Source: Escherichia coli | GTDB lineage: Bacteria; Pseudomonadota; Gammaproteobacteria; Enterobacterales; Enterobacteriaceae | Assembly (NCBI RefSeq): GCF_003334335.1 | Contig: NZ_QOWQ01000006.1 | Reading direction: 5' to 3' (one strand) | Length of the DNA: 64,000 bases | In this document: in pieces, positions 1 through 64,000 of the stretch | Layout of the letters: every line of letters begins with the position of its first letter | Numbering within the stretch: the first letter of the stretch is position 1 | Translations under genes and position numbers: made by a program | Notes under the pieces: generated by a model | Told to the model about the DNA's origin: nothing | What the model saw: only the letters and a program-made list of their open reading frames with translations | Database searches by the model: none

Positions 1-311
1 GGATCTTTGCGGGTACGACCATCGCTGGCATACAGCGTCCCGTGACCTTCGGTGAATACATCATCAATGTATTTTTTCACTGTCCACGGCGCGCCCATCC
101 ACCAGCCTGGCATCTGCCAGATCACCACATCAGCCCAGAGAAAGTTTTGTACTTCCGCTTTGACATCGTAGTCGCTGTCGGCGCGAACGATGCGGACATC
201 ATGCCCAAGGTCGCGCAGTGTGCCATCCGCGACTTCGGTCAGGGTGTCGTTCAGTTGACCATTGGAGTGGGCGAATTTTTTCGCGCCGTTGATAATCAGG
301 ATGTTGCTCAT
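1..311 (-). CDS. mdaB: NADPH:quinone oxidoreductase MdaB (3' end cut by window edge)
   Basis: Reverse-strand translation from ATG at 309-311 reads MSNILIINGAKKFAHSNGQLNDTLTEV..., the MdaB N-terminus as I recall it; the +strand ORF 42..329 in the track is its antisense shadow. Confidence 0.9.
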   Translation of the reverse strand, partial: MSNILIINGAKKFAHSNGQLNDTLTEVADGTLRDLGHDVRIVRADSDYDVKAEVQNFLWADVVIWQMPGWWMGAPWTVKKYIDDVFTEGHGTLYASDGRTRKD

Positions 312-629
312 TTTTTAACCTCAAGGTGAGACGTTTGCCGACTATAGTACGTCACAGAGCGGTACGGTGAAATTAGCAAAATGTGCAAAGTCTTTTGCGA
401 ATTTAGCAAAAGTCTGATCTTACTCTGACTCACCGATGCAGGATAAATATTTTCTGAAAATGACAATACTGATAGCCATTCCTCATAATTCTTACTCGCA
501 CCGGAATAATTTACACGTTTGGTTCGGTTTTTTTGGGGATTGATAATATGGCTTTGAATAAGTAAAAGATGAAAGTATCAACGTGTCATGTTGATAATTA
601 TAAATGGATTTTTATGAGCGTACTGATAT

Positions 630-962
630 ATGTTAAAGCAGAAAATTAAAACAATATTTGAAGCATTGCTATATATAATGCTTACTTATTGGTTAATAGA
701 TTCTTTTTTTGCTTTCAATAAGTATGACTGGATGCTTGAGTCGGGAGGAAATATTTGCAGTATACCTTCCGTTTCAGGCGAAGATCGTATATTGCAAGCA
801 ATGATTGCAGCATTTTTTCTTCTTACGCCACTTATTATTCTTATCTTAAGAAAACTCTTTATGCGGGAAATGTTCGAGTTTTGGGTATATGTATTCTCGC
901 TCGGTATTTGTCTGGTTTGTGGTTGGTGGCTTTTTTGGGGACGGTTTATATTTTGCTATTAG
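630..962 (+). CDS. ygiZ: small inner-membrane protein YgiZ
   Basis: 110-aa hydrophobic ORF MLKQKIKTIFEALLYIML... matching size and position of ygiZ between mdaB and qseC. Confidence 0.75.
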   Translation: MLKQKIKTIFEALLYIMLTYWLIDSFFAFNKYDWMLESGGNICSIPSVSGEDRILQAMIAAFFLLTPLIILILRKLFMREMFEFWVYVFSLGICLVCGWWLFWGRFIFCY

Positions 963-1007
963 TAAAATCTATGAGAGTCGTTTTAACGGCTCTCATAGAC
1001 AGAGAAG

Positions 1008-2357
1008 TTACCAGCTTACCTTCGCCTCAAATCCACCTTGTTCCGCATTCCCAAATTCAACATTCATGCCATGCAATTTGGCGATTCGCTGGACAATCGA
1101 TAGCCCAAGCCCGCTGCCGGTAGCGGTTTGTCCGGGTGGGCGATAGAAGCGTTCGCCAATTCGCGCCAGTGCCTCTGGTGTCACACCGGGGCCGTTATCC
1201 CTCACGATGAAATTATCAGCATTCAGCGTGACGTCTACCACGCTGCCCTGTGGACTGTAGCGCACGGCGTTATCCAGCAAATTTCGCACCAACAAACTTA
1301 GCAATAGCGGTTGCCCGGTGCGTTTGATGCTGTGGGCATTGAGTGTCAGTCGCACGTCAATTTTCGCCTGCTGCGCCGTGTGGTAAATATCCATCACCGA
1401 CGATTGCAGGAGATCTTCAAGCGGGATCTCCGCGACGTCCTGAAGGTTATCCAGTGAGTCCAGCCGCGATAGCGTGAGCAGTTGATCAACCAGACGAGTA
1501 GCGCGATCGATCCCGGAATGTAATTGGAGCAGTGCTTTTTTCCGCGCCTGCGGATCATCGTCAGAGAGCTGCGCAACTTCGGTTTGCACTTTCAGCGCCG
1601 TTAACGGGCTACGAAGTTCGTGAGCTGCGTCGGAGGTAAAGCGTCGTTCACGAACCATCATCGCATGTGTGCGGGCGAACAGTTGATTTAGCGACTCAAC
1701 CAGTGGCCGCACTTCGCTGGGTACGCCAGTCGCGTTTAGTGGTTTTTCCGAGTCAGGGTCACGCATACGTAGTGCCAGCGCCAGTTTGTTCAGCGGCGCG
1801 AGTTCACGACCCAGTAGTACCATCATGATGATTAACATAATCGGCAGTGCGACCAGCCACGGGATCAATTGCCCGGCAACAATCGCCAGCGCCATGTCTT
1901 CACGGTATTCCCATTCCTGGCCAACAACGATGCGATATTTGCCATCAGGTGAGGTCATCCAGACAAAACGCCAAGGATCGTCTTCACCGACCAGTTGCCC
2001 GTCAGCAAAACCTTCCCGTTGATAGCTATAGGGAATATCTTCTCCGTTATCGCCATCATTAAGGACCATTCTGCCGTCGTGGGTAAAGATGGCAAAGGTC
2101 AGCGCATCGTCATCAACATGACCGTGTTTTAATCTATTTGGCGTCTGTGCCATGCGATCCGCCGCGTTGATTTCGTTGAGATCGAGCGTACTTAACCGCT
2201 TGGCAAACAGCATCAGTTGGGTGTCGAACAATTCATCGACGTTATCCGTTGTTTGTTTCCAGGCGACAAAGCTGGAAAGCAGCCAGGTCACCGAGGCCAG
2301 AATTAAAAAGATTAGCGTCAGCCTGACGCGCAGACTAAGACGTTGGGTAAATTTCAT
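1008..2357 (-). CDS. qseC: quorum-sensing sensor histidine kinase QseC
   Basis: 449-aa ORF with two TM segments, HAMP region, H-box ([12 protein letters not shown]) and ATPase G-boxes; 4-nt overlap with upstream qseB. Confidence 0.95.
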
Positions 2358-3013
2358 TTCTCACCTAATGTGTAACCAATACCATGCACGGTACGAATAA
2401 AATCACTACCGAGTTTGCGTCGCAGATGATGCACATGCACTTCAACGGCATTACTGGTGACCTCTTCGTCCCAGGTATACAGTTTCTCTTCAATCAGTTT
2501 GCGCGGCAGTACCCGACCAGCGTTACGCATCAGTAATTCCAGCAGGGCAAATTCTTTTGGTTTCAGTGTTAAGGGTTCGCCAGCCAGCGTGGCGATACGT
2601 TTGCCGGGGTCGAGCATGACGTTACCGTGGCGCAGCTCGTTGCTGGCCTGGCCGTTGGTTCGGCGCATCAGAGCTTCCAGCCTGGCGGCGACTTCTATCA
2701 ACGCAAAAGGTTTACACAGATAATCGTCAGCTCCCAGACGCAGCCCTTCTACACGTTCCGCCAGCGCATCGCGCGCGGTCAGGATCAGTACCGGCTCACG
2801 CTGACCTTTTTCTCGCCATTCGCGCAAAATATCGCGACCATCCATGCCTGGTAAGGTTAAATCCAGGATCACCGCATCATAAGGTGCGCTATAAAGCGCC
2901 TCTTTTCCCTGACGACCTTGTGTAAACCAGTCGACGCTAAAACCCATTTTACTAAGGCCCGTTTTGATGCCGTCGCCAATCAGCATGTCATCTTCTATCA
3001 GTAAAATTCGCAT
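2354..3013 (-). CDS. qseB: response regulator QseB (OmpR family)
   Basis: 219-aa [18 protein letters not shown]... receiver domain plus winged-helix C-terminus; coupled to qseC. Confidence 0.95.
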
Positions 3014-3164
3014 TTTTTCATCCCTGCGATAACCGTATTTGCTGCCAGTAAACCGTGTTGTAACGCGCTCTGTACAGCACTAAATTTTATTTTTTTCCCT
3101 TAAGAAGTTGTTAAGGACTATCTTGTTAAATGCTCGGAAACAGACATTAAAGGGAGTAATAAAC

Positions 3165-3557
3165 ATGAAAAAATTCGCAGCAGTAATCGCAGTAATGGCC
3201 CTGTGCAGCGCACCGGTGATGGCAGCAGAGCAGGGCGGTTTTTCTGGCCCATCGGCAACGCAAAGTCAGGCCGGAGGATTCCAGGGGCCGAACGGCAGCG
3301 TAACGACTGTAGAAAGCGCAAAATCCCTGCGTGACGACACCTGGGTAACCCTGCGCGGCAATATCGTTGAACGCATCTCTGACGATCTCTACGTGTTCAA
3401 AGATGCCAGCGGTACTATCAATGTTGATATCGACCACAAACGCTGGAACGGCGTGACGGTGACGCCGAAAGATACGGTTGAGATTCAGGGTGAAGTCGAT
3501 AAAGACTGGAATTCTGTTGAAATTGACGTCAAACAGATCCGCAAAGTAAATCCGTAA
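3165..3557 (+). CDS. ygiW: periplasmic OB-fold stress protein YgiW (VisP)
   Basis: MKKFAAVIAVMALCSAPVMA signal peptide, RBS AGGGAG upstream; the track ORF starts 19 codons earlier at a non-preferred start. Confidence 0.9.
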   Translation: MKKFAAVIAVMALCSAPVMAAEQGGFSGPSATQSQAGGFQGPNGSVTTVESAKSLRDDTWVTLRGNIVERISDDLYVFKDASGTINVDIDHKRWNGVTVTPKDTVEIQGEVDKDWNSVEIDVKQIRKVNP

Positions 3558-3562
3558 TTGTT

Positions 3563-3592
3563 ACCGCTCCCGGGACGCGTTCCCGGGAATAA
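3563..3592 (+). terminator. palindromic stem-loop after ygiW
   Basis: tcccggga-cgcgt-tcccggga inverted repeat immediately after the ygiW stop. Confidence 0.4.
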
Positions 3593-3609
3593 TTTCGCAG
3601 GGAGGCAAA

Positions 3610-4092
3610 ATGACAAACCTGACACTGGATGTAAACATTATCGATTTCCCATCAATACCTGTGGCGATGTTGCCGCACCGCTGTAGCCCTGAATTGCTCA
3701 ACTACAGCGTGGCGAAATTTATCATGTGGCGTAAAGAGACGGGGCTTTCTCCTGTTAACCAAAGCCAGACTTTTGGCGTCGCCTGGGACGACCCTGCCAC
3801 CACCGCACCGGAAGCGTTTCGCTTTGATATCTGCGGCAGCGTTAGCGAACCGATTCCCGATAATCGTTATGGTGTGAGCAATGGTGAACTTACCGGTGGA
3901 CGTTATGCCGTGGCCCGCCACGTTGGCGAGCTGGACGATATTTCACACACGGTATGGGGCATCATTCGCCACTGGCTGCCTGCAAGCGGCGAGAAAATGC
4001 GTAAAGCACCGATTCTGTTTCACTACACCAATCTTGCCGGAGGGGTGACAGAGCAGCGACTGGAAACGGATGTTTATGTGCCGTTGGCGTGA
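3610..4092 (+). CDS. ygiV: transcriptional regulator YgiV (GyrI-like effector-binding domain)
   Basis: 160-aa ORF MTNLTLDVNIIDFPSIPVAML... matches YgiV in size and sequence. Confidence 0.85.
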   Translation: MTNLTLDVNIIDFPSIPVAMLPHRCSPELLNYSVAKFIMWRKETGLSPVNQSQTFGVAWDDPATTAPEAFRFDICGSVSEPIPDNRYGVSNGELTGGRYAVARHVGELDDISHTVWGIIRHWLPASGEKMRKAPILFHYTNLAGGVTEQRLETDVYVPLA

Positions 4093-4223
4093 TGCCTGAC
4101 TCCAGCTTCCCTTATAAATTCCTGCTTCAAACTGGCGCTACTAATGCGCCACTTTCTTATATGGTCAATCACTTTCCTTAAAGAATACGTTTTGTGTGGT
4201 CACTATCTCCGTACATCTAACTA

Positions 4224-4234
4224 ACCTTTTAGGT
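4224..4234. promoter_or_regulatory. MqsA operator palindrome 1 (ACCTTTTAGGT)
   Basis: Perfect palindrome ACCT-N3-AGGT in the mqsR promoter; a second identical copy lies 32 bp downstream. Confidence 0.8.
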
Positions 4235-4255
4235 GCTTTTTCATTGCTGTAATTA

Positions 4256-4266
4256 ACCTTTTAGGT
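4256..4266. promoter_or_regulatory. MqsA operator palindrome 2 (ACCTTTTAGGT)
   Basis: Second copy of ACCTTTTAGGT, about 30 bp upstream of the mqsR start. Confidence 0.8.
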
Positions 4267-4296
4267 TATAACTAAAGTAACAGGGAGGCGGGGGTT

Positions 4297-4593
4297 ATGG
4301 AAAAACGCACACCACATACACGTTTGAGTCAGGTTAAAAAACTTGTCAATGCCGGGCAAGTTCGTACAACACGTAGTGCCCTGTTAAATGCAGATGAGTT
4401 AGGTTTGGATTTTGATGGTATGTGTAATGTTATCATTGGATTATCAGAGAGCGACTTTTATAAAAGCATGACCACCTACTCTGATCATACTATCTGGCAG
4501 GATGTTTACAGACCCAGGCTTGTTACAGGCCAGGTTTATCTTAAAATTACGGTAATTCATGACGTACTGATCGTCTCGTTTAAGGAGAAGTAA
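4297..4593 (+). CDS. mqsR: mRNA interferase toxin MqsR
   Basis: 98-aa ORF MEKRTPHTRLSQVKKLVNAGQVRTTRSALLNADELGLDFDG...; 1-nt gap to mqsA. Confidence 0.95.
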   Translation: MEKRTPHTRLSQVKKLVNAGQVRTTRSALLNADELGLDFDGMCNVIIGLSESDFYKSMTTYSDHTIWQDVYRPRLVTGQVYLKITVIHDVLIVSFKEK

Positions 4594-4594
4594 T

Positions 4595-4990
4595 ATGAAA
4601 TGTCCGGTTTGCCACCAGGGAGAAATGGTTTCTGGCATTAAAGATATTCCATACACCTTCCGTGGACGAAAAACAGTATTGAAAGGTATCCACGGTTTAT
4701 ATTGTGTCCATTGCGAAGAGAGCATCATGAATAAAGAAGAGTCAGATGCTTTCATGGCGCAAGTAAAGGCATTTCGGGCTTCGGTGAATGCCGAAACAGT
4801 GGCACCTGAATTTATAGTGAAGGTTCGAAAAAAGCTCTCTCTTACCCAAAAAGAGGCAAGCGAAATTTTTGGGGGAGGTGTAAATGCGTTTTCGCGTTAC
4901 GAAAAAGGCAATGCCCAACCTCATCCTTCCACAATCAAACTTTTACGTGTTCTGGATAAGCATCCAGAACTATTGAATGAAATCCGTTAA
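4595..4990 (+). CDS. mqsA: antitoxin / DNA-binding regulator MqsA
   Basis: 131-aa ORF with N-terminal Zn-binding CxxC...CxxC (CPVCHQ...CVHC) and C-terminal HTH. Confidence 0.95.
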   Translation: MKCPVCHQGEMVSGIKDIPYTFRGRKTVLKGIHGLYCVHCEESIMNKEESDAFMAQVKAFRASVNAETVAPEFIVKVRKKLSLTQKEASEIFGGGVNAFSRYEKGNAQPHPSTIKLLRVLDKHPELLNEIR

Positions 4991-5122
4991 TTAATGGAAA
5001 AGCGGGGGCAACTCGCTTTTTTCTTTACCGGAGTGTGAGCCAAATCACTCGCGATAAGTTTGAGCGAACAATGCCACAGGCGTATTGTTGTTGGGCTTAT
5101 AATTTCTCCGGTAAGGAATACC

Positions 5123-6730
5123 ATGTATACGCGAAATTTATTATGGCTGGTCAGCCTGGTAAGTGCGGCTCCTCTCTACGCTGCTGACGTTCCCGCCAAC
5201 ACACCGCTCGCCCCGCAACAAGTCTTTCGTTACAACAATCATAGCGACCCAGGTACGCTCGACCCGCAAAAGGTGGAGGAGAATACTGCCGCGCAGATTG
5301 TGCTGGATCTGTTTGAAGGTCTGGTATGGATGGACGGTGAAGGCCAGGTGCAGCCCGCTCAGGCTGAACGCTGGGAGATACTGGACGGCGGCAAGCGCTA
5401 TATTTTCCATCTGCGTAGCGGTTTGCAGTGGTCCGACGGTCAGCCTCTGACGGCAGAGGATTTTGTCCTCGGCTGGCAGCGCGCGGTTGACCCGAAAACG
5501 GCAAGCCCTTTTGCTGGCTATCTGGCACAGGCGCACATTAACAATGCCGCAGCTATTGTTGCGGGTAAAGCAGATGTTACATCGCTGGGTGTCAAAGCGA
5601 CGGATGATCGTACTCTTGAAGTTACGCTTGAGCAGCCGGTTCCTTGGTTCACGACGATGCTCGCCTGGCCGACGCTGTTCCCGGTTCCTCATCATGTCAT
5701 TGCTAAACATGGCGATAGCTGGAGTAAGCCAGAGAACATGGTTTACAACGGTGCCTTTGTGCTTGATCAGTGGGTAGTTAACGAAAAGATTACTGCACGC
5801 AAAAATCCAAAGTACCGCGATGCGCAACATACAGTATTGCAACAGGTTGAGTATCTGGCGCTAGATAATTCGGTCACCGGCTATAACCGCTATCGCGCGG
5901 GAGAGGTCGATCTCACCTGGGTTCCGGCGCAGCAAATTCCCGCCATTGAAAAATCACTGCCTGGCGAGCTACGAATTATTCCGCGTCTGAACAGCGAATA
6001 TTACAACTTCAACCTTGAGAAACCGCCATTTAACGATGTGCGAGTGCGTCGGGCGCTATATCTTACGGTTGATCGACAGCTTATTGCGCAAAAGGTACTG
6101 GGGTTGAGAACGCCCGCAACCACGCTGACGCCGCCAGAGGTAAAAGGCTTTAGCGCGACGACGTTCGATGAACTGCAAAAGCCAATGAGTGAGCGCGTCG
6201 CGATGGCAAAAGCCTTGCTGAAACAGGCGGGATACGACGCCTCTCATCCGCTACGCTTTGAGCTGTTCTACAACAAGTACGATCTGCATGAAAAGACCGC
6301 GATAGCGTTGTCTTCCGAATGGAAAAAATGGCTGGGTGCACAGGTGACGCTGCGCACAATGGAGTGGAAAACCTATCTTGATGCCCGACGAGCCGGTGAT
6401 TTCATGCTGTCTCGGCAGTCGTGGGATGCGACGTACAATGATGCTTCCAGCTTCCTGAACACGCTCAAAAGCGATAGTGAAGAAAACGTCGGTCACTGGA
6501 AAAATGCGCAGTATGACGCCTTACTAAACCAGGCCACGCAGATCACTGATGCGACAAAGCGTAATGCGTTGTATCAGCAGGCAGAAGTGATCATCAACCA
6601 ACAGGCACCGCTGATTCCTATCTACTATCAGCCGTTAATCAAACTGCTTAAACCCTACGTTGGCGGTTTTCCGCTGCATAATCCCCAGGATTATGTCTAC
6701 AGCAAAGAGTTGTATATCAAGGCACATTGA
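5123..6730 (+). CDS. ygiS: periplasmic solute-binding protein YgiS (ABC transporter family 5, oligopeptide/bile-acid type)
   Basis: MYTRNLLWLVSLVSAAPLYAADV signal peptide preceded by AAGGAA RBS; the track ORF is extended 21 codons upstream. Confidence 0.9.
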   Translation: MYTRNLLWLVSLVSAAPLYAADVPANTPLAPQQVFRYNNHSDPGTLDPQKVEENTAAQIVLDLFEGLVWMDGEGQVQPAQAERWEILDGGKRYIFHLRSGLQWSDGQPLTAEDFVLGWQRAVDPKTASPFAGYLAQAHINNAAAIVAGKADVTSLGVKATDDRTLEVTLEQPVPWFTTMLAWPTLFPVPHHVIAKHGDSWSKPENMVYNGAFVLDQWVVNEKITARKNPKYRDAQHTVLQQVEYLALDNSVTGYNRYRAGEVDLTWVPAQQIPAIEKSLPGELRIIPRLNSEYYNFNLEKPPFNDVRVRRALYLTVDRQLIAQKVLGLRTPATTLTPPEVKGFSATTFDELQKPMSERVAMAKALLKQAGYDASHPLRFELFYNKYDLHEKTAIALSSEWKKWLGAQVTLRTMEWKTYLDARRAGDFMLSRQSWDATYNDASSFLNTLKSDSEENVGHWKNAQYDALLNQATQITDATKRNALYQQAEVIINQQAPLIPIYYQPLIKLLKPYVGGFPLHNPQDYVYSKELYIKAH

Positions 6731-6867
6731 TGCCTTTATCGCCGTCGGAGCACGTCCGGCGGCGCTATTCACGCTGATCTCCTGTGACTCGACGCGGCAG
6801 ATAATGTAGTATCTCCGGCAATATTGCCCCTTTGAAGGCTGGCGAATAAGTTGAGGAATCAGAATTA

Positions 6868-9126
6868 ATGAGCGATATGGCAGAGCGCCTTGCGCTACAT
6901 GAATTTACGGAAAACGCCTACTTAAACTACTCCATGTACGTGATCATGGACCGTGCGTTGCCGTTTATTGGTGATGGTCTGAAACCTGTTCAGCGCCGCA
7001 TTGTGTATGCGATGTCTGAACTGGGCCTGAATGCCAGCGCCAAATTTAAAAAATCGGCCCGTACCGTCGGTGACGTACTGGGTAAATACCATCCGCACGG
7101 CGATAGCGCCTGTTATGAAGCGATGGTCCTGATGGCGCAACCGTTCTCTTACCGTTATCCGCTGGTTGATGGTCAGGGGAACTGGGGCGCGCCGGACGAT
7201 CCGAAATCGTTCGCGGCAATGCGTTACACCGAATCCCGGTTGTCGAAATATTCCGAGCTGCTATTGAGCGAGCTGGGGCAGGGGACGGCTGACTGGGTGC
7301 CAAACTTCGACGGCACTTTGCAGGAGCCGAAAATGCTACCTGCCCGTCTGCCAAACATTTTGCTTAACGGCACCACCGGTATTGCCGTCGGCATGGCGAC
7401 CGATATTCCACCGCATAACCTGCGTGAAGTGGCTCAGGCGGCAATCGCATTAATCGACCAGCCGAAAACCACGCTCGATCAGCTGCTGGATATCGTGCAG
7501 GGGCCGGATTATCCGACTGAAGCGGAAATTATCACTTCGCGCGCCGAGATCCGTAAAATCTACGAGAACGGACGTGGTTCAGTGCGTATGCGCGCGGTGT
7601 GGAAGAAAGAAGATGGCGCGGTGGTTATCAGCGCATTGCCGCATCAGGTTTCAGGTGCGCGCGTACTGGAGCAAATTGCTGCGCAAATGCGCAACAAAAA
7701 GCTGCCGATGGTTGACGATCTGCGCGATGAATCTGACCACGAGAACCCGACCCGCCTGGTGATTGTGCCGCGTTCCAACCGCGTGGATATGGATCAGGTG
7801 ATGAACCACCTCTTCGCTACCACCGATCTGGAAAAGAGCTATCGTATTAACCTTAATATGATCGGTCTGGATGGTCGTCCGGCGGTGAAAAACCTGCTGG
7901 AAATCCTCTCCGAATGGCTGGTGTTCCGCCGCGATACCGTGCGCCGCCGACTGAACTATCGTCTGGAGAAAGTCCTCAAGCGCCTGCATATCCTCGAAGG
8001 TTTGCTGGTGGCGTTTCTCAATATCGACGAAGTGATTGAGATCATTCGTAATGAAGATGAACCGAAACCGGCGCTGATGTCGCGGTTTGGCCTTACGGAA
8101 ACCCAGGCGGAAGCGATCCTCGAACTGAAACTGCGTCATCTTGCCAAACTGGAAGAGATGAAGATTCGCGGTGAGCAGAGTGAACTGGAAAAAGAGCGCG
8201 ACCAGTTGCAGGGCATTTTGGCTTCCGAGCGTAAAATGAATAACCTGCTGAAGAAAGAACTGCAGGCAGACGCGCAAGCCTACGGTGACGATCGTCGTTC
8301 GCCGTTGCAGGAACGCGAAGAAGCGAAAGCGATGAGCGAGCACGACATGCTGCCGTCTGAACCTGTCACCATTGTGCTGTCGCAGATGGGCTGGGTACGC
8401 AGCGCTAAAGGCCATGATATCGACGCGCCGGGCCTGAATTATAAAGCGGGTGATAGCTTCAAAGCGGCGGTGAAAGGTAAGAGCAACCAACCGGTAGTGT
8501 TTGTTGATTCCACCGGTCGTAGCTATGCCATTGACCCGATTACGCTGCCGTCGGCGCGTGGTCAGGGCGAGCCGCTCACCGGCAAATTAACGTTGCCGCC
8601 TGGGGCGACCGTTGACCATATGCTGATGGAAAGCGACGATCAGAAACTGCTGATGGCTTCCGATGCGGGTTACGGTTTCGTCTGCACCTTTAACGATCTG
8701 GTGGCGCGTAACCGTGCAGGTAAGGCTTTGATCACCTTACCGGAAAATGCCCATGTTATGCCGCCGGTGGTGATTGAAGATGCTTCCGATATGCTGCTGG
8801 CAATCACTCAGGCAGGCCGTATGTTGATGTTCCCGGTAAGTGATCTGCCGCAGCTGTCGAAGGGCAAAGGCAACAAGATTATCAACATTCCATCGGCAGA
8901 AGCCGCGCGTGGAGAAGATGGTCTGGCGCAATTGTACGTTCTGCCGCCGCAAAGCACGCTGACCATTCATGTTGGGAAACGCAAAATTAAACTGCGCCCG
9001 GAAGAGTTACAGAAAGTCACTGGCGAACGTGGACGCCGCGGTACGTTGATGCGCGGTTTGCAGCGTATCGATCGTGTTGAGATCGACTCTCCTCGCCGTG
9101 CCAGCAGCGGTGATAGCGAAGAGTAA
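6868..9126 (+). CDS. parC: DNA topoisomerase IV subunit A
   Basis: 752-aa [35 protein letters not shown]... with GyrA-like N-terminal domain and the active-site Tyr region. Confidence 0.97.
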
Positions 9127-9359
9127 TATGCCGGGGAGGGCGCTGTTTCCTCCCGCTTGCAAGGAACGCCGGATGAAACGTTAAGTCGTCATCCGGCAGC
9201 GTATTCAACCCCCGGAAACGATAAAAATTCCCTTGAAACCGTTGTTTATTCATGCGTTGCGATTAACAATACGCTTTTCCAGAGAGCGGCTTTTAACAAT
9301 GCCCTAACCTGATTTCAGGTGACGTACAATGCCAGTCTCTCAGACCTTCAGAGGGTGTT

Positions 9360-10097
9360 ATGCTATATATCTTTCGTCTTATTATTACCGTGATTTACAG
9401 CATCTTAGTCTGTGTATTCGGCTCCATTTACTGCCTTTTCAGCCCGCGTAACCCGAAACATGTGGCCACCTTTGGGCATATGTTTGGCCGTCTTGCGCCG
9501 CTGTTTGGCCTGAAAGTTGAGTGCCGTAAACCTACAGACGCTGAAAGCTACGGCAATGCTATCTATATCGCTAACCACCAGAACAACTATGACATGGTGA
9601 CAGCATCGAACATCGTGCAACCGCCGACGGTGACGGTAGGTAAAAAGAGCTTGCTGTGGATCCCCTTCTTCGGGCAGTTGTACTGGTTAACCGGCAACTT
9701 ATTGATCGACAGAAACAATCGCACTAAAGCTCACGGCACCATTGCGGAAGTAGTGAATCACTTCAAAAAACGCCGTATTTCCATCTGGATGTTCCCGGAA
9801 GGAACCCGCAGCCGTGGTCGCGGCCTGCTACCGTTCAAGACTGGAGCATTTCACGCGGCAATTGCGGCGGGCGTCCCGATTATTCCCGTGTGCGTCTCTA
9901 CAACTTCGAATAAGATTAATCTTAATCGACTGCACAACGGTCTGGTGATTGTCGAAATGCTGCCGCCAATTGACGTCAGTCAGTATGGCAAAGATCAGGT
10001 TCGTGAGCTGGCTGCCCATTGTCGTTCGATAATGGAACAAAAAATCGCCGAGCTCGATAAAGAAGTCGCAGAACGCGAAGCCGCCGGAAAAGTTTAA
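9360..10097 (+). CDS. plsC: 1-acyl-sn-glycerol-3-phosphate acyltransferase
   Basis: 245-aa ORF with HX4D acyltransferase motif (NHQNNYD) and FPEGTRS motif. Confidence 0.95.
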   Translation: MLYIFRLIITVIYSILVCVFGSIYCLFSPRNPKHVATFGHMFGRLAPLFGLKVECRKPTDAESYGNAIYIANHQNNYDMVTASNIVQPPTVTVGKKSLLWIPFFGQLYWLTGNLLIDRNNRTKAHGTIAEVVNHFKKRRISIWMFPEGTRSRGRGLLPFKTGAFHAAIAAGVPIIPVCVSTTSNKINLNRLHNGLVIVEMLPPIDVSQYGKDQVRELAAHCRSIMEQKIAELDKEVAEREAAGKV

Positions 10098-10171
10098 GTC
10101 GGCAATCTGTATTTTTGCGGGGAACACTTTCCTGCACGGTATTACTTTAGCCAGTTTTACATGGAGCAAAT

Positions 10172-11584
10172 ATGTCACTCAGTCGGCGTCAGTTCATTCA
10201 GGCATCGGGGATTGCACTTTGTGCAGGCGCTGTTCCCCTGAAGGCCAGCGCAGCCGGGCAACAGCAACCGCTACCCGTTCCGCCGCTACTTGAATCTCGC
10301 CGTGGGCAACCGCTGTTTATGACTGTACAACGTGCGCACTGGTCATTTACGCCAGGGACACGCGCGTCGGTCTGGGGAATCAATGGTCGTTACCTGGGGC
10401 CGACTATCCGCGTCTGGAAGGGCGACGATGTTAAGCTTATTTACAGCAACCGCCTGACAGAAAATGTCTCAATGACGGTGGCCGGGCTACAGGTACCAGG
10501 CCCGCTGATGGGCGGTCCGGCACGGATGATGTCGCCAAACGCTGACTGGGCACCCGTACTGCCCATTCGCCAGAACGCAGCTACTCTGTGGTATCACGCC
10601 AATACTCCCAACCGCACGGCTCAGCAGGTCTATAACGGCCTTGCCGGAATGTGGCTGGTGGAAGATGAAGTCAGCAAGTCGCTGCCTATCCCCAACCATT
10701 ATGGTGTGGATGATTTTCCGGTCATTATCCAGGATAAACGGCTGGATAACTTTGGTACGCCAGAATACAACGAACCGGGAAGCGGCGGCTTTGTTGGTGA
10801 TACGCTGCTGGTTAACGGTGTACAAAGCCCGTACGTTGAAGTCTCGCGTGGCTGGGTGCGCTTGCGACTGCTGAACGCGTCGAACTCTCGTCGCTATCAA
10901 CTACAGATGAACGATGGTCGCCCGTTACATGTGATTTCTGGCGATCAGGGATTCCTGCCTGCTCCTGTATCGGTGAAGCAACTTTCGCTGGCACCGGGCG
11001 AGCGCCGCGAGATTCTGGTGGATATGAGCAACGGCGATGAAGTGTCGATCACCTGTGGCGAAGCGGCGAGCATTGTTGATCGTATTCGTGGCTTCTTTGA
11101 GCCATCCAGTATTCTGGTTTCTACCCTGGTGCTAACGCTGCGCCCAACCGGCCTTCTGCCGCTGGTCACAGACAGTCTTCCGATGCGCTTGCTGCCAACT
11201 GAAATCATGGCTGGTTCGCCAATTCGCAGTCGCGATATCAGTCTGGGTGATGACCCGGGTATTAATGGACAGCTGTGGGACGTCAACCGTATTGATGTCA
11301 CCGCGCAGCAAGGAACGTGGGAACGCTGGACGGTACGCGCGGACGAGCCGCAAGCGTTCCATATTGAAGGCGTAATGTTCCAGATCCGTAACGTGAATGG
11401 CGCGATGCCGTTCCCGGAAGACAGAGGCTGGAAAGATACCGTTTGGGTTGACGGACAAGTGGAGCTGCTTGTTTATTTCGGTCAGCCTTCCTGGGCGCAC
11501 TTCCCGTTCTACTTCAACAGTCAGACGCTGGAAATGGCGGACCGTGGCTCGATTGGGCAACTGTTGGTCAATCCGGTACCGTAA
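10172..11584 (+). CDS. ftsP: cell division protein FtsP (SufI), multicopper-oxidase fold, Tat-exported
   Basis: 470-aa ORF starting MSLSRRQFIQASGIALCAGA (twin-arginine signal). Confidence 0.95.
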   Translation: MSLSRRQFIQASGIALCAGAVPLKASAAGQQQPLPVPPLLESRRGQPLFMTVQRAHWSFTPGTRASVWGINGRYLGPTIRVWKGDDVKLIYSNRLTENVSMTVAGLQVPGPLMGGPARMMSPNADWAPVLPIRQNAATLWYHANTPNRTAQQVYNGLAGMWLVEDEVSKSLPIPNHYGVDDFPVIIQDKRLDNFGTPEYNEPGSGGFVGDTLLVNGVQSPYVEVSRGWVRLRLLNASNSRRYQLQMNDGRPLHVISGDQGFLPAPVSVKQLSLAPGERREILVDMSNGDEVSITCGEAASIVDRIRGFFEPSSILVSTLVLTLRPTGLLPLVTDSLPMRLLPTEIMAGSPIRSRDISLGDDPGINGQLWDVNRIDVTAQQGTWERWTVRADEPQAFHIEGVMFQIRNVNGAMPFPEDRGWKDTVWVDGQVELLVYFGQPSWAHFPFYFNSQTLEMADRGSIGQLLVNPVP

Positions 11585-11694
11585 TCTTCATACTCGCCCG
11601 AGGAGGGCGAGTATGGAATACCTTTCGATTTCTCTTTCGTTCCGGCTTATAATCCCCGGCCTTTGATTATTTTTTTATCATTTCTGGAAGCAAA

Positions 11695-13914
11695 ATGAGC
11701 TCTATCTCCCTGATCCAACCGGATCGCGACCTGTTCTCCTGGCCGCAGTACTGGGCCGCCTGTTTTGGACCGGCACCGTTTTTGCCGATGTCTCGTGAAG
11801 AGATGGATCAACTTGGCTGGGATAGCTGCGACATCATTTTGGTTACTGGCGACGCGTATGTCGATCACCCAAGCTTCGGGATGGCGATTTGCGGTCGTAT
11901 GCTGGAAGCGCAGGGCTTTCGCGTCGGGATCATCGCCCAGCCGGACTGGAGCAGCAAAGACGACTTTATGCGTCTGGGTAAACCGAATCTGTTTTTCGGT
12001 GTTACTGCTGGCAACATGGATTCGATGATCAACCGTTATACCGCCGATCGCCGTTTACGTCATGACGATGCCTACACGCCGGATAACGTCGCGGGTAAGC
12101 GCCCGGATCGCGCCACACTGGTTTATACCCAGCGTTGTAAAGAGGCGTGGAAAGATGTACCGGTGATCCTCGGCGGTATTGAGGCTAGTCTGCGCCGTAC
12201 CGCGCATTATGATTACTGGTCCGATACCGTGCGCCGTTCCGTGCTGGTGGATTCGAAAGCCGACATGCTGATGTTTGGTAACGGTGAGCGTCCGCTGGTG
12301 GAAGTGGCGCATCGTCTGGCGATGGGCGAGCCAATTAGTGAAATCCGCGATGTGCGTAATACCGCGATTATCGTGAAAGAGGCGCTGCCTGGCTGGAGCG
12401 GCGTGGATTCCACCCGTCTTGATACCCCTGGAAAAATCGACCCAATCCCGCATCCGTATGGTGAAGATTTGCCGTGCGCGGATAACAAACCGGTGGCACC
12501 GAAAAAGCAGGAAGCCAAAGCCGTAACCGTGCAGCCACCGCGCCCGAAACCGTGGGAAAAAACCTACGTGTTGCTGCCTTCTTTCGAGAAAGTGAAGGGC
12601 GATAAAGTGCTGTACGCCCATGCTTCGCGTATTCTGCACCACGAAACCAACCCAGGCTGTGCCCGCGCATTGATGCAAAAACACGGCGACCGCTATGTGT
12701 GGATCAACCCGCCTGCTATTCCGCTTTCTACCGAAGAGATGGACAGCGTTTTTGCGCTGCCATACAAGCGCGTGCCACATCCGGCCTATGGCAATGCCCG
12801 TATTCCGGCTTACGAAATGATCCGTTTTTCGGTCAACATTATGCGTGGCTGCTTTGGCGGCTGCTCTTTCTGTTCTATCACCGAGCACGAAGGGCGCATT
12901 ATTCAGAGCCGTTCCGAAGATTCGATCATTAATGAGATCGAAGCGATCCGCGACACCGTTCCAGGTTTTACGGGCGTGATTTCCGATCTTGGTGGGCCAA
13001 CTGCCAACATGTATATGTTGCGCTGCAAATCGCCACGCGCTGAACAAACTTGTCGCCGTTTGTCGTGCGTTTATCCGGATATTTGTCCGCACATGGACAC
13101 GAACCACGAACCAACGATCAACCTCTATCGCCGTGCGCGTGATCTGAAAGGCATTAAAAAGATCCTGATTGCCTCTGGTGTGCGTTATGACATAGCCGTA
13201 GAAGATCCGCGCTATATCAAAGAACTGGCGACCCATCACGTCGGCGGTTATCTGAAGATTGCCCCGGAACATACCGAAGAAGGGCCGTTATCGAAGATGA
13301 TGAAGCCGGGCATGGGCAGCTATGACCGCTTTAAAGAGCTGTTCGATACTTACTCAAAACAGGCAGGTAAAGAGCAGTATCTGATCCCCTATTTCATCTC
13401 CGCGCACCCCGGTACGCGTGATGAAGATATGGTGAATCTGGCGCTGTGGCTGAAAAAGCACCGCTTCCGCCTCGACCAGGTGCAGAACTTCTATCCGTCG
13501 CCGCTGGCGAACTCAACCACCATGTATTACACCGGGAAAAACCCGCTGGCGAAGATTGGTTATAAGAGCGAAGACGTCTTCGTACCGAAGGGCGACAAAC
13601 AGCGTCGTTTGCATAAAGCGTTGTTGCGTTACCACGATCCGGCAAACTGGCCGTTAATCCGCCAGGCGCTGGAAGCGATGGGCAAAAAGCATCTGATTGG
13701 CAGCCGTCGCGATTGCTTAGTGCCTGCGCCAACCATTGAAGAGATGCGTGAAGCTCGTCGCCAGAACCGCAATACCCGTCCGGCGTTGACGAAACATACG
13801 CCGATGGCGACCCAGCGTCAGACGCCTGCTACGGCAAAAAAAGCGTCGTCTACGCAATCTCGTCCGGTGAATGCTGGTGCGAAGAAACGGCCTAAAGCGG
13901 CGGTTGGACGTTAA
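11695..13914 (+). CDS. ygiQ: radical SAM protein YgiQ (UPF0313)
   Basis: 739-aa ORF with CxxxCxxC radical-SAM cysteine motif ([10 protein letters not shown]) and basic C-terminal tail. Confidence 0.9.
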
Positions 13915-13921
13915 AAAATAT

Positions 13922-13956
13922 CCCCGGCAACTGACACGCTACCGGGGATTTTTTTA
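13922..13956. terminator. bidirectional rho-independent terminator between ygiQ and yqhH
   Basis: ccccggcaactgacacgctaccgggg hairpin followed by a T-run; A/T runs on both sides. Confidence 0.7.
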
Positions 13957-14214
13957 TCATTCTGCGTACATACGCAAGCAGCGCAGGCAATCAAAATAGT
14001 CCTGAGCATCAAGACGCGTATTGGCTCTGTTAGCTTCGGATTTGGCAGCATAGATTTGTGGGCGTAGTGCTTTCATATCCTGCTCAAGCCGGGCGATTTT
14101 GGTATTTAATGTTTGCACATTGCTCGCCAGCTGATTGACCTTTTGCTCATTGACGCAGCCACTGAGCAAGCAGGTTGCCAGAACAACAGCTCCCACGGTG
14201 AAAATCGTTTTCAT
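13957..14214 (-). CDS. yqhH: Lpp-like lipoprotein YqhH
   Basis: 85-aa [23 protein letters not shown] (lipobox LSGC) followed by a coiled-coil Lpp-like sequence. Confidence 0.85.
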
Positions 14215-14264
14215 ATAGTGTTCCCTTTTATTTATTGTTCCGGCTAATTGTTATTTAATTCAGC

Positions 14265-15191
14265 TCATTGCTTTAATCTGGCGGCAGTTTTTGCCTCAAT
14301 CTGCTTAAGTAGGCTGCCGCTGTTCGGGCGGATAAAATCAGCGATTTCCCACTTGCCTTCGCGCCGCTGTAAAACCAGTTCTTGCTCTTCGTTGTTGCCA
14401 TTGGTCAGCGTAAAACGAACATGAATGCGGGCGGAATCGGCGGTTTTCTCCAGGACTCGAATTTCATCAACGCGTGAAAATAGCGACTCTTCGCCAAAAC
14501 AGATCGGATTGTCGTAAATAAATTGCCGTTCTATTTGCATATCTTCATCGGGATTATTGGCCGTCTTGAAGGTGGTTTTATAGAAGGCATTAACCGCCTG
14601 GCGGTAAGAGTCGGAAACCACCCACGTCCACGGCCAGCTATAATCAGCAATATGTTCAAAGAGTTCGGCAACAAAGGCTTCCGGCTGTTCTTTTTGCAAC
14701 GAAGCTAAAGCGGCCAGCGTTTTTTCATTCTCGCTATTAACTGCTTGTAAGACGCTGCCATGATTGCTGACAATATCGTCAATGACCCAACGACCATTTT
14801 CCGCCACCATTTTCAGTGTCTGCGTGGTCTTTTCTTTATCATCTTTAAAGATACGAAAGCGCACAACGGCATCGGCATGATCGGCGTCAGTTTGGGTTAT
14901 CGCAACGCTTTCTAGCACCAGATCGCCAAAATCCTGACAATCACAAACCGGATCATAATCCAGCCAGCCAATATTGCCCGGCAGCGTAAGATTGTCGTTC
15001 AGGGTAAGCGCCTGTTGAATACGCGCAGAAGTTATCGCCCGCTCTCCGGTTTCACCAAAATAAGGGGCAGTGGCATCTGATTTATAGTTCTGATAAATAT
15101 GCCGGACTGTTTGTTCTACGGTCTGTGAGGGGGGCTGTGCGTGTACGGTAAAACTTGCCAGGGCTGCTAAAAACAGAAGTATTATTTTCAT
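14265..15191 (-). CDS. yqhG: secreted DUF3828-family protein YqhG
   Basis: 308-aa ORF with N-terminal signal peptide MKIILLFLAALASFTVHA. Confidence 0.85.
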   Translation of the reverse strand: MKIILLFLAALASFTVHAQPPSQTVEQTVRHIYQNYKSDATAPYFGETGERAITSARIQQALTLNDNLTLPGNIGWLDYDPVCDCQDFGDLVLESVAITQTDADHADAVVRFRIFKDDKEKTTQTLKMVAENGRWVIDDIVSNHGSVLQAVNSENEKTLAALASLQKEQPEAFVAELFEHIADYSWPWTWVVSDSYRQAVNAFYKTTFKTANNPDEDMQIERQFIYDNPICFGEESLFSRVDEIRVLEKTADSARIHVRFTLTNGNNEEQELVLQRREGKWEIADFIRPNSGSLLKQIEAKTAARLKQ

Positions 15192-15390
15192 CTGTTTTTC
15201 ACCTCTCCGTTGCGTTTATCCCGGATATAGATGAGTTGTTCTTTTAAGAGCTTCCGGCTCTGCATGATGATGTCCTTATATTTGGCATTCCTGAACAAGG
15301 AAGAGTAACAACGGGCGGGACGCGAGGGGAATAAATGATTTCTGAAAAGTCCGGTAGCGGAACATTACCGCCACCGGGAGAATTTGCATG

Positions 15391-16218
15391 TTAGCCGCCG
15401 AACTGGTCAGGATCGGGACCGAGACGCTTGCCCTGATCGAGTTTTGCAATTTCGCCGAGTTCGTCTTTGTCGAGACGGAAATCCCAGACATCAAAGTTTT
15501 CGGCAATACGTGAAGGTGTGACCGATTTCGGGATCACCACCAGGCCGCTATCCAGATGCCAGCGGATAACAATCTGCGCCGGGGTTTTGCCGTATTTATC
15601 TGCCAGATCGCGAATGACTTTCTGATCGAAAACGCCTTTCCCTCCTTGCGCTAATGGGCTCCAGGATTCGGTCTGGATTTTGTGTGTCGCGTTCCAGGCG
15701 TGTAGCTGGCGTTGTTGCATCAGCGGATGAAGTTCGATCTGGTTTATCACAGGCGTCACGCCAGTTTCATCAATCAGGCGTTGCAGGTGATGGATCTGGA
15801 AGTTGCACACGCCGATGCTTTTGATTAATCCCTCTTTTTGCAATTCGATCATGCCTTTCCATGCTTCGACATAATGGTCGATAGCGGGAACGGGCCAGTG
15901 CATTAAGTAGAGGTCGATATAATCAAGCTGGAGTTTTTTCAGGCTGTCGAGCAGGGCTTCGCGGGGGCGCTTGTGGTCGTCGTTCCACAGCTTAGTGGTG
16001 ATGAACAGTTCTTCTCTGTTGACTGAGGCATTTTTCAGGGCTTTGCCGACACCTTCTTCGTTCTTGTAGGCCGCGGCGGTATCAATCGAGCGATAACCCA
16101 CTTCTAACGCTTTTTGAATGGCGGTGATTACTTCCTCATTACTTGCTTGCCAGACGCCCAGTCCCAGCTGGGGCATGACATTGCCATCCTGTAGCTTAAT
16201 AACGGTTGGATTAGCCAT
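15391..16218 (-). CDS. dkgA: aldo-keto reductase (2,5-diketo-D-gluconate / methylglyoxal reductase) DkgA
   Basis: 275-aa ORF MANPTVIKLQDGNVMPQLGLGVWQ... typical AKR N-terminus. Confidence 0.95.
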   Translation of the reverse strand: MANPTVIKLQDGNVMPQLGLGVWQASNEEVITAIQKALEVGYRSIDTAAAYKNEEGVGKALKNASVNREELFITTKLWNDDHKRPREALLDSLKKLQLDYIDLYLMHWPVPAIDHYVEAWKGMIELQKEGLIKSIGVCNFQIHHLQRLIDETGVTPVINQIELHPLMQQRQLHAWNATHKIQTESWSPLAQGGKGVFDQKVIRDLADKYGKTPAQIVIRWHLDSGLVVIPKSVTPSRIAENFDVWDFRLDKDELGEIAKLDQGKRLGPDPDQFGG

Positions 16219-16322
16219 ACGTTCCTCCTTTATATGAACTCACCGGAGCAGGCTCCGGTGAGGTGTTGTGAACTTAAGTCTGGACGAAATGCCCGAAAAC
16301 GAAAGTTTGAGGCGTAAAAAGC

Positions 16323-17486
16323 TTAGCGGGCGGCTTCGTATATACGGCGGCTGACATCCAACGTAATGTCATGATTTTCGCCCAGTTGGGTCATGCCGTG
16401 CTCTTCCAGTTTTTTCAGCAAAGCCGGGATGGAGCTGCCGTCCAGACCGTAGTCGGAGAGGTGGGTCGGCACGCCTAATTGCTCAAAGAAATTGCGGGTT
16501 GCGGCAATCGCGGCGTCAATACGCTCATCATCGGAACCTTCAGTGATGTTCCAGACGCGTTCAGCATATTGCAGCAGCTTAGCGCGCTTGGTATCGCGTT
16601 TTTCATTCCACAGTGCAGGCAGGACGATAGCCAGTGTTTGCGCGTGATCCAGACCGTGCATCGCAGTCAGTTCGTGGCCCAGCATATGCGTTGCCCAGTC
16701 CTGCGGTACGCCAGCGCCAATCAAACCGTTCAGCGCCTGAGTCGCCGCCCACATGACGTTGGCGCGCACATCGTAGTTTTCTGGCTCTTTCAGGGCTTTC
16801 GGACCATCTTCGATTAGCGTCAGCAAAATGCCTTCTGCGAAACGGTCCTGAATTTTGGCATCAACCGGTTTGGTAACATACTGTTCCACGGTGTGTACAA
16901 AGGCGTCCACTACGCCGTTAGCCACCTGACGCGGCGGCAGGGTGTAGGTATAAACCGGATCGAGCACGGCAAATACCGGCTGAACATGGGCAGAATGGAA
17001 CGCCTGCTTGTCGCCTGTGGTTTTACGGGAGATCACCGCGCCTGCGTTGGATTCTGAACCGGTTGCTGGCAGCGTCAGCACACAGCCCATCGGGATGGCG
17101 CTTTTAATCTCTTTACCGCCCGTTTGCAGAATGTGCCACGGATCGATATTTTCCGGATAGTTAGCCGCTGCGGCGATAAATTTGGTGCCGTCCAGTACAG
17201 AACCGCCGCCAACCGCCAGCAGGAAAGTCACTTTCTGTTCGCGAACCAGTTTCACGGCGTTCATCAGCGTTTCATAAGCCGGGTTTGGCTCAATACCGCC
17301 AAATTCCAGCACGTCCATGCCTTTCAGGGCATCCAGAACTTGATCGAGAACGCCGGTTTTTTTCACGCTGCCGCCGCCGTAGGTAATCAATACGCGAGCA
17401 TCGTGAGGAATTTGTTCGCGTAAACCAGCGATTGCGCCTTTACCAAACAGAATGCGGGTTGGGGTGTGCAGATTAAAGTTGTTCAT
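16323..17486 (-). CDS. yqhD: NADPH-dependent aldehyde reductase YqhD (iron-containing ADH family)
   Basis: Start chosen at [17 protein letters not shown]; the track ORF is 8 codons longer. Confidence 0.93.
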
Positions 17487-17622
17487 TACTTGCTCCCTTT
17501 GCTGGGCCAATATGAGGGCAGAGAACGATCTGCCTGATGTTTTTCATTGTGATCGCCAGCGCCCTGGCTCTCAATGCTCATTTCTGCCAATGTCTTGCCT
17601 ATTTCTCCAGAGTGCTGGAGAA

Positions 17623-18579
17623 ATGCTACAAAATTGCGCACAATCAAATTGCCGCATTATTCCTAAGAAATTACGCGATATGAAACGTGAAGAGATTTGC
17701 CGCTTGCTGGCGGATAAAGTTAATAAACTGAAAAATAAAGAAAATAGTTTGTCAGAACTGTTGCCCGATGTGCGTTTGTTGTATGGCGAGACGCCTTTCG
17801 CACGTACACCGGTGATGTACGAGCCTGGCATCATAATTCTCTTTTCCGGGCATAAAATCGGTTATATCAATGAACGCGTGTTTCGTTATGATGCCAATGA
17901 ATACCTGCTGCTGACGGTGCCGTTGCCGTTTGAGTGCGAAACCTATGCCACGTCAGAGGTGCCGCTGGCAGGGTTGCGTCTCAATGTCGATATTTTGCAG
18001 TTACAGGAACTGTTGATGGACATTGGCGAAGATGAGCATTTCCAGCCGTCGATGGCAGCCAGCGGGATTAACTCCGCCACGTTATCAGAAGAGATTTTAT
18101 GCGCGGCGGAGCGGTTACTCGACGTGATGGAGCGACCACTGGATGCGCGTATTCTCGGCAAACAGATCATCCGCGAAATTCTGTACTACGTGCTGACCGG
18201 ACCTTGCGGCGGCGCGTTACTGGCGCTGGTCAGTCGCCAGACTCACTTCAGTCTGATTAGCCGCGTGCTGAAACGGATTGAGAATAAATACACCGAAAAC
18301 CTGAGCGTCGAGCAACTGGCGGCAGAAGCCAACATGAGCGTATCGGCGTTCCACCATAATTTTAAGTCTGTCACCAGTACCTCGCCGTTGCAGTATTTGA
18401 AGAATTACCGTCTGCATAAGGCGCGGATGATGATCATCCATGACGGCATGAAGGCCAGCGCAGCAGCGATGCGCGTCGGCTATGAAAGCGCATCGCAATT
18501 TAGCCGTGAGTTTAAACGTTACTTCGGTGTGACGCCGGGGGAAGATGCGGCAAGAATGCGGGCGATGCAGGGGAATTAA
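17623..18579 (+). CDS. yqhC: AraC-family regulator YqhC (activator of yqhD-dkgA)
   Basis: C-terminal AraC HTH; start set at MLQNCAQSN (about 318 aa) because the longer track ORF would overlap the divergent yqhD start. Confidence 0.85.
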
Positions 18580-18618
18580 ATACGTTCCCGGTACAGCAAC
18601 CGGGAACGGGGAAAATCG

Positions 18619-19278
18619 TCAGGCGTTACAGTATTTTTTTTTAATCACCACAAACAGCGTGCCTAACAAGCCAGCGGTTAACAAGGCAATTGGCAGGATC
18701 ATCAGGAACGTCATTACCTGATCTTCATGGCGTTTAACGAACGGAATCATACTTAAGGCATAGCCAAAACTGGTTACCACGCTGACCCACAGCAATCCAC
18801 TTAACCAGTTGAAAAACTGGAAGCGGCGGTTTGGCAGACCGGAAATTCCCGCCATGGTTGGCAGCAGCGTACGGACAAATGCAAGAAAACGTCCAGCCAG
18901 CAGCGCCAGCAGACCGTGGCGGTCAAACATGCAGGTGGCGCGCTGGTGATATTTAGCAGGAAGCTGTGCCAGCCAGCCTTTCACCGTTTTGGTATTCCCT
19001 AACCAGCGCCCCTGAATATAACTTAGCCAGCAGCCCAGACTTGCTGCGGCGGTCAGAATCGCAATCGTAGGCAGAAAATCCATAACCCCCTGGGCAATCA
19101 ATGCGCCTGCCAGTATCAACAAGCTGTCGCCTGGCAAAAATGAGGCGGGCAGCAGGCCGTTTTCTAAAAACAGCGTGGCAAACATGACAAAGTAAACAAC
19201 GCTAACAATATGAGGATCCGCCAGCGCGGCAAAGTCGTGTTGCCAGAGCGCAGCGATGATATCTTGAATAACAGCCAT
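18619..19278 (-). CDS. yghB: DedA-family inner membrane protein YghB
   Basis: 219-aa multi-[29 protein letters not shown]... Confidence 0.9.
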
Positions 19279-19417
19279 GGACTTTCCTGTGGAACAGCGT
19301 TTAAGCCTTTATCTGCCTATTGTACTCCTGAATCGTCCGGGACGCCTTGATCCCGGACGCAACAATTTAAGACTTTTCACAATAAAATGTCTGCAAAATT
19401 GTCCAAAAGTGGCAATG

Positions 19418-20605
19418 TTATACAATTCGCGCAAAACCGGCGTCCAGATCGGCAATCAGATCGTCGACATCTTCCAGACCAATATGCAGGCGAATCAAGG
19501 TCCCGCTAAAATCGATCTCGCCTTGTGGGCGAATGGCGGCGATATGTTCTGGTTGATTTGCCAGGATCAACGATTCATACCCGCCCCACGAGTAGGCCAT
19601 GCTGAATAAACTGAAGTTATCCAGATAGTTCGCCAGCTCTTCATTATTGAGTTTTTTCTTAAGCACAAAGGAAAATAGCCCGCTGCTGCCTGTAAAGTCT
19701 CGTTTCCAGAATTCGTGACCTTTACTGCCAGGCAGAGCAGGGTGGTTAACTCGCGCAACTTGCGGATGTTCTGCCAGCCATTCAGCCACTTTCAGACTGC
19801 TTTCATGATGTTGACGCAAACGCACACCTAATGTGCGCAGGCCACGGCTGGTTATATAGGCGGTATCGGCATCGACCATCTGGCCCATCAGATAGGCATT
19901 TTCCCGTAGCTGCTCCCAGCAACGGGCATTGCACACGGCAGTGCCAATCATCGCATCTGAATGCCCAACCAGATATTTGGTGGCGGCTTGAATAGAAACA
20001 TCGATGCCAAAATCCAGCGCCTTAAACAGCACACCGGCTGCCCAGGTGTTGTCGATCATAATGATGGCATCCGGCACCACACTGCGTACGGCGGCAACAA
20101 TCGCCGGAACGTCGTGGACTTCCATGGTGATGGAGCCTGGCGATTCCAGAAACACGATTTTAGTGTTTGGCTGCAGATGCTTAACGATATCGGCACCAAT
20201 CAGCGGATCAAACCATGATGTCGTTACGCCCAGTTTGCTGAGGATTTTGCTACAGAAATCCTGACTCGGTTCATAGGCGGTGTTGGTCATCAACACATGA
20301 TCGCCCTGTTCGATAAAAGCAAGAATGGAATTAGCAACCGCTGCCGCCCCGCAGGGAAATAGCACGCAGCCTGCGCCACCTTCCAGTTCACACATCGCTT
20401 GTTGTAAGGAGAAATGGGTTAACGTTCCGCGCCGTCCATAGAACAACTCTCCATTGGCGCGATTACGTGTCGCGTGTTTTTTGGCTTCTACACTGTCAAA
20501 GACCAGCGAAGAAGCGCGCTGAATCACGCTATTTACCGCGCCGAGAGAGTATTTTTTGCTGCGTCCTGCATTCACCAGTTGAGTATCAAGCTTTTTGTCC
20601 GCCAT
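19418..20605 (-). CDS. metC: cystathionine beta-lyase
   Basis: Start at [19 protein letters not shown] (395 aa); PLP-dependent Cys/Met metabolism fold; the track ORF is extended 45 codons upstream. Confidence 0.95.
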
Positions 20606-20625
20606 GTCGGGATTCCTGTTTTTAT

Positions 20626-20639
20626 ACGTCTGGATGTCT
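20626..20639. promoter_or_regulatory. candidate tandem MetJ boxes upstream of metC
   Basis: ACGTCTGGATGTCT resembles two adjacent 8-bp met boxes (consensus AGACGTCT). Confidence 0.4.
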
Positions 20640-20769
20640 AAACTAGCATGAATATTCGCGGGCGCATCCTGAAGAATTGGCATAAAGCAGAAAATTTTCG
20701 CAAATGGCGTGCTGGTGACTTTTTTACTGCGTAAACGCAAGGAAAAGAAAGCAAAGGTACGGCAGTATG

Positions 20770-20795
20770 CAAATAGTAATGAGAACGACTATCAA
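20770..20795. promoter_or_regulatory. candidate Fur box in exbB promoter
   Basis: AAATAGTAATGAGAACGACTATCAAT is A/T-rich with partial match to GATAATGATAATCATTATC; exbBD is iron-regulated. Confidence 0.3.
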
Positions 20796-20856
20796 TTCGA
20801 CGTCGTTTTGATATTATTATGCGCAGATTTTGTGACTTGCGTCCTGGAGATACACA

Positions 20857-21591
20857 GTGGGTAATAATTTAATGCAGACGGACCTTTCCGTCTGGGGTAT
20901 GTATCAGCACGCCGATATTGTCGTTAAGTGCGTGATGATTGGGCTTATTTTGGCCTCCGTAGTCACCTGGGCAATCTTCTTCAGTAAGAGCGTAGAGTTC
21001 TTCAATCAGAAGCGTCGCCTTAAGCGCGAGCAGCAACTGCTGGCTGAAGCGCGTTCCTTAAACCAGGCCAACGATATCGCCGCTGATTTTGGTAGCAAAA
21101 GCTTAAGCCTGCATTTGCTCAATGAAGCGCAGAATGAGCTGGAACTGTCAGAAGGCAGCGACGATAACGAAGGTATTAAAGAACGTACCAGCTTCCGTCT
21201 GGAGCGTCGGGTCGCCGCAGTGGGTCGTCAAATGGGCCGCGGTAACGGCTATCTGGCAACCATCGGCGCGATTTCTCCGTTCGTTGGTCTGTTTGGTACG
21301 GTCTGGGGCATCATGAACAGCTTTATTGGTATCGCGCAAACGCAGACCACTAACCTGGCAGTCGTTGCGCCGGGTATCGCAGAAGCTCTGTTAGCAACGG
21401 CAATCGGCCTCGTGGCAGCGATTCCTGCGGTCGTTATCTATAACGTATTTGCACGCCAGATTGGCGGCTTTAAAGCGATGCTGGGTGATGTTGCAGCGCA
21501 GGTATTGTTGCTGCAAAGCCGTGACCTGGATCTGGAAGCCAGCGCCGCTGCGCATCCGGTTCGTGTCGCACAAAAATTACGCGCAGGATAA
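20857..21591 (+). CDS. exbB: TonB-system proton channel ExbB
   Basis: 244-aa ORF (GTG start) MGNNLMQTDLSVWGMYQHADIVVKCVMIG... Confidence 0.95.
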   Translation: MGNNLMQTDLSVWGMYQHADIVVKCVMIGLILASVVTWAIFFSKSVEFFNQKRRLKREQQLLAEARSLNQANDIAADFGSKSLSLHLLNEAQNELELSEGSDDNEGIKERTSFRLERRVAAVGRQMGRGNGYLATIGAISPFVGLFGTVWGIMNSFIGIAQTQTTNLAVVAPGIAEALLATAIGLVAAIPAVVIYNVFARQIGGFKAMLGDVAAQVLLLQSRDLDLEASAAAHPVRVAQKLRAG

Positions 21592-21597
21592 TATCCG

Positions 21598-22023
21598 ATG
21601 GCAATGCATCTTAACGAAAACCTCGACGATAACGGCGAAATGCATGATATCAACGTGACGCCGTTTATCGACGTGATGTTGGTTCTGCTGATTATCTTTA
21701 TGGTGGCGGCACCGTTAGCGACGGTAGATGTGAAGGTGAACTTGCCTGCTTCTACCAGCACGCCGCAGCCGCGCCCGGAAAAACCGGTTTATCTGTCGGT
21801 GAAGGCAGACAACTCGATGTTTATCGGTAACGATCCGGTCACCGATGAAACAATGATTACGGCGTTGAATGCGTTAACCGAAGGCAAGAAAGACACCACC
21901 ATCTTCTTCCGAGCGGACAAAACCGTCGATTACGAGACGTTGATGAAGGTAATGGATACGCTGCATCAGGCGGGTTACCTGAAGATAGGTCTGGTCGGCG
22001 AAGAAACCGCCAAAGCGAAGTAA
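21598..22023 (+). CDS. exbD: TonB-system protein ExbD
   Basis: 141-aa ORF MAMHLNENLDDNGEMHDINVTPFIDVMLVLLIIF... Confidence 0.95.
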   Translation: MAMHLNENLDDNGEMHDINVTPFIDVMLVLLIIFMVAAPLATVDVKVNLPASTSTPQPRPEKPVYLSVKADNSMFIGNDPVTDETMITALNALTEGKKDTTIFFRADKTVDYETLMKVMDTLHQAGYLKIGLVGEETAKAK

Positions 22024-22029
22024 AGTAGA

Positions 22030-22250
22030 ATTGCCTGATGCGCTACGCTCATCAGGCCTACAAAATCTATTGCAACATGTTGAATCTTCGTGCGTTTGTA
22101 GGCCGGATAAGGCGTTCACGACGCATCCGGCATTAGGTGCTCAATGCCTGATGCGCTACGCTTATCAGGCCTACAAAATCTATTGCAACATGTTGAATCT
22201 TCATGCGTTTGTAGGCGGATAAGGCGTTTTCGCCACATCAGGTAAGAGTG
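22030..22250. repeat. REP/BIME cluster with roughly 107-bp direct duplication
   Basis: gcctgatgcgctacgct(c/t)atcaggcctacaaaatctattgcaacatgttgaatcttc(g/a)tgcgtttgtaggc... occurs twice (about 22034-22115 and 22141-22222) with palindromic REP units. Confidence 0.85.
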
Positions 22251-22261
22251 AATTCACAATG

Positions 22262-22297
22262 ATGCCCGGTTGCTTTTCACAACCGGGCATTTTTTTA
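22262..22297. terminator. bidirectional terminator between exbD/REP and yghA
   Basis: atgcccggttg...caaccgggcat hairpin followed by T7 run. Confidence 0.7.
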
Positions 22298-23179
22298 ACC
22301 TAAATGCTCGCCGCCGCACACGCCGTGCACTTCTGCGGTGACGTAGCTCGACTCCTGACTTGCCAGATAAACATATACAGGGGCCAGTTCCGCCGGTTGC
22401 CCCGCACGTTTCATCGGCGTTTGCTGACCAAACTGCGGGATCTTATCCTGCGTTTGTCCGCCGGAAATTTGCAGTGCTGTCCAGATCGGGCCTGGCGCGA
22501 CAATATTCACCCGAATACCTTTCTCCGCGACCTGTTTTGCCAAGCCACGGCTGTAGTTCAGAATCGCCGCCTTCGTAGCCGCATAGTCCAGTAAATGCGG
22601 ACTTGGCTGGTATGCCTGGATTGACGAAGTGGTGATGATACTTGCACCTTTCGGTAGCAGGGGGATCGCTTCCTGGGTTAGCCAGAACAGCGCGAAAACG
22701 TTAATGGCAAAGGTCTTTTGAAACTGTTCGCTGGTGAGGTCTGCAATATCCGGAATGGCAACCTGTTTCCCGGCGACCAGCGCCATAATATCCAGCCCGC
22801 CTAACGCCTTGTGCGCTTCGTGAACCAGCGAACGGGCAAATTTCTCATCGCTTAAATCGCCTGGCAGCAGAACGGCTTTGCGTCCGCATTCTTCAATGAT
22901 CTTTTTCACATCCTGAGCGTCTTCTTCTTCCACGGGAAGATAACTGATCGCCACGTCAGCCCCTTCACGCGCGTAAGCGATGGCGGCAGCGCGACCTATT
23001 CCGGAATCGCCCCCTGTCACCAGTGCTTTACGATCTTTCAGGCGACCGCTACCAACATAGGTTTTCTCGCCGCAATCCGGTACCGGTGTCATCTTCGCCT
23101 GGATGCCTGGCGTCGGTTGTTTCTGTTTGGGATATTCACCAGTGTAATACTGCGTGGTCGGGTCTTTTAAATGAGACAT
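22295..23179 (-). CDS. yghA: short-chain dehydrogenase/reductase YghA
   Basis: 294-aa ORF with [10 protein letters not shown] Rossmann motif and SDR catalytic region. Confidence 0.92.
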
Positions 23180-23300
23180 CGTTTTTCTCCCTTCAGGTTC
23201 AACGTCCTTTAAGGGTAGACGTTCTCGATGCGTTGATAAGGGAACCAGGAAGATCCCTAAACCTCAGAATTATGCGACAAAGGTTTAACGTATATGTTGA

Positions 23301-23864
<564 letters not shown>

Positions 23865-23872
23865 TCTGATTC

Positions 23873-23895
23873 GGGCGCGGTTCGCGCGCCCGTTA
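23873..23895. terminator. bidirectional hairpin between yqhA and gpr
   Basis: gggcgcggttcgcgcgccc GC-rich inverted repeat. Confidence 0.6.
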
Positions 23896-23903
23896 TTAAC
23901 AGG

Positions 23904-24944
23904 TCATTTATCGGAAGACGCCTGCCACAGATTCAGCTCGCCATCGGCGATATGCTGATCAATCTGCGCCAGCTCCTTGGTGCTAAATGTCAGATTATTC
24001 AGCGCCTGCACGTTCTCCTCTAGTTGCTCCGCGCGGCTGGCACCAATCAATACCGACGTCACGCGATCATCTTTCAGCAACCAGCTTAACGCCATTTGCG
24101 CCATTGATTGTCCACGCTGCTGTGCCATTTCATTCAATAAGCGCAGGCTGTTGAGGTTGGCTTCGGTAAGCATTTTCGGTGTCAGACCACGAACTTTATT
24201 CCCTTCACGATGCATCCGTGAATCTTGCGGAATGCCGTTGAGATATTTTCCGGTCAGCAATCCCTGAGCCAGAGGAGTAAAGGCAATACAGCCCACGCCG
24301 TTATTTTGCAGGGTATCCAGCAGGCCGCTTTTATCCACCCAGCGGTTCAGTAAATTGTACGAAGGTTGATGAATTAACAGCGGAATTTTCCACTCGCGCA
24401 GCAACTCGACCATTTTTTGCGTCCGCTCTGGCGAGTAAGAGGAGATCCCGACATACAGCGCCTTACCGCTTTGTACCGCATGAGCCAGCGCAGAGGCGGT
24501 TTCTTCCATCGGCGTATTTTCATCGACGCGATGAGAGTAAAAGATATCGACATACTCAAGCCCCATACGCTTCAGGCTTTGGTCGAGGCTGGCGAGCAGG
24601 TATTTACGTGAACCGCCAGAGCCGTAAGGGCCGGGCCACATATCGTAGCCAGCCTTGGTAGAGATAATCAGTTCATCGCGATAAGCGGCAAAATCCTCCC
24701 GCAGCAGGCGACCAAAGTTCTCTTCTGCGCTTCCTGGAGGCGGCCCGTAATTGTTGGCTAAATCAAAGTGCGTAATGCCCAAATCAAACGCTTTACGCAG
24801 GATCGCACGCTGTGATTCCAGCGCGTTAACGTGACCGAAATTGTGCCATAAACCGAGCGATAACGCGGGCAGGCGTAAACCACTTTTTCCGCAATAGCGG
24901 TATTGCATCTGCCCGTAACGTTCGGGATTCGCTAACCAGACCAT
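23904..24944 (-). CDS. gpr: L-glyceraldehyde-3-phosphate reductase (AKR family), Gpr/YghZ
   Basis: 346-aa ORF MVWLANPERYGQMQYRYCGKSGLRLPALSLGLWHNFG... Confidence 0.93.
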   Translation of the reverse strand: MVWLANPERYGQMQYRYCGKSGLRLPALSLGLWHNFGHVNALESQRAILRKAFDLGITHFDLANNYGPPPGSAEENFGRLLREDFAAYRDELIISTKAGYDMWPGPYGSGGSRKYLLASLDQSLKRMGLEYVDIFYSHRVDENTPMEETASALAHAVQSGKALYVGISSYSPERTQKMVELLREWKIPLLIHQPSYNLLNRWVDKSGLLDTLQNNGVGCIAFTPLAQGLLTGKYLNGIPQDSRMHREGNKVRGLTPKMLTEANLNSLRLLNEMAQQRGQSMAQMALSWLLKDDRVTSVLIGASRAEQLEENVQALNNLTFSTKELAQIDQHIADGELNLWQASSDK

Positions 24945-25100
24945 GACCTCTCCTTTCCACCGTTCAATTTCGAAACAATGTTTCTAGTTTAGCGATTCGC
25001 CAGCGCGTATCCCGTAGTCTGGCTCACAGAGTGACGAAAAACTGGGCAAAAACACGTGCTTATGCTTTGCTTAAAAAAACACCAACTGAGGAGTGCAACG

Positions 25101-25985
25101 ATGCCGCGTTTAACCGCCAAAGATTTCCCACAAGAGTTGCTGGATTACTATGACTATTACGCTCACGGGAAAATCTCGAAACGTGAGTTCCTCAACCTTG
25201 CGGCGAAGTGCGGTAGGCGGGATGACGGCATTAGCGTTGTTTGATTTGCTCAAGCCAAATTATGCGCTGGCGACTCAGGTAGAGTTTACCGACCCGGAAA
25301 TTGTTGCTGAGTACATCACGTATCCTTCGCCAAATGGTCACGGCGAGGTGCGGGGTTATCTGGTGAAGCCCGCAAAGATGAGCGGCAAAACGCCAGCCGT
25401 AGTGGTGGTGCATGAGAATCGTGGACTGAATCCGTATATCGAAGATGTGGCACGGCGAGTGGCGAAGGCGGGGTATATCGCCCTGGCACCTGACGGCTTA
25501 AGTTCCGTTGGAGGTTATCCGGGAAATGATGATAAAGGTCGTGAGCTGCAACAGCAGGTTGATCCAACAAACTGATGAATGATTTCTTTGCCGCAATTGA
25601 GTTTATGCAACGCTATCCGCAAGCGACAGGCAAAGTGGGTATTACCGGATTTTGCTATGGCGGTGGCGTATCGAACGCGGCGGCTGTCGCGTATCCGGAA
25701 CTGGCCTGCGCGGTGCCGTTTTATGGTCGTCAGGCACCCACTGCCGATGTGGCGAAGATTGAAGCGCCTTTACTACTCCACTTCGCGGAACTGGACACCC
25801 GAATCAACGAGGGCTGGCCTGCTTACGAGGCGGCGTTGAAAGCCAATAATAAGGTTTATGAGGCGTATATCTATCCGGGGGTTAATCACGGATTCCATAA
25901 TGATTCCACGCCCCGTTATGACAAATCTGCCGCCGATCTTGCCTGGCAAAGGACACTGAAATGGTTCGATAAATATCTCTCCTGA
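25101..25985 (+). pseudogene. yghX: dienelactone-hydrolase family gene yghX disrupted by two frameshifts
   Basis: Three consecutive ORF pieces (25101-25244, 25150-25575, 25575-25985) in frames 0/1/0 together reconstruct one alpha/beta hydrolase ([11 protein letters not shown]...KWFDKYLS); breaks near 25210 and in an A-run near 25570. Confidence 0.8.
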
Positions 25986-26103
25986 TAGGTTTATCTCTTA
26001 CGGGATTACGTCTTAAACAAGCATGAAAAAATAGCGTGCGCAAAAGTCGTTCTTTGCCTAAAATATCGCTATATATGACAATATATAGCGAATGAGGTGA
26101 ACG

Positions 26104-26391
26104 ATGAATAACCATTTTGGTAAAGGCTTAATGGCGGGATTAAAAGCAACGCATGCCGACAGTGCGGTTAATGTGACAAAATTCTGTGCCGATTATAAAC
26201 GCGGTTTTGTATTAGGCTACTCACACCGGATGTACGAAAAGACCGGAGATCGCCAGCTTAGCGCCTGGGAAGCGGGTATTCTGACGCGCCGCTATGGACT
26301 GGATAAAGAGATGGTAATGGATTTCTTTCGTGAGAATAATTCCTGTTCTACGTTGCGCTTTTTTATGGCCGGTTATCGCCTCGAAAATTGA
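26104..26391 (+). CDS. yghW: DUF2623 protein YghW
   Basis: 95-aa [39 protein letters not shown]... Confidence 0.85.
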
Positions 26392-26579
26392 TCAAACATA
26401 CGTATTATCTTGCTTTAATTAATTACACTAATGCTTCTTCCCTTCGTTTTAGCGCCCCGCCGCAGTATCATGATATCGATAACCATAATAAATGTGTGGT
26501 AAATGGCGCATCGATCGCATTATTGATTTTGCGATTGAGGCAAAATATATGCCAGGTCTTCGCAACGGAATAACTATAA

Positions 26580-27698
26580 ATGACTGGAGATAACACCCTC
26601 ATCCATTCTCACGGCATTAACCGTCGTGATTTCATGAAGCTTTGTGCAGCATTAGCCGCCACCATGGGGTTAAGTAGCAAAGCCGCTGCAGAGATGGCCG
26701 AATCGGTTACTAACCCGCAGCGTCCGCCAGTTATCTGGATTGGCGCGCAGGAGTGCACCGGTTGTACGGAATCTCTGCTTCGTGCAACGCATCCAACGGT
26801 AGAAAACCTCGTACTGGAGACTATCTCTCTGGAGTATCACGAAGTGCTTTCCGCCGCCTTCGGTCATCAGGTCGAAGAGAACAAACATAACGCTCTCGAG
26901 AAGTACAAAGGGCAGTATGTGTTAGTGGTGGATGGTTCCATCCCATTAAAAGATAACGGTATTTATTGCATGGTTGCCGGTGAGCCGATTGTGGATCACA
27001 TCCGCAAAGCGGCGGAAGGCGCAGCAGCCATTATCGCTATCGGTTCCTGCTCTGCGTGGGGCGGTGTTGCCGCAGCTGGAGTTAACCCAACTGGCGCAGT
27101 CAGCCTGCAAGAAGTTCTGCCAGGCAAAACCGTTATCAATATTCCGGGCTGCCCGCCGAACCCGCACAACTTCCTCGCGACCGTTGCGCACATCATCACT
27201 TACGGCAAACCGCCGAAACTGGATGACAAAAACCGTCCGACCTTCGCCTATGGCCGTCTGATTCACGAACACTGCGAACGTCGCCCGCACTTCGATGCTG
27301 GTCGTTTTGCCAAAGAGTTCGGTGATGAAGGCCACCGCGAAGGCTGGTGCCTGTACCACCTCGGCTGTAAAGGGCCAGAAACTTACGGCAACTGCTCAAC
27401 GCTGCAATTCTGCGATGTTGGCGGTGTGTGGCCGGTGGCGATTGGTCACCCGTGCTATGGCTGTAACGAAGAAGGTATCGGCTTCCATAAAGGCATCCAT
27501 CAGCTTGCCAACGTCGAAAATCAAACTCCGCGTTCACAGAAACCGGATGTTAACGCTAAAGAGGGCGGCAACGTCTCTGCAGGCGCTATTGGTTTGCTCG
27601 GCGGTGTGGTTGGGTTGGTTGCCGGTGTCAGCGTGATGGCGGTGCGTGAACTGGGTCGTCAGCAAAAGAAAGATAACGCTGACTCACGGGGAGAATAA
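26580..27698 (+). CDS. hybO: hydrogenase-2 small subunit
   Basis: 372-aa ORF with Tat signal (RRDFMK) and [NiFe] small-subunit cysteine clusters. Confidence 0.96.
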
Positions 27699-27700
27699 CC

Positions 27701-28687
27701 GTGAACAGACGTAATTTTATTAAAGCAGCCTCCTGCGGGGCATTGCTGACGGGCGCGCTGCCGTCTGTCAGTCATGCGGCTGCTGAAAACCGCCCGCCAA
27801 TTCCGGGATCGCTGGGGATGTTGTACGACTCGACCTTGTGCGTAGGCTGCCAGGCTTGCGTCACCAAGTGTCAGGATATCAATTTCCCTGAACGTAACCC
27901 GCAAGGGGAACAGACCTGGTCGAACAACGACAAACTGTCGCCGTATACCAATAACATCATTCAGGTGTGGACCAGCGGCACAGGGGTCAACAAAGACCAG
28001 GAGGAGAACGGCTACGCGTACATTAAGAAACAGTGTATGCACTGCGTCGATCCGAACTGTGTCTCTGTGTGCCCGGTCTCTGCACTGAAAAAAGATCCGA
28101 AAACCGGCATTGTCCATTACGACAAAGATGTGTGCACCGGCTGCCGTTACTGCATGGTCGCCTGTCCGTACAACGTGCCGAAGTACGACTACAACAACCC
28201 GTTTGGTGCGCTGCATAAGTGCGAGCTGTGCAACCAGAAAGGTGTGGAACGTCTCGATAAAGGCGGTCTACCTGGCTGCGTAGAAGTGTGCCCGGCGGGC
28301 GCGGTGATTTTCGGTACGCGTGAAGAGCTGATGGCGGAGGCGAAAAAACGTCTGGCGCTGAAGCCTGGCAGCGAATACCACTATCCGCGTCAGACGCTGA
28401 AATCTGGCGACACTTACCTGCATACGGTGCCGAAATATTATCCGCATCTGTACGGCGAGAAAGAGGGCGGCGGTACTCAGGTTCTGGTACTGACGGGTGT
28501 GCCTTATGAAAATCTCGACCTGCCGAAACTGGACGATCTTTCTACCGGTGCGCGTTCCGAAAATATTCAACACACCCTGTATAAAGGCATGATGCTACCA
28601 CTGGCTGTGCTGGCGGGCTTAACCGTGCTGGTTCGTCGCAACACCAAAAACGACCATCACGACGGAGGAGACGATCATGAGTCATGA
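27701..28687 (+). CDS. hybA: hydrogenase-2 4Fe-4S ferredoxin-type electron-transfer subunit
   Basis: 328-aa ORF (GTG start) with Tat signal RRNFIK and multiple CxxCxxCxxxCP motifs. Confidence 0.95.
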
Positions 28688-29855
28688 TCCACAACCGCTG
28701 GGCGGCAAAATCATCAGTAAACCAGTCATGATTTTTGGACCGTTAATCGTCATCTGTATGCTCCTGATTGTGAAGCGTCTGGTGTTCGGTCTGGGCTCTG
28801 TCTCTGACCTGAACGGCGGCTTCCCGTGGGGCGTGTGGATCGCGTTTGACCTGCTGATTGGCACCGGCTTTGCCTGTGGCGGCTGGGCGCTGGCGTGGGC
28901 GGTATACGTCTTTAACCGTGGGCAATACCATCCGCTGGTGCGTCCGGCGCTGTTGGCGAGTCTGTTTGGTTACTCACTGGGTGGCTTGTCGATCACTATC
29001 GACGTGGGTCGCTACTGGAACCTGCCGTACTTCTACATTCCGGGTCACTTCAACGTGAACTCGGTACTGTTCGAGACGGCGGTCTGTATGACCATCTATA
29101 TCGGCGTGATGGCACTGGAGTTTGCTCCGGCACTGTTTGAACGTCTGGGGTGGAAGGTGTCGCTACAGCGACTAAACAAGGTGATGTTCTTCATCATCGC
29201 GCTCGGTGCGCTGCTGCCGACCATGCACCAGTCTTCAATGGGGTCGCTGATGATCTCGGCGGGCTACAAGGTGCATCCGTTGTGGCAGAGCTATGAAATG
29301 TTGCCGCTGTTCTCGCTGCTGACGGCGTTCATCATGGGCTTCTCGATTGTCATCTTTGAAGGTTCGCTGGTGCAGGCGGGTCTGCGTGGCAACGGTCCGG
29401 ATGAAAAGAGTCTGTTTGTTAAGCTGACCAACACCATCAGTGTGTTGCTGGCGATTTTCATCGTGCTGCGCTTTGGCGAGCTTATCTATCGCGACAAGCT
29501 GTCGTTAGCGTTTGCCGGTGACTTCTACTCCGTGATGTTCTGGATTGAAGTCCTGCTGATGCTCTTCCCGCTGGTCGTTCTGCGTGTGGCGAAGCTGCGT
29601 AATGATTCCCGCATGCTGTTCCTGTCAGCACTGAGCGCACTGTTAGGTTGTGCAACCTGGCGTCTGACCTATTCGCTGGTGGCATTCAACCCGGGCGGCG
29701 GTTACGCCTACTTCCCGACCTGGGAAGAACTGTTGATTTCTATTGGTTTTGTGGCTATTGAGATTTGCGCTTACATCGTACTCATTCGTCTACTGCCGAT
29801 ACTTCCTCCTTTAAAACAAAACGATCATAATCGTCATGAGGCGAGCAAAGCATGA
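28677..29855 (+). CDS. hybB: hydrogenase-2 integral membrane subunit
   Basis: 392-aa polytopic membrane ORF overlapping hybA and hybC ends. Confidence 0.95.
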
Positions 29856-31555
29856 GCCAGAGAATTACTATTGATCCGGTAACCCGTATTGAGGGGCATT
29901 TACGCATCGATTGCGAAATCGAAAATGGCGTCGTTTCGAAAGCATGGGCTTCCGGTACCATGTGGCGCGGCATGGAAGAGATCGTGAAAAACCGCGATCC
30001 GCGCGATGCATGGATGATTGTGCAACGTATCTGTGGCGTATGTACTACCACTCACGCGCTGTCTTCCGTTCGTGCGGCAGAAAGTGCGCTGAATATCGAC
30101 GTTCCGGTTAACGCGCAATACATCCGTAACATCATTCTGGCTGCGCACACCACGCATGACCATATTGTTCATTTCTATCAGCTTTCGGCGCTGGACTGGG
30201 TGGACATCACTTCTGCACTGCAAGCTGACCCAACCAAAGCCTCCGAAATGCTGAAAGGCGTTTCGACCTGGCACCTGAACAGTCCGGAAGAGTTCACCAA
30301 AGTTCAGAACAAGATCAAAGATCTGGTTGCCAGCGGTCAGTTGGGTATTTTCGCTAATGGCTACTGGGGTCATCCGGCGATGAAACTGCCGCCGGAAGTG
30401 AACCTGATTGCGGTAGCGCACTACCTGCAAGCGTTGGAGTGCCAGCGTGACGCTAACCGCGTCGTGGCGCTGCTGGGCGGTAAAACGCCGCACATTCAGA
30501 ACCTGGCGGTAGGTGGTGTCGCGAACCCGATCAACCTCGACGGTTTGGGCGTGCTGAACCTTGAGCGCCTGATGTACATCAAGTCTTTCATCGACAAACT
30601 GAGCGACTTTGTTGAGCAGGTTTATAAGGTTGATACCGCAGTTATTGCCGCGTTCTACCCGGAATGGCTGACACGCGGTAAAGGTGCGGTGAACTACCTG
30701 AGCGTGCCGGAATTCCCGACCGACAGTAAAAACGGCAGCTTCCTGTTCCCGGGCGGCTACATTGAGAATGCGGATCTGTCCTCGTATCGTCCGATCACTT
30801 CTCATTCCGATGAATACCTGATCAAAGGCATTCAGGAAAGCGCGAAGCACTCCTGGTATAAAGACGAAGCGCCGCAGGCACCGTGGGAAGGCACCACCAT
30901 TCCGGCTTATGATGGTTGGTCTGACGACGGGAAATATTCCTGGGTGAAATCACCGACTTTCTACGGCAAAACGGTAGAAGTGGGGCCACTGGCTAATATG
31001 CTGGTGAAACTGGCGGCAGGTCGCGAATCTACCCAGAACAAACTGAATGAAATCGTTGCGATTTATCAGAAACTGACTGGCAACACGCTGGAAGTGGCAC
31101 AGCTGCACTCCACGCTGGGCCGTATTATTGGTCGTACCGTTCACTGCTGTGAATTGCAGGATATCCTGCAAAACCAATACAGTGCACTGATCACCAATAT
31201 CGGCAAAGGCGATCACACCACCTTTGTGAAGCCGAACATTCCGGCAACGGGTGAATTCAAAGGTGTTGGCTTCCTCGAAGCGCCGCGCGGTATGCTCTCT
31301 CACTGGATGGTTATTAAAGACGGTATCATCAGCAACTACCAGGCGGTTGTTCCATCAACCTGGAACTCTGGTCCGCGTAACTTCAATGATGACGTCGGTC
31401 CTTACGAGCAGTCGCTGGTGGGTACACCGGTTGCCGATCCGAATAAACCGCTGGAAGTGGTGCGTACCATTCACTCCTTTGACCCGTGCATGGCCTGTGC
31501 GGTACACGTAGTGGATGCTGACGGCAACGAAGTGGTTTCAGTGAAGGTTCTGTAA
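29852..31555 (+). CDS. hybC: hydrogenase-2 large subunit ([NiFe])
   Basis: 567-aa ORF with N-terminal RxCGxCxxxH and C-terminal DPCxxCxxH Ni-binding motifs. Confidence 0.97.
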   Translation: MSQRITIDPVTRIEGHLRIDCEIENGVVSKAWASGTMWRGMEEIVKNRDPRDAWMIVQRICGVCTTTHALSSVRAAESALNIDVPVNAQYIRNIILAAHTTHDHIVHFYQLSALDWVDITSALQADPTKASEMLKGVSTWHLNSPEEFTKVQNKIKDLVASGQLGIFANGYWGHPAMKLPPEVNLIAVAHYLQALECQRDANRVVALLGGKTPHIQNLAVGGVANPINLDGLGVLNLERLMYIKSFIDKLSDFVEQVYKVDTAVIAAFYPEWLTRGKGAVNYLSVPEFPTDSKNGSFLFPGGYIENADLSSYRPITSHSDEYLIKGIQESAKHSWYKDEAPQAPWEGTTIPAYDGWSDDGKYSWVKSPTFYGKTVEVGPLANMLVKLAAGRESTQNKLNEIVAIYQKLTGNTLEVAQLHSTLGRIIGRTVHCCELQDILQNQYSALITNIGKGDHTTFVKPNIPATGEFKGVGFLEAPRGMLSHWMVIKDGIISNYQAVVPSTWNSGPRNFNDDVGPYEQSLVGTPVADPNKPLEVVRTIHSFDPCMACAVHVVDADGNEVVSVKVL

Positions 31556-32049
31556 TGCGTATTTTAGTCTTAGGGGTCGGCAATATTTTGCTGACCGATG
31601 AAGCCATCGGTGTGCGGATTGTCGAAGCGTTAGAGCAACGATACATTCTGCCGGATTATGTTGAGATCCTCGATGGCGGCACGGCGGGAATGGAGCTGCT
31701 TGGCGACATGGCAAATCGCGATCATTTGATTATTGCGGATGCCATTGTCTCGAAAAAGAACGCGCCGGGAACGATGATGATCCTGCGGGATGAAGAAGTT
31801 CCGGCGTTGTTTACCAACAAAATCTCTCCGCATCAGCTTGGCCTGGCCGACGTCTTGTCGGCCCTGCGCTTCACCGGCGAGTTTCCGAAAAAGCTGACCC
31901 TGGTCGGCGTGATCCCGGAATCGCTGGAGCCACACATCGGCTTAACGCCGACGGTTGAAGCAATGATTGAACCTGCGCTTGAGCAGGTTCTGGCTGCGCT
32001 GCGTGAATCTGGCGTGGAAGCCATCCCACGGGAGGCGATTCATGACTGA
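31555..32049 (+). CDS. hybD: hydrogenase-2 maturation endopeptidase
   Basis: 164-aa ORF MRILVLGVGNILLTDEAIGVRIVE... Confidence 0.95.
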   Translation: MRILVLGVGNILLTDEAIGVRIVEALEQRYILPDYVEILDGGTAGMELLGDMANRDHLIIADAIVSKKNAPGTMMILRDEEVPALFTNKISPHQLGLADVLSALRFTGEFPKKLTLVGVIPESLEPHIGLTPTVEAMIEPALEQVLAALRESGVEAIPREAIHD

Positions 32050-32530
32050 AGAGATAGCAGGTTTCCAGACCTCCCCGAAGGCGCAAGTACAGGCAGCGTT
32101 TGAAGAAATTGCCCGGCGTTCGATGCACGATCTCTCTTTTCTGCATCCTTCAATGCCGGTGTATGTTTCTGATTTTACGCTGTTCGAAGGTCAGTGGACG
32201 GGGTGTGTGATCACCCCGTGGATGCTGAGTGCAGTTATCTTCCCCGGCCCGGATCAACTCTGGCCGCTGCGCAAAGTGAGTGAAAAAATTGGTCTGCAAC
32301 TGCCGTATGGCACTATGACCTTTACCGTTGGCGAACTGGACGGTGTTTCGCAATATCTCTCCTGTTCGCTGATGTCGCCGCTTTCGCACAGCATGTCGAT
32401 TGAAGAGGGCCAACGCCTGACGGATGACTGCGCACGAATGATCCTTTCGCTGCCAGTCACGAATCCGGATGTACCACACGCAGGGCGTCGCGCCCTGCTG
32501 TTTGGTCGCAGGAGTGGCGAAAATGCATGA
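32042..32530 (+). CDS. hybE: hydrogenase-2 operon chaperone HybE
   Basis: Start at MTEEIAGFQTSP (162 aa); the track ORF is extended upstream into hybD. Confidence 0.9.
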   Translation: MTEEIAGFQTSPKAQVQAAFEEIARRSMHDLSFLHPSMPVYVSDFTLFEGQWTGCVITPWMLSAVIFPGPDQLWPLRKVSEKIGLQLPYGTMTFTVGELDGVSQYLSCSLMSPLSHSMSIEEGQRLTDDCARMILSLPVTNPDVPHAGRRALLFGRRSGENA

Positions 32531-32864
32531 GTTGTCTCTTTGCCAGAGCGCCGTTGAAATTATCCAACGGCAGGCGGAGCAGCACGATGTTAAGCGCGTC
32601 ACCGCCGTGTGGCTGGAAATTGGCGCGCTCTCCTGCGTTGAGGAGAGCGCCGTCCGTTTTAGTTTTGAAATTGTCTGCCACGGAACGGTGGCGCAAGGGT
32701 GCGATTTACATATCGTCTATAAACCCGCCCAGGCTTGGTGCTGGGATTGCAGCCAGGTGGTGGAGATTCATCAGCACGATGCGCAGTGTCCGCTCTGTCA
32801 CGGCGAGCGGTTGCGTGTCGATACCGGCGATTCGCTGATCGTCAAAAGTATTGAAGTTGAATAA
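32523..32864 (+). CDS. hybF: hydrogenase maturation Ni-insertion factor (HypA paralog)
   Basis: Start at MHELSLCQSAVEII (113 aa) with two CxxC zinc motifs. Confidence 0.9.
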   Translation: MHELSLCQSAVEIIQRQAEQHDVKRVTAVWLEIGALSCVEESAVRFSFEIVCHGTVAQGCDLHIVYKPAQAWCWDCSQVVEIHQHDAQCPLCHGERLRVDTGDSLIVKSIEVE

Positions 32865-32876
32865 CCGGAGTTAATA

Positions 32877-33125
32877 ATGTGTATTGGCGTTCCAGGCCAG
32901 GTGCTGGCTGTCGGTGAAGATATTCACCAGCTTGCGCAGGTTGAAGTATGTGGTATCAAGCGCGATGTGAATATCGCCCTGATTTGTGAAGGTAACCCTG
33001 CCGATCTACTGGGCCAGTGGGTGCTGGTACACGTCGGATTTGCCATGAGCATCATCGACGAAGATGAAGCCAAAGCCACATTAGACGCACTGCGCCAAAT
33101 GGATTACGACATTACCAGCGCGTGA
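32877..33125 (+). CDS. hybG: hydrogenase maturation factor (HypC paralog)
   Basis: 82-aa [12 protein letters not shown]..., conserved N-terminal MC motif. Confidence 0.93.
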
Positions 33126-33129
33126 TGAT

Positions 33130-33225
33130 TAGCTTTCGTAGGCCTGATAAGACGCGGCAGCGTCGCATCAGGCATTGTGCACGATTGCCGGATGCGGCGT
33201 GAACGCCTTATCCGGCCTGGATGGC
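33130..33225. repeat. REP elements between hybG and yghU
   Basis: gtaggcctgataagacgcg...cgcatcaggc and gccggatgcggcgtgaacgccttatccggcc palindromic units. Confidence 0.75.
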
Positions 33226-33247
33226 TTGCTGCGACGAACACCAACCC

Positions 33248-34114
33248 TTACCCCTGACGCTTATCTTCCGTATTCGTCTCGAAATCACTGGCGTCATGGC
33301 GCTCATGCAACTGCTCATTCAGCGGTCCGTTGGTGCGGTTAACAATACGCCCACGTTTCACCGCCGGACGTTCGCCTACTTCTTTCGCCCAGCGTTGTAC
33401 ATGCTTATAACTGCCCGCATCAAGAAACTCAGCGGCATCATACACACCACCTAACACCACGTTGCCAAACCACGGCCAAATCGCCATATCCGCAATGGTG
33501 TACTCATCGCCCGCAACAAACTTATGCTGCGCCAGTTGCTTATCCAGCACGTCGAGCAGACGTTTGGCTTCCATGGTAAAGCGGTTGATGGCGTACTCAA
33601 TCTTTACCGGTGCGTAATGGTAAAAGTGACCAAAACCACCGCCGAGGAACGGTGCCGCGCCCTGTAACCAGAACAGCCAGTTCATCGTTTCAGTACGCTT
33701 TGCCAAATCCTGCGGCAGGAAGTAGCCAAATTTCTCCGCCAGATAAAGCAGGATCGAACCAGATTCAAACACGCGGATCGGCGGATTATGCGTATGATCG
33801 CGCAGCGCCGGGATCTTCGAGTTTGGGTTCACTTCGACAAAGCCGCTGGAGAATTGATCGCCATCGCCAATACGAATCAGCCAGGCGTCGTACTCTGCAC
33901 CAGTAACGCCCAGCGCCAGCAGCTCCTCAAGCATAATCGTTACTTTCTGACCGTTCGGCGTTCCCAGCGAATAAAGTTGCAATGGGTGTTTGCCAACGGG
34001 CAGCGTTTTTTCATGCGTCGGACCAGAAACCGGGCGATTGATATTGGCGAACGTGCCGCCAGCGGATTTATCCCACGTCCAGACTTTCGCGGGCTGATAA
34101 GTATTGTCTGTCAT
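33248..34114 (-). CDS. yghU: glutathione S-transferase-like disulfide reductase YghU
   Basis: Start at MTDNTYQPAKVWTWDK (288 aa); the track ORF is 16 codons longer. Confidence 0.92.
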   Translation of the reverse strand: MTDNTYQPAKVWTWDKSAGGTFANINRPVSGPTHEKTLPVGKHPLQLYSLGTPNGQKVTIMLEELLALGVTGAEYDAWLIRIGDGDQFSSGFVEVNPNSKIPALRDHTHNPPIRVFESGSILLYLAEKFGYFLPQDLAKRTETMNWLFWLQGAAPFLGGGFGHFYHYAPVKIEYAINRFTMEAKRLLDVLDKQLAQHKFVAGDEYTIADMAIWPWFGNVVLGGVYDAAEFLDAGSYKHVQRWAKEVGERPAVKRGRIVNRTNGPLNEQLHERHDASDFETNTEDKRQG

Positions 34115-34318
34115 AGTGAGTTGCCTTCTGAGTGGTAGTGTTGAAGCAGTGTAGCAGGTCACTTGCTGTACAGAATGTGAATTTTTTAACCCTTTGCGCC
34201 AGCCGCTGCGATGAGGTGTATGATTAGTCTGACCTCTGTCCGGTTAATGTCGCTGAGCAGGTAATCAGAGCACAACAATTACGCCAACTGCTTAGGTTGT
34301 ATTGTTAAAGGTAAAGTG

Positions 34319-36178
34319 ATGAGCAAAGGAACGACCAGCCAGGATGCCCCGTTCGGGACATTATTGGGCTACGCCCCAGGTGGGGTAGCAATCTACTCTT
34401 CAGATTACAGTTCTCTCGATCCGCAGGAATACGAAGATGACGCCGTATTCCGTAGCTATATCGACGACGAATATATGGGCCACAAGTGGCAATGCGTTGA
34501 ATTTGCTCGCCGTTTTCTCTTTCTGAATTACGGTGTGGTCTTTACTGACGTGGGTATGGCGTGGGAGATTTTCTCGCTGCGCTTCCTGCGAGAAGTGGTT
34601 AATGACAACATCCTGCCATTGCAGGCATTTCCTAACGGCTCGCCGCGTGCGCCGGTCGCGGGTGCGCTTCTTATCTGGGATAAAGGCGGTGAATTTAAAG
34701 ACACTGGCCATGTCGCCATCATTACCCAATTGCATGGCAACAAAGTCCGTATTGCGGAACAGAACGTGATTCATTCCCCGTTGCCGCAAGGGCAACAGTG
34801 GACGCGCGAGCTGGAGATGGTGGTCGAAAACGGCTGCTATACCCTGAAAGACACTTTTGATGACACCACCATTCTGGGCTGGATGATCCAGACGGAAGAT
34901 ACTGAATACAGCTTACCGCAGCCGGAAATTGCAGGCGAGCTGCTGAAAATCAGCGGAGCGCGCCTGGAAAACAAAGGCCAGTTTGACGGTAAATGGCTGG
35001 ATGAAAAAGATCCGCTGCAAAACGCCTATGTGCAGGCCAACGGTCAGGTGATCAATCAGGATCCTTATCATTACTACACCATTACCGAGAGTGCCGAGCA
35101 GGAGCTAATTAAAGCCACCAACGAGCTGCACCTGATGTATCTTCACGCAACCGACAAGGTGCTGAAAGATGACAACCTGCTGGCGCTGTTCGACATCCCG
35201 AAAATCCTCTGGCCACGTTTGCGTCTCTCCTGGCAGCGTCGCCGTCACCATATGATCACTGGTCGTATGGATTTCTGCATGGATGAGCGTGGCCTGAAGG
35301 TTTACGAGTACAACGCCGACTCCGCCTCCTGTCATACCGAAGCGGGCTTGATCCTCGAACGTTGGGCGGAGCAGGGCTATAAAGGCAACGGCTTCAATCC
35401 GGCGGAAGGGCTGATTAACGAATTGGCTGGTGCCTGGAAACACAGTCGTGCACGTCCGTTTGTCCATATCATGCAGGACAAAGATATCGAGGAAAACTAT
35501 CACGCGCAGTTTATGGAGCAGGCGCTGCACCAGGCGGGCTTTGAAACGCGTATCTTGCGTGGATTGGATGAACTGGGCTGGGATGCTGCCGGGCAACTGA
35601 TTGATGGGGAAGGGCGACTGGTTAACTGCGTGTGGAAAACCTGGGCGTGGGAAACCGCGTTTGATCAGATTCGTGAAGTTAGCGACCGTGAGTTTGCTGC
35701 GGTGCCAATCCGTACCGGTCATCCGCAAAACGAAGTGCGTCTTATCGACGTATTGCTGCGCCCGGAAGTGCTGGTCTTTGAGCCGCTGTGGACGGTGATC
35801 CCCGGCAACAAAGCGATTCTGCCGATCCTCTGGTCGCTGTTCCCGCACCATCGTTACCTGCTGGATACCGATTTCACTGTTAATGATGAACTGGTGAAAA
35901 CAGGTTACGCAGTGAAACCGATCGCCGGTCGCTGTGGCAGCAATATCGACCTCGTCAGCCATCATGAAGAGGTGCTGGACAAAACCAGCGGTAAATTTGC
36001 CGAGCAGAAAAACATCTATCAGCAACTGTGGTGTTTGCCGAAAGTGGACGGTAAATACATTCAGGTATGTACCTTCACCGTTGGCGGCAACTACGGTGGG
36101 ACGTGTTTGCGCGGTGATGAATCACTGGTCATCAAAAAAGAGAGTGATATTGAACCGTTAATTGTGGTGAAAAAGTAA
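34319..36178 (+). CDS. gss: bifunctional glutathionylspermidine synthetase/amidase
   Basis: 619-aa ORF MSKGTTSQDAPFGTLLGYAPGG... with N-terminal CHAP amidase and C-terminal ATP-grasp synthetase. Confidence 0.96.
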   Translation: MSKGTTSQDAPFGTLLGYAPGGVAIYSSDYSSLDPQEYEDDAVFRSYIDDEYMGHKWQCVEFARRFLFLNYGVVFTDVGMAWEIFSLRFLREVVNDNILPLQAFPNGSPRAPVAGALLIWDKGGEFKDTGHVAIITQLHGNKVRIAEQNVIHSPLPQGQQWTRELEMVVENGCYTLKDTFDDTTILGWMIQTEDTEYSLPQPEIAGELLKISGARLENKGQFDGKWLDEKDPLQNAYVQANGQVINQDPYHYYTITESAEQELIKATNELHLMYLHATDKVLKDDNLLALFDIPKILWPRLRLSWQRRRHHMITGRMDFCMDERGLKVYEYNADSASCHTEAGLILERWAEQGYKGNGFNPAEGLINELAGAWKHSRARPFVHIMQDKDIEENYHAQFMEQALHQAGFETRILRGLDELGWDAAGQLIDGEGRLVNCVWKTWAWETAFDQIREVSDREFAAVPIRTGHPQNEVRLIDVLLRPEVLVFEPLWTVIPGNKAILPILWSLFPHHRYLLDTDFTVNDELVKTGYAVKPIAGRCGSNIDLVSHHEEVLDKTSGKFAEQKNIYQQLWCLPKVDGKYIQVCTFTVGGNYGGTCLRGDESLVIKKESDIEPLIVVKK

Positions 36179-36193
36179 TACATGTTGTAGCAA

Positions 36194-36235
36194 CCCCGTA
36201 CTGATTATGAAGAATAATCAGTACGGGGATTAATC
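36194..36235 (+). terminator. rho-independent terminator after gss
   Basis: ccccgtactgattatgaagaataatcagtacgggg perfect hairpin followed by A/T. Confidence 0.7.
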
Positions 36236-36469
36236 AAAATATTCAATATTTATATATTCCAATATTTATTCATTTCATATGTGAATATATTAACCAGTGG
36301 AATACCTGTGTTTTGATTATTTCTAAAGGTTTTGAATGAATGCTTATTGTCTGATACACAAGAAATAACACTCTTTTTATCGTTAAAAAATGATATTTCA
36401 CTTTGCCCATGCCGTTAAAGTCACTGATAATGCGTCCGTTCGTAAATTCAAAATGGCGTAATCTAATAT

Positions 36470-37969
36470 ATGCTAAATTTATTTGTTGGCCTTGATATAT
36501 ACACAGGGCTTTTGTTATTGCTTGCTCTGGCATTTGTGTTGTTCTACGAAGCAATCAATGGTTTTCATGACACGGCGAATGCGGTGGCAGCCGTTATTTA
36601 TACTCGTGCCATGCAACCACAACTTGCTGTGGTGATGGCGGCATTTTTTAACTTTTTTGGCGTGTTATTGGGCGGACTTAGCGTTGCCTATGCCATTGTC
36701 CATATGTTGCCAACCGATTTGTTGCTGAATATGGGGTCAACCCACGGCCTGGCGATGGTCTTTTCCATGCTGCTGGCGGCGATTATCTGGAACCTGGGAA
36801 CGTGGTTCTTCGGTTTACCGGCCTCCAGTTCGCACACCTTGATTGGTGCGATTATCGGCATCGGTTTAACCAACGCGCTGTTAACCGGCTCATCGGTGAT
36901 GGATGCGTTAAACCTGCGTGAAGTGACCAAAATTTTCTCCTCGCTGATTGTTTCCCCTATCGTCGGCCTGGTCATTGCGGGAGGCCTGATATTCCTGCTG
37001 CGACGCTACTGGAGCGGGACGAAAAAGCGTGACCGTATTCACCGCATTCCGGAAGATCGCAAAAAGAAAAAAGGCAAACGTAAACCGCCATTCTGGACGC
37101 GTATTGCGCTGATTGTTTCCGCTGCGGGCGTGGCGTTTTCGCACGGCGCGAACGACGGACAAAAAGGGATCGGCCTGGTAATGCTGGTACTGGTGGGGAT
37201 TGCCCCTGCTGGCTTCGTCGTCAATATGAATGCGTCCGGCTATGAAATTACCCGTACCCGCGATGCCGTTACCAACTTCGAACACTACCTGCAACAGCAT
37301 CCTGAACTGCCGCAGAAGTTGATTGCGATGGAACCTCCATTGCCTGCAGCATCGACTGATGGCACGCAAGTAACAGAGTTTCACTGTCATCCGGCAAATA
37401 CCTTTGATGCTATTGCGCGCGTTAAAACGATGCTGCCAGGCAATATGGAAAGTTACGAGCCGTTAAGCGTGAGTCAGCGCAGCCAGCTGCGCCGCATTAT
37501 GCTGTGCATCTCTGATACCTCCGCGAAGCTAGCGAAACTGCCAGGCGTCAGTAAAGAAGACCAGAACCTGCTGAAAAAACTTCGCAGCGATATGTTAAGC
37601 ACCATTGAGTACGCTCCGGTGTGGATCATCATGGCGGTAGCACTGGCGCTCGGCATTGGCACCATGATTGGCTGGCGTCGTGTAGCGATGACCATCGGTG
37701 AGAAGATTGGTAAGCGCGGCATGACGTATGCGCAAGGCATGGCGGCACAAATGACGGCGGCAGTGTCTATCGGTCTTGCCAGTTATATTGGGATGCCCGT
37801 CTCCACAACACACGTCCTCTCGTCTGCAGTTGCAGGGACGATGGTGGTGGACGGCGGTGGGTTACAGCGTAAAACGGTAACCAGCATCCTGATGGCGTGG
37901 GTATTTACTTTACCGGCGGCAATTTTTCTTTCTGGTGGGCTGTACTGGATAGCATTGCAGTTGATTTAA
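36470..37969 (+). CDS. pitB: low-affinity inorganic phosphate transporter PitB
   Basis: 499-aa PiT-family [42 protein letters not shown]... Confidence 0.95.
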
Positions 37970-37977
37970 CCTTCCTG

Positions 37978-38015
37978 AAAATGCCCGGTCCTGGCGATCG
38001 GGCATTTCCATTTTT
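37978..38015. terminator. bidirectional terminator between pitB and yghT
   Basis: aaatgcccggtcctggcgatcgggcattt hairpin followed by T-run. Confidence 0.7.
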
Positions 38016-38017
38016 GA

Positions 38018-38710
38018 CTAGTGATAACCACGCGCGGTCATAAAATCCGTAATCGCTTTTTCTGCATCAACCAACACCTGTTCCAGTGGCTGATTGGCAT
38101 CGATATCAACCAGTTGTGCACCACCAAAGGTTAACTGTGGCGTTATGGCAATCTTCCTCGCCAGCGATTCCCGTTTATGGTCGGGTTTACGTGCACAGGC
38201 AACTTCAAGGTCAACATTGAGTTTGATGACCAGATCAGGCTTATGGCTCGCCATCCAGTGAAACGCTTTACGTTCCTGGCTTGCCAGCCATGAGACAAAA
38301 CGACCACCTTCAACGTTAGGTGGGAACACCGTACCATCGTAAGCGCCAGGAATTTGGTCCTGAGGATAACGGTCGGTTAGAACAATTAACCCGCGACGAC
38401 GACAGGCAAGCATATGACGAAAGCGCAGTAAGCGACGGGCGACAAACGCTGTAATTACCAGCGCCGGAACTGGTCCAGGCAATTTTTTTGCTGTTTTCAC
38501 CTGATTTCGTTCAATTGTTTTATGTAAGGATTTTCCCATCAACGGTAATTTTGTCACTGCACGACCGACATTTCCGGCCTGTTTTCCTAAATGAACTCTT
38601 TCGGCAGCACCATATTTTTCGACAACGGTAATAAGATGTTCACACACCGTTGACTTGCCTGAACCATCGCTACCAATAACGGCAATTAATGGAGGTGTTA
38701 TTGACTGCAT
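38018..38710 (-). CDS. yghT: P-loop NTPase, predicted kinase-like protein YghT
   Basis: 230-aa ORF with N-terminal Walker [10 protein letters not shown]; shares TDRYPQ and RKPDH motifs with yghS and yghR. Confidence 0.85.
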
Positions 38711-38790
38711 GAATATATCCTTTAATTTAAATATCCATTAAAAATATTTATTTGGTTAATATGTTTTTATGAAAGCGTAATTCAGGTCAA

Positions 38791-38814
38791 TGTCACAATT
38801 AACCATTGTCACAA
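38791..38814. promoter_or_regulatory. direct repeat TGTCACAAT x2 in yghT/yghS divergent promoter region
   Basis: tgtcacaattaaccattgtcacaat; the second copy sits in the perfect palindrome ATTGTCACAAT. Confidence 0.3.
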
Positions 38815-38883
38815 TAAGGTTGAACGGATATTCTGAGCACGGACCACGTAATATTCAATACATTATTTACTGCCGGGTTTTTC

Positions 38884-39597
38884 GTGAATCAACGTAATAT
38901 GTCAATAATTAATTCCACGCCAGTGCGTGTTATTGCCATTGTAGGATGTGATGGTTCAGGTAAATCGACCCTCACGGCAAGCCTGGTAAATGAACTGGCA
39001 GCAAGAATGCCAACAGAACACATTTATCTCGGGCAATCGTCCGGGCGAATTGGCGAATGGATTTCACAGCTCCCTGTTATTGGCGCACCTTTTGGGCGTT
39101 ATCTGCGAAGTAAAGCGGCACATGTGCACGAAAAGCCCTCAACACCGCCTGGCAATATTACTGCACTGGTTATCTATCTGCTTTCCTGCTGGCGGGCGTA
39201 CAAGTTTCGCAAAATGTTGTGTAAAAGCCAGCAAGGCTTTCTGCTCATCACCGACCGCTACCCGCAGGTTGAAGTGCCGGGGTTTCGCTTTGATGGCCCG
39301 CAATTGGCAAAAACCACGGGCGGTAACGGTTGGATAAAAATGTTAAGGCAGCGCGAGCTGAAGCTGTACCAATGGATGGCATCTTATTTGCCCGTATTGT
39401 TGATTCGTCTTGGCATTGATGAACAAACCGCGTTTGCGCGTAAACCTGACCACCAACTGGCAGCGTTACAGGAAAAAATCGCCGTTACGCCGCAACTGAC
39501 ATTCAATGGCGCAAAGATCCTTGAACTGGATGGGCGACACCCCGCCGATGAAATTCTGCAAGCGTCACTACGCGCAATTCACGCCGCGCTTTCCTGA
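38884..39597 (+). CDS. yghS: P-loop NTPase, predicted kinase-like protein YghS
   Basis: 237-aa ORF (GTG start) with Walker A GCDGSGKST; paralog of yghT and yghR. Confidence 0.85.
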   Translation: MNQRNMSIINSTPVRVIAIVGCDGSGKSTLTASLVNELAARMPTEHIYLGQSSGRIGEWISQLPVIGAPFGRYLRSKAAHVHEKPSTPPGNITALVIYLLSCWRAYKFRKMLCKSQQGFLLITDRYPQVEVPGFRFDGPQLAKTTGGNGWIKMLRQRELKLYQWMASYLPVLLIRLGIDEQTAFARKPDHQLAALQEKIAVTPQLTFNGAKILELDGRHPADEILQASLRAIHAALS

Positions 39598-39628
39598 TCA
39601 CCAAAATGGATAGGGGATGATTTAACGA

Positions 39629-40387
39629 ATGGATGCACTACAAACTCAAACTGTTAATAGTACAACCGCGCCGCAGCCCAACTACATTCCGGGGCTGATT
39701 GCGGTGGTCGGGTGTGATGGCACCGGTAAATCCACACTGACCACCGACCTGGTGAAATCGCTGCAACAACACTGGCAAACCGAGCGGCGCTATCTGGGGC
39801 TGCTCTCCGGCGAAGACGGCGACAAAATCAAACGATTGCCGTTGGTTGGCGTCTGGCTGGAACGGCGACTGGCGGCCAAATCCTCGAAAACCCAAAGCAT
39901 GAAAACCAAATCTCCGGCGCTATGGGCGGCGGTGATTATGTACTGCTTCTCGCTGCGAAGAATGGCGAATCTACGCAAGGTTCAGCGACTGGCGCAAAGT
40001 GGCGTTCTGGTGGTCAGCGATCGCTTCCCGCAGGCTGAAATTTCGGGCTTTTATTATGATGGACCGGGGATTGGCGTCGAACGTGCGACCGGGAAAATCA
40101 GCATGTTTCTGGCGCAGCGCGAACGGCGTTTATACCAACAAATGGCGCAATATCGCCCGGAATTAATTATTCGCCTGGGCATTGATATTGAGACTGCCAT
40201 CTCCCGCAAGCCTGACCATGACTATGCCGAGCTGCAGGACAAAATCGGTGTCATGTCGAAGATTGGCTATAACGGCACAAAAATTCTTGAGATTGATTCC
40301 AGAGCGCCCTACAGCGAAGTGCTGGAACAGGCACAGAAGGCGGTTTCTCTGGTTGCCATCGTTTCTGACCGCCGAAGTTTAACTTAA
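39629..40387 (+). CDS. yghR: P-loop NTPase, predicted kinase-like protein YghR
   Basis: 252-aa ORF with Walker A GCDGTGKST and the paralog motifs SDRFPQ, SRKPDH. Confidence 0.85.
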   Translation: MDALQTQTVNSTTAPQPNYIPGLIAVVGCDGTGKSTLTTDLVKSLQQHWQTERRYLGLLSGEDGDKIKRLPLVGVWLERRLAAKSSKTQSMKTKSPALWAAVIMYCFSLRRMANLRKVQRLAQSGVLVVSDRFPQAEISGFYYDGPGIGVERATGKISMFLAQRERRLYQQMAQYRPELIIRLGIDIETAISRKPDHDYAELQDKIGVMSKIGYNGTKILEIDSRAPYSEVLEQAQKAVSLVAIVSDRRSLT

Positions 40388-40432
40388 GGCTGGCGGGATA
40401 CTTTTTACTATCAACGATAAGGTCAGGCTGAA

Positions 40433-41782
40433 TTGGCGGGTTTTAACATCAAACATTGGTTTGCAGATGGCGCGTTTCGCACCATTATTCGCAATAGCGC
40501 CTGGTTAGGCTCCAGTAATGTCGTGAGCGCCTTGCTGGGTCTGTTGGCGCTCTCGTGTGCCGGTAAAGGGATGACGCCCGCCATGTTTGGCGTACTGGTG
40601 ATTGTGCAATCGTACGCCAAGTCGATCAGCGATTTTATTAAGTTTCAGACATGGCAACTGGTGGTTCAGTACGGAACACCAGCATTAACCAACAATAATC
40701 CGCAGCAATTCCGCAATGTCGTCTCATTTTCCTTCTCGCTGGATATCGTCAGCGGCGCGGTGGCGATTGTCGGTGGCATTGCCTTACTGCCATTCCTTTC
40801 CCATTCATTAGGTCTGGATGACCAAAGTTTTTGGCTGGCAGCGCTCTATTGCACGCTCATTCCTTCAATGGCTTCCTCCACGCCGACCGGCATTCTGCGT
40901 GCGGTAGATCGCTTCGATTTAATTGCTGTACAGCAGGCGACGAAACCTTTTCTGCGCGCAGCGGGGAGCGTCGTAGCCTGGTATTTTGACTTTGGTTTTG
41001 CGGGTTTTGTTATTGCCTGGTACGTGTCGAATCTGGTTGGCGGCACCATGTACTGGTGGTTTGCCGCGCGCGAATTACGCCGCCGAAATATCCATAACGC
41101 CTTCAAATTGAATCTGTTTGAGTCTGCCCGATACATTAAAGGCGCGTGGAGTTTTGTCTGGTCAACCAACATTGCCCACTCCATCTGGTCGGCGCGTAAC
41201 TCGTGCAGCACAGTGTTGGTGGGGATCGTGTTAGGACCCGCTGCCGCCGGGTTATTTAAAATCGCCATGACATTCTTCGACGCCGCCGGAACGCCAGCGG
41301 GTTTGCTGGGTAAAAGTTTTTACCCAGAGGTGATGCGTTTAGATCCGCGCACCACCAGACCGTGGTTGTTAGGTGTGAAGTCCGGTTTACTGGCGGGCGG
41401 AATCGGTATTCTGGTGGCGCTCGCGGTGTTGATCGTCGGCAAGCCGCTCATTTCGCTGGTGTTTGGCGTTAAGTATCTCGAAGCGTATGACCTGATTCAG
41501 GTGATGCTGGGCGCAATTGTGATTTCGATGCTGGGCTTCCCTCAGGAGTCATTGCTATTGATGGCGGGAAAACAGCGCGCTTTTCTCGTGGCGCAAACCA
41601 TCGCCTCAATCGGCTACATCGTATTGCTGTTCATGTTCTGTCATCTGTTTGGTGTGCTGGGAGCAGCGTTTGCTTACTTCGGTGGGCAATGTCTGGACGT
41701 GGCGCTCTCGTTAATTCCAACCTTAAAGGCATTTTTTCAGCGCCATTCCTTGCTTTATAACGCAGCCGGAGAGAAATCCTGA
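40433..41782 (+). CDS. yghQ: MOP-superfamily (Wzx-like) flippase YghQ, full length
   Basis: 449-aa polytopic ORF; start codon uncertain (track start is TTG); stop overlaps the next gene start (TGATG). Confidence 0.8.
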   Translation: MAGFNIKHWFADGAFRTIIRNSAWLGSSNVVSALLGLLALSCAGKGMTPAMFGVLVIVQSYAKSISDFIKFQTWQLVVQYGTPALTNNNPQQFRNVVSFSFSLDIVSGAVAIVGGIALLPFLSHSLGLDDQSFWLAALYCTLIPSMASSTPTGILRAVDRFDLIAVQQATKPFLRAAGSVVAWYFDFGFAGFVIAWYVSNLVGGTMYWWFAARELRRRNIHNAFKLNLFESARYIKGAWSFVWSTNIAHSIWSARNSCSTVLVGIVLGPAAAGLFKIAMTFFDAAGTPAGLLGKSFYPEVMRLDPRTTRPWLLGVKSGLLAGGIGILVALAVLIVGKPLISLVFGVKYLEAYDLIQVMLGAIVISMLGFPQESLLLMAGKQRAFLVAQTIASIGYIVLLFMFCHLFGVLGAAFAYFGGQCLDVALSLIPTLKAFFQRHSLLYNAAGEKS

Positions 41783-42606
41783 TGATGAGAAAATATTTCC
41801 CGCTTGAGGCGAGCGAGCGTCTATTTGTTGCGATTGAAGAAGATGATGTCGTTGATGCACAGGTTAGTTTGCCGCCGACTATTGCACTAAGTTGTACCAC
41901 CGAAATCATTCATGATAATTACGCGTTATGCCTGCAATTCTGGCTCAATGGCGTTGATCGTCAGGAGTTACTGCGTTTAGTTCGCAAACAAGCCAAAGGC
42001 GATGAGCTGACTGCTGATGAGCGCAAACAATTTAAATACATGCGAGCGCGCTACAAGCACCTGCGTTTTGCGCAACGGCTGTATTTAAAGAAGCATCAGG
42101 CCGGATTTTTATTCGGCAAAACGACCGTTTTTCTGGGGCGTTTTCAGGACGGCTTTCGTAACGGTAAGAAAAATATTGTGTCGTATTACGGCAACCTGTT
42201 ACGGATTTATTTAAGCTCTCCGGTCTGGTCGTTGGTGAACTATTCATTACGCCATAGCCAGTTAGAAAGCGTAAGCAGTTTTATTGCCTATCGGCAAAAG
42301 CAAATGCATACCCTGAAAGAGATTATTGCCAAACCGCGACTAACCGGTAGGGAATTTCATGATGTGCGAAAAATCATCAGCCAGCAGGTTTCTTATTACG
42401 ACACCTTAAGATCGCTTGATCCTGAAAATAAAGAGGCGTTACAGATATCCCGCTTCCTCGCCGCCATTAATGGCCTGATGGGAGATAAACACGACGACAT
42501 GGTGGCGGATGATATGGAAAACCGCCAGTCGTATGATGCACCGGTGGCGCTGGATAGCGATATTCGTCAGCGCTTAGAGCTGCTGATTTCGCGTTTTCCG
42601 CTATAG
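41782..42606 (+). CDS. hypothetical cytoplasmic protein (274 aa), coupled to yghQ
   Basis: ORF MMRKYFPLEASERLFVAIEEDD...; 1-nt overlap with the yghQ stop; no motif I can recognise. Confidence 0.6.
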   Translation: MMRKYFPLEASERLFVAIEEDDVVDAQVSLPPTIALSCTTEIIHDNYALCLQFWLNGVDRQELLRLVRKQAKGDELTADERKQFKYMRARYKHLRFAQRLYLKKHQAGFLFGKTTVFLGRFQDGFRNGKKNIVSYYGNLLRIYLSSPVWSLVNYSLRHSQLESVSSFIAYRQKQMHTLKEIIAKPRLTGREFHDVRKIISQQVSYYDTLRSLDPENKEALQISRFLAAINGLMGDKHDDMVADDMENRQSYDAPVALDSDIRQRLELLISRFPL

Positions 42607-42614
42607 CCGGAGCA

Positions 42615-43178
42615 ATGATGTCATCTCGTTTGATTATTGCGTTGATTATCATGCTCTTAGCCCCGGGTGTGCAGGCACACAATTTCGTCACTGGCAAAAC
42701 GGTTACCCCTGTTTATATCCAGGAAGGCGGCGAGCTGCTTCTGAATAGCGACGACGAAATTCACTACCAAAAGTGGAACAGCACACAATTAGCGGGAAAA
42801 GTCCGCATTATTCAGTATATCGCCGGGCGTAAGTCGGCGAAGAAAAAGAACTCACTGTTAATTAAAGCGGTTGAAGCGGCAAACTTTCCGCAGGATCGTT
42901 TTCAGCCCACCACCATTGTGAACACCGATGATGCCATCTTTGGTACTGGCTATTTTGTTGTTGGCAAAATCGAAAAAAATAAACGCCGCTATCCGTGGGC
43001 GCAATTCGTTATTGACGGCAATGGACAGGGACGCGTTGCCTGGCGCTTGCCGGAGCAGAGTTCAACCATTCTGGTGCTGAATAAAGCCGGGCAAATTCAG
43101 TGGGCAAAGGACGGCAGCCTGACGCCGGAAGAGGTAGATCATGTCATTGCGTTGGCGCAGAAACTGATCAATGAATAA
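42615..43178 (+). CDS. periplasmic YtfJ/HI0045-like protein
   Basis: 187-aa ORF with signal peptide MMSSRLIIALIIMLLAPGVQA and motifs (AGKVRIIQYIAGR, TTIVNTDDAI, QWAKDGSLTPEEV) that I recall from YtfJ. Confidence 0.65.
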   Translation: MMSSRLIIALIIMLLAPGVQAHNFVTGKTVTPVYIQEGGELLLNSDDEIHYQKWNSTQLAGKVRIIQYIAGRKSAKKKNSLLIKAVEAANFPQDRFQPTTIVNTDDAIFGTGYFVVGKIEKNKRRYPWAQFVIDGNGQGRVAWRLPEQSSTILVLNKAGQIQWAKDGSLTPEEVDHVIALAQKLINE

Positions 43179-43208
43179 AAAACTCAAAGGATTGAGGGCG
43201 TTAGTGAG

Positions 43209-44279
43209 ATGAAGCTGGTTGAACACTACATCATGCGTGGTACGCGCCGTCTGGTGCTGATTATCGTCGGTTTTCTGATCTTTATTTTCGCCAGCTACTC
43301 CGCACAGCGTTATCTGACCGAAGCGGCAAATGGGACATTAGCTCTTGATGTTGTGCTGGATATCGTTTTCTACAAAGTACTGATTGCACTGGAGATGTTG
43401 TTACCTGTTGGTCTGTATGTGTCAGTTGGCGTGACGCTAGGGCAGATGTATACCGACTCGGAAATTACCGCTATCTCTGCGGCGGGGGGCAGTCCGGGAC
43501 GCTTGTACAAAGCCGTTCTTTATCTGGCGATACCGCTAAGTATTTTTGTCACCCTTCTGTCGATGTATGGTCGTCCGTGGGCTTATGCGCAGATTTATCA
43601 ACTGGAGCAGCAGTCGCAGTCGGAGCTGGATGTTCGCCAGTTGCGGGCAAAGAAATTTAACACTAACGATAACGGACGAATGATCCTTTCGCAGACGGTT
43701 GATCAGGATAATAATCGCCTGACTGACGCGCTGATTTATACTTCTACTGCCAATCGAACCCGCATTTTCCGCGCCCGTTCGGTTGATGTGGTTGACCCAT
43801 CACCCGAGAAACCGACCGTTATGTTGCACAACGGCACTGCCTATCTTATCGATCATCAGGGGCGTGATGACAACGAACAGATCTACCGTAATCTGCAATT
43901 ACATCTGAATCCGCTGGATCAAAGCCCTAACGTCAAACGCAAAGCGAAATCGGTCACGGAGCTGGCGCGCTCCGTCTTTCCAGCCGATCATGCCGAACTG
44001 CAATGGCGGCAAAGCCGTGGCCTGACCGCATTGTTGATGGCGCTGCTGGCCATTTCATTAAGTCGGGTAAAACCGCGGCAAGGGCGATTTTCAACGTTAT
44101 TGCCACTGACGTTGCTGTTTATTGCCATTTTTTATGGCGGTGACGTCTGCCGTACGCTGGTGGCTAACGGCGCGATTCCCCTCATTCCTGGTTTGTGGTT
44201 AGTACCCGGACTCATGCTAATGGGCCTGCTGATGCTGGTCGCACGCGACTTCTCTTTGCTGCAGAAATTTTCCCGATGA
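43209..44279 (+). CDS. LptF/LptG-family (YjgP/YjgQ) permease, first of pair
   Basis: 356-aa ORF; YTDSEITAISAAG and KPRQGRFSTLLP resemble the LptF motifs YTESEIT and NPRQGR; multiple TM segments with a large periplasmic loop. Confidence 0.75.
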   Translation: MKLVEHYIMRGTRRLVLIIVGFLIFIFASYSAQRYLTEAANGTLALDVVLDIVFYKVLIALEMLLPVGLYVSVGVTLGQMYTDSEITAISAAGGSPGRLYKAVLYLAIPLSIFVTLLSMYGRPWAYAQIYQLEQQSQSELDVRQLRAKKFNTNDNGRMILSQTVDQDNNRLTDALIYTSTANRTRIFRARSVDVVDPSPEKPTVMLHNGTAYLIDHQGRDDNEQIYRNLQLHLNPLDQSPNVKRKAKSVTELARSVFPADHAELQWRQSRGLTALLMALLAISLSRVKPRQGRFSTLLPLTLLFIAIFYGGDVCRTLVANGAIPLIPGLWLVPGLMLMGLLMLVARDFSLLQKFSR

Positions 44280-45355
44280 ATGTTTTCAGCCGCTATTTAA
44301 TCCGTCATCTCTTTCTCGGTTTTGCCGCCGCCGCAGGGCTATTGCTGCCGCTTTTTACCACCTTCAACCTGATTAACGAACTGGATGATGTCAGCCCGGG
44401 CGGTTATCGCTGGACTCAGGCGGTGCTGGTGGTGCTAATGACCTTACCGCGCACACTGGTCGAACTTTCGCCATTTATCGCCTTATTGGGAGGGATTGTC
44501 GGCCTGGGGCAGTTATCGAAAAACAGTGAGCTTACCGCCATTCGCAGCATGGGGTTTTCTATCTTCCGTATTGCACTGGTGGCGCTGGTTGCAGGGATAT
44601 TGTGGACTGTTTCGTTAGGCGCGATAGATGAGTGGGTAGCGTCGCCATTACAGCAACAGGCGTTGCAAATCAAATCGACCGCCACCGCGTTGGGGGAGGA
44701 CGATGACATTACCGGCAATATGCTGTGGGCCAGGCGTGGTAATGAATTTGTGACGGTGAAATCGCTGAACGAGCAGGGCCAGCCGGTGGGCGTGGAGATT
44801 TTTCATTATCGCGACGATCTCTCGCTCGAATCCTACATTTATGCACGCAGTGCCACCATTGAAGACGACAAAACGTGGATCCTGCATGGTGTGAATCATA
44901 AAAAATGGCTGAATGGCAAAGAAACGCTGGAAACATTAGATAATCTTGCCTGGCAATCGGCCTTCACCAGTATGGATCTTGAAGAGTTATCAATGCCGGG
45001 CAATACTTTTTCTGTCCGTCAGCTTAATCATTACATCCATTATTTGCAGGAAACCGGGCAACCCAGCAGCGAATACCGCCTTGCACTGTGGGAAAAACTG
45101 GGGCAACCCATCCTGACCCTGGCGATGATTTTGCTGGCTGTGCCGTTTACCTTTAGCGCCCCGCGCTCGCCAGGGATGGGTAGCCGTCTCGCTGTAGGTG
45201 TCATCGTTGGCTTACTCACCTGGATCAGCTATCAAATCATGGTCAATCTGGGATTGCTATTTGCGTTGAGCGCACCTGTTACCGCGCTCGGTTTACCGAT
45301 AGCGTTTGTGCTGGTGGCGTTGAGCCTGGTGTATTGGTATGACAGACAACATTAA
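44276..45355 (+). CDS. LptF/LptG-family (YjgP/YjgQ) permease, second of pair
   Basis: Start at MNVFSRYLIRHLFLGF via ATGA overlap with the upstream stop; LptG-like motifs (ELTAIRSMGFS, RSPGMGSRLAVG); the track ORF is extended 27 codons upstream. Confidence 0.75.
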   Translation: MNVFSRYLIRHLFLGFAAAAGLLLPLFTTFNLINELDDVSPGGYRWTQAVLVVLMTLPRTLVELSPFIALLGGIVGLGQLSKNSELTAIRSMGFSIFRIALVALVAGILWTVSLGAIDEWVASPLQQQALQIKSTATALGEDDDITGNMLWARRGNEFVTVKSLNEQGQPVGVEIFHYRDDLSLESYIYARSATIEDDKTWILHGVNHKKWLNGKETLETLDNLAWQSAFTSMDLEELSMPGNTFSVRQLNHYIHYLQETGQPSSEYRLALWEKLGQPILTLAMILLAVPFTFSAPRSPGMGSRLAVGVIVGLLTWISYQIMVNLGLLFALSAPVTALGLPIAFVLVALSLVYWYDRQH

Positions 45356-45356
45356 A

Positions 45357-45383
45357 CCCGCCGTGGCGCAACACCACGGCGGG
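45357..45383. terminator. bidirectional hairpin between the permease operon and the SPT-like gene
   Basis: cccgccgtgg-cgcaaca-ccacggcggg inverted repeat. Confidence 0.6.
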
Positions 45384-45459
45384 CTCACATTACTGCTTCA
45401 GAGTAGCAAATGCCTGAATGATGGCATCGATTTGCTCACGACTGTGAGCAGCGTTTACG

Positions 45460-46569
45460 CTACAGCGCAGCAGCGTGATGCCTGCAGGCGCGGCAGGTGG
45501 CAGGTGGCAGGATAAGATTCACATAAACGCCCAGCGAAATAAGCTCGCGCCAGATGCGTAAACCGTCCTCTTTCGAACCGATTATTACCGGCACTACCGG
45601 GCTAATATGTGAACTTAACTCATAACCCAGTTTTTGCAGACCGTCATACAGATGGTTGGCATTATCCATCAGCTTTTGCCGCAGCTCTGGTTGTGTGGCA
45701 ATAGTTCTTAACGACGAGCGCACGGTCGCAATGCAGGACGGAGAAGGAGAGGCGGTAAAAATATACGGGCGGCTGCCGTAGCGCAGCACTTCCATCGCTT
45801 CCGAACCGACAGCAAAACCGCCAATCGAGGCCAGACTTTTACTGAAGGTGCCAACGATAATATCCACATCATCTTCAACGCCGACAGCTTCAGCCAGTCC
45901 GCGCCCCGTTGCGCCTAACACGCCAAACGAATGCGCTTCATCGACAATCAAATAACCACCGAGACGACGTTTGATATCAACAATTTCCGCTAACGGCGCA
46001 ACGTCACCGAGCATGCTGTAGATACCCTCAACGATGATAATCGCCTCTTTCGCCCGTTCACCGAGGCGAACCATGCGCCGTTCCAGATCTTTAGCATCGT
46101 TATGGCGGAAACGAATAATTTCCGCGCCACCGAGAGAACAGGCGTCATAAATACTGGCGTGGCTGTCGGCATCCAGTAACACCACGGCGTTATGGTCGGC
46201 AAGTGCGCTGATGACGCCTAAATTAGCGGTATAACCGGTTGAAAAAACGATAGCGGTAGGGCGATTGAAAAACTCGGCAATCTCTTTCTCTAACGCCAGG
46301 TGCGGCGCATAACTGCCGTTTGCCATACGAGAACCGGTGGTGCCGGTACCTTGGGCCGCTAACGCGGCCTGACCTTCGCTGATGGCATCATGATTAAAGG
46401 TTAAACCGAGATAATTATTGGTCCCGGCCAGAATCACTTTTTTATTGCCGATCCGGCCTTCGGTGGCGGAATACACTTCATCAATACAGGTGCCAAACGG
46501 TGTTAACCCGTTGTCACTAAATTGCAGTCGCTCGCCAGCAAGGCGCGCATATTTATCGTATAGCCCCAT
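45460..46569 (-). CDS. serine palmitoyltransferase-like alpha-oxoamine synthase (PLP-dependent), 3' end apparently frameshifted
   Basis: 369-aa ORF with GTFSKS PLP-lysine motif and class-II aminotransferase fold; C-terminus TCRACRHHAAAL is atypical, and an alternative frame restores a canonical end at the TAA at 45390-45392. Confidence 0.8.
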   Translation of the reverse strand: MGLYDKYARLAGERLQFSDNGLTPFGTCIDEVYSATEGRIGNKKVILAGTNNYLGLTFNHDAISEGQAALAAQGTGTTGSRMANGSYAPHLALEKEIAEFFNRPTAIVFSTGYTANLGVISALADHNAVVLLDADSHASIYDACSLGGAEIIRFRHNDAKDLERRMVRLGERAKEAIIIVEGIYSMLGDVAPLAEIVDIKRRLGGYLIVDEAHSFGVLGATGRGLAEAVGVEDDVDIIVGTFSKSLASIGGFAVGSEAMEVLRYGSRPYIFTASPSPSCIATVRSSLRTIATQPELRQKLMDNANHLYDGLQKLGYELSSHISPVVPVIIGSKEDGLRIWRELISLGVYVNLILPPATCRACRHHAAAL

Positions 46570-46817
46570 TATTTATTCTCCAGCCATGGAAGTAGAGTTT
46601 CCATTAATTGCGCAGGGGTTTTGACATCCAGCAGAATATTAATAGGAATGGAAATATCGAATCTGTCTTCCAGCATCATTAAGAGATCCATCACTTTGAT
46701 CGACTCCAGGCCAAGATCGTTGACGAGATCGCTGTCGGGCTTAATTTCCACACCGTTTTCGACCAAATCCTGTAAACAGGAAAGGATGTAATCCATTACT
46801 ATTTCACGATTTACCAT
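46569..46817 (-). CDS. acyl carrier protein (phosphopantetheine-binding)
   Basis: 82-aa acidic ORF with DLGLESIKVMDL Ser-attachment motif; 1-nt overlap with the downstream SPT-like start. Confidence 0.8.
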   Translation of the reverse strand: MVNREIVMDYILSCLQDLVENGVEIKPDSDLVNDLGLESIKVMDLLMMLEDRFDISIPINILLDVKTPAQLMETLLPWLENK

Positions 46818-46848
46818 AGAAACGTTAACACACCTTTAAACAAGACAA

Positions 46849-47763
46849 TCAAAATAGCCCGTTGCGTAATGCGTGTTCCAGGCTAATCCCGGGAAACCAA
46901 TTAATATCTTCAGAAATACGGTTATTACTTGCCGACCAGTCGGCGTGGGTTAATTCACGAATTTTCGAGCGGGTCAGCATAGGTTCTTTACCTGCCAGGC
47001 GACTCAACGCGGTACTGATATCCGCAAGGCCGGTGAGTACCGGCAGAGGAATGCCAACCATTCGCACGGAACCGCAACGGGCGTCGGCGGCAAGTTGCTG
47101 TACGCGTTGCCAGTCATAGCCGCCGGCGACGCCATCGCATAATTCATAGGTTTGCGTCTGTATAGTTTCGGCGCTTAACCACTGACCCACTGCTTGCGCG
47201 AAATCGGTGACGTGCAGAAAAGAGAGCTGTGTATCTGGCGCACCAAGTCGTGGCAGCAGGCCGCGCAGCATCCAGTCAAACAGCGGTTTTAACTCTTTAT
47301 CGCCGGGACCATACACGGCTGTCGGGCGAAAAACGCCCAGCGTAATTTCGTCCGCCATTGCTGCCAGTCGTTGCTCGGCGACGTATTTGGATTTTGCATA
47401 CCAGGAGAGCTCGGGATGGCGCGCCGCCAGCGAAGAGATAAACAGAAAACGTTGGCAAAAGCCGCTCTCTTTTGCTGCTTGCATCAGGCGCAGGCTGCCG
47501 TCAACGTTACAGCGGGTGAAAATCTCTTCTTTGTGCCCGCGCACTTGCCCGGCGCAATGGACCACTACGCTGGCTCCGGCAACCAGCTCGCTAAGTGAAT
47601 GAGTATCTTCCAGCGAACCGCGCACCCAGGTGAGATTATCATTGACGTGAGCGCGGGCAGTACGCGTCAATGCGCGAACGTGAAAGCCGCGGGCGAGCAG
47701 GTTATCGATAATATATTTACCGATAAACCCGGTAGCGCCCGTCACCGCGACAGTTTGATTCAT
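46849..47763 (-). CDS. NAD(P)-dependent epimerase/dehydratase-family reductase (candidate 3-ketosphinganine/ceramide reductase)
   Basis: 304-aa ORF with VTGATGFIGKYI Rossmann motif and YAKSK catalytic dyad; 4-nt overlap with the upstream adenylase gene. Confidence 0.8.
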   Translation of the reverse strand: MNQTVAVTGATGFIGKYIIDNLLARGFHVRALTRTARAHVNDNLTWVRGSLEDTHSLSELVAGASVVVHCAGQVRGHKEEIFTRCNVDGSLRLMQAAKESGFCQRFLFISSLAARHPELSWYAKSKYVAEQRLAAMADEITLGVFRPTAVYGPGDKELKPLFDWMLRGLLPRLGAPDTQLSFLHVTDFAQAVGQWLSAETIQTQTYELCDGVAGGYDWQRVQQLAADARCGSVRMVGIPLPVLTGLADISTALSRLAGKEPMLTRSKIRELTHADWSASNNRISEDINWFPGISLEHALRNGLF

Positions 47764-49481
47764 GCCAGGGATTCCTGCACATTAAGACTGGCAGCATAAG
47801 CCTTCTGATAACGTTTTTTCGCTTCCGCACGGGCAGGCTTGCCGGAGGACGTTCGGGGAATACTGTGGGGCGGCAACAGATCGATAGCCGCGGTCACGCC
47901 AAATTCGCTTTGGATCCGTGCCGCCAGCGCGTGGATAAGCTGCCCGCGACGTTCTTCGTCGCTGATCCGACACTGGATCTGCAAAATGATTTTTTCCTGG
48001 GCGGTAACAAAAGCAATCGCATCGCCAGAATGAATTTCCGGTTCCTGTTCCGCTATATATTCAATATCCTGCGGCCAGATATTACGGCCACGAATAATAA
48101 TCAGATCTTTAATGCGTCCGGTGACATACAGATAACCGTCCAGCAGATAACCGAGGTCGCCGGTGTCTAACCAGCCCGTCGCGGCAATCTCGTCTTGCGA
48201 AACCTGGTCGCCAAAGTAACCGCTCATCAGACTGGGACCGGAGATGCAAATATGGCCTACCACACGTTCCGCGACCGGCATACCTGCTTCATTGCGGATT
48301 TCAATACCATGTTCCGGCAACGCTTTGCCGCAGTTGACGAAAGTCGATACGGCGCGTGTCTCTGCACCCGGCGCGACGGCTTTACCCTGATATTCGAGGA
48401 TGTCGCGATCCACTTCGTTAACCACAACCCCGGAGGCTTCATCAGAGAAGCTGACAGCCAGCGCATTTTCTGCCAGTCCGTAGCACGGCATGAAAGTTTT
48501 ATTGTCAAAGTTAACCTGACGGAAACATTCAGCGAATTGATGGAGTTGTTCTGCGGAGATGGGTTCTGCACCAATACCAGCGACGCGCCAGCAGGAAAGA
48601 TCCAGTTCAGCGAGATCTTTTTCATTCACGCGGCGCTGGCACAATTCATAGCCAAACGGCGGCGCAACGGAAACGGTGCCGCGATTTTTACTGATCAATT
48701 TAAGCCATTGCAGAGGACGCATGGCAAAATCCTGAGTGCGCAAATAATCTACTGAAAGCTGCGTGGCGACGGGGGTCAGGAGAAAGCCGACCAGTCCCAT
48801 ATCATGGTAGAAAGGCAGCCAGGAGACGCAGCGGTCGCCAGGGCGTAATTTAATGCCGTCGTGGCTTATAGCACGTAGATTAGCCATCACTTCGCGATGG
48901 GTGATAATGACGCCACGGGGAAAACGGGTGCTGCCGGAGGTGTACTGGAGGTAGGCGATATCGTTCGGAACTGGACGCTGGAGCGCAACATCGGCTTCCG
49001 GTAATGCCTTAAACCAGGCGTGGCTTAAAACATGTAATTCGGGGTTGTCATGCGTCGCGGCATTGACCAGTGGCAACCACTCATCACCAGTGATAATGGC
49101 TGCGGGCTGGCAACTTGCCAGTAAACCCTGCAATTTGGCGCTCCAGGAATCCCGCTGACCAACGCCCATTGGAATCGCCAACGGGACGGCGACTAAGCCG
49201 GCATACTGGCAGGCAAAAAAAGCCTCTACGAACTCGCTACTTGTTTCGGCAATCAGTGCCACGCGATCGCCTTTTTTCAGGTTCAGCGATAACAACCGCT
49301 TCGCACCAGCTTCGGCACGTGCTTTTAACGTCTGATATTCCAGTTGATCTTCAAGTTGGCAACGTCTGTCATAAAAATTCATTCCGGCGCTACTCAGAGC
49401 GGCGTAGTCCAAAGCATCAACAAGCGTTGGAAAATCGGCATAGCGCATAGGTAGGGAATGCGTAAAGATTTTATTAGACAT
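47760..49481 (-). CDS. fatty acyl-AMP ligase / acyl-ACP synthetase-like adenylating enzyme
   Basis: About 573 aa with AMP-binding core YTSGSTRFPRGV and TGDLGY motif; start uncertain (track starts at GTG 49490, ATG at 49481). Confidence 0.8.
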   Translation of the reverse strand: MSNKIFTHSLPMRYADFPTLVDALDYAALSSAGMNFYDRRCQLEDQLEYQTLKARAEAGAKRLLSLNLKKGDRVALIAETSSEFVEAFFACQYAGLVAVPLAIPMGVGQRDSWSAKLQGLLASCQPAAIITGDEWLPLVNAATHDNPELHVLSHAWFKALPEADVALQRPVPNDIAYLQYTSGSTRFPRGVIITHREVMANLRAISHDGIKLRPGDRCVSWLPFYHDMGLVGFLLTPVATQLSVDYLRTQDFAMRPLQWLKLISKNRGTVSVAPPFGYELCQRRVNEKDLAELDLSCWRVAGIGAEPISAEQLHQFAECFRQVNFDNKTFMPCYGLAENALAVSFSDEASGVVVNEVDRDILEYQGKAVAPGAETRAVSTFVNCGKALPEHGIEIRNEAGMPVAERVVGHICISGPSLMSGYFGDQVSQDEIAATGWLDTGDLGYLLDGYLYVTGRIKDLIIIRGRNIWPQDIEYIAEQEPEIHSGDAIAFVTAQEKIILQIQCRISDEERRGQLIHALAARIQSEFGVTAAIDLLPPHSIPRTSSGKPARAEAKKRYQKAYAASLNVQESLA

Positions 49482-49857
49482 ATACACCACGAAAAAATTG
49501 GATATCCAAAATAAAATGACAATAATGCGGTGGATTATATAGGCATAAAAGATAAATGAGATAGTATTTTCATCAGTGTGAAAATGAACATTGATTTAAA
49601 TAATGAGTTTGAGTTTTTTTGTTTTTATTGTGAATGATATTTAATTTATGAATATATTAAGAAGAAGCCTTGTCCGGTCGCCTTAAATCGACAAAAGGCA
49701 TTGTGGCGCTTCTGTGTAGTCTCTGACCTTATCGTAATCATTAATAAATACTATTTATTCGTCGTTTGTATTCATTGGGTTGATTATTAAGGTGCCGTTC
49801 GTTGCTGTTGCAACCTGTTTGTCACCGTTAATTATTTGTTACCCACAGAACAGAACT

Positions 49858-51000
49858 ATGGAATGCGATCTGCTGATGATTAAAATTGAAAAAGTAATTA
49901 ATAAAAATGACCTTAAGGCATTTATCGCTTTTCCGTCATCACTTTATCCCGACGATCCAAACTGGATACCCCCTTTATTCATTGAACGCAACGAGCATTT
50001 GTCTGCGAAAAATCCGGGGACGGACCATATCATCTGGCAGGCGTGGGTAGCAAAAAAAGCGGGGCAGATAGTTGGGCGTATTACCGCGCAAATAGATACC
50101 TTGCACCGCGAGCGTTACGGCAAAGATACCGGTCATTTCGGCATGATTGACGCCATTGATGATCCGCAGGTTTTTGCCGCGTTGTTTGGCGCAGCGGAAG
50201 CGTGGTTGAAGTCACAAGGTGCAAGTAAGATCAGCGGTCCTTTCAGCCTGAATATCAATCAGGAAAGCGGATTACTGATTGAAGGTTTTGACACACCACC
50301 CTGTGCGATGATGCCACACGGCAAACCGTGGTATGCCGCGCATATTGAACAACTGGGTTATCACAAAGGCATTGATTTACTGGCGTGGTGGATGCAGCGA
50401 ACCGATCTCACTTTCTCTCCGGCGCTAAAAAAACTGATGGATCAGGTGCGCAAAAAGGTGACCATTCGCTGCATCAATCGTCAGCGGTTTGCCGAAGAGA
50501 TGCAGATCCTGCGTGAGATTTTCAACTCTGGCTGGCAGCACAACTGGGGATTTGTGCCGTTTACCGAACATGAATTCGCGACCATGGGCGATCAACTTAA
50601 ATATCTGGTGCCGGACGATATGATCTATATCGCTGAGATTGATTCTGCACCCTGCGCGTTTATTGTCGGCTTGCCGAACATCAACGAGGCGATTGCCGAT
50701 CTGAACGGATCGCTCTTTCCCTTCGGCTGGGCAAAATTGCTGTGGCGTTTGAAAGTCAGCGGTGTGCGAACTGCGCGAGTACCGCTGATGGGCGTGCGCG
50801 ACGAGTATCAGTTCAGCCGCATCGGCCCGGTGATTGCGCTGTTATTGATTGAAGCCTTACGCGATCCGTTTGCCCGCCGGAAGATCGATGCGCTGGAGAT
50901 GTCATGGATCCTCGAAACCAATACAGGCATGAATAACATGCTGGAACGCATTGGGGCGGAGCCGTACAAGCGTTACCGATTGTATGAAAAGCAGATTTAA
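49858..51000 (+). CDS. yghO: YghO, intact (candidate N-acyltransferase; pseudogene in K-12)
   Basis: About 380 aa from MECDLLMIKIEK (track ORF starts at TTG 49780); divergent from the lipid operon; start uncertain. Confidence 0.7.
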   Translation: MECDLLMIKIEKVINKNDLKAFIAFPSSLYPDDPNWIPPLFIERNEHLSAKNPGTDHIIWQAWVAKKAGQIVGRITAQIDTLHRERYGKDTGHFGMIDAIDDPQVFAALFGAAEAWLKSQGASKISGPFSLNINQESGLLIEGFDTPPCAMMPHGKPWYAAHIEQLGYHKGIDLLAWWMQRTDLTFSPALKKLMDQVRKKVTIRCINRQRFAEEMQILREIFNSGWQHNWGFVPFTEHEFATMGDQLKYLVPDDMIYIAEIDSAPCAFIVGLPNINEAIADLNGSLFPFGWAKLLWRLKVSGVRTARVPLMGVRDEYQFSRIGPVIALLLIEALRDPFARRKIDALEMSWILETNTGMNNMLERIGAEPYKRYRLYEKQI

Positions 51001-51006
51001 TACCAG

Positions 51007-51771
51007 CTAACTCAGGTTCATCTCCAGCGGCACCGCCGAGCGAATCAAATGGTGGCCTTCCAGCTCGATATCGTGGAGATTCTTTTTCACGGTCCGCACA
51101 TGATCGCGTGCTGCGCGCTGGGCGACGTGCGGCAGCCGCTGCAACACCGCGTTGTAGATCCGCGCATGCTGGCGATCGATCTGCTTTTTTTGCTGTGGTC
51201 GATGGTAGAGATTATTTACGCTGGCAAACACTGAATTAAACATCAGATCGGTCAATGATTGCAGCGTAAACACCAGCACCTGATTGTGAGAAGCCTGACA
51301 AATGGCGAGATGGAAAGCGTGATCCAACTGCGCATGTTCGATCAGCGAAATCTCTTTGTTGTTCTCACTGGCGGCGAGCATTTTTTCATAACAGCGGGTT
51401 ATCACAACAAAATCAGCCTGCGTTCCCAGCGTTGCCGCCAGCCTTGCCGATTCGCCCTCCAGTAATGCGCGAACGTCGAGCAGATCGTACAGCGTTCGCG
51501 GCTGCGTACTGAACAGATGGATCAGCGGGCTGGTGTCCTGCACCCGATTAAGCCGTGCGACACGAGAATCGCGACCCTGCGCCGTTTCAATAATCCCGCG
51601 CCCGCGCAGCACGGTCAGCCCTTCACGCAGTGCGGAGCGTGAGAAGCCGAGCTTTTCACACAGTCGACGTTCCGAGGGAAGCGGCTGACCGACCTTCAGT
51701 ACGCCGTCGATAATTAACCGTTCGATACTCTCTGCAACCACTTCGCAAATAGGGCGACGTTCATCTTTCAT
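51007..51771 (-). CDS. glcC: GntR/FadR-family glycolate-responsive activator GlcC
   Basis: Start at MKDERRPICEVVAESIERLI (254 aa); the track ORF is 20 codons longer. Confidence 0.93.
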   Translation of the reverse strand: MKDERRPICEVVAESIERLIIDGVLKVGQPLPSERRLCEKLGFSRSALREGLTVLRGRGIIETAQGRDSRVARLNRVQDTSPLIHLFSTQPRTLYDLLDVRALLEGESARLAATLGTQADFVVITRCYEKMLAASENNKEISLIEHAQLDHAFHLAICQASHNQVLVFTLQSLTDLMFNSVFASVNNLYHRPQQKKQIDRQHARIYNAVLQRLPHVAQRAARDHVRTVKKNLHDIELEGHHLIRSAVPLEMNLS

Positions 51772-52021
51772 TCCCGGACCTCGTGCACAGGTAGGACCAA
51801 TTTTTCTGTTCTTAACTCGCAAAACACGCACATCACGTAAGTGATTATGTTACATCAATTTAACATTGAGTTAACCAAGACAAGGTCACAGAGCTGGAAA
51901 AAAAATGGTCTGACCGGTAGCTAAAGAGATAGACGAAAACGAAAAGCCCGCTTAATAACTGTTCACAGAAGCAGCGCGCAAAAATCAGCTGCCACACAAC
52001 ACAACAAAGCGAAGCCTACTC

Positions 52022-64000: not shown

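What the first reader, a model, noticed from the sequence alone, without database searches (positions are those of the whole stretch)
41782..42606. Unannotatable 274-aa protein translationally coupled to the flippase
The ORF shares one nucleotide with the yghQ stop codon, so it is very likely expressed with it. It is hydrophilic and rich in Arg/Lys, and has no nucleotide-binding, PLP or transferase motif that I can see. It may be a regulator, a chaperone for the export machinery, or an unrecognised enzyme such as a head-group transferase.
Basis: seen in the sequence. Interest (0 to 1): 0.45.

Follow-up and report, generated by a model that had tools for sequence, protein, structure and literature searches.

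The report
CHAD-fold partner of sphingolipid flippase
The "unannotatable" 274-residue E. coli protein is a real, conserved gene whose predicted structure matches the CHAD fold (a polyphosphate-binding helical module), and it is almost always encoded with a lipid flippase and two or three kinase-like proteins in the bacterial sphingolipid locus, which points to an unstudied phosphate-handling step in making or exporting these lipids.

Summary
ORF 41782-42606 (+) starts at an ATG that shares one base with the yghQ stop (TGATG). It has its own Shine-Dalgarno, encodes a soluble basic protein, and is under strong purifying selection (dN/dS about 0.07).

The locus is the E. coli sphingolipid cluster (spt, acpR, cerR, aasR, yghO, LptF/G paralogues), which K-12 lost through an IS5-associated deletion. 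Among 74 related loci from four proteobacterial orders, 64 have a YghQ-type flippase directly upstream, mostly with overlapping stop and start codons. In 68 there are YghR/S/T-type dTMP-kinase-fold proteins nearby.

My best inference is a non-catalytic, phosphate-polyanion-binding partner of these kinases and the flippase. The ligand is unknown: polyphosphate, or a phosphorylated lipid head group. "Paralogous dTMP-kinase-like genes next to a CHAD gene" also describes the archaeal PPK3 polyphosphate kinase operon.

Verdict: new variant of a known kind; moderate interest.

The parts
41782..42606 (+). The 274-aa ORF: a soluble, basic, all-alpha protein with a predicted CHAD-like fold (two four-helix bundles). 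RefSeq calls it 'hypothetical protein' WP_000984978.1; UniProt calls it 'Ybl138'.
41768..41784 (+). Coupling junction: Shine-Dalgarno GGAGAG (41768-41773) inside the 3' end of yghQ, then TGATG, where the yghQ stop (41780-41782) and the ORF start (41782-41784) share one base.
   Evidence: overlap conserved in 49 of 66 related junctions
42031..42069 (+). Basic helix motif 1, residues 84-96 (FKYMRARYKHLRF). K85, R88, R90, K92 and R95 are basic in at least 59 of 69 family representatives.
42133..42150 (+). Motif LGRFQD, residues 118-123. G119 and D123 are invariant. It pairs with basic motif 1 in the first bundle.
42355..42390 (+). Basic helix motif 2, residues 192-203 (FHDVRKIISQQV). H193 and R196 are invariant and K197 is basic in 67 of 69. 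This is an H-x-x-R pattern like the H-x-x-R-x-x-x-R polyphosphate-contact motif of CHAD domains.
42466..42495 (+). Motif INGLMGDKHD, residues 229-238. N230, G234 and H237 are nearly invariant and D238 is invariant. It is the second-bundle counterpart of LGRFQD.
40433..41782 (+). yghQ, full-length 449 aa (K-12 has a truncated 355-aa copy). It is a MOP/Wzx-type flippase-like membrane protein, directly upstream and translationally coupled.
38018..38710 (-). yghT, a P-loop kinase of the dTMP-kinase superfamily with Walker A, DRYPQ and RKPDH motifs.
38884..39597 (+). [not shown]
39629..40387 (+). yghR, the third paralogous dTMP-kinase-fold protein (DRFPQ variant).
42615..43178 (+). YtfJ-family protein with a signal peptide, 8-11 nt downstream of the ORF. 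It is co-conserved in Enterobacterales.
43209..44279 (+). LptF paralogue (a second copy, LptF2).
44276..45355 (+). LptG paralogue (LptG2), with a 4-nt overlap with lptF2. It is the last gene of the + strand run.
45353..45387 (.). A 16-bp GC-rich hairpin between the convergent lptG2 and spt genes, likely a bidirectional terminator.
45460..46569 (-). spt, serine palmitoyltransferase. It scores above the NCBIfam cutoff, but here its 3' end is frameshifted by a 7-bp duplication.
46569..49490 (-). acpR (specialised ACP), a cerR-like NAD-dependent reductase and aasR (acyl-ACP synthetase). These are ceramide-pathway genes.
49858..51000 (+). yghO, the N-acyltransferase listed as the E. coli counterpart of the bacterial ceramide synthase CC_1154.

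Best explanation
The ORF encodes a cytoplasmic, roughly 32-kDa, non-catalytic helical protein with the CHAD fold. This is the double four-helix bundle that in characterised members binds inorganic polyphosphate along conserved Arg/Lys/His surfaces. The subfamily is a dedicated partner of a YghQ-type MOP flippase and of two or three YghR/S/T-type dTMP-kinase-fold P-loop kinases. In E. coli and its relatives the module sits inside the ceramide-synthesis and LptF2/G2 export locus.

Proposed mechanism (inferred, not shown): at the cytoplasmic face of the inner membrane the protein uses its two conserved basic helices to bind a phosphate polyanion. That ligand could be polyphosphate serving the kinases as donor or regulator, or the phosphorylated head group the kinases build on a ceramide-based lipid. 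It thereby couples the kinase step to flipping by YghQ. Tight translational coupling would set its amount relative to the flippase.

Shown here: gene reality, predicted fold, conserved basic motifs, and gene neighbourhood. Inferred: ligand, partners and order of events.
For: Fold:
- The AlphaFold2 model has pLDDT 91.9 and pTM 0.88, with 11 helices.
- Foldseek against AFDB50 finds relatives at 26-41% identity with TM at least 0.9, named 'CHAD domain-containing protein', in Sphingomonas, Acetobacter, Komagataeibacter, Zymomonas and P. veronii.

Sequence:
- CHAD (PF05235) is the only recurrent Pfam hit among relatives: 16 of 69 at E<=0.1, best 2.5e-5, and 13 of 26 in a distant/fusion set.
- Thirteen positions are basic in at least 80% of 69 representatives. 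They are concentrated in two helices (K85/R88/R90/K92/R95 and H193/R196/K197), each followed by a G-x-x-x-D motif.
- The two halves align in register (hhalign P = 0.0027). This fits the pseudo-twofold CHAD architecture and its H-x-x-R-x-x-x-R polyphosphate contacts (PMC6537752).

Context, among 74 related loci with enough flank:
- 64 have YghQ directly upstream, 68 have at least one YghRST-like kinase, 65 have at least two, and 43 have spt within 10 kb.
- In Acetobacteraceae the gene directly follows a YghT-like kinase. One gammaproteobacterial MAG has two copies flanked by three kinases and no flippase hit on its 10.9-kb contig.
- Stop/start overlap with the flippase gene occurs in 49 of 66 junctions.

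Kinases: YghS is dTMP-kinase-fold and all three keep the Walker A, DR(Y/F)PQ and RKPDH motifs.

Precedent: in Sulfolobus, two 'thymidylate kinase' paralogues next to a CHAD gene form the polyphosphate kinase PPK3 (PMC12995831). The CHAD domain of YgiF enhances that enzyme's activity on polyphosphate (PMC6537752).

Locus identity: spt scores above the NCBIfam cutoff. E. coli BL21 Spt, AcpR and AasR were shown to be active (PMC9386255). The Caulobacter sphingolipid region likewise has a MOP flippase and LptF2/G2 (PMC11324152).
Against: - The E. coli protein, the 23 Enterobacterales homologues and the family consensus give no Pfam CHAD hit even at E<=10.
- A profile-profile comparison with a YgiF-CHAD alignment found nothing (E 0.39).
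- So CHAD homology rests mainly on a predicted structure plus weak hits in relatives.
- No ppk, ppx or CYTH gene is in the neighbourhood, so a link to polyphosphate itself is not shown.
- The invariant D123, D238 and near-invariant H105, H237 are not explained by simple polyanion binding and could mark a metal or catalytic site.
- Some distant relatives carry signal peptides or lipoprotein leaders. A cytoplasmic polyphosphate ligand cannot apply to them.
- The Caulobacter sphingolipid cluster, as described in PMC11324152, works without such a gene.
- No binding, interaction or lipid data exist for this protein. The literature searches found nothing.
Confidence: 0.5

Rival explanations
1. It is an enzyme. 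The conserved His/Asp set (H105, D123, H193, H237, D238) would form a metal-dependent active site for a head-group transferase, pyrophosphatase or phosphotransferase that modifies the phosphorylated lipid before flipping.
For: D123, H193 and D238 are invariant and H105 and H237 nearly invariant across 69 representatives. The cluster lacks an obvious head-group transferase. PMC6537752 cites an earlier speculation (Iyer and Aravind 2002) that CHAD domains bind divalent cations through conserved histidines.
Against: No catalytic fold or motif appears in any library. The best structural matches are non-enzymatic CHAD modules. Lorenzo-Orts et al. found no conserved metal site in CHAD structures. 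G-x-x-x-D after each basic helix looks like a repeated structural motif.
Confidence: 0.15
2. It is a scaffold or regulatory subunit. It assembles or activates the YghR/S/T kinases, as the non-catalytic rPPK3 subunit activates cPPK3, or tethers them to YghQ, without binding any phosphate polymer itself.
For: Co-occurrence with the kinases is very tight (68 of 74 loci). It persists in several loci where the flippase gene is not directly upstream (Acetobacteraceae, L084). Kinase-kinase fusion and duplications in the module suggest a multi-subunit assembly.
Against: A pure scaffold does not explain 13 conserved basic positions laid out in the CHAD pattern. No interaction data exist.
Confidence: 0.2
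3. It is an ordinary polyphosphate-granule CHAD protein (a phosin) that merely lies next to the lipid genes and has no role in sphingolipid biology.
For: CHAD fold. Characterised stand-alone CHAD proteins bind polyphosphate and localise to granules.
Against: The neighbourhood is conserved across four orders and start/stop overlap with the flippase gene is maintained. In E. coli its prevalence (4166 genomes) tracks spt (4130) rather than yghS (4677). No ppk or ppx is adjacent.
Confidence: 0.07
4. It is a transcriptional or post-transcriptional regulator of the cluster, one of the first reader's options.
For: It is small, basic and helical.
Against: No DNA-binding domain hit. The top fold matches are not regulators. 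CHAD domains tested did not bind nucleic acids. Translational coupling inside a structural operon is atypical for a regulator.
Confidence: 0.03

Closest known systems
CHAD domain (Pfam PF05235): stand-alone 'long' CHAD proteins such as Chlorobium CtCHAD (3e0s), Ricinus RcCHAD (6qv5) and Streptomyces PptA (6rn5)
   Different: The E. coli protein and the family consensus have no significant Pfam match. The first-bundle histidine is replaced by Lys85. A family-specific acidic N-terminal segment is present (residues 17-25, EEDDxVD). The genomic partners are a MOP flippase, lipid-cluster genes and glycosyltransferases, not PPK1/PPK2/PPX/CYTH. Polyphosphate binding is untested.
Archaeal PPK3 polyphosphate operon (Sulfolobus acidocaldarius saci_2017-2021: sixA, ppx, cPPK3, rPPK3, CHAD; PMC12995831)
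Caulobacter crescentus sphingolipid synthesis/transport region CC_1152-CC_1168 (PMC11324152, PMC9393093)
   Same: spt, acpR, aasR, cerR, bCerS/yghO, a MOP-family putative flippase (CC_1166) and second copies of LptF/LptG are clustered together. Anionic phosphorylated ceramides are the products in Caulobacter.
   Different: Caulobacter uses an LCB5-type ceramide kinase (CpgB), a Tam41-like protein (CpgC) and a CDP-alcohol transferase (CpgA). No YghRST-type kinase and no CHAD-like gene is described in that region. E. coli has none of cpgA-C. The head-group chemistry in E. coli is therefore probably different, and it is unknown.
E. coli YgiF (CYTH triphosphatase fused to a short CHAD domain, PDB 5a60/5a61)
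   Different: YgiF has the 'short' CHAD without the central pore. No profile-profile similarity was found. In YgiF the domain is fused to the enzyme, whereas here it is a separate polypeptide coupled to a flippase.

Membership tests
CHAD domain (PF05235 / polyphosphate-binding module) | Two four-helix bundles related by pseudo-twofold symmetry | tested here: met
   [not shown]
CHAD domain (PF05235 / polyphosphate-binding module) | Significant match to the family's sequence profile | tested here: not met
   No CHAD hit at E<=10 for the E. coli protein, for 23 close homologues or for the family consensus. Among wider relatives, 16 of 69 reach E<=0.1 and one reaches 2.5e-5. UniProt names several relatives 'CHAD domain-containing'.
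CHAD domain (PF05235 / polyphosphate-binding module) | Conserved basic residues (H-x-x-R-x-x-x-R and partners) forming the polyphosphate-binding surface | tested here: inconclusive
   The pattern is present in sequence: H193-x-x-R196-K197, with a basic residue at +8 in 57 of 69 relatives (Gln in E. coli), and K85-x-x-R88-x-R90-x-K92-x-x-R95. I could not inspect the model coordinates, so their position on a common surface or pore is not verified.
CHAD domain (PF05235 / polyphosphate-binding module) | Binds inorganic polyphosphate | not testable with these tools
   This needs purified protein and a binding assay such as the GCI assay in PMC6537752.
CHAD domain (PF05235 / polyphosphate-binding module) | Encoded with, or fused to, polyphosphate-metabolising enzymes (CYTH/TTM, PPK, PPX) | tested here: not met
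   No ppk, ppx or CYTH gene lies within the locus or among the cluster homologues mapped in 79 related loci. The neighbours are dTMP-kinase-fold proteins of unknown substrate.
PPK3-type polyphosphate kinase operon | Paralogous dTMP-kinase-superfamily genes adjacent to a CHAD gene | tested here: met
   yghT, yghS and yghR lie within 3.8 kb of the ORF. YghS has the dTMPK fold. At least two kinases are present in 65 of 74 related loci.
PPK3-type polyphosphate kinase operon | Kinases belong to the PPK3 clade and have polyphosphate kinase activity; ppx is in the operon | tested here: inconclusive
   [not shown]
Bacterial (Rhodobacteria-type) sphingolipid gene cluster | spt with adjacent acpR, plus aasR, a cerR-type reductase and a bCerS-type N-acyltransferase | tested here: met
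   spt scores 552.6 bits against a 500-bit cutoff for NF047599. RefSeq annotation covers the neighbours. The BL21 orthologues ECD_02850-02854 are listed, and three were assayed, in PMC9386255. Caveat: spt in this window carries a 3' frameshift.
Bacterial (Rhodobacteria-type) sphingolipid gene cluster | The 274-aa protein is a described component of the pathway | tested here: not met
   It is not among the Caulobacter CC_1152-1168 products. It is not mentioned in the E. coli BL21 work. The held library returned nothing for its names or locus tags.

The most novel reading that the evidence does not exclude
The YghR/S/T kinases, the CHAD-fold protein and YghQ together build and export a new class of anionic outer-membrane lipid: a ceramide (or glycosyl-ceramide) carrying an oligo- or polyphosphate head group. 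The dTMP-kinase-like enzymes would act like PPK3 and extend a phosphate chain on the lipid. The CHAD-fold protein would hold the growing chain and hand it to the flippase. LptF2/G2 would then move it to the outer membrane. This would be a lipid-anchored polyphosphate made by most natural E. coli but missing from K-12.
Probability: 0.08. Interest if true: 0.85.

Novelty: new variant of a known kind. Interest (0 to 1): 0.5.

Why it matters
About three quarters of complete E. coli genomes carry an intact-looking sphingolipid locus. K-12 lost it, so it has barely been studied. Only the first steps (Spt, AcpR, AasR) have been assayed, and nobody knows what complex lipid E. coli makes from ceramide or how bacterial sphingolipids cross the inner membrane.

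This work assigns a phosphate-polymer-binding fold to the one protein in the locus that had no annotation. It also shows that the protein forms a conserved module with three kinase-like proteins and a flippase across four proteobacterial orders. That gives concrete, testable hypotheses for both questions: phosphorylated head groups, a possible role for polyphosphate, and a dedicated flippase adaptor.

It would also extend CHAD domains from polyphosphate metabolism into envelope lipid biogenesis. It flags YghR/S/T as candidate lipid or polyphosphate kinases rather than the 'dTMP kinases' they are currently annotated as.

Tried and rejected
**Sequence libraries**
- Pfam, NCBIfam, PADLOC and the PDB sequence search gave nothing for the protein or for a 23-sequence profile.
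- A defence-system reading was rejected. The PADLOC hits on the neighbouring kinases cover only the P-loop.

**Naming leads**
- The SEED-style name 'TPR repeat protein clustered with yghQ' is not supported. There are no TPR hits, and the fold matches are CHAD structures.

**Equivalence to Caulobacter CpgC**
- CpgC was described as having 'no conserved domains' in PMC9393093, so I considered it a possible counterpart.
- I rejected this on the published domain description, not on a sequence comparison: CC_1161 is described as Tam41-like in PMC11324152 S1 Text.

**Sequence-level tests of CHAD homology**
- hhalign of the 69-sequence family profile against a YgiF-CHAD alignment found nothing (E 0.39). 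YgiF's short CHAD is itself atypical and did not retrieve other CHAD entries in the PDB, so this is a weak negative.
- A Pfam scan of the family consensus gave no CHAD hit, only a faint PhoU match at E 1.3.

**Related-locus scan**
- The first attempt, with the 69-sequence alignment, failed for lack of conserved stretches. It succeeded with a 22-sequence alignment.

**Genomic context of distant and fusion relatives**
- P0175 lies on contigs too short to be informative.
- P0231 lies among unrelated genes.

**Literature**
- Searches for yghQ, yghO, yghR/S/T, Ybl138, the BL21 locus tags, and 'sphingolipid' with 'CHAD' returned nothing on this protein.
- The chlorhexidine and silkworm papers mention only the K-12 remnant genes.

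**Promoter and terminator scan**
- It was not above shuffle expectation and shows only the hairpin after lptG2.
Full report
**1. The observation**

- The window is a non-K-12 Escherichia coli chromosome segment: gss, pitB, yghT, yghS, yghR, yghQ ... yghO, glcC.
- The ORF at 41782-42606 (+) encodes 274 aa. Its ATG (41782-41784) shares one base with the yghQ stop (41780-41782), and a GGAGAG Shine-Dalgarno lies 8 nt upstream.
- RefSeq annotates the same frame as a hypothetical protein.
- The product is soluble and moderately basic: GRAVY -0.41, pI 9.3, 15% Arg+Lys, no hydrophobic segment.
- It matches nothing in Pfam, NCBIfam, PADLOC or PDB sequences.
- It is clearly a gene. It occurs in 4166 of 5426 complete E. 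coli genomes, and dN/dS against other Escherichia lineages is 0.06-0.08. About 290 clusters at 50% identity exist in public data.

**2. The locus**

- The neighbours on the + strand are a full-length YghQ (449 aa, MOP/Wzx-like), the ORF, a YtfJ-family periplasmic protein, and second copies of LptF and LptG.
- Convergent to these are spt, an acyl carrier protein, an NAD-dependent reductase and a fatty acyl-AMP ligase, followed by yghO.
- This is the E. coli sphingolipid cluster. BL21(DE3) Spt, AcpR and AasR have been shown to make 3-oxo-sphinganine, and yghO is listed as the ceramide-synthase counterpart (PMC9386255).
- The Caulobacter region CC_1152-1168 has the same logic, including a putative MOP flippase and LptF2/G2 (PMC11324152).
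- K-12 MG1655 has an IS5 between a truncated yghQ and yghO and lacks everything from the ORF to aasR. That explains why the protein has never been studied.
- In E. coli the ORF's prevalence (4166 genomes) tracks spt (4130) rather than yghS (4677).

**3. What the protein is**

- An AlphaFold2 model built on 23 homologues is confident (pLDDT 91.9, pTM 0.88) and all-helical.
- Foldseek against AFDB50 retrieves relatives at 26-41% identity with TM at least 0.9. UniProt names them 'CHAD domain-containing protein', in Sphingomonas, Acetobacter, Komagataeibacter, Zymomonas and Pseudomonas veronii. Gluconobacter relatives are left unnamed.
- CHAD domains are two four-helix bundles with pseudo-twofold symmetry. 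They bind inorganic polyphosphate through conserved basic residues, including an H-x-x-R-x-x-x-R helix (PMC6537752).
- In this family, 13 positions are basic in at least 80% of 69 representatives. They cluster in two helices, K85/R88/R90/K92/R95 and H193/R196/K197. Each is followed one helix later by an invariant G-x-x-x-D (G119/D123; G234/D238).
- The two halves align in register (hhalign P = 0.0027).
- Sequence-level support is weak, and I state it as such:
  - The E. coli protein and the family consensus do not hit Pfam CHAD at all.
  - Among wider relatives CHAD is the only recurrent family, but mostly at marginal E-values: 16 of 69 at E<=0.1, best 2.5e-5, and 13 of 26 in a distant set.
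  - A profile-profile comparison with the atypical short CHAD of YgiF was negative.
- I therefore call it CHAD-fold with high confidence. I consider it probably, not certainly, a divergent member of the family.

**4. What it goes with**

- A scan of one genome per species returned 79 loci. I mapped homologues of the window's cluster genes onto them.
- Of 74 loci with enough upstream sequence:
  - 64 have a YghQ homologue directly upstream;
  - 68 have at least one YghR/S/T-type kinase within 10 kb, and 65 have at least two;
  - 43 also have spt.
- The arrangement holds in Enterobacterales, Xanthomonadales (Luteibacter, Rhodanobacter, Dyella) and Sphingomonadales.
- In Acetobacteraceae the gene directly follows a YghT-like kinase, with GT4/GT2 glycosyltransferases and a MOP flippase nearby.
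- A gammaproteobacterial MAG has two copies flanked by three kinases.
- The four loci with neither partner are two Pluralibacter loci and two second copies in genomes that also have the standard locus.
- The flippase stop and the ORF start overlap in 49 of 66 junctions, 31 of them as ATGA. Start codons were assigned heuristically. So coupling is an evolutionarily maintained feature, not an accident of this strain.
- The lineages involved are documented sphingolipid producers, or carry spt in the same locus.

**5. The kinases**

- YghR, YghS and YghT are paralogues in the dTMP-kinase superfamily. The profile hits thymidylate kinases in the PDB at E about 1e-6, below the NCBIfam cutoffs.
- 2plr_A has the same sequence as 5h70. 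PMC12995831 identifies 5h70 as the homologue of the Sulfolobus PPK3 catalytic subunit.
- That paper shows that two 'thymidylate kinase' paralogues encoded next to a CHAD gene form a polyphosphate kinase. It used CHAD adjacency as a predictor of such enzymes.
- The signature here is the same, but ppx is absent. YghS is no closer to the PPK3 homologue than to true thymidylate kinases, so I treat this as a lead, not a classification.
- All three E. coli paralogues keep the Walker A, DR(Y/F)PQ and RKPDH motifs.

**6. Mechanism**

- Shown: a real, conserved, cytoplasmic protein; a predicted CHAD-type fold with conserved basic helices; an obligatory genomic partnership with a MOP flippase and dTMP-kinase-fold proteins; embedding in the ceramide and LptF2/G2 locus.
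- Inferred: it binds a phosphate polyanion and couples the kinase step to flipping. By analogy, the YgiF CHAD domain enhances that enzyme's activity on polyphosphate.
- The ligand could be polyphosphate used by, or regulating, the kinases. It could instead be the phosphorylated head group that the kinases place on a ceramide-based lipid, which YghQ would then flip and LptF2/G2 extract.
- I give this adaptor model about 0.5. A pure protein scaffold for the kinases gets 0.2, a cryptic His/Asp enzyme 0.15, a bystander polyphosphate-granule protein 0.07, and a regulator 0.03.
- Points against the polyphosphate version:
  - no ppk, ppx or CYTH gene is nearby;
  - some distant relatives have signal peptides or lipoprotein leaders, including roughly 980-aa proteins that fuse an APH/choline-kinase-like domain to two copies of this domain.

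**7. Comparison and novelty**

- The fold is known, and databases already label some relatives as CHAD.
- What is not described in anything I could search is this subfamily's dedicated association with a flippase, three kinase-like proteins and the sphingolipid locus.
- The Caulobacter pathway uses unrelated head-group enzymes (CpgA, CpgB, CpgC), and no such gene is described in its cluster. The E. coli-type head-group chemistry is therefore likely different.
- I classify the finding as a new variant of a known kind, with moderate interest (0.5).
- The most novel reading not excluded is a lipid-anchored oligo- or polyphosphate built by this module, at a probability of about 0.08.

**8. Caveat for this strain**

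- spt in the window carries a 7-bp tandem duplication that shifts the frame of its last 30 or so codons.
- In 4104 complete E. coli genomes the best match to the 111-base stretch spanning the duplication is 93.7% (104 of 111, as expected without it), so none appears to carry it.
- It is either a private inactivating mutation or a sequence error. If it is real, the pathway may be inactive in this isolate even though the ORF itself is intact.

Noticed in passing
window 45487-45500 (within spt, - strand gene 45460..46569): A 7-bp tandem duplication (GGCAGGT on the + strand) shifts the frame of the 3' end of spt, giving a 369-aa ORF instead of 390 aa. The best match to the 111-bp stretch spanning it in 4104 complete E. 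coli genomes is 93.7%, the value expected without the duplication, so none appears to carry it. It is a private inactivating mutation or a sequence error.
   Followed up: yes
L088 (NC_000913.3 3130146-3131340) versus window 41500-49500: K-12 MG1655 has IS5 between a truncated yghQ (355 aa) and yghO. It lacks the ORF, ytfJ2, lptF2, lptG2, spt, acpR, cerR and aasR. The standard laboratory strain is therefore a natural deletion mutant of this whole module but keeps yghR/S/T.
   Followed up: yes
hits H1 (NZ_CP100525.1), H13, H14: IS1 insertions interrupt the ORF homologue in strain LH13-b and spt in two other clinical strains. The cluster is repeatedly hit by IS elements in E. coli.
   Followed up: no
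P0231, P0237 (about 980 aa; loci L006, L007); also P0179, P0215, P0225, P0269: Distant relatives carry signal peptides or a lipoprotein leader. Two fuse an APH/choline-kinase-like phosphotransferase domain to two tandem copies of this domain. This is a kinase plus CHAD-like pairing again, but apparently exported.
   Followed up: partly
L086 (Bombella sp., about 10856-12220, - strand); L047 and L054 (Luteibacter): In Bombella two YghT/R-like kinases appear fused into one 482-aa ORF. In Luteibacter the CHAD-like gene is tandemly duplicated. Both suggest a multi-subunit assembly.
   Followed up: no
window 38018-40387 (yghT, yghS, yghR): PGAP names YghT and YghS 'dTMP kinase' and YghR 'ATP-binding protein', although all three score far below the NCBIfam dTMP-kinase cutoff (24-32 bits against 83). 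Each has a long hydrophobic-then-basic helix (YghS residues 91-116) between the P-loop and the DRYPQ motif, which could be a membrane or lipid contact; I did not check whether true thymidylate kinases lack it. The 'dTMP kinase' name is probably wrong.
   Followed up: partly
window 41782-42606 versus 45560-46569 across E. coli genomes: The ORF is much more variable within E. coli than spt: 509 genomes fall at 90-95% nucleotide identity, against 2 for spt. It nevertheless remains under purifying selection.
   Followed up: no
window 41830-41856 (residues 17-25, AIEEDDVVD): A conserved acidic N-terminal segment (D22 is acidic in 61 of 69 representatives). I saw no counterpart described for canonical CHAD proteins. 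It could be an intramolecular mimic of the anionic ligand or a partner-binding site.
   Followed up: no
P0032: A 280-aa E. coli protein that is 85% identical over the full query is named 'type II secretion system protein GspM' and carries a PF04612 hit. It is probably a mis-assembly or annotation artefact.
   Followed up: no

What the first reader, a model, noticed from the sequence alone, without database searches (positions are those of the whole stretch)
45390..45512. SPT-like gene is frameshifted at its 3' end inside a 7-nt tandem repeat
On the minus strand the gene reads ...LILPPA then CTGCCAC CTGCCAC CTGCCGC and ends in TCRACRHHAAAL*. Removing one 7-nt unit (plus-strand ggcaggt at about 45492-45505), or an equivalent 1-nt correction in that stretch, gives ...LILPPAAPAGITLLRCSVNAAHSREQIDAIIQAFATLKQ*. 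That ending resembles the conserved C-terminus I recall for bacterial serine palmitoyltransferases, and it stops at TAA 45390-45392 right next to the hairpin at 45357-45383. So the annotated 369-aa product probably lacks the native last ~26 residues. This could be a real inactivating or slippage-prone mutation, or an assembly error.
Basis: seen in the sequence. Interest (0 to 1): 0.75.

Follow-up and report, generated by a model that had tools for sequence, protein, structure and literature searches.

The report
Seven-base duplication breaks E. coli spt
A 7-base tandem duplication, found in one minor E. coli lineage and in none of 4,085 complete genomes carrying this stretch, shifts the reading frame of the serine palmitoyltransferase gene and removes its catalytically essential tail: a real but ordinary loss-of-function mutation.

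Summary
On the minus strand the gene (46569..45460, 369 aa) runs through CTGCCAC CTGCCAC CTGCCGC and stops early at TAG 45462-45460. Deleting any one 7-nt register within 45492-45511 gives exactly the 390-aa spt of E. coli BL21 (WP_000524970.1), which ends at TAA 45392-45390 beside the hairpin at 45353-45387.

The gene is the serine palmitoyltransferase of the E. coli aasR-epi-acpR-spt / yghO ceramide cluster. The 390-aa form has been shown experimentally to make 3-oxo-sphinganine.

All 4,085 complete RefSeq E. coli genomes carrying this stretch have two units. None has three, and none has one. The three-unit allele is still not an assembly artefact. The exact 369-aa product was assembled in 11 Logan contigs. 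The five loci I fetched, from five different sequencing runs, all carry the three units on a nearly identical background (0-2 SNPs, four haplotypes).

The frameshift cuts the conserved PPA|APAG...LLR loop. It removes 33 native residues (not about 26), including R366, the equivalent of the catalytic Arg390 of Sphingomonas SPT. Every other gene in the cluster is intact.

Verdict: a recent, lineage-private, probably inactivating slippage duplication. It is not a hot spot. Interest is low.

The parts
45460..46569 (-). Truncated spt ORF. It encodes 369 aa: residues 1-357 are native and 358-369 (TCRACRHHAAAL) are out of frame. The premature TAG is at 45462-45460.
   Evidence: NCBIfam NF047599 serine palmitoyltransferase scores 554.9 bits and covers only profile positions 1-361 of 394.
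45490..45511 (-). The 7-nt tandem tract: CTGCCAC, CTGCCAC, CTGCCGC. The wild type has CTGCCAC CTGCCGC only. The extra unit is the frameshifting lesion. It can be placed in any register between 45492 and 45511.
   Evidence: TRF; deletion test; uniqueness within the window; 0 of 4,085 genomes have three units.
45390..45459 (-). Remainder of the native spt coding sequence, now out of frame and untranslated. The native stop TAA is at 45392-45390. Together with 45460-45489 it encodes the lost residues 358-390, APAGITLLRCSVNAAHSREQIDAIIQAFATLKQ.
   Evidence: The segment aligns with the SpSPT C-terminus.
45353..45387 (-). G+C-rich hairpin of 16 pairs between the convergent genes spt and lptG-like. 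It is a probable bidirectional terminator, starting 3 nt after the native TAA.
   Evidence: sequence.
46569..46817 (-). acpR, the specialised acyl carrier protein (82 aa). Its stop overlaps the spt start by 1 nt (TAATG). It is intact.
   Evidence: The BL21 homologue is ECD_02853 in PMC9386255.
46849..47763 (-). epi, an NAD-dependent epimerase/dehydratase family gene and the presumptive 3-oxo-sphinganine/ceramide reductase. It is intact and identical to the BL21 protein.
47760..49448 (-). aasR, a fatty acyl-AMP ligase and specialised acyl-ACP synthetase (562 aa as annotated in BL21). It is intact, with 3 aa differences from BL21.
49858..51000 (+). yghO (aca), the acyl-CoA N-acyltransferase of dihydroceramide synthesis. 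It is intact and identical to the BL21 protein. Coordinates were mapped from L007.

Best explanation
The gene is the serine palmitoyltransferase (spt) of the E. coli sphingolipid/ceramide cluster (aasR-epi-acpR-spt plus yghO). In the ancestor of one minor E. coli lineage, replication slippage between the two adjacent CCTGCC(A/G) heptamers duplicated one 7-nt unit. That shifts the frame after codon 357, inside the conserved PPA|APAG-ITLLR loop. Translation ends 12 codons later at a TAG. The product lacks the last 33 residues: the mobile 'PPATP' loop remainder, R366 (the equivalent of SpSPT Arg390, which binds the serine carboxylate and is needed to form the quinonoid), and the terminal part of the C-terminal domain. 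The enzyme is therefore very probably dead, so this lineage cannot make 3-oxo-sphinganine even though its other pathway genes are intact. spt is the last gene of its operon, so no polar effect is expected. Shown here: the lesion, its absence from all complete genomes, its inheritance in independent samples, and which residues are lost. Inferred: the slippage mechanism and the loss of activity.
For: Deleting one unit gives BL21 spt exactly. A 90-nt probe across the repeat matches 4,085 genomes, all with the 83-nt two-unit form and none at 95% identity or above. The gene-wide best match is 99.5% with 1274 bases against 1281. The closest complete genome differs by 12 SNPs and this single indel over 41.9 kb. 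The exact 369-aa protein is on record from 11 Logan contigs. Loci L002-L006, from five different runs, all carry CTGCCACCTGCCACCTGCCGC and differ from the window by 0-2 SNPs at different positions. SpSPT (2JG2) matches at E = 4e-111, and PPATPAGTFLLR(379-390) aligns with E. coli PPAAPAGITLLR(355-366). The roles of that loop and of Arg390 are described in PMC3794620, PMC6148460 and PMC11906848. In NCBIfam NF047599 the truncated form covers profile positions 1-361 of 394 and the repaired form 1-390. BL21 SPT (ECD_02854), with the same sequence as the repaired allele, makes 3-oxo-sphinganine with AcpR and AasR (PMC9386255). All other genes from glcB to gss are intact.
Against: No reads were available for the window's own assembly. 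No activity data exist for a truncated E. coli SPT. H137, D210, H213 and the PLP lysine K244 are all retained, and the truncated protein still scores above the family cut-off (554.9 against 500 bits), so some residual folding or PLP binding cannot be excluded. Whether E. coli expresses this cluster natively, and what the lipid does, was not established in the papers I read, so the phenotypic effect of the loss is unknown. No sample metadata could be read for the Logan runs, so some of them could be repeat sequencing of one strain.
Confidence: 0.88

Rival explanations
1. The extra 7 nt is a sequencing or assembly error in the source genome, and the real gene is intact.
For: No complete RefSeq genome has it. 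Genomes that are otherwise nearly identical have two units.
Against: The same allele was assembled in 11 Logan contigs and was verified at DNA level in five loci from five different runs, with different private SNPs. The whole tract is 20-21 nt, short enough to be spanned by single reads or k-mers (inference). The segment has no homopolymer run of 4 or more, so the usual indel error modes do not apply. The locus was assembled as two units in 4,085 other genomes, so it is not systematically misassembled.
Confidence: 0.03
2. The repeat is a slippage-prone, phase-variable contingency switch that turns sphingolipid synthesis on and off by gaining or losing 7-nt units.
For: The lesion is a unit-number change in a tandem repeat. 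The three-unit tract (14 nt perfect plus 6) should revert more readily than it arose (inference).
Against: Unit number is invariant in complete genomes: 0 with three units, 0 with four and 0 with one out of 4,085. No expansion was found in JGI metagenome contigs. Every carrier examined shares one near-identical background, which points to a single event. The wild type has only two imperfect units, far fewer than typical contingency loci (general knowledge). The site lies at the 3' end of the gene.
Confidence: 0.04
3. The 369-aa protein is still a working SPT, or has a new function, so the allele is neutral or adaptive rather than null.
For: The PLP lysine and the His/Asp catalytic residues are retained, and the family score stays above the cut-off. 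The allele has persisted long enough to accumulate a few SNPs among carriers.
Against: The truncated form lacks the Arg390 equivalent. Mutating that arginine in the S. wittichii enzyme abolishes detectable quinonoid formation (PMC6148460). It also lacks the rest of the conserved PPATP loop (PMC3794620). The 390-aa length and C-terminus are conserved in E. coli and E. ruysiae, and the C-terminal sequence is conserved as far as Sphingomonas. Persistence is equally expected for a neutral null, because K-12-type strains lack the gene altogether: 1,290 of 5,426 genomes have no match.
Confidence: 0.05
4. Ribosomal +1 frameshifting, or transcriptional slippage, between the duplication and the TAG restores the native C-terminus in some of the product.
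For: A rare AGG codon lies in the shifted frame (TGC AGG CAT). A +1 shift there would give ...PPATCRAC-GITLLRCS... and retain R366 (inference).
Against: The P-site codons do not allow re-pairing in the +1 frame, so there is no slippery motif. There is no homopolymer run for transcriptional slippage. The site is not conserved, because the allele is private to one lineage.
Confidence: 0.02

Closest known systems
E. coli BL21(DE3) serine palmitoyltransferase ECD_02854 (WP_000524970.1, 390 aa), of the aasR-epi-acpR-spt / yghO cluster (Padilla-Gomez et al. 2022, PMC9386255)
   Same: The DNA is identical over the whole gene once one 7-nt unit is removed. The operon, neighbours and chromosomal site (glc operon - yghO ... 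yghS/yghT - pitB - gss) are the same.
   Different: The window allele has one extra CTGCCAC unit. Its product is 369 aa and lacks residues 358-390.
Sphingomonas paucimobilis SPT (PDB 2JG2, 2W8J), the structural and mechanistic reference for bacterial SPT
   Same: The match is E = 4e-111 over residues 3-385. H159, D231, H234, K265 and R390 correspond to E. coli H137, D210, H213, K244 and R366. PPATPAGTFLLR corresponds to PPAAPAGITLLR.
   Different: SpSPT Arg378 aligns with a Leu in E. coli. The E. coli enzyme prefers acyl-AcpR to acyl-CoA (PMC9386255). The window allele ends inside the loop.
Other natural losses of spt in E. coli: absence of the gene in K-12-type genomes, and an IS1 insertion at the 5' end of spt in strain 2023CK-01509
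   Same: All of these remove SPT function from an E. coli lineage. 1,290 of 5,426 complete genomes have no spt match. In NZ_CP141736.1 an IS1 lies between acpR and a shortened spt.
   Different: Here the lesion is a 7-nt tandem duplication at the 3' end, and all the other pathway genes are left intact.
Simple-sequence contingency loci (phase variation by slipped-strand mispairing)
   Same: A change in the number of short tandem units shifts the reading frame.
   Different: There are only two imperfect units in the wild type, and no variation in unit number among 4,085 genomes. The carriers share a single background. The site is at the 3' end of the gene.

Membership tests
Serine palmitoyltransferase, proteobacterial type (NCBIfam NF047599, alpha-oxoamine synthase family) | Whole-protein score above the curated equivalog cut-off of 500 bits | tested here: met
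   The truncated form scores 554.9 bits and the repaired form 599.2 bits. The next SPT models and the bioF/kbl models all fall below their own cut-offs.
Serine palmitoyltransferase, proteobacterial type (NCBIfam NF047599, alpha-oxoamine synthase family) | PLP-binding lysine and the catalytic His/Asp/His (SpSPT K265, H159, D231, H234) | tested here: met
   K244, H137, D210 and H213 are present in both forms.
Serine palmitoyltransferase, proteobacterial type (NCBIfam NF047599, alpha-oxoamine synthase family) | Complete PPATP loop and the conserved arginine (SpSPT 379-PPATPAGTFLLR-390) | tested here: not met
   The window allele reads PPA then TCRACRHHAAAL*, so R366 is absent. The repaired allele has PPAAPAGITLLR at 355-366. 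The motif's role is described in PMC3794620 and PMC6148460. The locus is therefore an spt pseudogene or null allele, not a complete member.
Serine palmitoyltransferase, proteobacterial type (NCBIfam NF047599, alpha-oxoamine synthase family) | Full-length coverage of the family profile | tested here: not met
   The truncated form covers profile positions 1-361 of 394. The repaired form covers 1-390.
Serine palmitoyltransferase, proteobacterial type (NCBIfam NF047599, alpha-oxoamine synthase family) | Gene preceded by the specialised acpR, with aasR nearby | tested here: met
   acpR lies at 46569-46817, overlapping the spt start. epi and aasR lie upstream and yghO is adjacent.
Serine palmitoyltransferase, proteobacterial type (NCBIfam NF047599, alpha-oxoamine synthase family) | Condenses L-serine with an acyl thioester to form 3-oxo-sphinganine | not testable with these tools
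   This has been shown for the 390-aa BL21 protein (PMC9386255). It has not been tested for the 369-aa form.
Phase-variable simple-sequence contingency locus | Repeat-unit number varies among isolates of the species | tested here: not met
   Of 4,085 complete genomes, none has one, three or four units. No expansion was found in JGI metagenome contigs.
Phase-variable simple-sequence contingency locus | The same variant arises repeatedly on unrelated backgrounds | tested here: not met
   All five carrier loci examined differ from the window by 2 SNPs or fewer over 3-21 kb.
Phase-variable simple-sequence contingency locus | High and reversible switching rate within a clone | not testable with these tools
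   This needs fluctuation assays or deep read data.

The most novel reading that the evidence does not exclude
The three-unit allele is a reversible natural off-state. The 14-nt perfect tandem repeat would revert by slippage at a useful rate, giving this lineage a heritable on/off switch for sphingolipid production. If it does not revert, the lineage is still a clean natural spt-null with every other pathway gene intact, which could show what the otherwise unexplained E. coli sphingolipid cluster is for.
Probability: 0.04. Interest if true: 0.35.

Novelty: already known. Interest (0 to 1): 0.12.

Why it matters
It matters only modestly. For annotation, the 369-aa ORF should be flagged as a frameshifted spt pseudogene and not as a functional aminotransferase. 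For biology, it adds a third kind of natural spt loss in E. coli, alongside absence of the gene in K-12-type genomes and an IS1 insertion in another strain. That fits a cluster that is dispensable in many niches. For practical use, isolates of this lineage are ready-made spt-null strains with aasR, epi, acpR, yghO and the LptF/LptG-like genes intact. Compared with their two-unit near-relatives (for example WP5-S17-ESBL-10, 12 SNPs apart over 42 kb), they could help test the role of E. coli sphingolipids.

Tried and rejected
(1) I looked for the three-unit allele in 5,426 complete E. coli genomes and found none. (2) I looked for a one-unit contraction in the same set and found none. The single record in the 95-99% band is presumably the one match that covers less than 80% of the query. 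(3) I scanned JGI metagenome contigs for expansions with 14-28 nt between the exact flanks and got 0 hits. That pattern requires exact flanks, so divergent phylogroups could be missed. (4) I tried to identify the source genome. No complete RefSeq genome is identical, and the closest ones differ by a few SNPs plus the indel. No metadata could be read for the Logan runs. (5) I considered a recoding rescue by +1 frameshifting or transcriptional slippage. There is no slippery motif and no homopolymer run, so I rejected it. (6) I considered that the short form might be the native one. The 390-aa form is universal in the complete genomes, is conserved as far as Sphingomonas and is experimentally active, so I rejected this too. 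(7) I did not run a structure prediction, because close solved homologues already define the lost segment.

Full report
OBSERVATION. On the minus strand the ORF 46569..45460 (369 aa) reads ...GVYVNLILPPA. It then passes through CTGCCAC CTGCCAC CTGCCGC and ends ...TCRACRHHAAAL-TAG at 45462-45460. Tandem Repeats Finder reports a period-7 tract of 2.9 copies with 100% matches at 45492-45511. It is the only perfect tandem tract of period 4-12 and comparable length in the 64-kb window. Shuffled sequence gave a mean of 0.07 such tracts. The neighbouring frame reads ...LPPAAPAGITLLRCSVNAAHSREQIDAIIQAFATLKQ and stops at TAA 45392-45390. That stop lies 3 nt before a 16-pair G+C-rich hairpin at 45353-45387. 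The description is therefore accurate. The only correction is that 33 native residues (358-390) are lost and 12 foreign ones are added, not about 26 lost.

WHAT THE GENE IS. In RefSeq E. coli genomes the locus is annotated spt, serine palmitoyltransferase. It is preceded by an acyl carrier protein gene, an NAD-dependent epimerase-family gene and a fatty acyl-AMP ligase gene. yghO lies beyond those, and an LptF/LptG-like pair is convergent with spt. The repaired protein scores 599.2 bits on the NCBIfam equivalog NF047599 (cut-off 500) and covers profile positions 1-390 of 394. The truncated protein scores 554.9 bits but covers only 1-361. The best solved relative is Sphingomonas paucimobilis SPT (2JG2, E = 4e-111). 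Padilla-Gomez et al. 2022 (PMC9386255) cloned exactly this cluster from BL21(DE3): aasR ECD_02851, epi ECD_02852, acpR ECD_02853, spt ECD_02854 and yghO ECD_02850. They showed that SPT(Ec) forms 3-oxo-sphinganine with its AcpR and AasR. Removing any one 7-nt register between 45492 and 45511 turns the window gene into the BL21 gene base for base. The 390-aa form is therefore the experimentally active one.

IS THE THREE-UNIT FORM NATIVE? No. The gene is present in 4,136 of 5,426 complete RefSeq E. coli genomes. The best identity to the window is 99.5%, with 1274 bases in the record against 1281 in the query. A 90-nt probe centred on the repeat matched 4,085 genomes. All of them carry the 83-nt two-unit form (best 92.2% identity), and none reached 95%. 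A four-unit genome would have ranked first in that search, and none did. A probe with only one unit found no full match either. A pattern scan of JGI metagenome contigs for 14-28 nt between the exact flanks, which would catch three to five units, found nothing.

IS IT AN ARTEFACT? No. The exact 369-aa product is on record from 11 contigs of Logan, which holds assemblies of public sequencing runs. The 390-aa protein is on record from more than 1,000 contigs. I fetched five loci from five different runs: ERR13330971, SRR30938087, ERR10114333, ERR10140859 and SRR27904302. All five carry CTGCCACCTGCCACCTGCCGC. They differ from the window by 0-2 substitutions over 3-21 kb, and the positions differ between samples. 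L002 and L005 share one at 50049, where the window base is the derived one. L003 has two others and L004 has another. That gives about four haplotypes on one background, which means an allele inherited in a slightly diversified clonal lineage. The tract is only 20-21 nt and the segment has no homopolymer run. Neither k-mer assembly nor the usual indel error modes would create it (inference). The closest complete genome, WP5-S17-ESBL-10, differs from the window by 12 SNPs and this single indel over 41.9 kb. The mutation is therefore recent.

HOW IT AROSE (inference). The wild-type sequence ATC-CTGCCAC-CTGCCGC-GCCTGCAGG contains CCTGCC twice at a spacing of 7 nt. Replication slippage between these two copies duplicates exactly one heptamer. 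This is a classical microhomology-mediated tandem duplication. One event on one background explains all the carriers I examined.

CONSEQUENCE. Alignment with SpSPT places E. coli H137, D210, H213 and K244 (the PLP lysine) opposite SpSPT H159, D231, H234 and K265. All four are retained. The frameshift falls inside the conserved motif. SpSPT 379-PPATPAGTFLLR-390 corresponds to E. coli 355-PPAAPAGITLLR-366, and the mutant reads PPA then TCRACRHH. This loop changes conformation during catalysis (PMC3794620). Arg390 takes over the L-serine carboxylate after the acyl thioester binds. Mutating the equivalent arginine in the S. wittichii enzyme leaves the external aldimine intact but abolishes detectable quinonoid (PMC6148460; see also PMC11906848). 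The truncated protein lacks this arginine and the last 24 residues of the C-terminal domain. I therefore infer an inactive and possibly unstable enzyme. All other genes from glcB to gss are intact in one frame, and most are identical to the BL21 proteins. spt is the last gene of its operon and its terminator is untouched, so no polar effect is expected. I found no slippery sequence or homopolymer that could rescue the frame by recoding.

CONTEXT. spt is dispensable in E. coli. 1,290 of 5,426 complete genomes have no match at all. Strain 2023CK-01509 has an IS1 between acpR and a shortened spt. The present allele is one more independent loss.

COMPARISON AND NOVELTY. The gene, its cluster, its biochemistry and the role of the lost motif are all published. 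Frameshift pseudogenes made by short tandem duplications are commonplace. I did not find this particular allele described in the papers I read, but it does not amount to a new kind of feature. It fails the tests for a contingency locus: unit number does not vary, it has not recurred on other backgrounds, and the wild type has only two imperfect units. The remaining mildly interesting possibility is that the lineage is a natural, potentially revertible spt-null. I give the reversible-switch reading about 4%.

VERDICT. The lesion is a real, lineage-private 7-nt tandem duplication that very probably inactivates spt. It is not an assembly error, not the native form and not a hot spot. Interest is low (0.12).

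Noticed in passing
window 43209-44279 and 44276-45355 (+); also about 40433-41782, 41782-42606 and 42618-43178: A second LptF/LptG-like permease pair is convergent with spt. Upstream of it lie a Polysacc_synt flippase-like gene, a hypothetical gene and a YtfJ-family gene. PGAP names the pair lptF/lptG, but they sit in the sphingolipid region. The Caulobacter sphingolipid region likewise encodes LptC2/LptF2/LptG2 and a flippase, proposed there to export sphingolipids (PMC11324152). The E. coli pair may do the same. I saw no LptB-type ATPase or LptC2 gene annotated beside it.
   Followed up: partly
window about 25101-25985 (+): yghX is annotated 'frameshifted' in the closest complete genome (L007 4602-5486). 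The window is identical there except for one SNP at 25515, so it presumably carries the same pseudogene.
   Followed up: no
window 61078-61139: A 30-nt unit is repeated 2.1 times at 78% match (score 75, the strongest tandem repeat in the window). It lies inside the 5' part of sslE, the lipoprotein metalloprotease gene, which runs off the window end. One of the SNPs against L007 (61132) lies inside it.
   Followed up: no
window 50049 (in yghO): The window has a substitution that is absent from the other three-unit carriers covering this site (L002, L005) and from the closest two-unit genome. The YghO protein is unchanged, so it is a synonymous mutation that arose after the duplication.
   Followed up: yes
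L008 (NZ_CP141736.1 3809534-3812184), equivalent to window about 46450-46570: In strain 2023CK-01509 an IS1A element sits between acpR and a shortened spt (375 aa as annotated). This is an independent natural disruption of the same gene.
   Followed up: partly
window about 22116-22145: The alignment with the closest complete genome breaks here into two overlapping pieces with a 1-nt indel, in the exbD-yghA spacer. It is probably a short repeat or indel polymorphism.
   Followed up: no
window 46567-46571: The acpR stop and the spt start overlap (TAATG, sharing nt 46569). This suggests the acyl carrier protein and SPT are translationally coupled.
   Followed up: no

Follow-up and report, generated by a model that had tools for sequence, protein, structure and literature searches.

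The window analyzed here (64,000 nucleotides of Escherichia coli DNA) contains a locus that very probably encodes the first step of ceramide (sphingolipid) synthesis within the corresponding E. coli gene cluster, with acyl groups passing from a fatty acyl-AMP ligase (FAAL) to the carrier protein AcpR and on to Spt. A preliminary description had proposed that fatty acid is converted to acyl-AMP and then to acyl-ACP, which is condensed with an amino acid. This interpretation is right, but it has already been published for the same E. coli proteins. Indeed, published work on proteins identical or almost identical to these has shown adenylation, CoA rejection, loading and phosphopantetheinylation of the ACP, and a formation of 3-oxo-sphinganine that depends on serine and acyl-AcpR. 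In this strain, the condensing step is probably dead, as judged from the sequence, because a frameshift in spt removes the C-terminal arginine loop of the enzyme.

Organization and conservation of the locus

Four minus-strand genes (adenylase, SDR reductase, 82-aa ACP, and SPT) form one operon (45460-49490). The features of the locus, with the basis for each, are as follows.

45353-45387, minus strand: terminator-like hairpin, stem of 16 pairs, 3 nt past the wild-type spt stop
45390-45491, minus strand: out-of-frame spt 3' remnant, encoding APAGITLLRCSVNAAHSREQIDAIIQAFATLKQ and a stop (translation)
45460-46569, minus strand: spt, serine palmitoyltransferase, frameshifted allele (ORF, BL21(DE3) alignment)
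45492-45498, minus strand: 7-nt tandem duplication (alignment to strain 300709 and sequence)
46569-46817, minus strand: dedicated acyl carrier protein AcpR_Ec, alias EcACP, 82 aa (BL21(DE3) identity, primers)
46849-47763, minus strand: extended-SDR reductase of the NAD-dependent epimerase/dehydratase family, 304 aa (Pfam Epimerase/3Beta_HSD on the identical product)
47760-49490, minus strand: fatty acyl-AMP ligase EcFAAL, alias AasR_Ec, the acyl-AcpR synthetase (ORF, PDB 3PBK identity, NCBIfam NF006624)
48330-48449, minus strand: FAAL-specific insertion region, residues about 348-387, FSDEASGVVVNEVDRDILEYQGKAVAPGAETRAVSTFVNC (pairwise alignment with FadD b1805)
48909-48944, minus strand: adenylation core motif YTSGSTRFPRGV, residues 183-194 (cited in the preliminary description)
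49491-49857, no strand: AT-rich intergenic region separating the divergent FAAL and yghO genes (sequence)
49858-51000, plus strand: yghO, divergent, 380 aa (RefSeq annotation)

All the features of the preliminary description were found in the window sequence where it had placed them, including the overlapping stop and start codons, which span 4 nt at 47760-47763 and 1 nt at 46569. The first of these is an ATGA in which the FAAL stop meets the reductase start (GCATGAAT). The second is a TAATG in which the spt start ATG and the ACP stop share an A (AAATAATGGGG). Both junctions are translationally coupled, the second one joining acpR to spt. The terminator-like hairpin sits between spt and a convergent lptG paralogue. 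At the other end, the promoters of the FAAL gene and yghO presumably both lie in the divergent intergenic region, where a consensus promoter scan returned sites no more numerous than expected by chance.

The four ORFs are genuine genes and not spurious. Of 5426 complete E. coli genomes, 4066 carry the region at ≥95% identity; in these, RefSeq labels its products fatty acyl-AMP ligase, NAD-dependent epimerase/dehydratase, acyl carrier protein, and spt. The same locus occurs in BL21(DE3), with the same RefSeq reductase and YghO proteins and the same flanking genes. The reductase is identical to ECD_02852 (WP_001077166.1 in both strain 300709 and BL21(DE3)), and YghO is identical to WP_001300526.1 of these two strains.

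The adenylase and its carrier protein

The adenylase ORF can be read from GTG 49490 (576 aa), ATG 49481 (573 aa), or ATG 49448 (562 aa); published experiments use the second and RefSeq uses the third. The adenylase is identical to the crystallized EcFAAL (PDB 3PBK) over 573 of 573 residues (100%). It scores 877.9 bits against the NCBIfam FAAL model NF006624 (cut-off 600), but only 102 bits against the FadD model (cut-off 884). The orthologue AasR of BL21(DE3), ECD_02851, is identical at 559 of 562 residues, the three substitutions being P150S, V208A, and D523A (562-aa numbering). The published primers for EcFAAL, EcACP, and the S39A mutant each map uniquely to the window. The EcFAAL forward primer matches exactly at 49454-49481, and those for EcACP and its S39A apo mutant match exactly at 46572-46817.

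The preliminary description had placed this enzyme closer to FAALs than to FadD-type CoA ligases and had suggested looking for a FAAL-specific insertion, which is present. Pairwise alignment with E. coli FadD (b1805) leaves 27 residues at this position without a counterpart, consistent with the insertion described in EcFAAL 3PBK (PMC8460268, PMC11837247). In addition, all ten published EcFAAL landmark residues are kept (W224, M231, F279, T252, R258, T83, P107, P310, Y337, and V456), and the residues that exclude CoA by occluding its pocket are present. In published assays, wild-type EcFAAL produced acyl-AMP (16.66) but acyl-CoA only at the background level (0.18), and it acylated holo-EcACP but not the apo form (eLife 2021). 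The proposed loading of the ACP in vitro has thus been demonstrated, and the acyl-CoA production that would have contradicted it was not seen.

These findings bear on the most obvious alternative, i.e. that the adenylase is simply an acyl-CoA synthetase of the FadD type, that the condensing enzyme works on acyl-CoA like eukaryotic SPT, and that the small ORF is irrelevant or not a carrier. Such genes were named acyl-CoA synthetases in older annotations, and SPT_Ec, like Sphingomonas SPT, forms minor amounts of 3-oxo-sphinganine from palmitoyl-CoA in vitro (PMC9386255). However, the two model scores, the co-occurrence of the FAAL insertion with CoA-pocket-occluding residues, the lack of acyl-CoA formation by wild-type EcFAAL, and the phosphopantetheinylation and EcFAAL-dependent loading of the ACP all argue against it, as does the finding that E. 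coli expressing SPT alone makes no 3-oxo-sphinganine in vivo (PMC9386255). We consider this alternative to have almost no chance of being correct, and published assays have already refuted it.

The carrier protein displays the motif DLGLESI (residues 34-40), in which Ser39 (LGLES39I, codon TCG 46701-46703) is the phosphopantetheine attachment site. It is identical to AcpR of BL21(DE3) (ECD_02853) at 82 of 82 residues, whereas its match to AcpP is local, with 14 identities over just 35 residues. Labeling by β-alanine shows that AcpR_Ec carries phosphopantetheine (PMC9386255), contrary to what would be expected if the small protein were not a carrier. Together with the primer matches and the loading of holo-EcACP by EcFAAL, this bears out the preliminary description of a dedicated ACP. 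Its further proposal was independence from the housekeeping AcpP pool. On the side of the condensing enzyme, SPT_Ec prefers palmitoyl-AcpR to palmitoyl-AcpP. On the ligase side, AcpP rejection has been demonstrated directly for Caulobacter AasR only, and we infer that the E. coli ligase also rejects AcpP.

Two bodies of literature thus describe the proteins of this locus. EcFAAL (PDB 3PBK; UniProt A0A0H2VDD9) and its partner EcACP (A0A2X1NC35) are the same protein and the product of the same ACP gene, with no sequence-level difference. In the published work, EcFAAL forms acyl-AMP, rejects CoA via an occluded canonical pocket and a FAAL-specific helix, and uses an alternative pocket to load holo-ACP. 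The FAAL papers on EcFAAL nowhere mention sphingolipid, ceramide, or SPT, and do not tie the enzyme to sphingolipid synthesis. The second system is AasR/AcpR/SPT of Rhodobacteria (Padilla-Gomez et al. 2022, Front Microbiol, PMC9386255), which includes ECD_02851/02853/02854 of E. coli BL21(DE3) and CC_1165/1163/1162 of Caulobacter crescentus. It shares the tripartite mechanism leading from fatty acid to acyl-AcpR to condensation with serine, and the order aasR-reductase-acpR-spt parallels the numbering of the locus tags in Caulobacter, from CC_1165 to CC_1162, a comparison made by tags. The best non-E. coli PDB relatives of the adenylase are mycobacterial FAALs (E-values of about 1e-57 to 1e-67), such as FadD32, which loads Pks13, and FadD28. 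These share the ANL fold, the FAAL-specific insertion, the formation of acyl-AMP, and the handover of the acyl group to a phosphopantetheine arm instead of CoA. However, the mycobacterial enzymes load an ACP domain within a polyketide synthase, and a mycolic acid or a complex polyketide lipid results, whereas the enzyme studied here loads a stand-alone 82-aa ACP that serves a PLP-dependent α-oxoamine synthase.

Condensation with serine and later steps

Even in its frameshifted form, Spt passes the cut-off for the NCBIfam SPT equivalog NF047599 (554.9 bits versus 500), with a match confined to positions 1-361 of the 394 in the profile. The PLP lysine of Spt, K244, corresponds in the alignment to K265 of Sphingomonas paucimobilis SPT (SpSPT, PDB 2JG2). 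Co-expression of AasR_Ec, AcpR_Ec, and SPT_Ec yields 3-oxo-sphinganine from serine, and all three are needed and together enough (PMC9386255). In vitro, SPT_Ec strongly prefers palmitoyl-AcpR, prepared with Caulobacter AcpR, to both palmitoyl-CoA and palmitoyl-AcpP (PMC9386255). The condensation of acyl-ACP with an amino acid, as initially proposed, is therefore well founded for these proteins.

In this pathway, the FAAL adenylates a free long-chain fatty acid and, being unable to use CoA, passes the acyl chain on to AcpR, where the phosphopantetheine arm on Ser39 receives it. Acyl-AcpR is the preferred thioester substrate of Spt, a PLP enzyme that joins the acyl group to L-serine with loss of CO2, giving 3-oxo-sphinganine. 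Keto reduction by the co-transcribed SDR reductase and N-acylation by the divergently encoded YghO would then yield dihydroceramide. The roles of these two proteins in E. coli are extrapolated. The reductase (epi or CerR) has been proposed as the 3-keto reductase of ceramide synthesis, and YghO, assigned as a homologue of CC_1154, as its N-acyltransferase (ceramide synthase) (PMC9386255). A profile search of YghO against Pfam and NCBIfam gave no match.

It is very unlikely that the FAAL-ACP pair mainly, or also, feeds an acceptor besides Spt, which would make the Spt link partial. Candidate acceptors would be YghO, for the second ceramide acyl chain, or an acyltransferase of the PKS/NRPS or lipid A type encoded elsewhere, as is usual among the FAAL systems characterized so far. 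FAALs are indeed best known for loading PKS/NRPS pathways. Moreover, the frameshift lineage keeps the FAAL, the ACP, the reductase, and all neighbors intact while spt is broken, which would fit another use of the pair. On the other hand, the island contains no PKS or NRPS gene, acpR is translationally coupled to spt, and the three-gene set, every part of which is needed, suffices for 3-oxo-sphinganine. Considering that the frameshift allele is rare (found in none of 4104 complete genomes), the intact neighbors are not evidence of selection, because a recent loss of function would leave them intact.

Feeding of Spt by acyl-AcpR thus remains the preferred reading. The chromosomal cluster may nevertheless be silent or conditional, because there is no report of a native sphingolipid from wild-type E. 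coli and BL21(DE3) with an empty vector makes no 3-oxo-sphinganine (PMC9386255).

A frameshifted spt allele in this strain

The preliminary account of the SPT-like gene did not include the 7-nt tandem duplication. On the minus strand, the window reads CTGCCAC-CTGCCAC-CTGCCGC, whereas the wild type reads CTGCCAC-CTGCCGC. The ORF is 369 aa long instead of the intact 390 aa, because the duplication changes the reading frame beyond residue 357. Up to that residue, the protein matches BL21(DE3) SPT exactly (357/357); 12 out-of-frame residues and a stop follow. Apart from the three FAAL substitutions, this is what distinguishes the window locus from that of BL21(DE3).

The window allele therefore lacks the segment from residue 358 on, including the C-terminal loop with Arg366, which is encoded in the out-of-frame remnant and is equivalent to Arg390 of SpSPT (alignment to PDB 2JG2). 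Among known structures, SpSPT (PDB 2JG2 and related entries) comes closest to the intact Spt of E. coli (E = 3.9e-111), with which it shares both the PLP lysine (K265/K244) and the C-terminal arginine (R390/R366), although it has classically been assayed with palmitoyl-CoA whereas the E. coli enzyme prefers acyl-AcpR. A role for R378/R390 has been reported in SpSPT, in which R390, the arginine of the "PATP" loop, recognizes the serine carboxylate and stabilizes the quinonoid intermediate (PMC11906848). This strain thus probably gets no further than acyl-AcpR and forms no sphingoid base.

It is unlikely, but less so than the other alternatives above, that the frameshift is a sequencing or assembly artefact, or that the 369-aa enzyme is still active, the pathway being fully functional in this strain. 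The truncated ORF does remain above the NCBIfam SPT cut-off, with the PLP lysine and most of the fold kept, and the allele occurs in no complete genome among the 4104 that hold the stretch. However, the lost segment holds the arginine equivalent to SpSPT R390. The duplicated copy adjoins a neighbor matching at 6 of 7 positions, and such a 7-nt tandem copy is typical of slippage mutations, not of homopolymer-type sequencing errors. Independent assemblies of at least four public read sets (Logan) contain the identical duplication, in 11 contigs.

Operon layout and genomic setting

Four ORFs follow one another on the minus strand of the window between positions 45460 and 49490.

47760-49490, minus strand: adenylate-forming enzyme, 576 aa from GTG (573 aa from the ATG at 49481)
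46849-47763, minus strand: SDR-type reductase, 304 aa
46569-46817, minus strand: carrier protein (ACP), 82 aa
45460-46569, minus strand: alpha-oxoamine-synthase-type ORF (spt), 369 aa in the window

As read from the sequence, the adenylase and reductase genes overlap by an ATGA at 47760-47763, the stop codon of the ACP gene and the start codon of spt overlap in a TAATG with base 46569 common to both, and a gap of 31 nt separates the reductase gene from the ACP gene. The four-gene arrangement with its 4-nt and 1-nt overlaps, set out in the preliminary description, was recovered with all its features in place. Downstream of the operon is a hairpin with a 16-pair stem (45353-45387). Upstream, in the intergenic region shared with the divergent gene yghO, a consensus scan for promoters gave matches no more numerous than in shuffled sequence. 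No Rfam element was found inside the operon, all the Rfam matches of the window lying elsewhere. Those above the gathering threshold, at 58464-58685, 16257-16320, 22101-22171, and 33141-33217, are the C0719 sRNA, the ES173 sRNA, and two naRNA4 (REP-derived) elements, all of them ordinary in an E. coli chromosome.

The surroundings of the operon are likewise those of an ordinary E. coli chromosome (mdaB ... hyb ... yghT ... glc). The window is collinear with strain 300709 (NZ_CP025903.1), an E. coli strain with an intact spt, at ∼99.9% identity; one 1-nt indel lies within about 1-3200 of the window, with a register offset up to that point. Of the 5426 complete E. coli genomes, 4066 have the 5.8-kb stretch 45300-51100 over ≥80% of its length, and RefSeq labels its products there fatty acyl-AMP ligase, NAD-dependent epimerase/dehydratase family protein, acyl carrier protein, spt, and yghO. 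The counterpart locus of BL21(DE3), our second comparison strain with an intact spt, was found in NC_012971.2 with the same gene order and neighbors. K-12 MG1655 is without this stretch and has an IS5 element between yghO and a truncated yghQ, which is presumably the reason why these genes are little known.

The adenylase, its carrier protein and the condensing enzyme

The adenylase displays the core motifs of ANL adenylation enzymes, i.e. A3 YTSGSTRFPRGV at residues 183-194 (576-aa numbering), A5 YGLAE at 337, A7 TGD at 443, and A10 SGK at 549, and a Pfam AMP-binding match is on record for the identical product. Over 573 residues it matches the E. coli protein of PDB entry 3PBK ("Fatty Acyl-Adenylate Ligase") with 100% identity, and it scores 877.9 bits against the NCBIfam fatty acyl-AMP ligase model NF006624 (cut-off 600). 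In a pairwise alignment with E. coli FadD, the one acyl-CoA ligase used for this purpose, 27 residues between A5 YGLAE (337) and G388 have no FadD counterpart; they lie where the FAAL-specific insertion is seen in the 3PBK structure (PMC8460268; PMC11837247). This insertion, which the preliminary description had named as the feature to look for, is therefore present, and structure prediction was unneeded, this very adenylase having been crystallized. All 10 residues published for EcFAAL, the name of the enzyme in the structural papers, were found at their published positions in 576-aa numbering (PMC8460268). They comprise the bulky W224, M231, and F279 that block the CoA pocket, T252 and R258 at the ends of the FAAL-specific helix, T83 and P107 in the alternative pocket, as well as P310, Y337, and V456. 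The alternative, a FadD-type long-chain acyl-CoA synthetase, was rejected, since the score with the FadD model NF006523 is 102.2 bits (cut-off 884), identity to E. coli FadD is 27%, and the insertion is present. The original assignment to the FAAL type over the FadD type thus holds, on a match above the cut-off of NF006624, a score far below that of NF006523, and identity to 3PBK.

The 82-aa ACP, whose gene directly precedes spt in the operon, contains DLGLESI at residues 34-40, with the conserved serine in LGLES39I. A Pfam PP-binding match is on record for the identical product, and the scores with NCBIfam ACP models were all under their cut-offs. Its only match to the housekeeping E. coli AcpP is a local one of 35 residues with 40% identity. 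An "EcFAAL-EcACP" pair has been assayed by Patil et al. (eLife 2021, PMC8460268). The published primers for EcFAAL (49454-49481), EcACP (46794-46817 and 46572-46589), and the S39A apo-mutant (46667-46722) have exact, unique matches in the window, which identifies the pair assayed as the pair of genes described here. Wild-type EcFAAL produced acyl-AMP (16.66), with acyl-CoA at background (0.18), and FAALs as a class are said to "otherwise do not make any acyl-CoA". Radiolabeled fatty acid was transferred to holo-EcACP, and no transfer occurred without ATP or with the Ser-to-Ala mutant (PMC8460268). In addition, AcpR_Ec, the name of this ACP in work on bacterial sphingolipids, takes up beta-[3H]alanine and therefore carries 4′-phosphopantetheine (PMC9386255). 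Loading of the ACP without formation of acyl-CoA, a prediction of the preliminary description, is hence borne out by published data on the same gene pair and, for phosphopantetheinylation, on an identical ACP.

The same genes have been studied in BL21(DE3) by Padilla-Gomez et al. (Front Microbiol 2022, PMC9386255), as ECD_02851 (AasR), ECD_02853 (AcpR), and ECD_02854 (SPT). Compared with BL21(DE3), the window has 82/82 identical residues in the ACP, 559/562 in the FAAL, and 357/357 in Spt up to a frameshift. The reductase and YghO have the same RefSeq accessions in BL21(DE3) and strain 300709, and strain 300709 is identical to the window in both. Co-expression of AasR_Ec, AcpR_Ec, and SPT_Ec yields 3-oxo-sphinganine, whereas SPT by itself gives no product in vivo and none is seen in BL21(DE3) with the empty vector. 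The cognate AcpR supports AasR_Ec activity; the Caulobacter AcpR does not. When extracts were supplied with L-[14C]serine, palmitoyl-AcpR was strongly favored by SPT_Ec over palmitoyl-CoA and palmitoyl-AcpP (PMC9386255). Because the carrier in this preference assay was Caulobacter AcpR (PMC9386255), we infer, by extension, that SPT_Ec prefers its own acyl-AcpR.

These findings confirm the proposed chain from fatty acid through acyl-AMP and acyl-ACP to condensation, with CoA bypassed, and show that the amino acid is L-serine (PMC8460268, PMC9386255). Independence from the AcpP pool, the remaining part of the proposal, stands for the condensing enzyme in the preference assay with the Caulobacter carrier. 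For the ligase, the published observation is that Caulobacter AasR leaves both CoA and housekeeping ACPs unacylated (PMC9386255), by which AasR_Ec would be expected to reject AcpP_Ec as well. The mechanism, which accounts for the commitment of free fatty acids to sphingolipid synthesis and not to beta-oxidation in some proteobacteria, is already known from literature of 2011 to 2022 on the same E. coli proteins, and the genes in the window are those of EcFAAL/AasR_Ec, AcpR_Ec, and SPT_Ec themselves, not mere relatives. The crystallized EcFAAL (3PBK) and AasR_Ec are one protein. As assessed by text search, the sphingolipid paper (PMC9386255) does not cite the structural work on FAAL and never uses this abbreviation, and the FAAL papers (PMC8460268, PMC11837247) never mention sphingolipids or cite the sphingolipid paper. 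Since neither side cites the other, this identity is stated in neither set of papers, and pointing it out is bookkeeping, not new biology.

A frameshift in spt

Among the features that define membership in the published EcFAAL/AasR_Ec-AcpR_Ec-SPT_Ec system, the sole one missing from the window is an intact C terminus of Spt. The RefSeq spt product has 390 aa and the ORF in the window 369 aa, ending in ...LILPPATCRACRHHAAAL. Between the window and strain 300709, the stretch 45300-51100 differs at two sites, an indel and a silent SNP, the latter in yghO, and the remaining island genes are identical. The indel consists of seven extra bases at 45492-45498, by which the wild-type CTGCCAC-CTGCCGC of the coding strand becomes CTGCCAC-CTGCCAC-CTGCCGC. 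Judging by the repeat itself, this is a tandem duplication of the slippage type. It shifts the frame after A357 and replaces residues 358-390, the original C terminus APAGITLLRCSVNAAHSREQIDAIIQAFATLKQ and its stop codon remaining encoded out of frame at 45390-45491 (minus strand).

In the 4104 complete E. coli genomes having this stretch, the duplication was never seen; all of them align across it at ≤94.2%, and the gap alone produces a value of 94.2%. An error in assembly could account for such a change, and was rejected because the duplication recurs elsewhere. The exact 369-aa product is recorded on 11 contigs of Logan read-set assemblies, and the identical duplicated sequence was present in the four loci that were fetched (ERR13330971, ERR10114333, ERR10140859, and SRR27904302), which makes at least four public read-set assemblies, independent of one another, that have it. 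Its presence in read-set assemblies and absence from complete genomes indicate that the duplication is a real but rare allele.

Among the replaced residues is Arg366, by alignment the counterpart of Arg390 in the Sphingomonas paucimobilis SPT (PDB 2JG2). In SpSPT, Arg390 belongs to a mobile C-terminal "PATP" loop, recognizes the serine carboxylate, and stabilizes the quinonoid intermediate (PMC11906848). An intact "PATP" loop with its arginine is missing from the Spt of the window. The PLP lysine is kept, K244 aligning with K265 of SpSPT. Against the SPT equivalog model NF047599 (cut-off 500), the intact allele scores 599.2 bits and the window allele 554.9 bits, the latter covering only profile positions 1-361 of 394. 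These sequence comparisons suggest that the Spt of this strain is likely to have lost all or most of its activity, and that the gene, although a member of the SPT family by descent, is here probably a pseudogene. This rare and probably inactivating frameshift is a minor, strain-specific addition to what was known.

The ceramide gene set and its neighbors

All five genes of the ceramide set (spt, acpR, aasR, the reductase gene epi/CerR, and the N-acyltransferase gene aca/bCerS) are present and clustered, with RefSeq proteins as in BL21(DE3). According to PMC9386255, the five lie together in Caulobacter and E. coli BL21 alone; the reductase (ECD_02852) and YghO (ECD_02850), taken as homologues of Caulobacter CC_1164 and CC_1154, are the proposed keto-reductase and N-acyltransferase for dihydroceramide. 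YghO (49858-51000, plus strand) has no match to a Pfam or NCBIfam family. Its K-12 annotation is "putative DNA-binding transcriptional regulator"; the literature treats it as a ceramide-synthase-type N-acyltransferase. On the other side of the operon, the following genes, given by coordinate, are convergent with spt.

38018-40387: yghT, yghS, and yghR, three paralogous P-loop proteins at the border of the island
40433-41782, plus strand: yghQ, MOP-family flippase, full-length at 449 aa
Within 40433-43178, plus strand, between yghQ and the second lptF: a 274-aa protein and a YtfJ-family protein
43209-44279, plus strand: second lptF copy, above the NCBIfam LptF cut-off, convergent with spt
44276-45355, plus strand: second lptG copy, above the NCBIfam LptG cut-off, convergent with spt

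The essential lptFG pair sits elsewhere in E. coli, and the second copies have a terminator region in common with spt. The 274-aa protein has no family match in Pfam or NCBIfam. In K-12 MG1655, each of the flippase, 274-aa, and YtfJ-family genes is either missing or truncated, yghQ being truncated by IS5. YghR and YghS, the two P-loop proteins that were scanned, gave only weak matches, to dTMP-kinase or AAA models. YghR, YghS, and YghT were considered as ceramide kinases homologous to CpgB and rejected as such, because CpgB is of the LCB5/DAG-kinase type and YghR and YghS match dTMP-kinase/AAA models only, and weakly.

In Caulobacter, the sphingolipid region encodes LptF2, LptG2, LptC2, and a flippase, proposed to be phosphosphingolipid exporters (PMC11324152), and the window similarly has a second lptF/lptG pair and a flippase. 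Most natural E. coli have the island intact, whereas K-12 lost it via an IS5-associated deletion. A tentative reading, which we consider possible but on balance doubtful, is that strains with the intact island produce a ceramide-type lipid of their own from acyl-AcpR, in conditions that laboratory work has yet to recreate, and that the adjacent second LptF/LptG and the MOP-family flippase export it to the outer membrane. If this were true, the rare 7-nt frameshift allele would be a natural spt knockout.

Follow-up and report, generated by a model that had tools for sequence, protein, structure and literature searches.

The right end of the enterobacterial cluster for sphingolipid (ceramide) biosynthesis and transport, with a shared AT-rich control region and an IS5-linked loss in K-12, is very probably what this locus represents. 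It lies in the window, the 64-kb stretch of Escherichia coli DNA analysed here, and its features are listed in Table 1. In the arrangement we propose, an AT-rich spacer of about 370-390 bp would act as the control region common to two divergent transcription units. One of these, aasR-cerR(epi)-acpR-spt, would convert a fatty acid, a dedicated ACP and serine to 3-oxo-sphinganine, and it also encodes a reductase. The other, yghO, would supply a cytoplasmic tandem-GNAT N-acyltransferase attaching the second acyl chain and so forming (oxidised) dihydroceramide. The finding is an ordinary one and largely known, since literature or annotation already covers the gene cluster, the assignment of yghO, the IS5 and the overlapping transcripts at the glcC junction; a 7-bp frameshifting duplication in spt is new here. 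Its significance lies in showing how atypical K-12 is, given that the five dihydroceramide enzymes and a second LptF/G pair are encoded in roughly three of every four complete E. coli genomes.

Table 1. Coordinates of the features discussed, in window positions.
Feature	Position	Strand	Basis
yghQ, MOP-family flippase	40433-41782	+	annotation, family match
Segment missing in K-12, 8,396 bp, with IS5 (1,195 bp) in its place	41502-49897	.	alignment
Hypothetical gene, 274 aa	41782-42606	+	annotation
YtfJ-family gene	42615-43178	+	annotation, family match
Second copies of lptF (43209-44279) and lptG (44276-45355), presumed sphingolipid transport permeases	43209-45355	+	TIGR04407, TIGR04408
spt, serine palmitoyltransferase, frameshifted	45390-46569	-	ORF, alignment with strain 300709, NF047599
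acpR, specialised acyl carrier protein	46569-46817	-	family match, literature
epi/cerR-like NAD-dependent reductase	46849-47763	-	annotation, family match, literature
aasR, fatty acyl-AMP ligase/specialised acyl-ACP synthetase, first gene of the divergent operon	47760-49490	-	NCBIfam NF006624, 872 bits
AT-rich divergent intergenic/control region, aasR-yghO	49482-49875	.	limits vary with the start codons chosen
yghO, tandem-GNAT N-acyltransferase, predicted ceramide synthase (aca/cerS/bCerS homolog)	49858-51000	+	sequence, homologs, AF2, Foldseek, linkage, literature
Gap of 6 bp separating the stop codons of convergent yghO and glcC	51001-51006	.	identical in K-12
glcC, glycolate regulator, convergent with yghO	51007-51771	-	annotation (PGAP) of strain 300709, 100% identical

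An earlier note on this DNA had recognized a divergent lipid operon to the left of the spacer. This is the published aasR-cerR-acpR-spt sphingolipid operon (PMC9386255), and together with yghO it is the published five-gene dihydroceramide pathway, a connection that the note had missed. The acpR gene encodes an 82-aa ACP and lies directly upstream of spt, whose product matches the NF047599 equivalog at 554.9 bits against a cut-off of 500, with the match covering residues 1-360 only. An Spt of the alpha/beta/gamma-proteobacterial type, a dedicated ACP and an acyl-ACP synthetase nearby are the features of a Rhodobacteria-type sphingolipid operon. Three start codons can be considered for aasR (GTG 49490, ATG 49481 and the PGAP choice, ATG 49448), and conservation in other genera supports the first two; the left spacer edge drawn in the earlier note is therefore defensible. 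A literature search on yghQ/R/S returned nothing relevant.

The same locus with the same genes was described in E. coli BL21(DE3) as ECD_02850-ECD_02854 (Padilla-Gomez et al. 2022, PMC9386255), where AasR, AcpR and SPT are active and, when overexpressed, make 3-oxo-sphinganine. The control region, the K-12 breakpoints and the glcC junction lie outside the discussion in that paper. In Caulobacter crescentus, the counterparts are aasR CC_1165, cerR CC_1164, acpR CC_1163, spt CC_1162 and cerS/bCerS CC_1154 (= CCNA_01212), with LptF2/LptG2 (CC_1156/CC_1155) adjoining CC_1154 and the phospho-sphingolipid head-group genes at CC_1159-1161. E. coli and Caulobacter share the five enzyme types and the aasR-cerR-acpR-spt order, and a flippase gene is likewise part of the cluster in this comparison. 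In both, the acyltransferase gene stands outside the operon, and in many taxa it is found beside a second lptF/lptG pair. Unlike in Caulobacter, however, yghO directly and divergently adjoins aasR in E. coli and other Enterobacterales.

As the earlier note had stated, yghO is full length in the window: the ORF runs from ATG 49858 to TAA 50998-51000 and encodes 380 aa, identical to the PGAP protein WP_001300526.1. An alternative start, ATG 49876, would give 374 aa, which matches the homologs of other genera (374 aa), whose start corresponds to this ATG. Scans of YghO against Pfam and NCBIfam gave no match, including no DNA-binding domain, and a sequence search against the PDB returned noise only, while a profile of the family, which is large (6480 representatives at 50% identity), gave weak GNAT matches in the C-terminal half. 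The AF2 model (pLDDT 96.9, pTM 0.93) is wholly alpha/beta and soluble, with no transmembrane segments, and combined with Foldseek it shows all 374 aa folding as two GNAT domains. The best solved matches (E 1e-16 to 1e-12) are tandem GNATs: the MshD mycothiol synthase 1ozp, 2wpw (clavulanate-pathway), 5kf1 (glucosamine N-acetyltransferase) and 7q3a (MAB_4324). These have the two-GNAT fold over the full length at TM 0.53-0.64, but their identity to YghO is just 11-15%, and their acyl donor is acetyl whereas that of YghO is presumably long-chain.

A GNAT-type fold and association with spt, acpR, aasR and cerR characterize bacterial ceramide synthases, and YghO has both. Padilla-Gomez et al. list "aca: CC_1154, yghO ECD_02850" and offer as a suggestion that ECD_02850 "might be" the N-acyltransferase (PMC9386255). 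CC_1154 is CCNA_01212 (cerS), and its Azotobacter ortholog Avin_44290 is 47% identical to it (PMC11324152); YghO in turn is 61% identical to an Azotobacter protein, with a TM of 0.99. The case for homology between YghO and bCerS thus comes from these papers and, indirectly, by way of Azotobacter. Together with fold and gene context, it points to a probable ceramide-synthase activity for YghO, a role that is not necessarily common to every member of the family.

It is very improbable, in our judgement, that YghO is instead a DNA-binding transcriptional regulator or a GNAT acting on a non-sphingolipid substrate such as a protein lysine or an amino sugar. The label "putative DNA-binding transcriptional regulator" given to b2981 in NC_000913.3 speaks for a regulator, but a DNA-binding domain is absent from the profile scans and the two GNAT domains account for the full 374 aa. 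The closest solved folds do acetylate small molecules (glucosamine, mycothiol precursors), and a study that screened E. coli GNATs as possible lysine acetyltransferases included YghO (PMC6199490). However, in the available part of that paper, yghO appears solely in strain and plasmid tables, and the clone tested was the K-12 version, an IS5 chimera. The strong linkage of yghO across phyla with spt, aasR, acpR, cerR and lptF2G2 also counts against both alternatives. Fold and context therefore argue for correcting the MG1655 label and favor the N-acyltransferase assignment.

This linkage was surveyed at 80 loci with yghO homologs from different species, using a 12-sequence alignment for the locus scan. 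Within 10 kb of the homolog, AasR was found at 42 loci, Spt and Epi at 38 each, AcpR at 36 and an LptF/G pair at 47, and 70 of the 80 loci had at least one sphingolipid partner nearby. Four of the ten loci with no such partner nearby are on contigs of 2-9 kb. Three distant YghO representatives were uninformative, two being on short contigs and one on a 27.6-kb contig with no partner gene. The divergent aasR-yghO layout itself occurs at 38 of the 80 loci, from Enterobacterales to Nitrospira and Gemmatimonadota.

Alignment against K-12 shows that yghO is not intact there. Homology stops at about 41501, inside yghQ, and restarts at 49898, 40 nt into yghO; a 1195-bp IS5 fills the gap. On the left, the junction could fall anywhere within 41497-41501, since the C at 41498 is replaced by T in K-12, making a TAG stop in yghQ. 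In K-12 annotation, this element is IS5LO/insH9 (b2981-b2983), a 1195-bp IS5 between yghQ and yghO with the same junctions, and the window holds the undeleted state of this site. The earlier note tied the boundary to the K-12 deletion/IS5 site, but the breakpoint, between 49897 and 49898, falls within the yghO coding sequence; a deletion end in the AT-rich spacer was accordingly rejected. The yghO promoter and first codons fall in the 8,396 bp that K-12 lacks. The earlier note called the gene a truncated pseudogene in K-12: it is 5'-truncated at the IS5/deletion junction, but current annotations give a CDS that starts inside IS5 and is 390 aa long in NC_000913.3 and 378 aa long by PGAP.

The K-12 element is 1195 bp long, has terminal inverted repeats and reads GGAAGGTGCG...CGCACCTTCC. 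It is flanked by TTAG to its left and TTAA to its right, each consistent with the YTAR target preference; since the two are not identical, a target-site duplication is absent, in line with an IS-mediated adjacent deletion. K-12 therefore combines a complete IS5, inverted repeats, YTAR flanks and no duplication, the marks of an IS5-mediated event. In the K-12 lineage, this IS5-associated deletion took 8.4 kb. Beginning at the 3' end of yghQ, it reached codon 8 or 14 of yghO (according to which start is chosen); the entire operon, the control region and the native start of yghO were lost, and a promoter-less remnant was left joined to the IS5 end.

Among 5426 complete E. coli genomes, the cluster segment is present in 4038-4126 (about 74-76%), across phylogroups, and the K-12-type junction in 353. 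The deleted segment has a GC content of 50.2% and the operon 52.3%, and the cluster has syntenic counterparts in Citrobacter, Serratia, Hafnia and Pseudomonas. From the genome-like GC, the prevalence and the synteny, we conclude that the cluster is the majority, ancestral state and K-12 a derived deletion.

The spacer is as AT-rich as the earlier note had described. At 49491-49857 (367 bp), its GC is 31.6% against 51.4% for the window (0.316-0.327 depending on the limits taken), which places it in the lowest 1%: only 0.86% of 367-bp windows across the 64 kb are as low. A and T make up 68% of these roughly 370 bp, A/T-only runs of 8-13 bp are numerous, and four further intergenic regions of the window have similarly low GC. 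A promoter consensus scan found a single, weak sigma-70-like match, fewer than expected by chance. Searches with Rfam gave no match in the spacer or in the yghO/glcC junction, the small ORFs in the spacer are unconserved, and phylogenetic footprinting of six enterobacterial sequences revealed no conserved block except the aasR start. The promoters of both units presumably lie within this region.

How the spacer works is less certain, and the interpretation in the earlier note is partly supported. Its label, an H-NS-silenced accessory promoter, does not hold as stated, given the GC of the segment, its prevalence and its synteny elsewhere. A broader version, in which the spacer is the H-NS-silenced promoter of a horizontally acquired island and H-NS holds off both yghO and the lipid operon, seems to us possible but doubtful. 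An extended AT-rich promoter tract is what H-NS-silenced loci have, and the spacer has one, with many A/T-only runs; H-NS ChIP data show a preference for such composition, with which silencing here is compatible. In BL21(DE3), which has the cluster, expressing SPT alone or just AcpR/AasR left the lipid profile the same as with the empty vector (PMC9386255), which suggests a small contribution of the chromosomal operon in LB at 30 C. However, the same experiments gave sphinganine- and ceramide-like spots made "possibly by intrinsic enzymes", which argues against full silence of yghO and epi. Moreover, the island itself is not AT-rich, the four other intergenic regions equal the spacer in AT-richness, and a recently acquired island would be AT-rich or patchy in distribution, whereas the prevalence across phylogroups and the synteny in other genera indicate that the cluster is no recent foreign acquisition. 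We found no H-NS data on this locus in the literature, and K-12 data cannot cover DNA that K-12 has deleted.

It is quite possible, though somewhat short of an even chance, that the AT-richness has no special regulatory meaning and that the spacer is a usual long divergent promoter region with weak or conditional expression through ordinary activators. AT-enriched spacers occur at the 38 loci with the same divergent gene pair, in varied GC backgrounds and in organisms without H-NS, with a median GC 10.6 points under that of the locus. The five comparable low-GC spacers in the window fit this reading, as does the poor conservation of the spacer sequence from genus to genus and even among divergent lineages of Escherichia. 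On the other hand, GC falls by 12-25 points in the Enterobacterales spacers, roughly double the median for other taxa, which leaves room for an enteric-specific nucleoid-protein effect; some repression by nucleoid proteins at the spacer may operate.

At the other end of yghO, its stop codon lies 6 bp from that of the convergent glcC (TAG, 51007-51009, minus strand), as the earlier note had observed. Folding of both strands gave no terminator-like hairpin at or near either stop, with unremarkable z-scores, and the two weak hits of a terminator scan lie at a distance from the stops and are at or below chance. A very short spacer with no intrinsic terminator is typical of a convergent excludon. 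In the published MG1655 excludome, glcC-yghO is recorded as such a convergent pair in at least 50% of 58 transcriptomes (PMC12288877), so that the transcript collision proposed in the earlier note has independent support from overlapping transcription. With ends 6 bp apart and no intrinsic terminator, the yghO and glcC transcripts would read into each other. The MG1655 data may not carry over to strains with the island, because yghO transcription in K-12 must start in or beyond IS5.

Taken further, these observations would fit most wild E. coli having a complete but conditionally silent ceramide pathway, with the AT-rich region as a switch (repression by H-NS or a comparable protein, induction on envelope or nutrient cues) and antisense read-through out of glcC further gating yghO; the sphingolipid-free reputation of the species would then stem from the K-12 deletion and laboratory conditions. 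We consider this extended picture speculative and, as a whole, unlikely. In the literature on the cluster, we found no report of a sphingolipid from unmodified E. coli. The control region and the terminator-less glcC junction are the obvious places to seek conditions that induce the pathway.

The source strain itself departs from the BL21 cluster in spt. The gene carries a private tandem duplication of 7 bp (at about 45505-45511) and is out of frame after about codon 351; its ORF ends at 45460, so that it encodes 369 aa rather than 390; because the duplication shifts the offset, the 3' end of the remnant falls at about 45390. The other four genes of the operon and yghO set are intact. With spt frameshifted, the pathway may be non-functional in this strain despite the intact yghO. 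The duplication was found in none of 4085 genomes. Independent partial losses of the cluster occur elsewhere, involving IS1 in 55989, IS26 in KFu015 and an IS-less deletion in M159-1.

The locus around yghO is a sphingolipid (ceramide) gene cluster in which yghO encodes a putative ceramide synthase, an identity that the earlier note missed and that is already in the literature. The BL21(DE3) copy of this locus was the subject of Padilla-Gomez et al. (2022, PMC9386255), in which ECD_02851 is aasR, ECD_02852 epi, ECD_02853 acpR and ECD_02854 spt. Overexpression of the locus genes led to 3-oxo-sphinganine, with AasR, AcpR and SPT activity, and 'yghO ECD_02850' was given as a homolog of Caulobacter aca (CC_1154), an N-acyltransferase needed for dihydroceramide (PMC9386255). 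CC_1154 corresponds to CCNA_01212 (cerS; bCerS in Stankeviciute et al.); the Caulobacter cluster contains LptF2/LptG2 and a flippase, and the Azotobacter ortholog is 47% identical to CC_1154 (PMC11324152). An Azotobacter protein shares 61% identity with YghO at a TM score of 0.99. YghO would N-acylate the long-chain base.

The window is E. coli chromosome, and strain 300709 (NZ_CP025903.1) is 100% identical to it over 49000-51300. The annotation of that strain gives the order hyb, yghU, gss, pitB, yghT, yghS, yghR, yghQ, a hypothetical gene, a ytfJ-like gene, lptF and lptG, followed on the minus strand by spt, an ACP gene, a NAD-dependent epimerase/dehydratase-family gene and a fatty acyl-AMP ligase gene, and then by yghO (plus), glcC (minus), glcDEFGBA, sslE and gsp. 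The NCBIfam equivalog for serine palmitoyltransferase, NF047599, recognises Spt with 554.9 bits (cut-off 500); the fatty acyl-AMP ligase model gives a neighbouring protein 872 bits, and both permeases hit equivalogs, one for LptF and one for LptG. YghO itself matched nothing in Pfam or NCBIfam. Its AlphaFold2 model, for which 85 diverse homologs were used, has very high confidence (pLDDT 96.9, pTM 0.93) and predicts a tandem GNAT fold. The best solved matches in Foldseek (E 1e-16 to 1e-12) were the clavulanate-pathway tandem GNAT 2wpw, the glucosamine N-acetyltransferase 5kf1, MAB_4324 (7q3a) and the mycothiol synthase MshD, and a family profile gave weak GNAT matches in the C-terminal half. 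The label of a DNA-binding regulator carried by MG1655 b2981 found no support, the predicted fold containing no DNA-binding domain.

Features of the yghO locus and AT-rich stretches in the window
Feature	Coordinates	Strand	Remarks
Segment deleted in K-12	41502-49897		8,396 bp
spt	45390-46569	minus	7-bp tandem duplication CCTGCCA at ~45505-45511 relative to strain 300709; ORF end 45460
aasR start, PGAP	49448	minus	
aasR candidate starts	ATG 49481; GTG/ATG at 49490	minus	
Divergent spacer	49491-49857		367 bp, 31.6% GC
yghO	ATG 49858 to TAA 50998-51000	plus	380 aa, PGAP WP_001300526.1
yghO alternative start	ATG 49876	plus	374 aa, MIKIEKV...
glcC stop	TAG 51007-51009	minus	6 bp from yghO stop
AT-rich intergenic stretch	~244-1049		low GC around 363
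AT-rich intergenic stretch	35959-36682		low GC around 36134
AT-rich intergenic stretch	38435-39068		low GC around 38502
AT-rich intergenic stretch	60328-61102		low GC around 60591

Comparison across genera makes two annotated starts look doubtful. In Serratia, Citrobacter, Pluralibacter, Pantoea and Erwinia, the homologs of YghO are 374 aa long and start at the counterpart of ATG 49876. It is this alternative start that is kept across genera, rather than the PGAP start (PGAP being the annotation source of 300709). The aasR N-terminus (MSNKIFTHSLP...) encoded upstream of the PGAP start is kept in Serratia, Citrobacter, Pseudocitrobacter and Hafnia. Both candidate aasR starts are conserved in other genera, so the left edge that the earlier note gave the spacer is reasonable.

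The duplication in spt throws the reading frame off after about codon 351, leaving 369 aa instead of 390. The duplication was present in 0 of 4085 complete E. coli genomes containing the stretch, and the best match in every one of them had 93.1% identity with a 7-nt gap. It is either an inactivating mutation private to the strain or a sequence error; in both cases, having yghO intact is no guarantee that the pathway here is intact too.

The alignment to K-12 proposed in the earlier note placed the breakpoints. Both records compared (GM4792 and MG1655 NC_000913.3) follow the window up to 41501, within yghQ, and from 49898 onward, with >99.9% identity, and a complete 1195-bp IS5 (IS5LO/insH9) lies between. 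IS5 prefers YTAR targets. The flanks of this copy, TTAG and TTAA, both fit but are unlike each other, with no target-site duplication, as is characteristic of deletions associated with an IS. At position 41498, K-12 has T instead of C. This change produces the TAG that closes the truncated yghQ right at the IS5 junction, turns the left flank into a YTAR site and leaves the left junction ambiguous by ~4 bp. The right junction falls within yghO, 40 nt from the start of the 380-codon reading frame and 22 nt from that of the 374-codon one, and not in the AT-rich spacer. K-12 lacks the entire spacer, the native yghO start and the first 7-13 codons. The truncated pseudogene of the earlier note was essentially correct in substance but is outdated as a label: current annotations give yghO as a CDS starting at in-frame ATGs inside IS5: PGAP has 378 aa, and b2981 (YP_009518815.1, 390 aa, 'putative DNA-binding transcriptional regulator') starts 70 nt inside the element.

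The divergent spacer is as AT-rich as described, against 51.4% GC window-wide; only 0.86% of 367-bp windows within the window are as low. Four more intergenic stretches are similarly low (minimum GC 0.28-0.35 over 367 bp). The spacer would house the divergent promoters of aasR and yghO. Apart from the aasR start, cross-genus comparison found no conservation of its sequence, and this control region evolves much faster than the adjoining genes. In E. coli SCPM-O-B-8794, a divergent Escherichia lineage whose YghO is 96% identical, the central spacer (window 49600-49860) is strongly diverged and the coding flanks remain similar to the window.

While these observations of the earlier note were confirmed, its interpretation of the spacer as an H-NS silencing site in an accessory island is unproven and partly contradicted, and we regard silencing as possible but rather doubtful. 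Base composition of the spacer alone is compatible with it. Moreover, expression of single pathway genes in BL21 gave the same lipid profile as the empty vector (PMC9386255); this points to poor expression of the chromosomal operon in LB at 30 C and lends silencing weak, indirect support. However, the island is neither AT-rich nor recently acquired, spacers of comparable composition are common, and we found no H-NS data on this locus in the literature.

The intact cluster is, furthermore, the majority and ancestral state. Among 5426 complete genomes, a coverage of 80% or more is reached by 4126 for the 2.3-kb segment around yghO and by 4038 for the 12.5 kb spanning yghR to glcD, with ST131, ETEC and STEC lineages among the latter. 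The K-12 type of IS5-yghO junction occurs in 353, and in 665 the whole 12.5 kb is without a match. The cluster decays repeatedly, parts of it having been lost independently in strain 55989 (a deletion that reaches from acp into glcC, with IS1 between the two truncated genes), M159-1 (an IS-less deletion from ytfJ into aasR) and KFu015 (IS26 after yghS, followed by unrelated annotated genes: BCCT transporter, DUF2254, TetR-family).

The short gap between the yghO and glcC stops was borne out by the stop coordinates and is identical in K-12. On neither strand did terminator scanning or folding reveal a terminator-like hairpin at the stops or close to them, and the folding energies were unremarkable (z-scores 0.13 and -1.75), and no Rfam match was found across the spacer and the convergent junction. 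Read-through from each gene may run antisense into the other; glcC-yghO is among 165 convergent excludons seen in at least 50% of 58 MG1655 transcriptomes (PMC12288877). The genes downstream of yghO differ by genus (dgkA-like in Serratia, deoC-like in Citrobacter), indicating that the cluster ends at yghO and that the tight glcC junction is an Escherichia feature.

Linkage to the pathway extends well beyond Escherichia. With one genome taken per species, we found 80 yghO-homolog loci (44-96% identity) in Enterobacterales, Pseudomonas, Nitrosomonas, Nitrospira, Gemmatimonadota, and delta- and alphaproteobacteria, and sought partners within 10 kb of them by tblastn with the window's proteins. 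At least one partner was present in 70 of the 80: AasR in 42, Spt in 38, Epi in 38, AcpR in 36 and the LptF/G pair in 47. Four of the 10 partnerless loci lie on contigs of 2-9 kb. The divergent aasR-yghO layout is retained in 38 loci, with a median spacer of 640 bp and spacer GC a median 10.6 points under locus GC (a drop of 12-25 points in Enterobacterales). Shimwellia pseudoproteus carries a pair of yghO paralogs, at 84% and 75% identity to the query; one of them belongs to the full cluster, and the other has no sphingolipid partner within 10 kb. A YghO-like domain also occurs in longer proteins, namely the AFDB entry A0A9E6RH89 (752 aa) and the homologs P0132 (630 aa), P0191 (940 aa) and P0121 (784 aa). 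In P0121, which has no sphingolipid neighbours, two stretches match the query, perhaps through tandem duplication. One longer protein, found in Chenggangzhangella, bears the annotation LptF/LptG family permease and may be a gene fusion of the acyltransferase to the second Lpt permeases.
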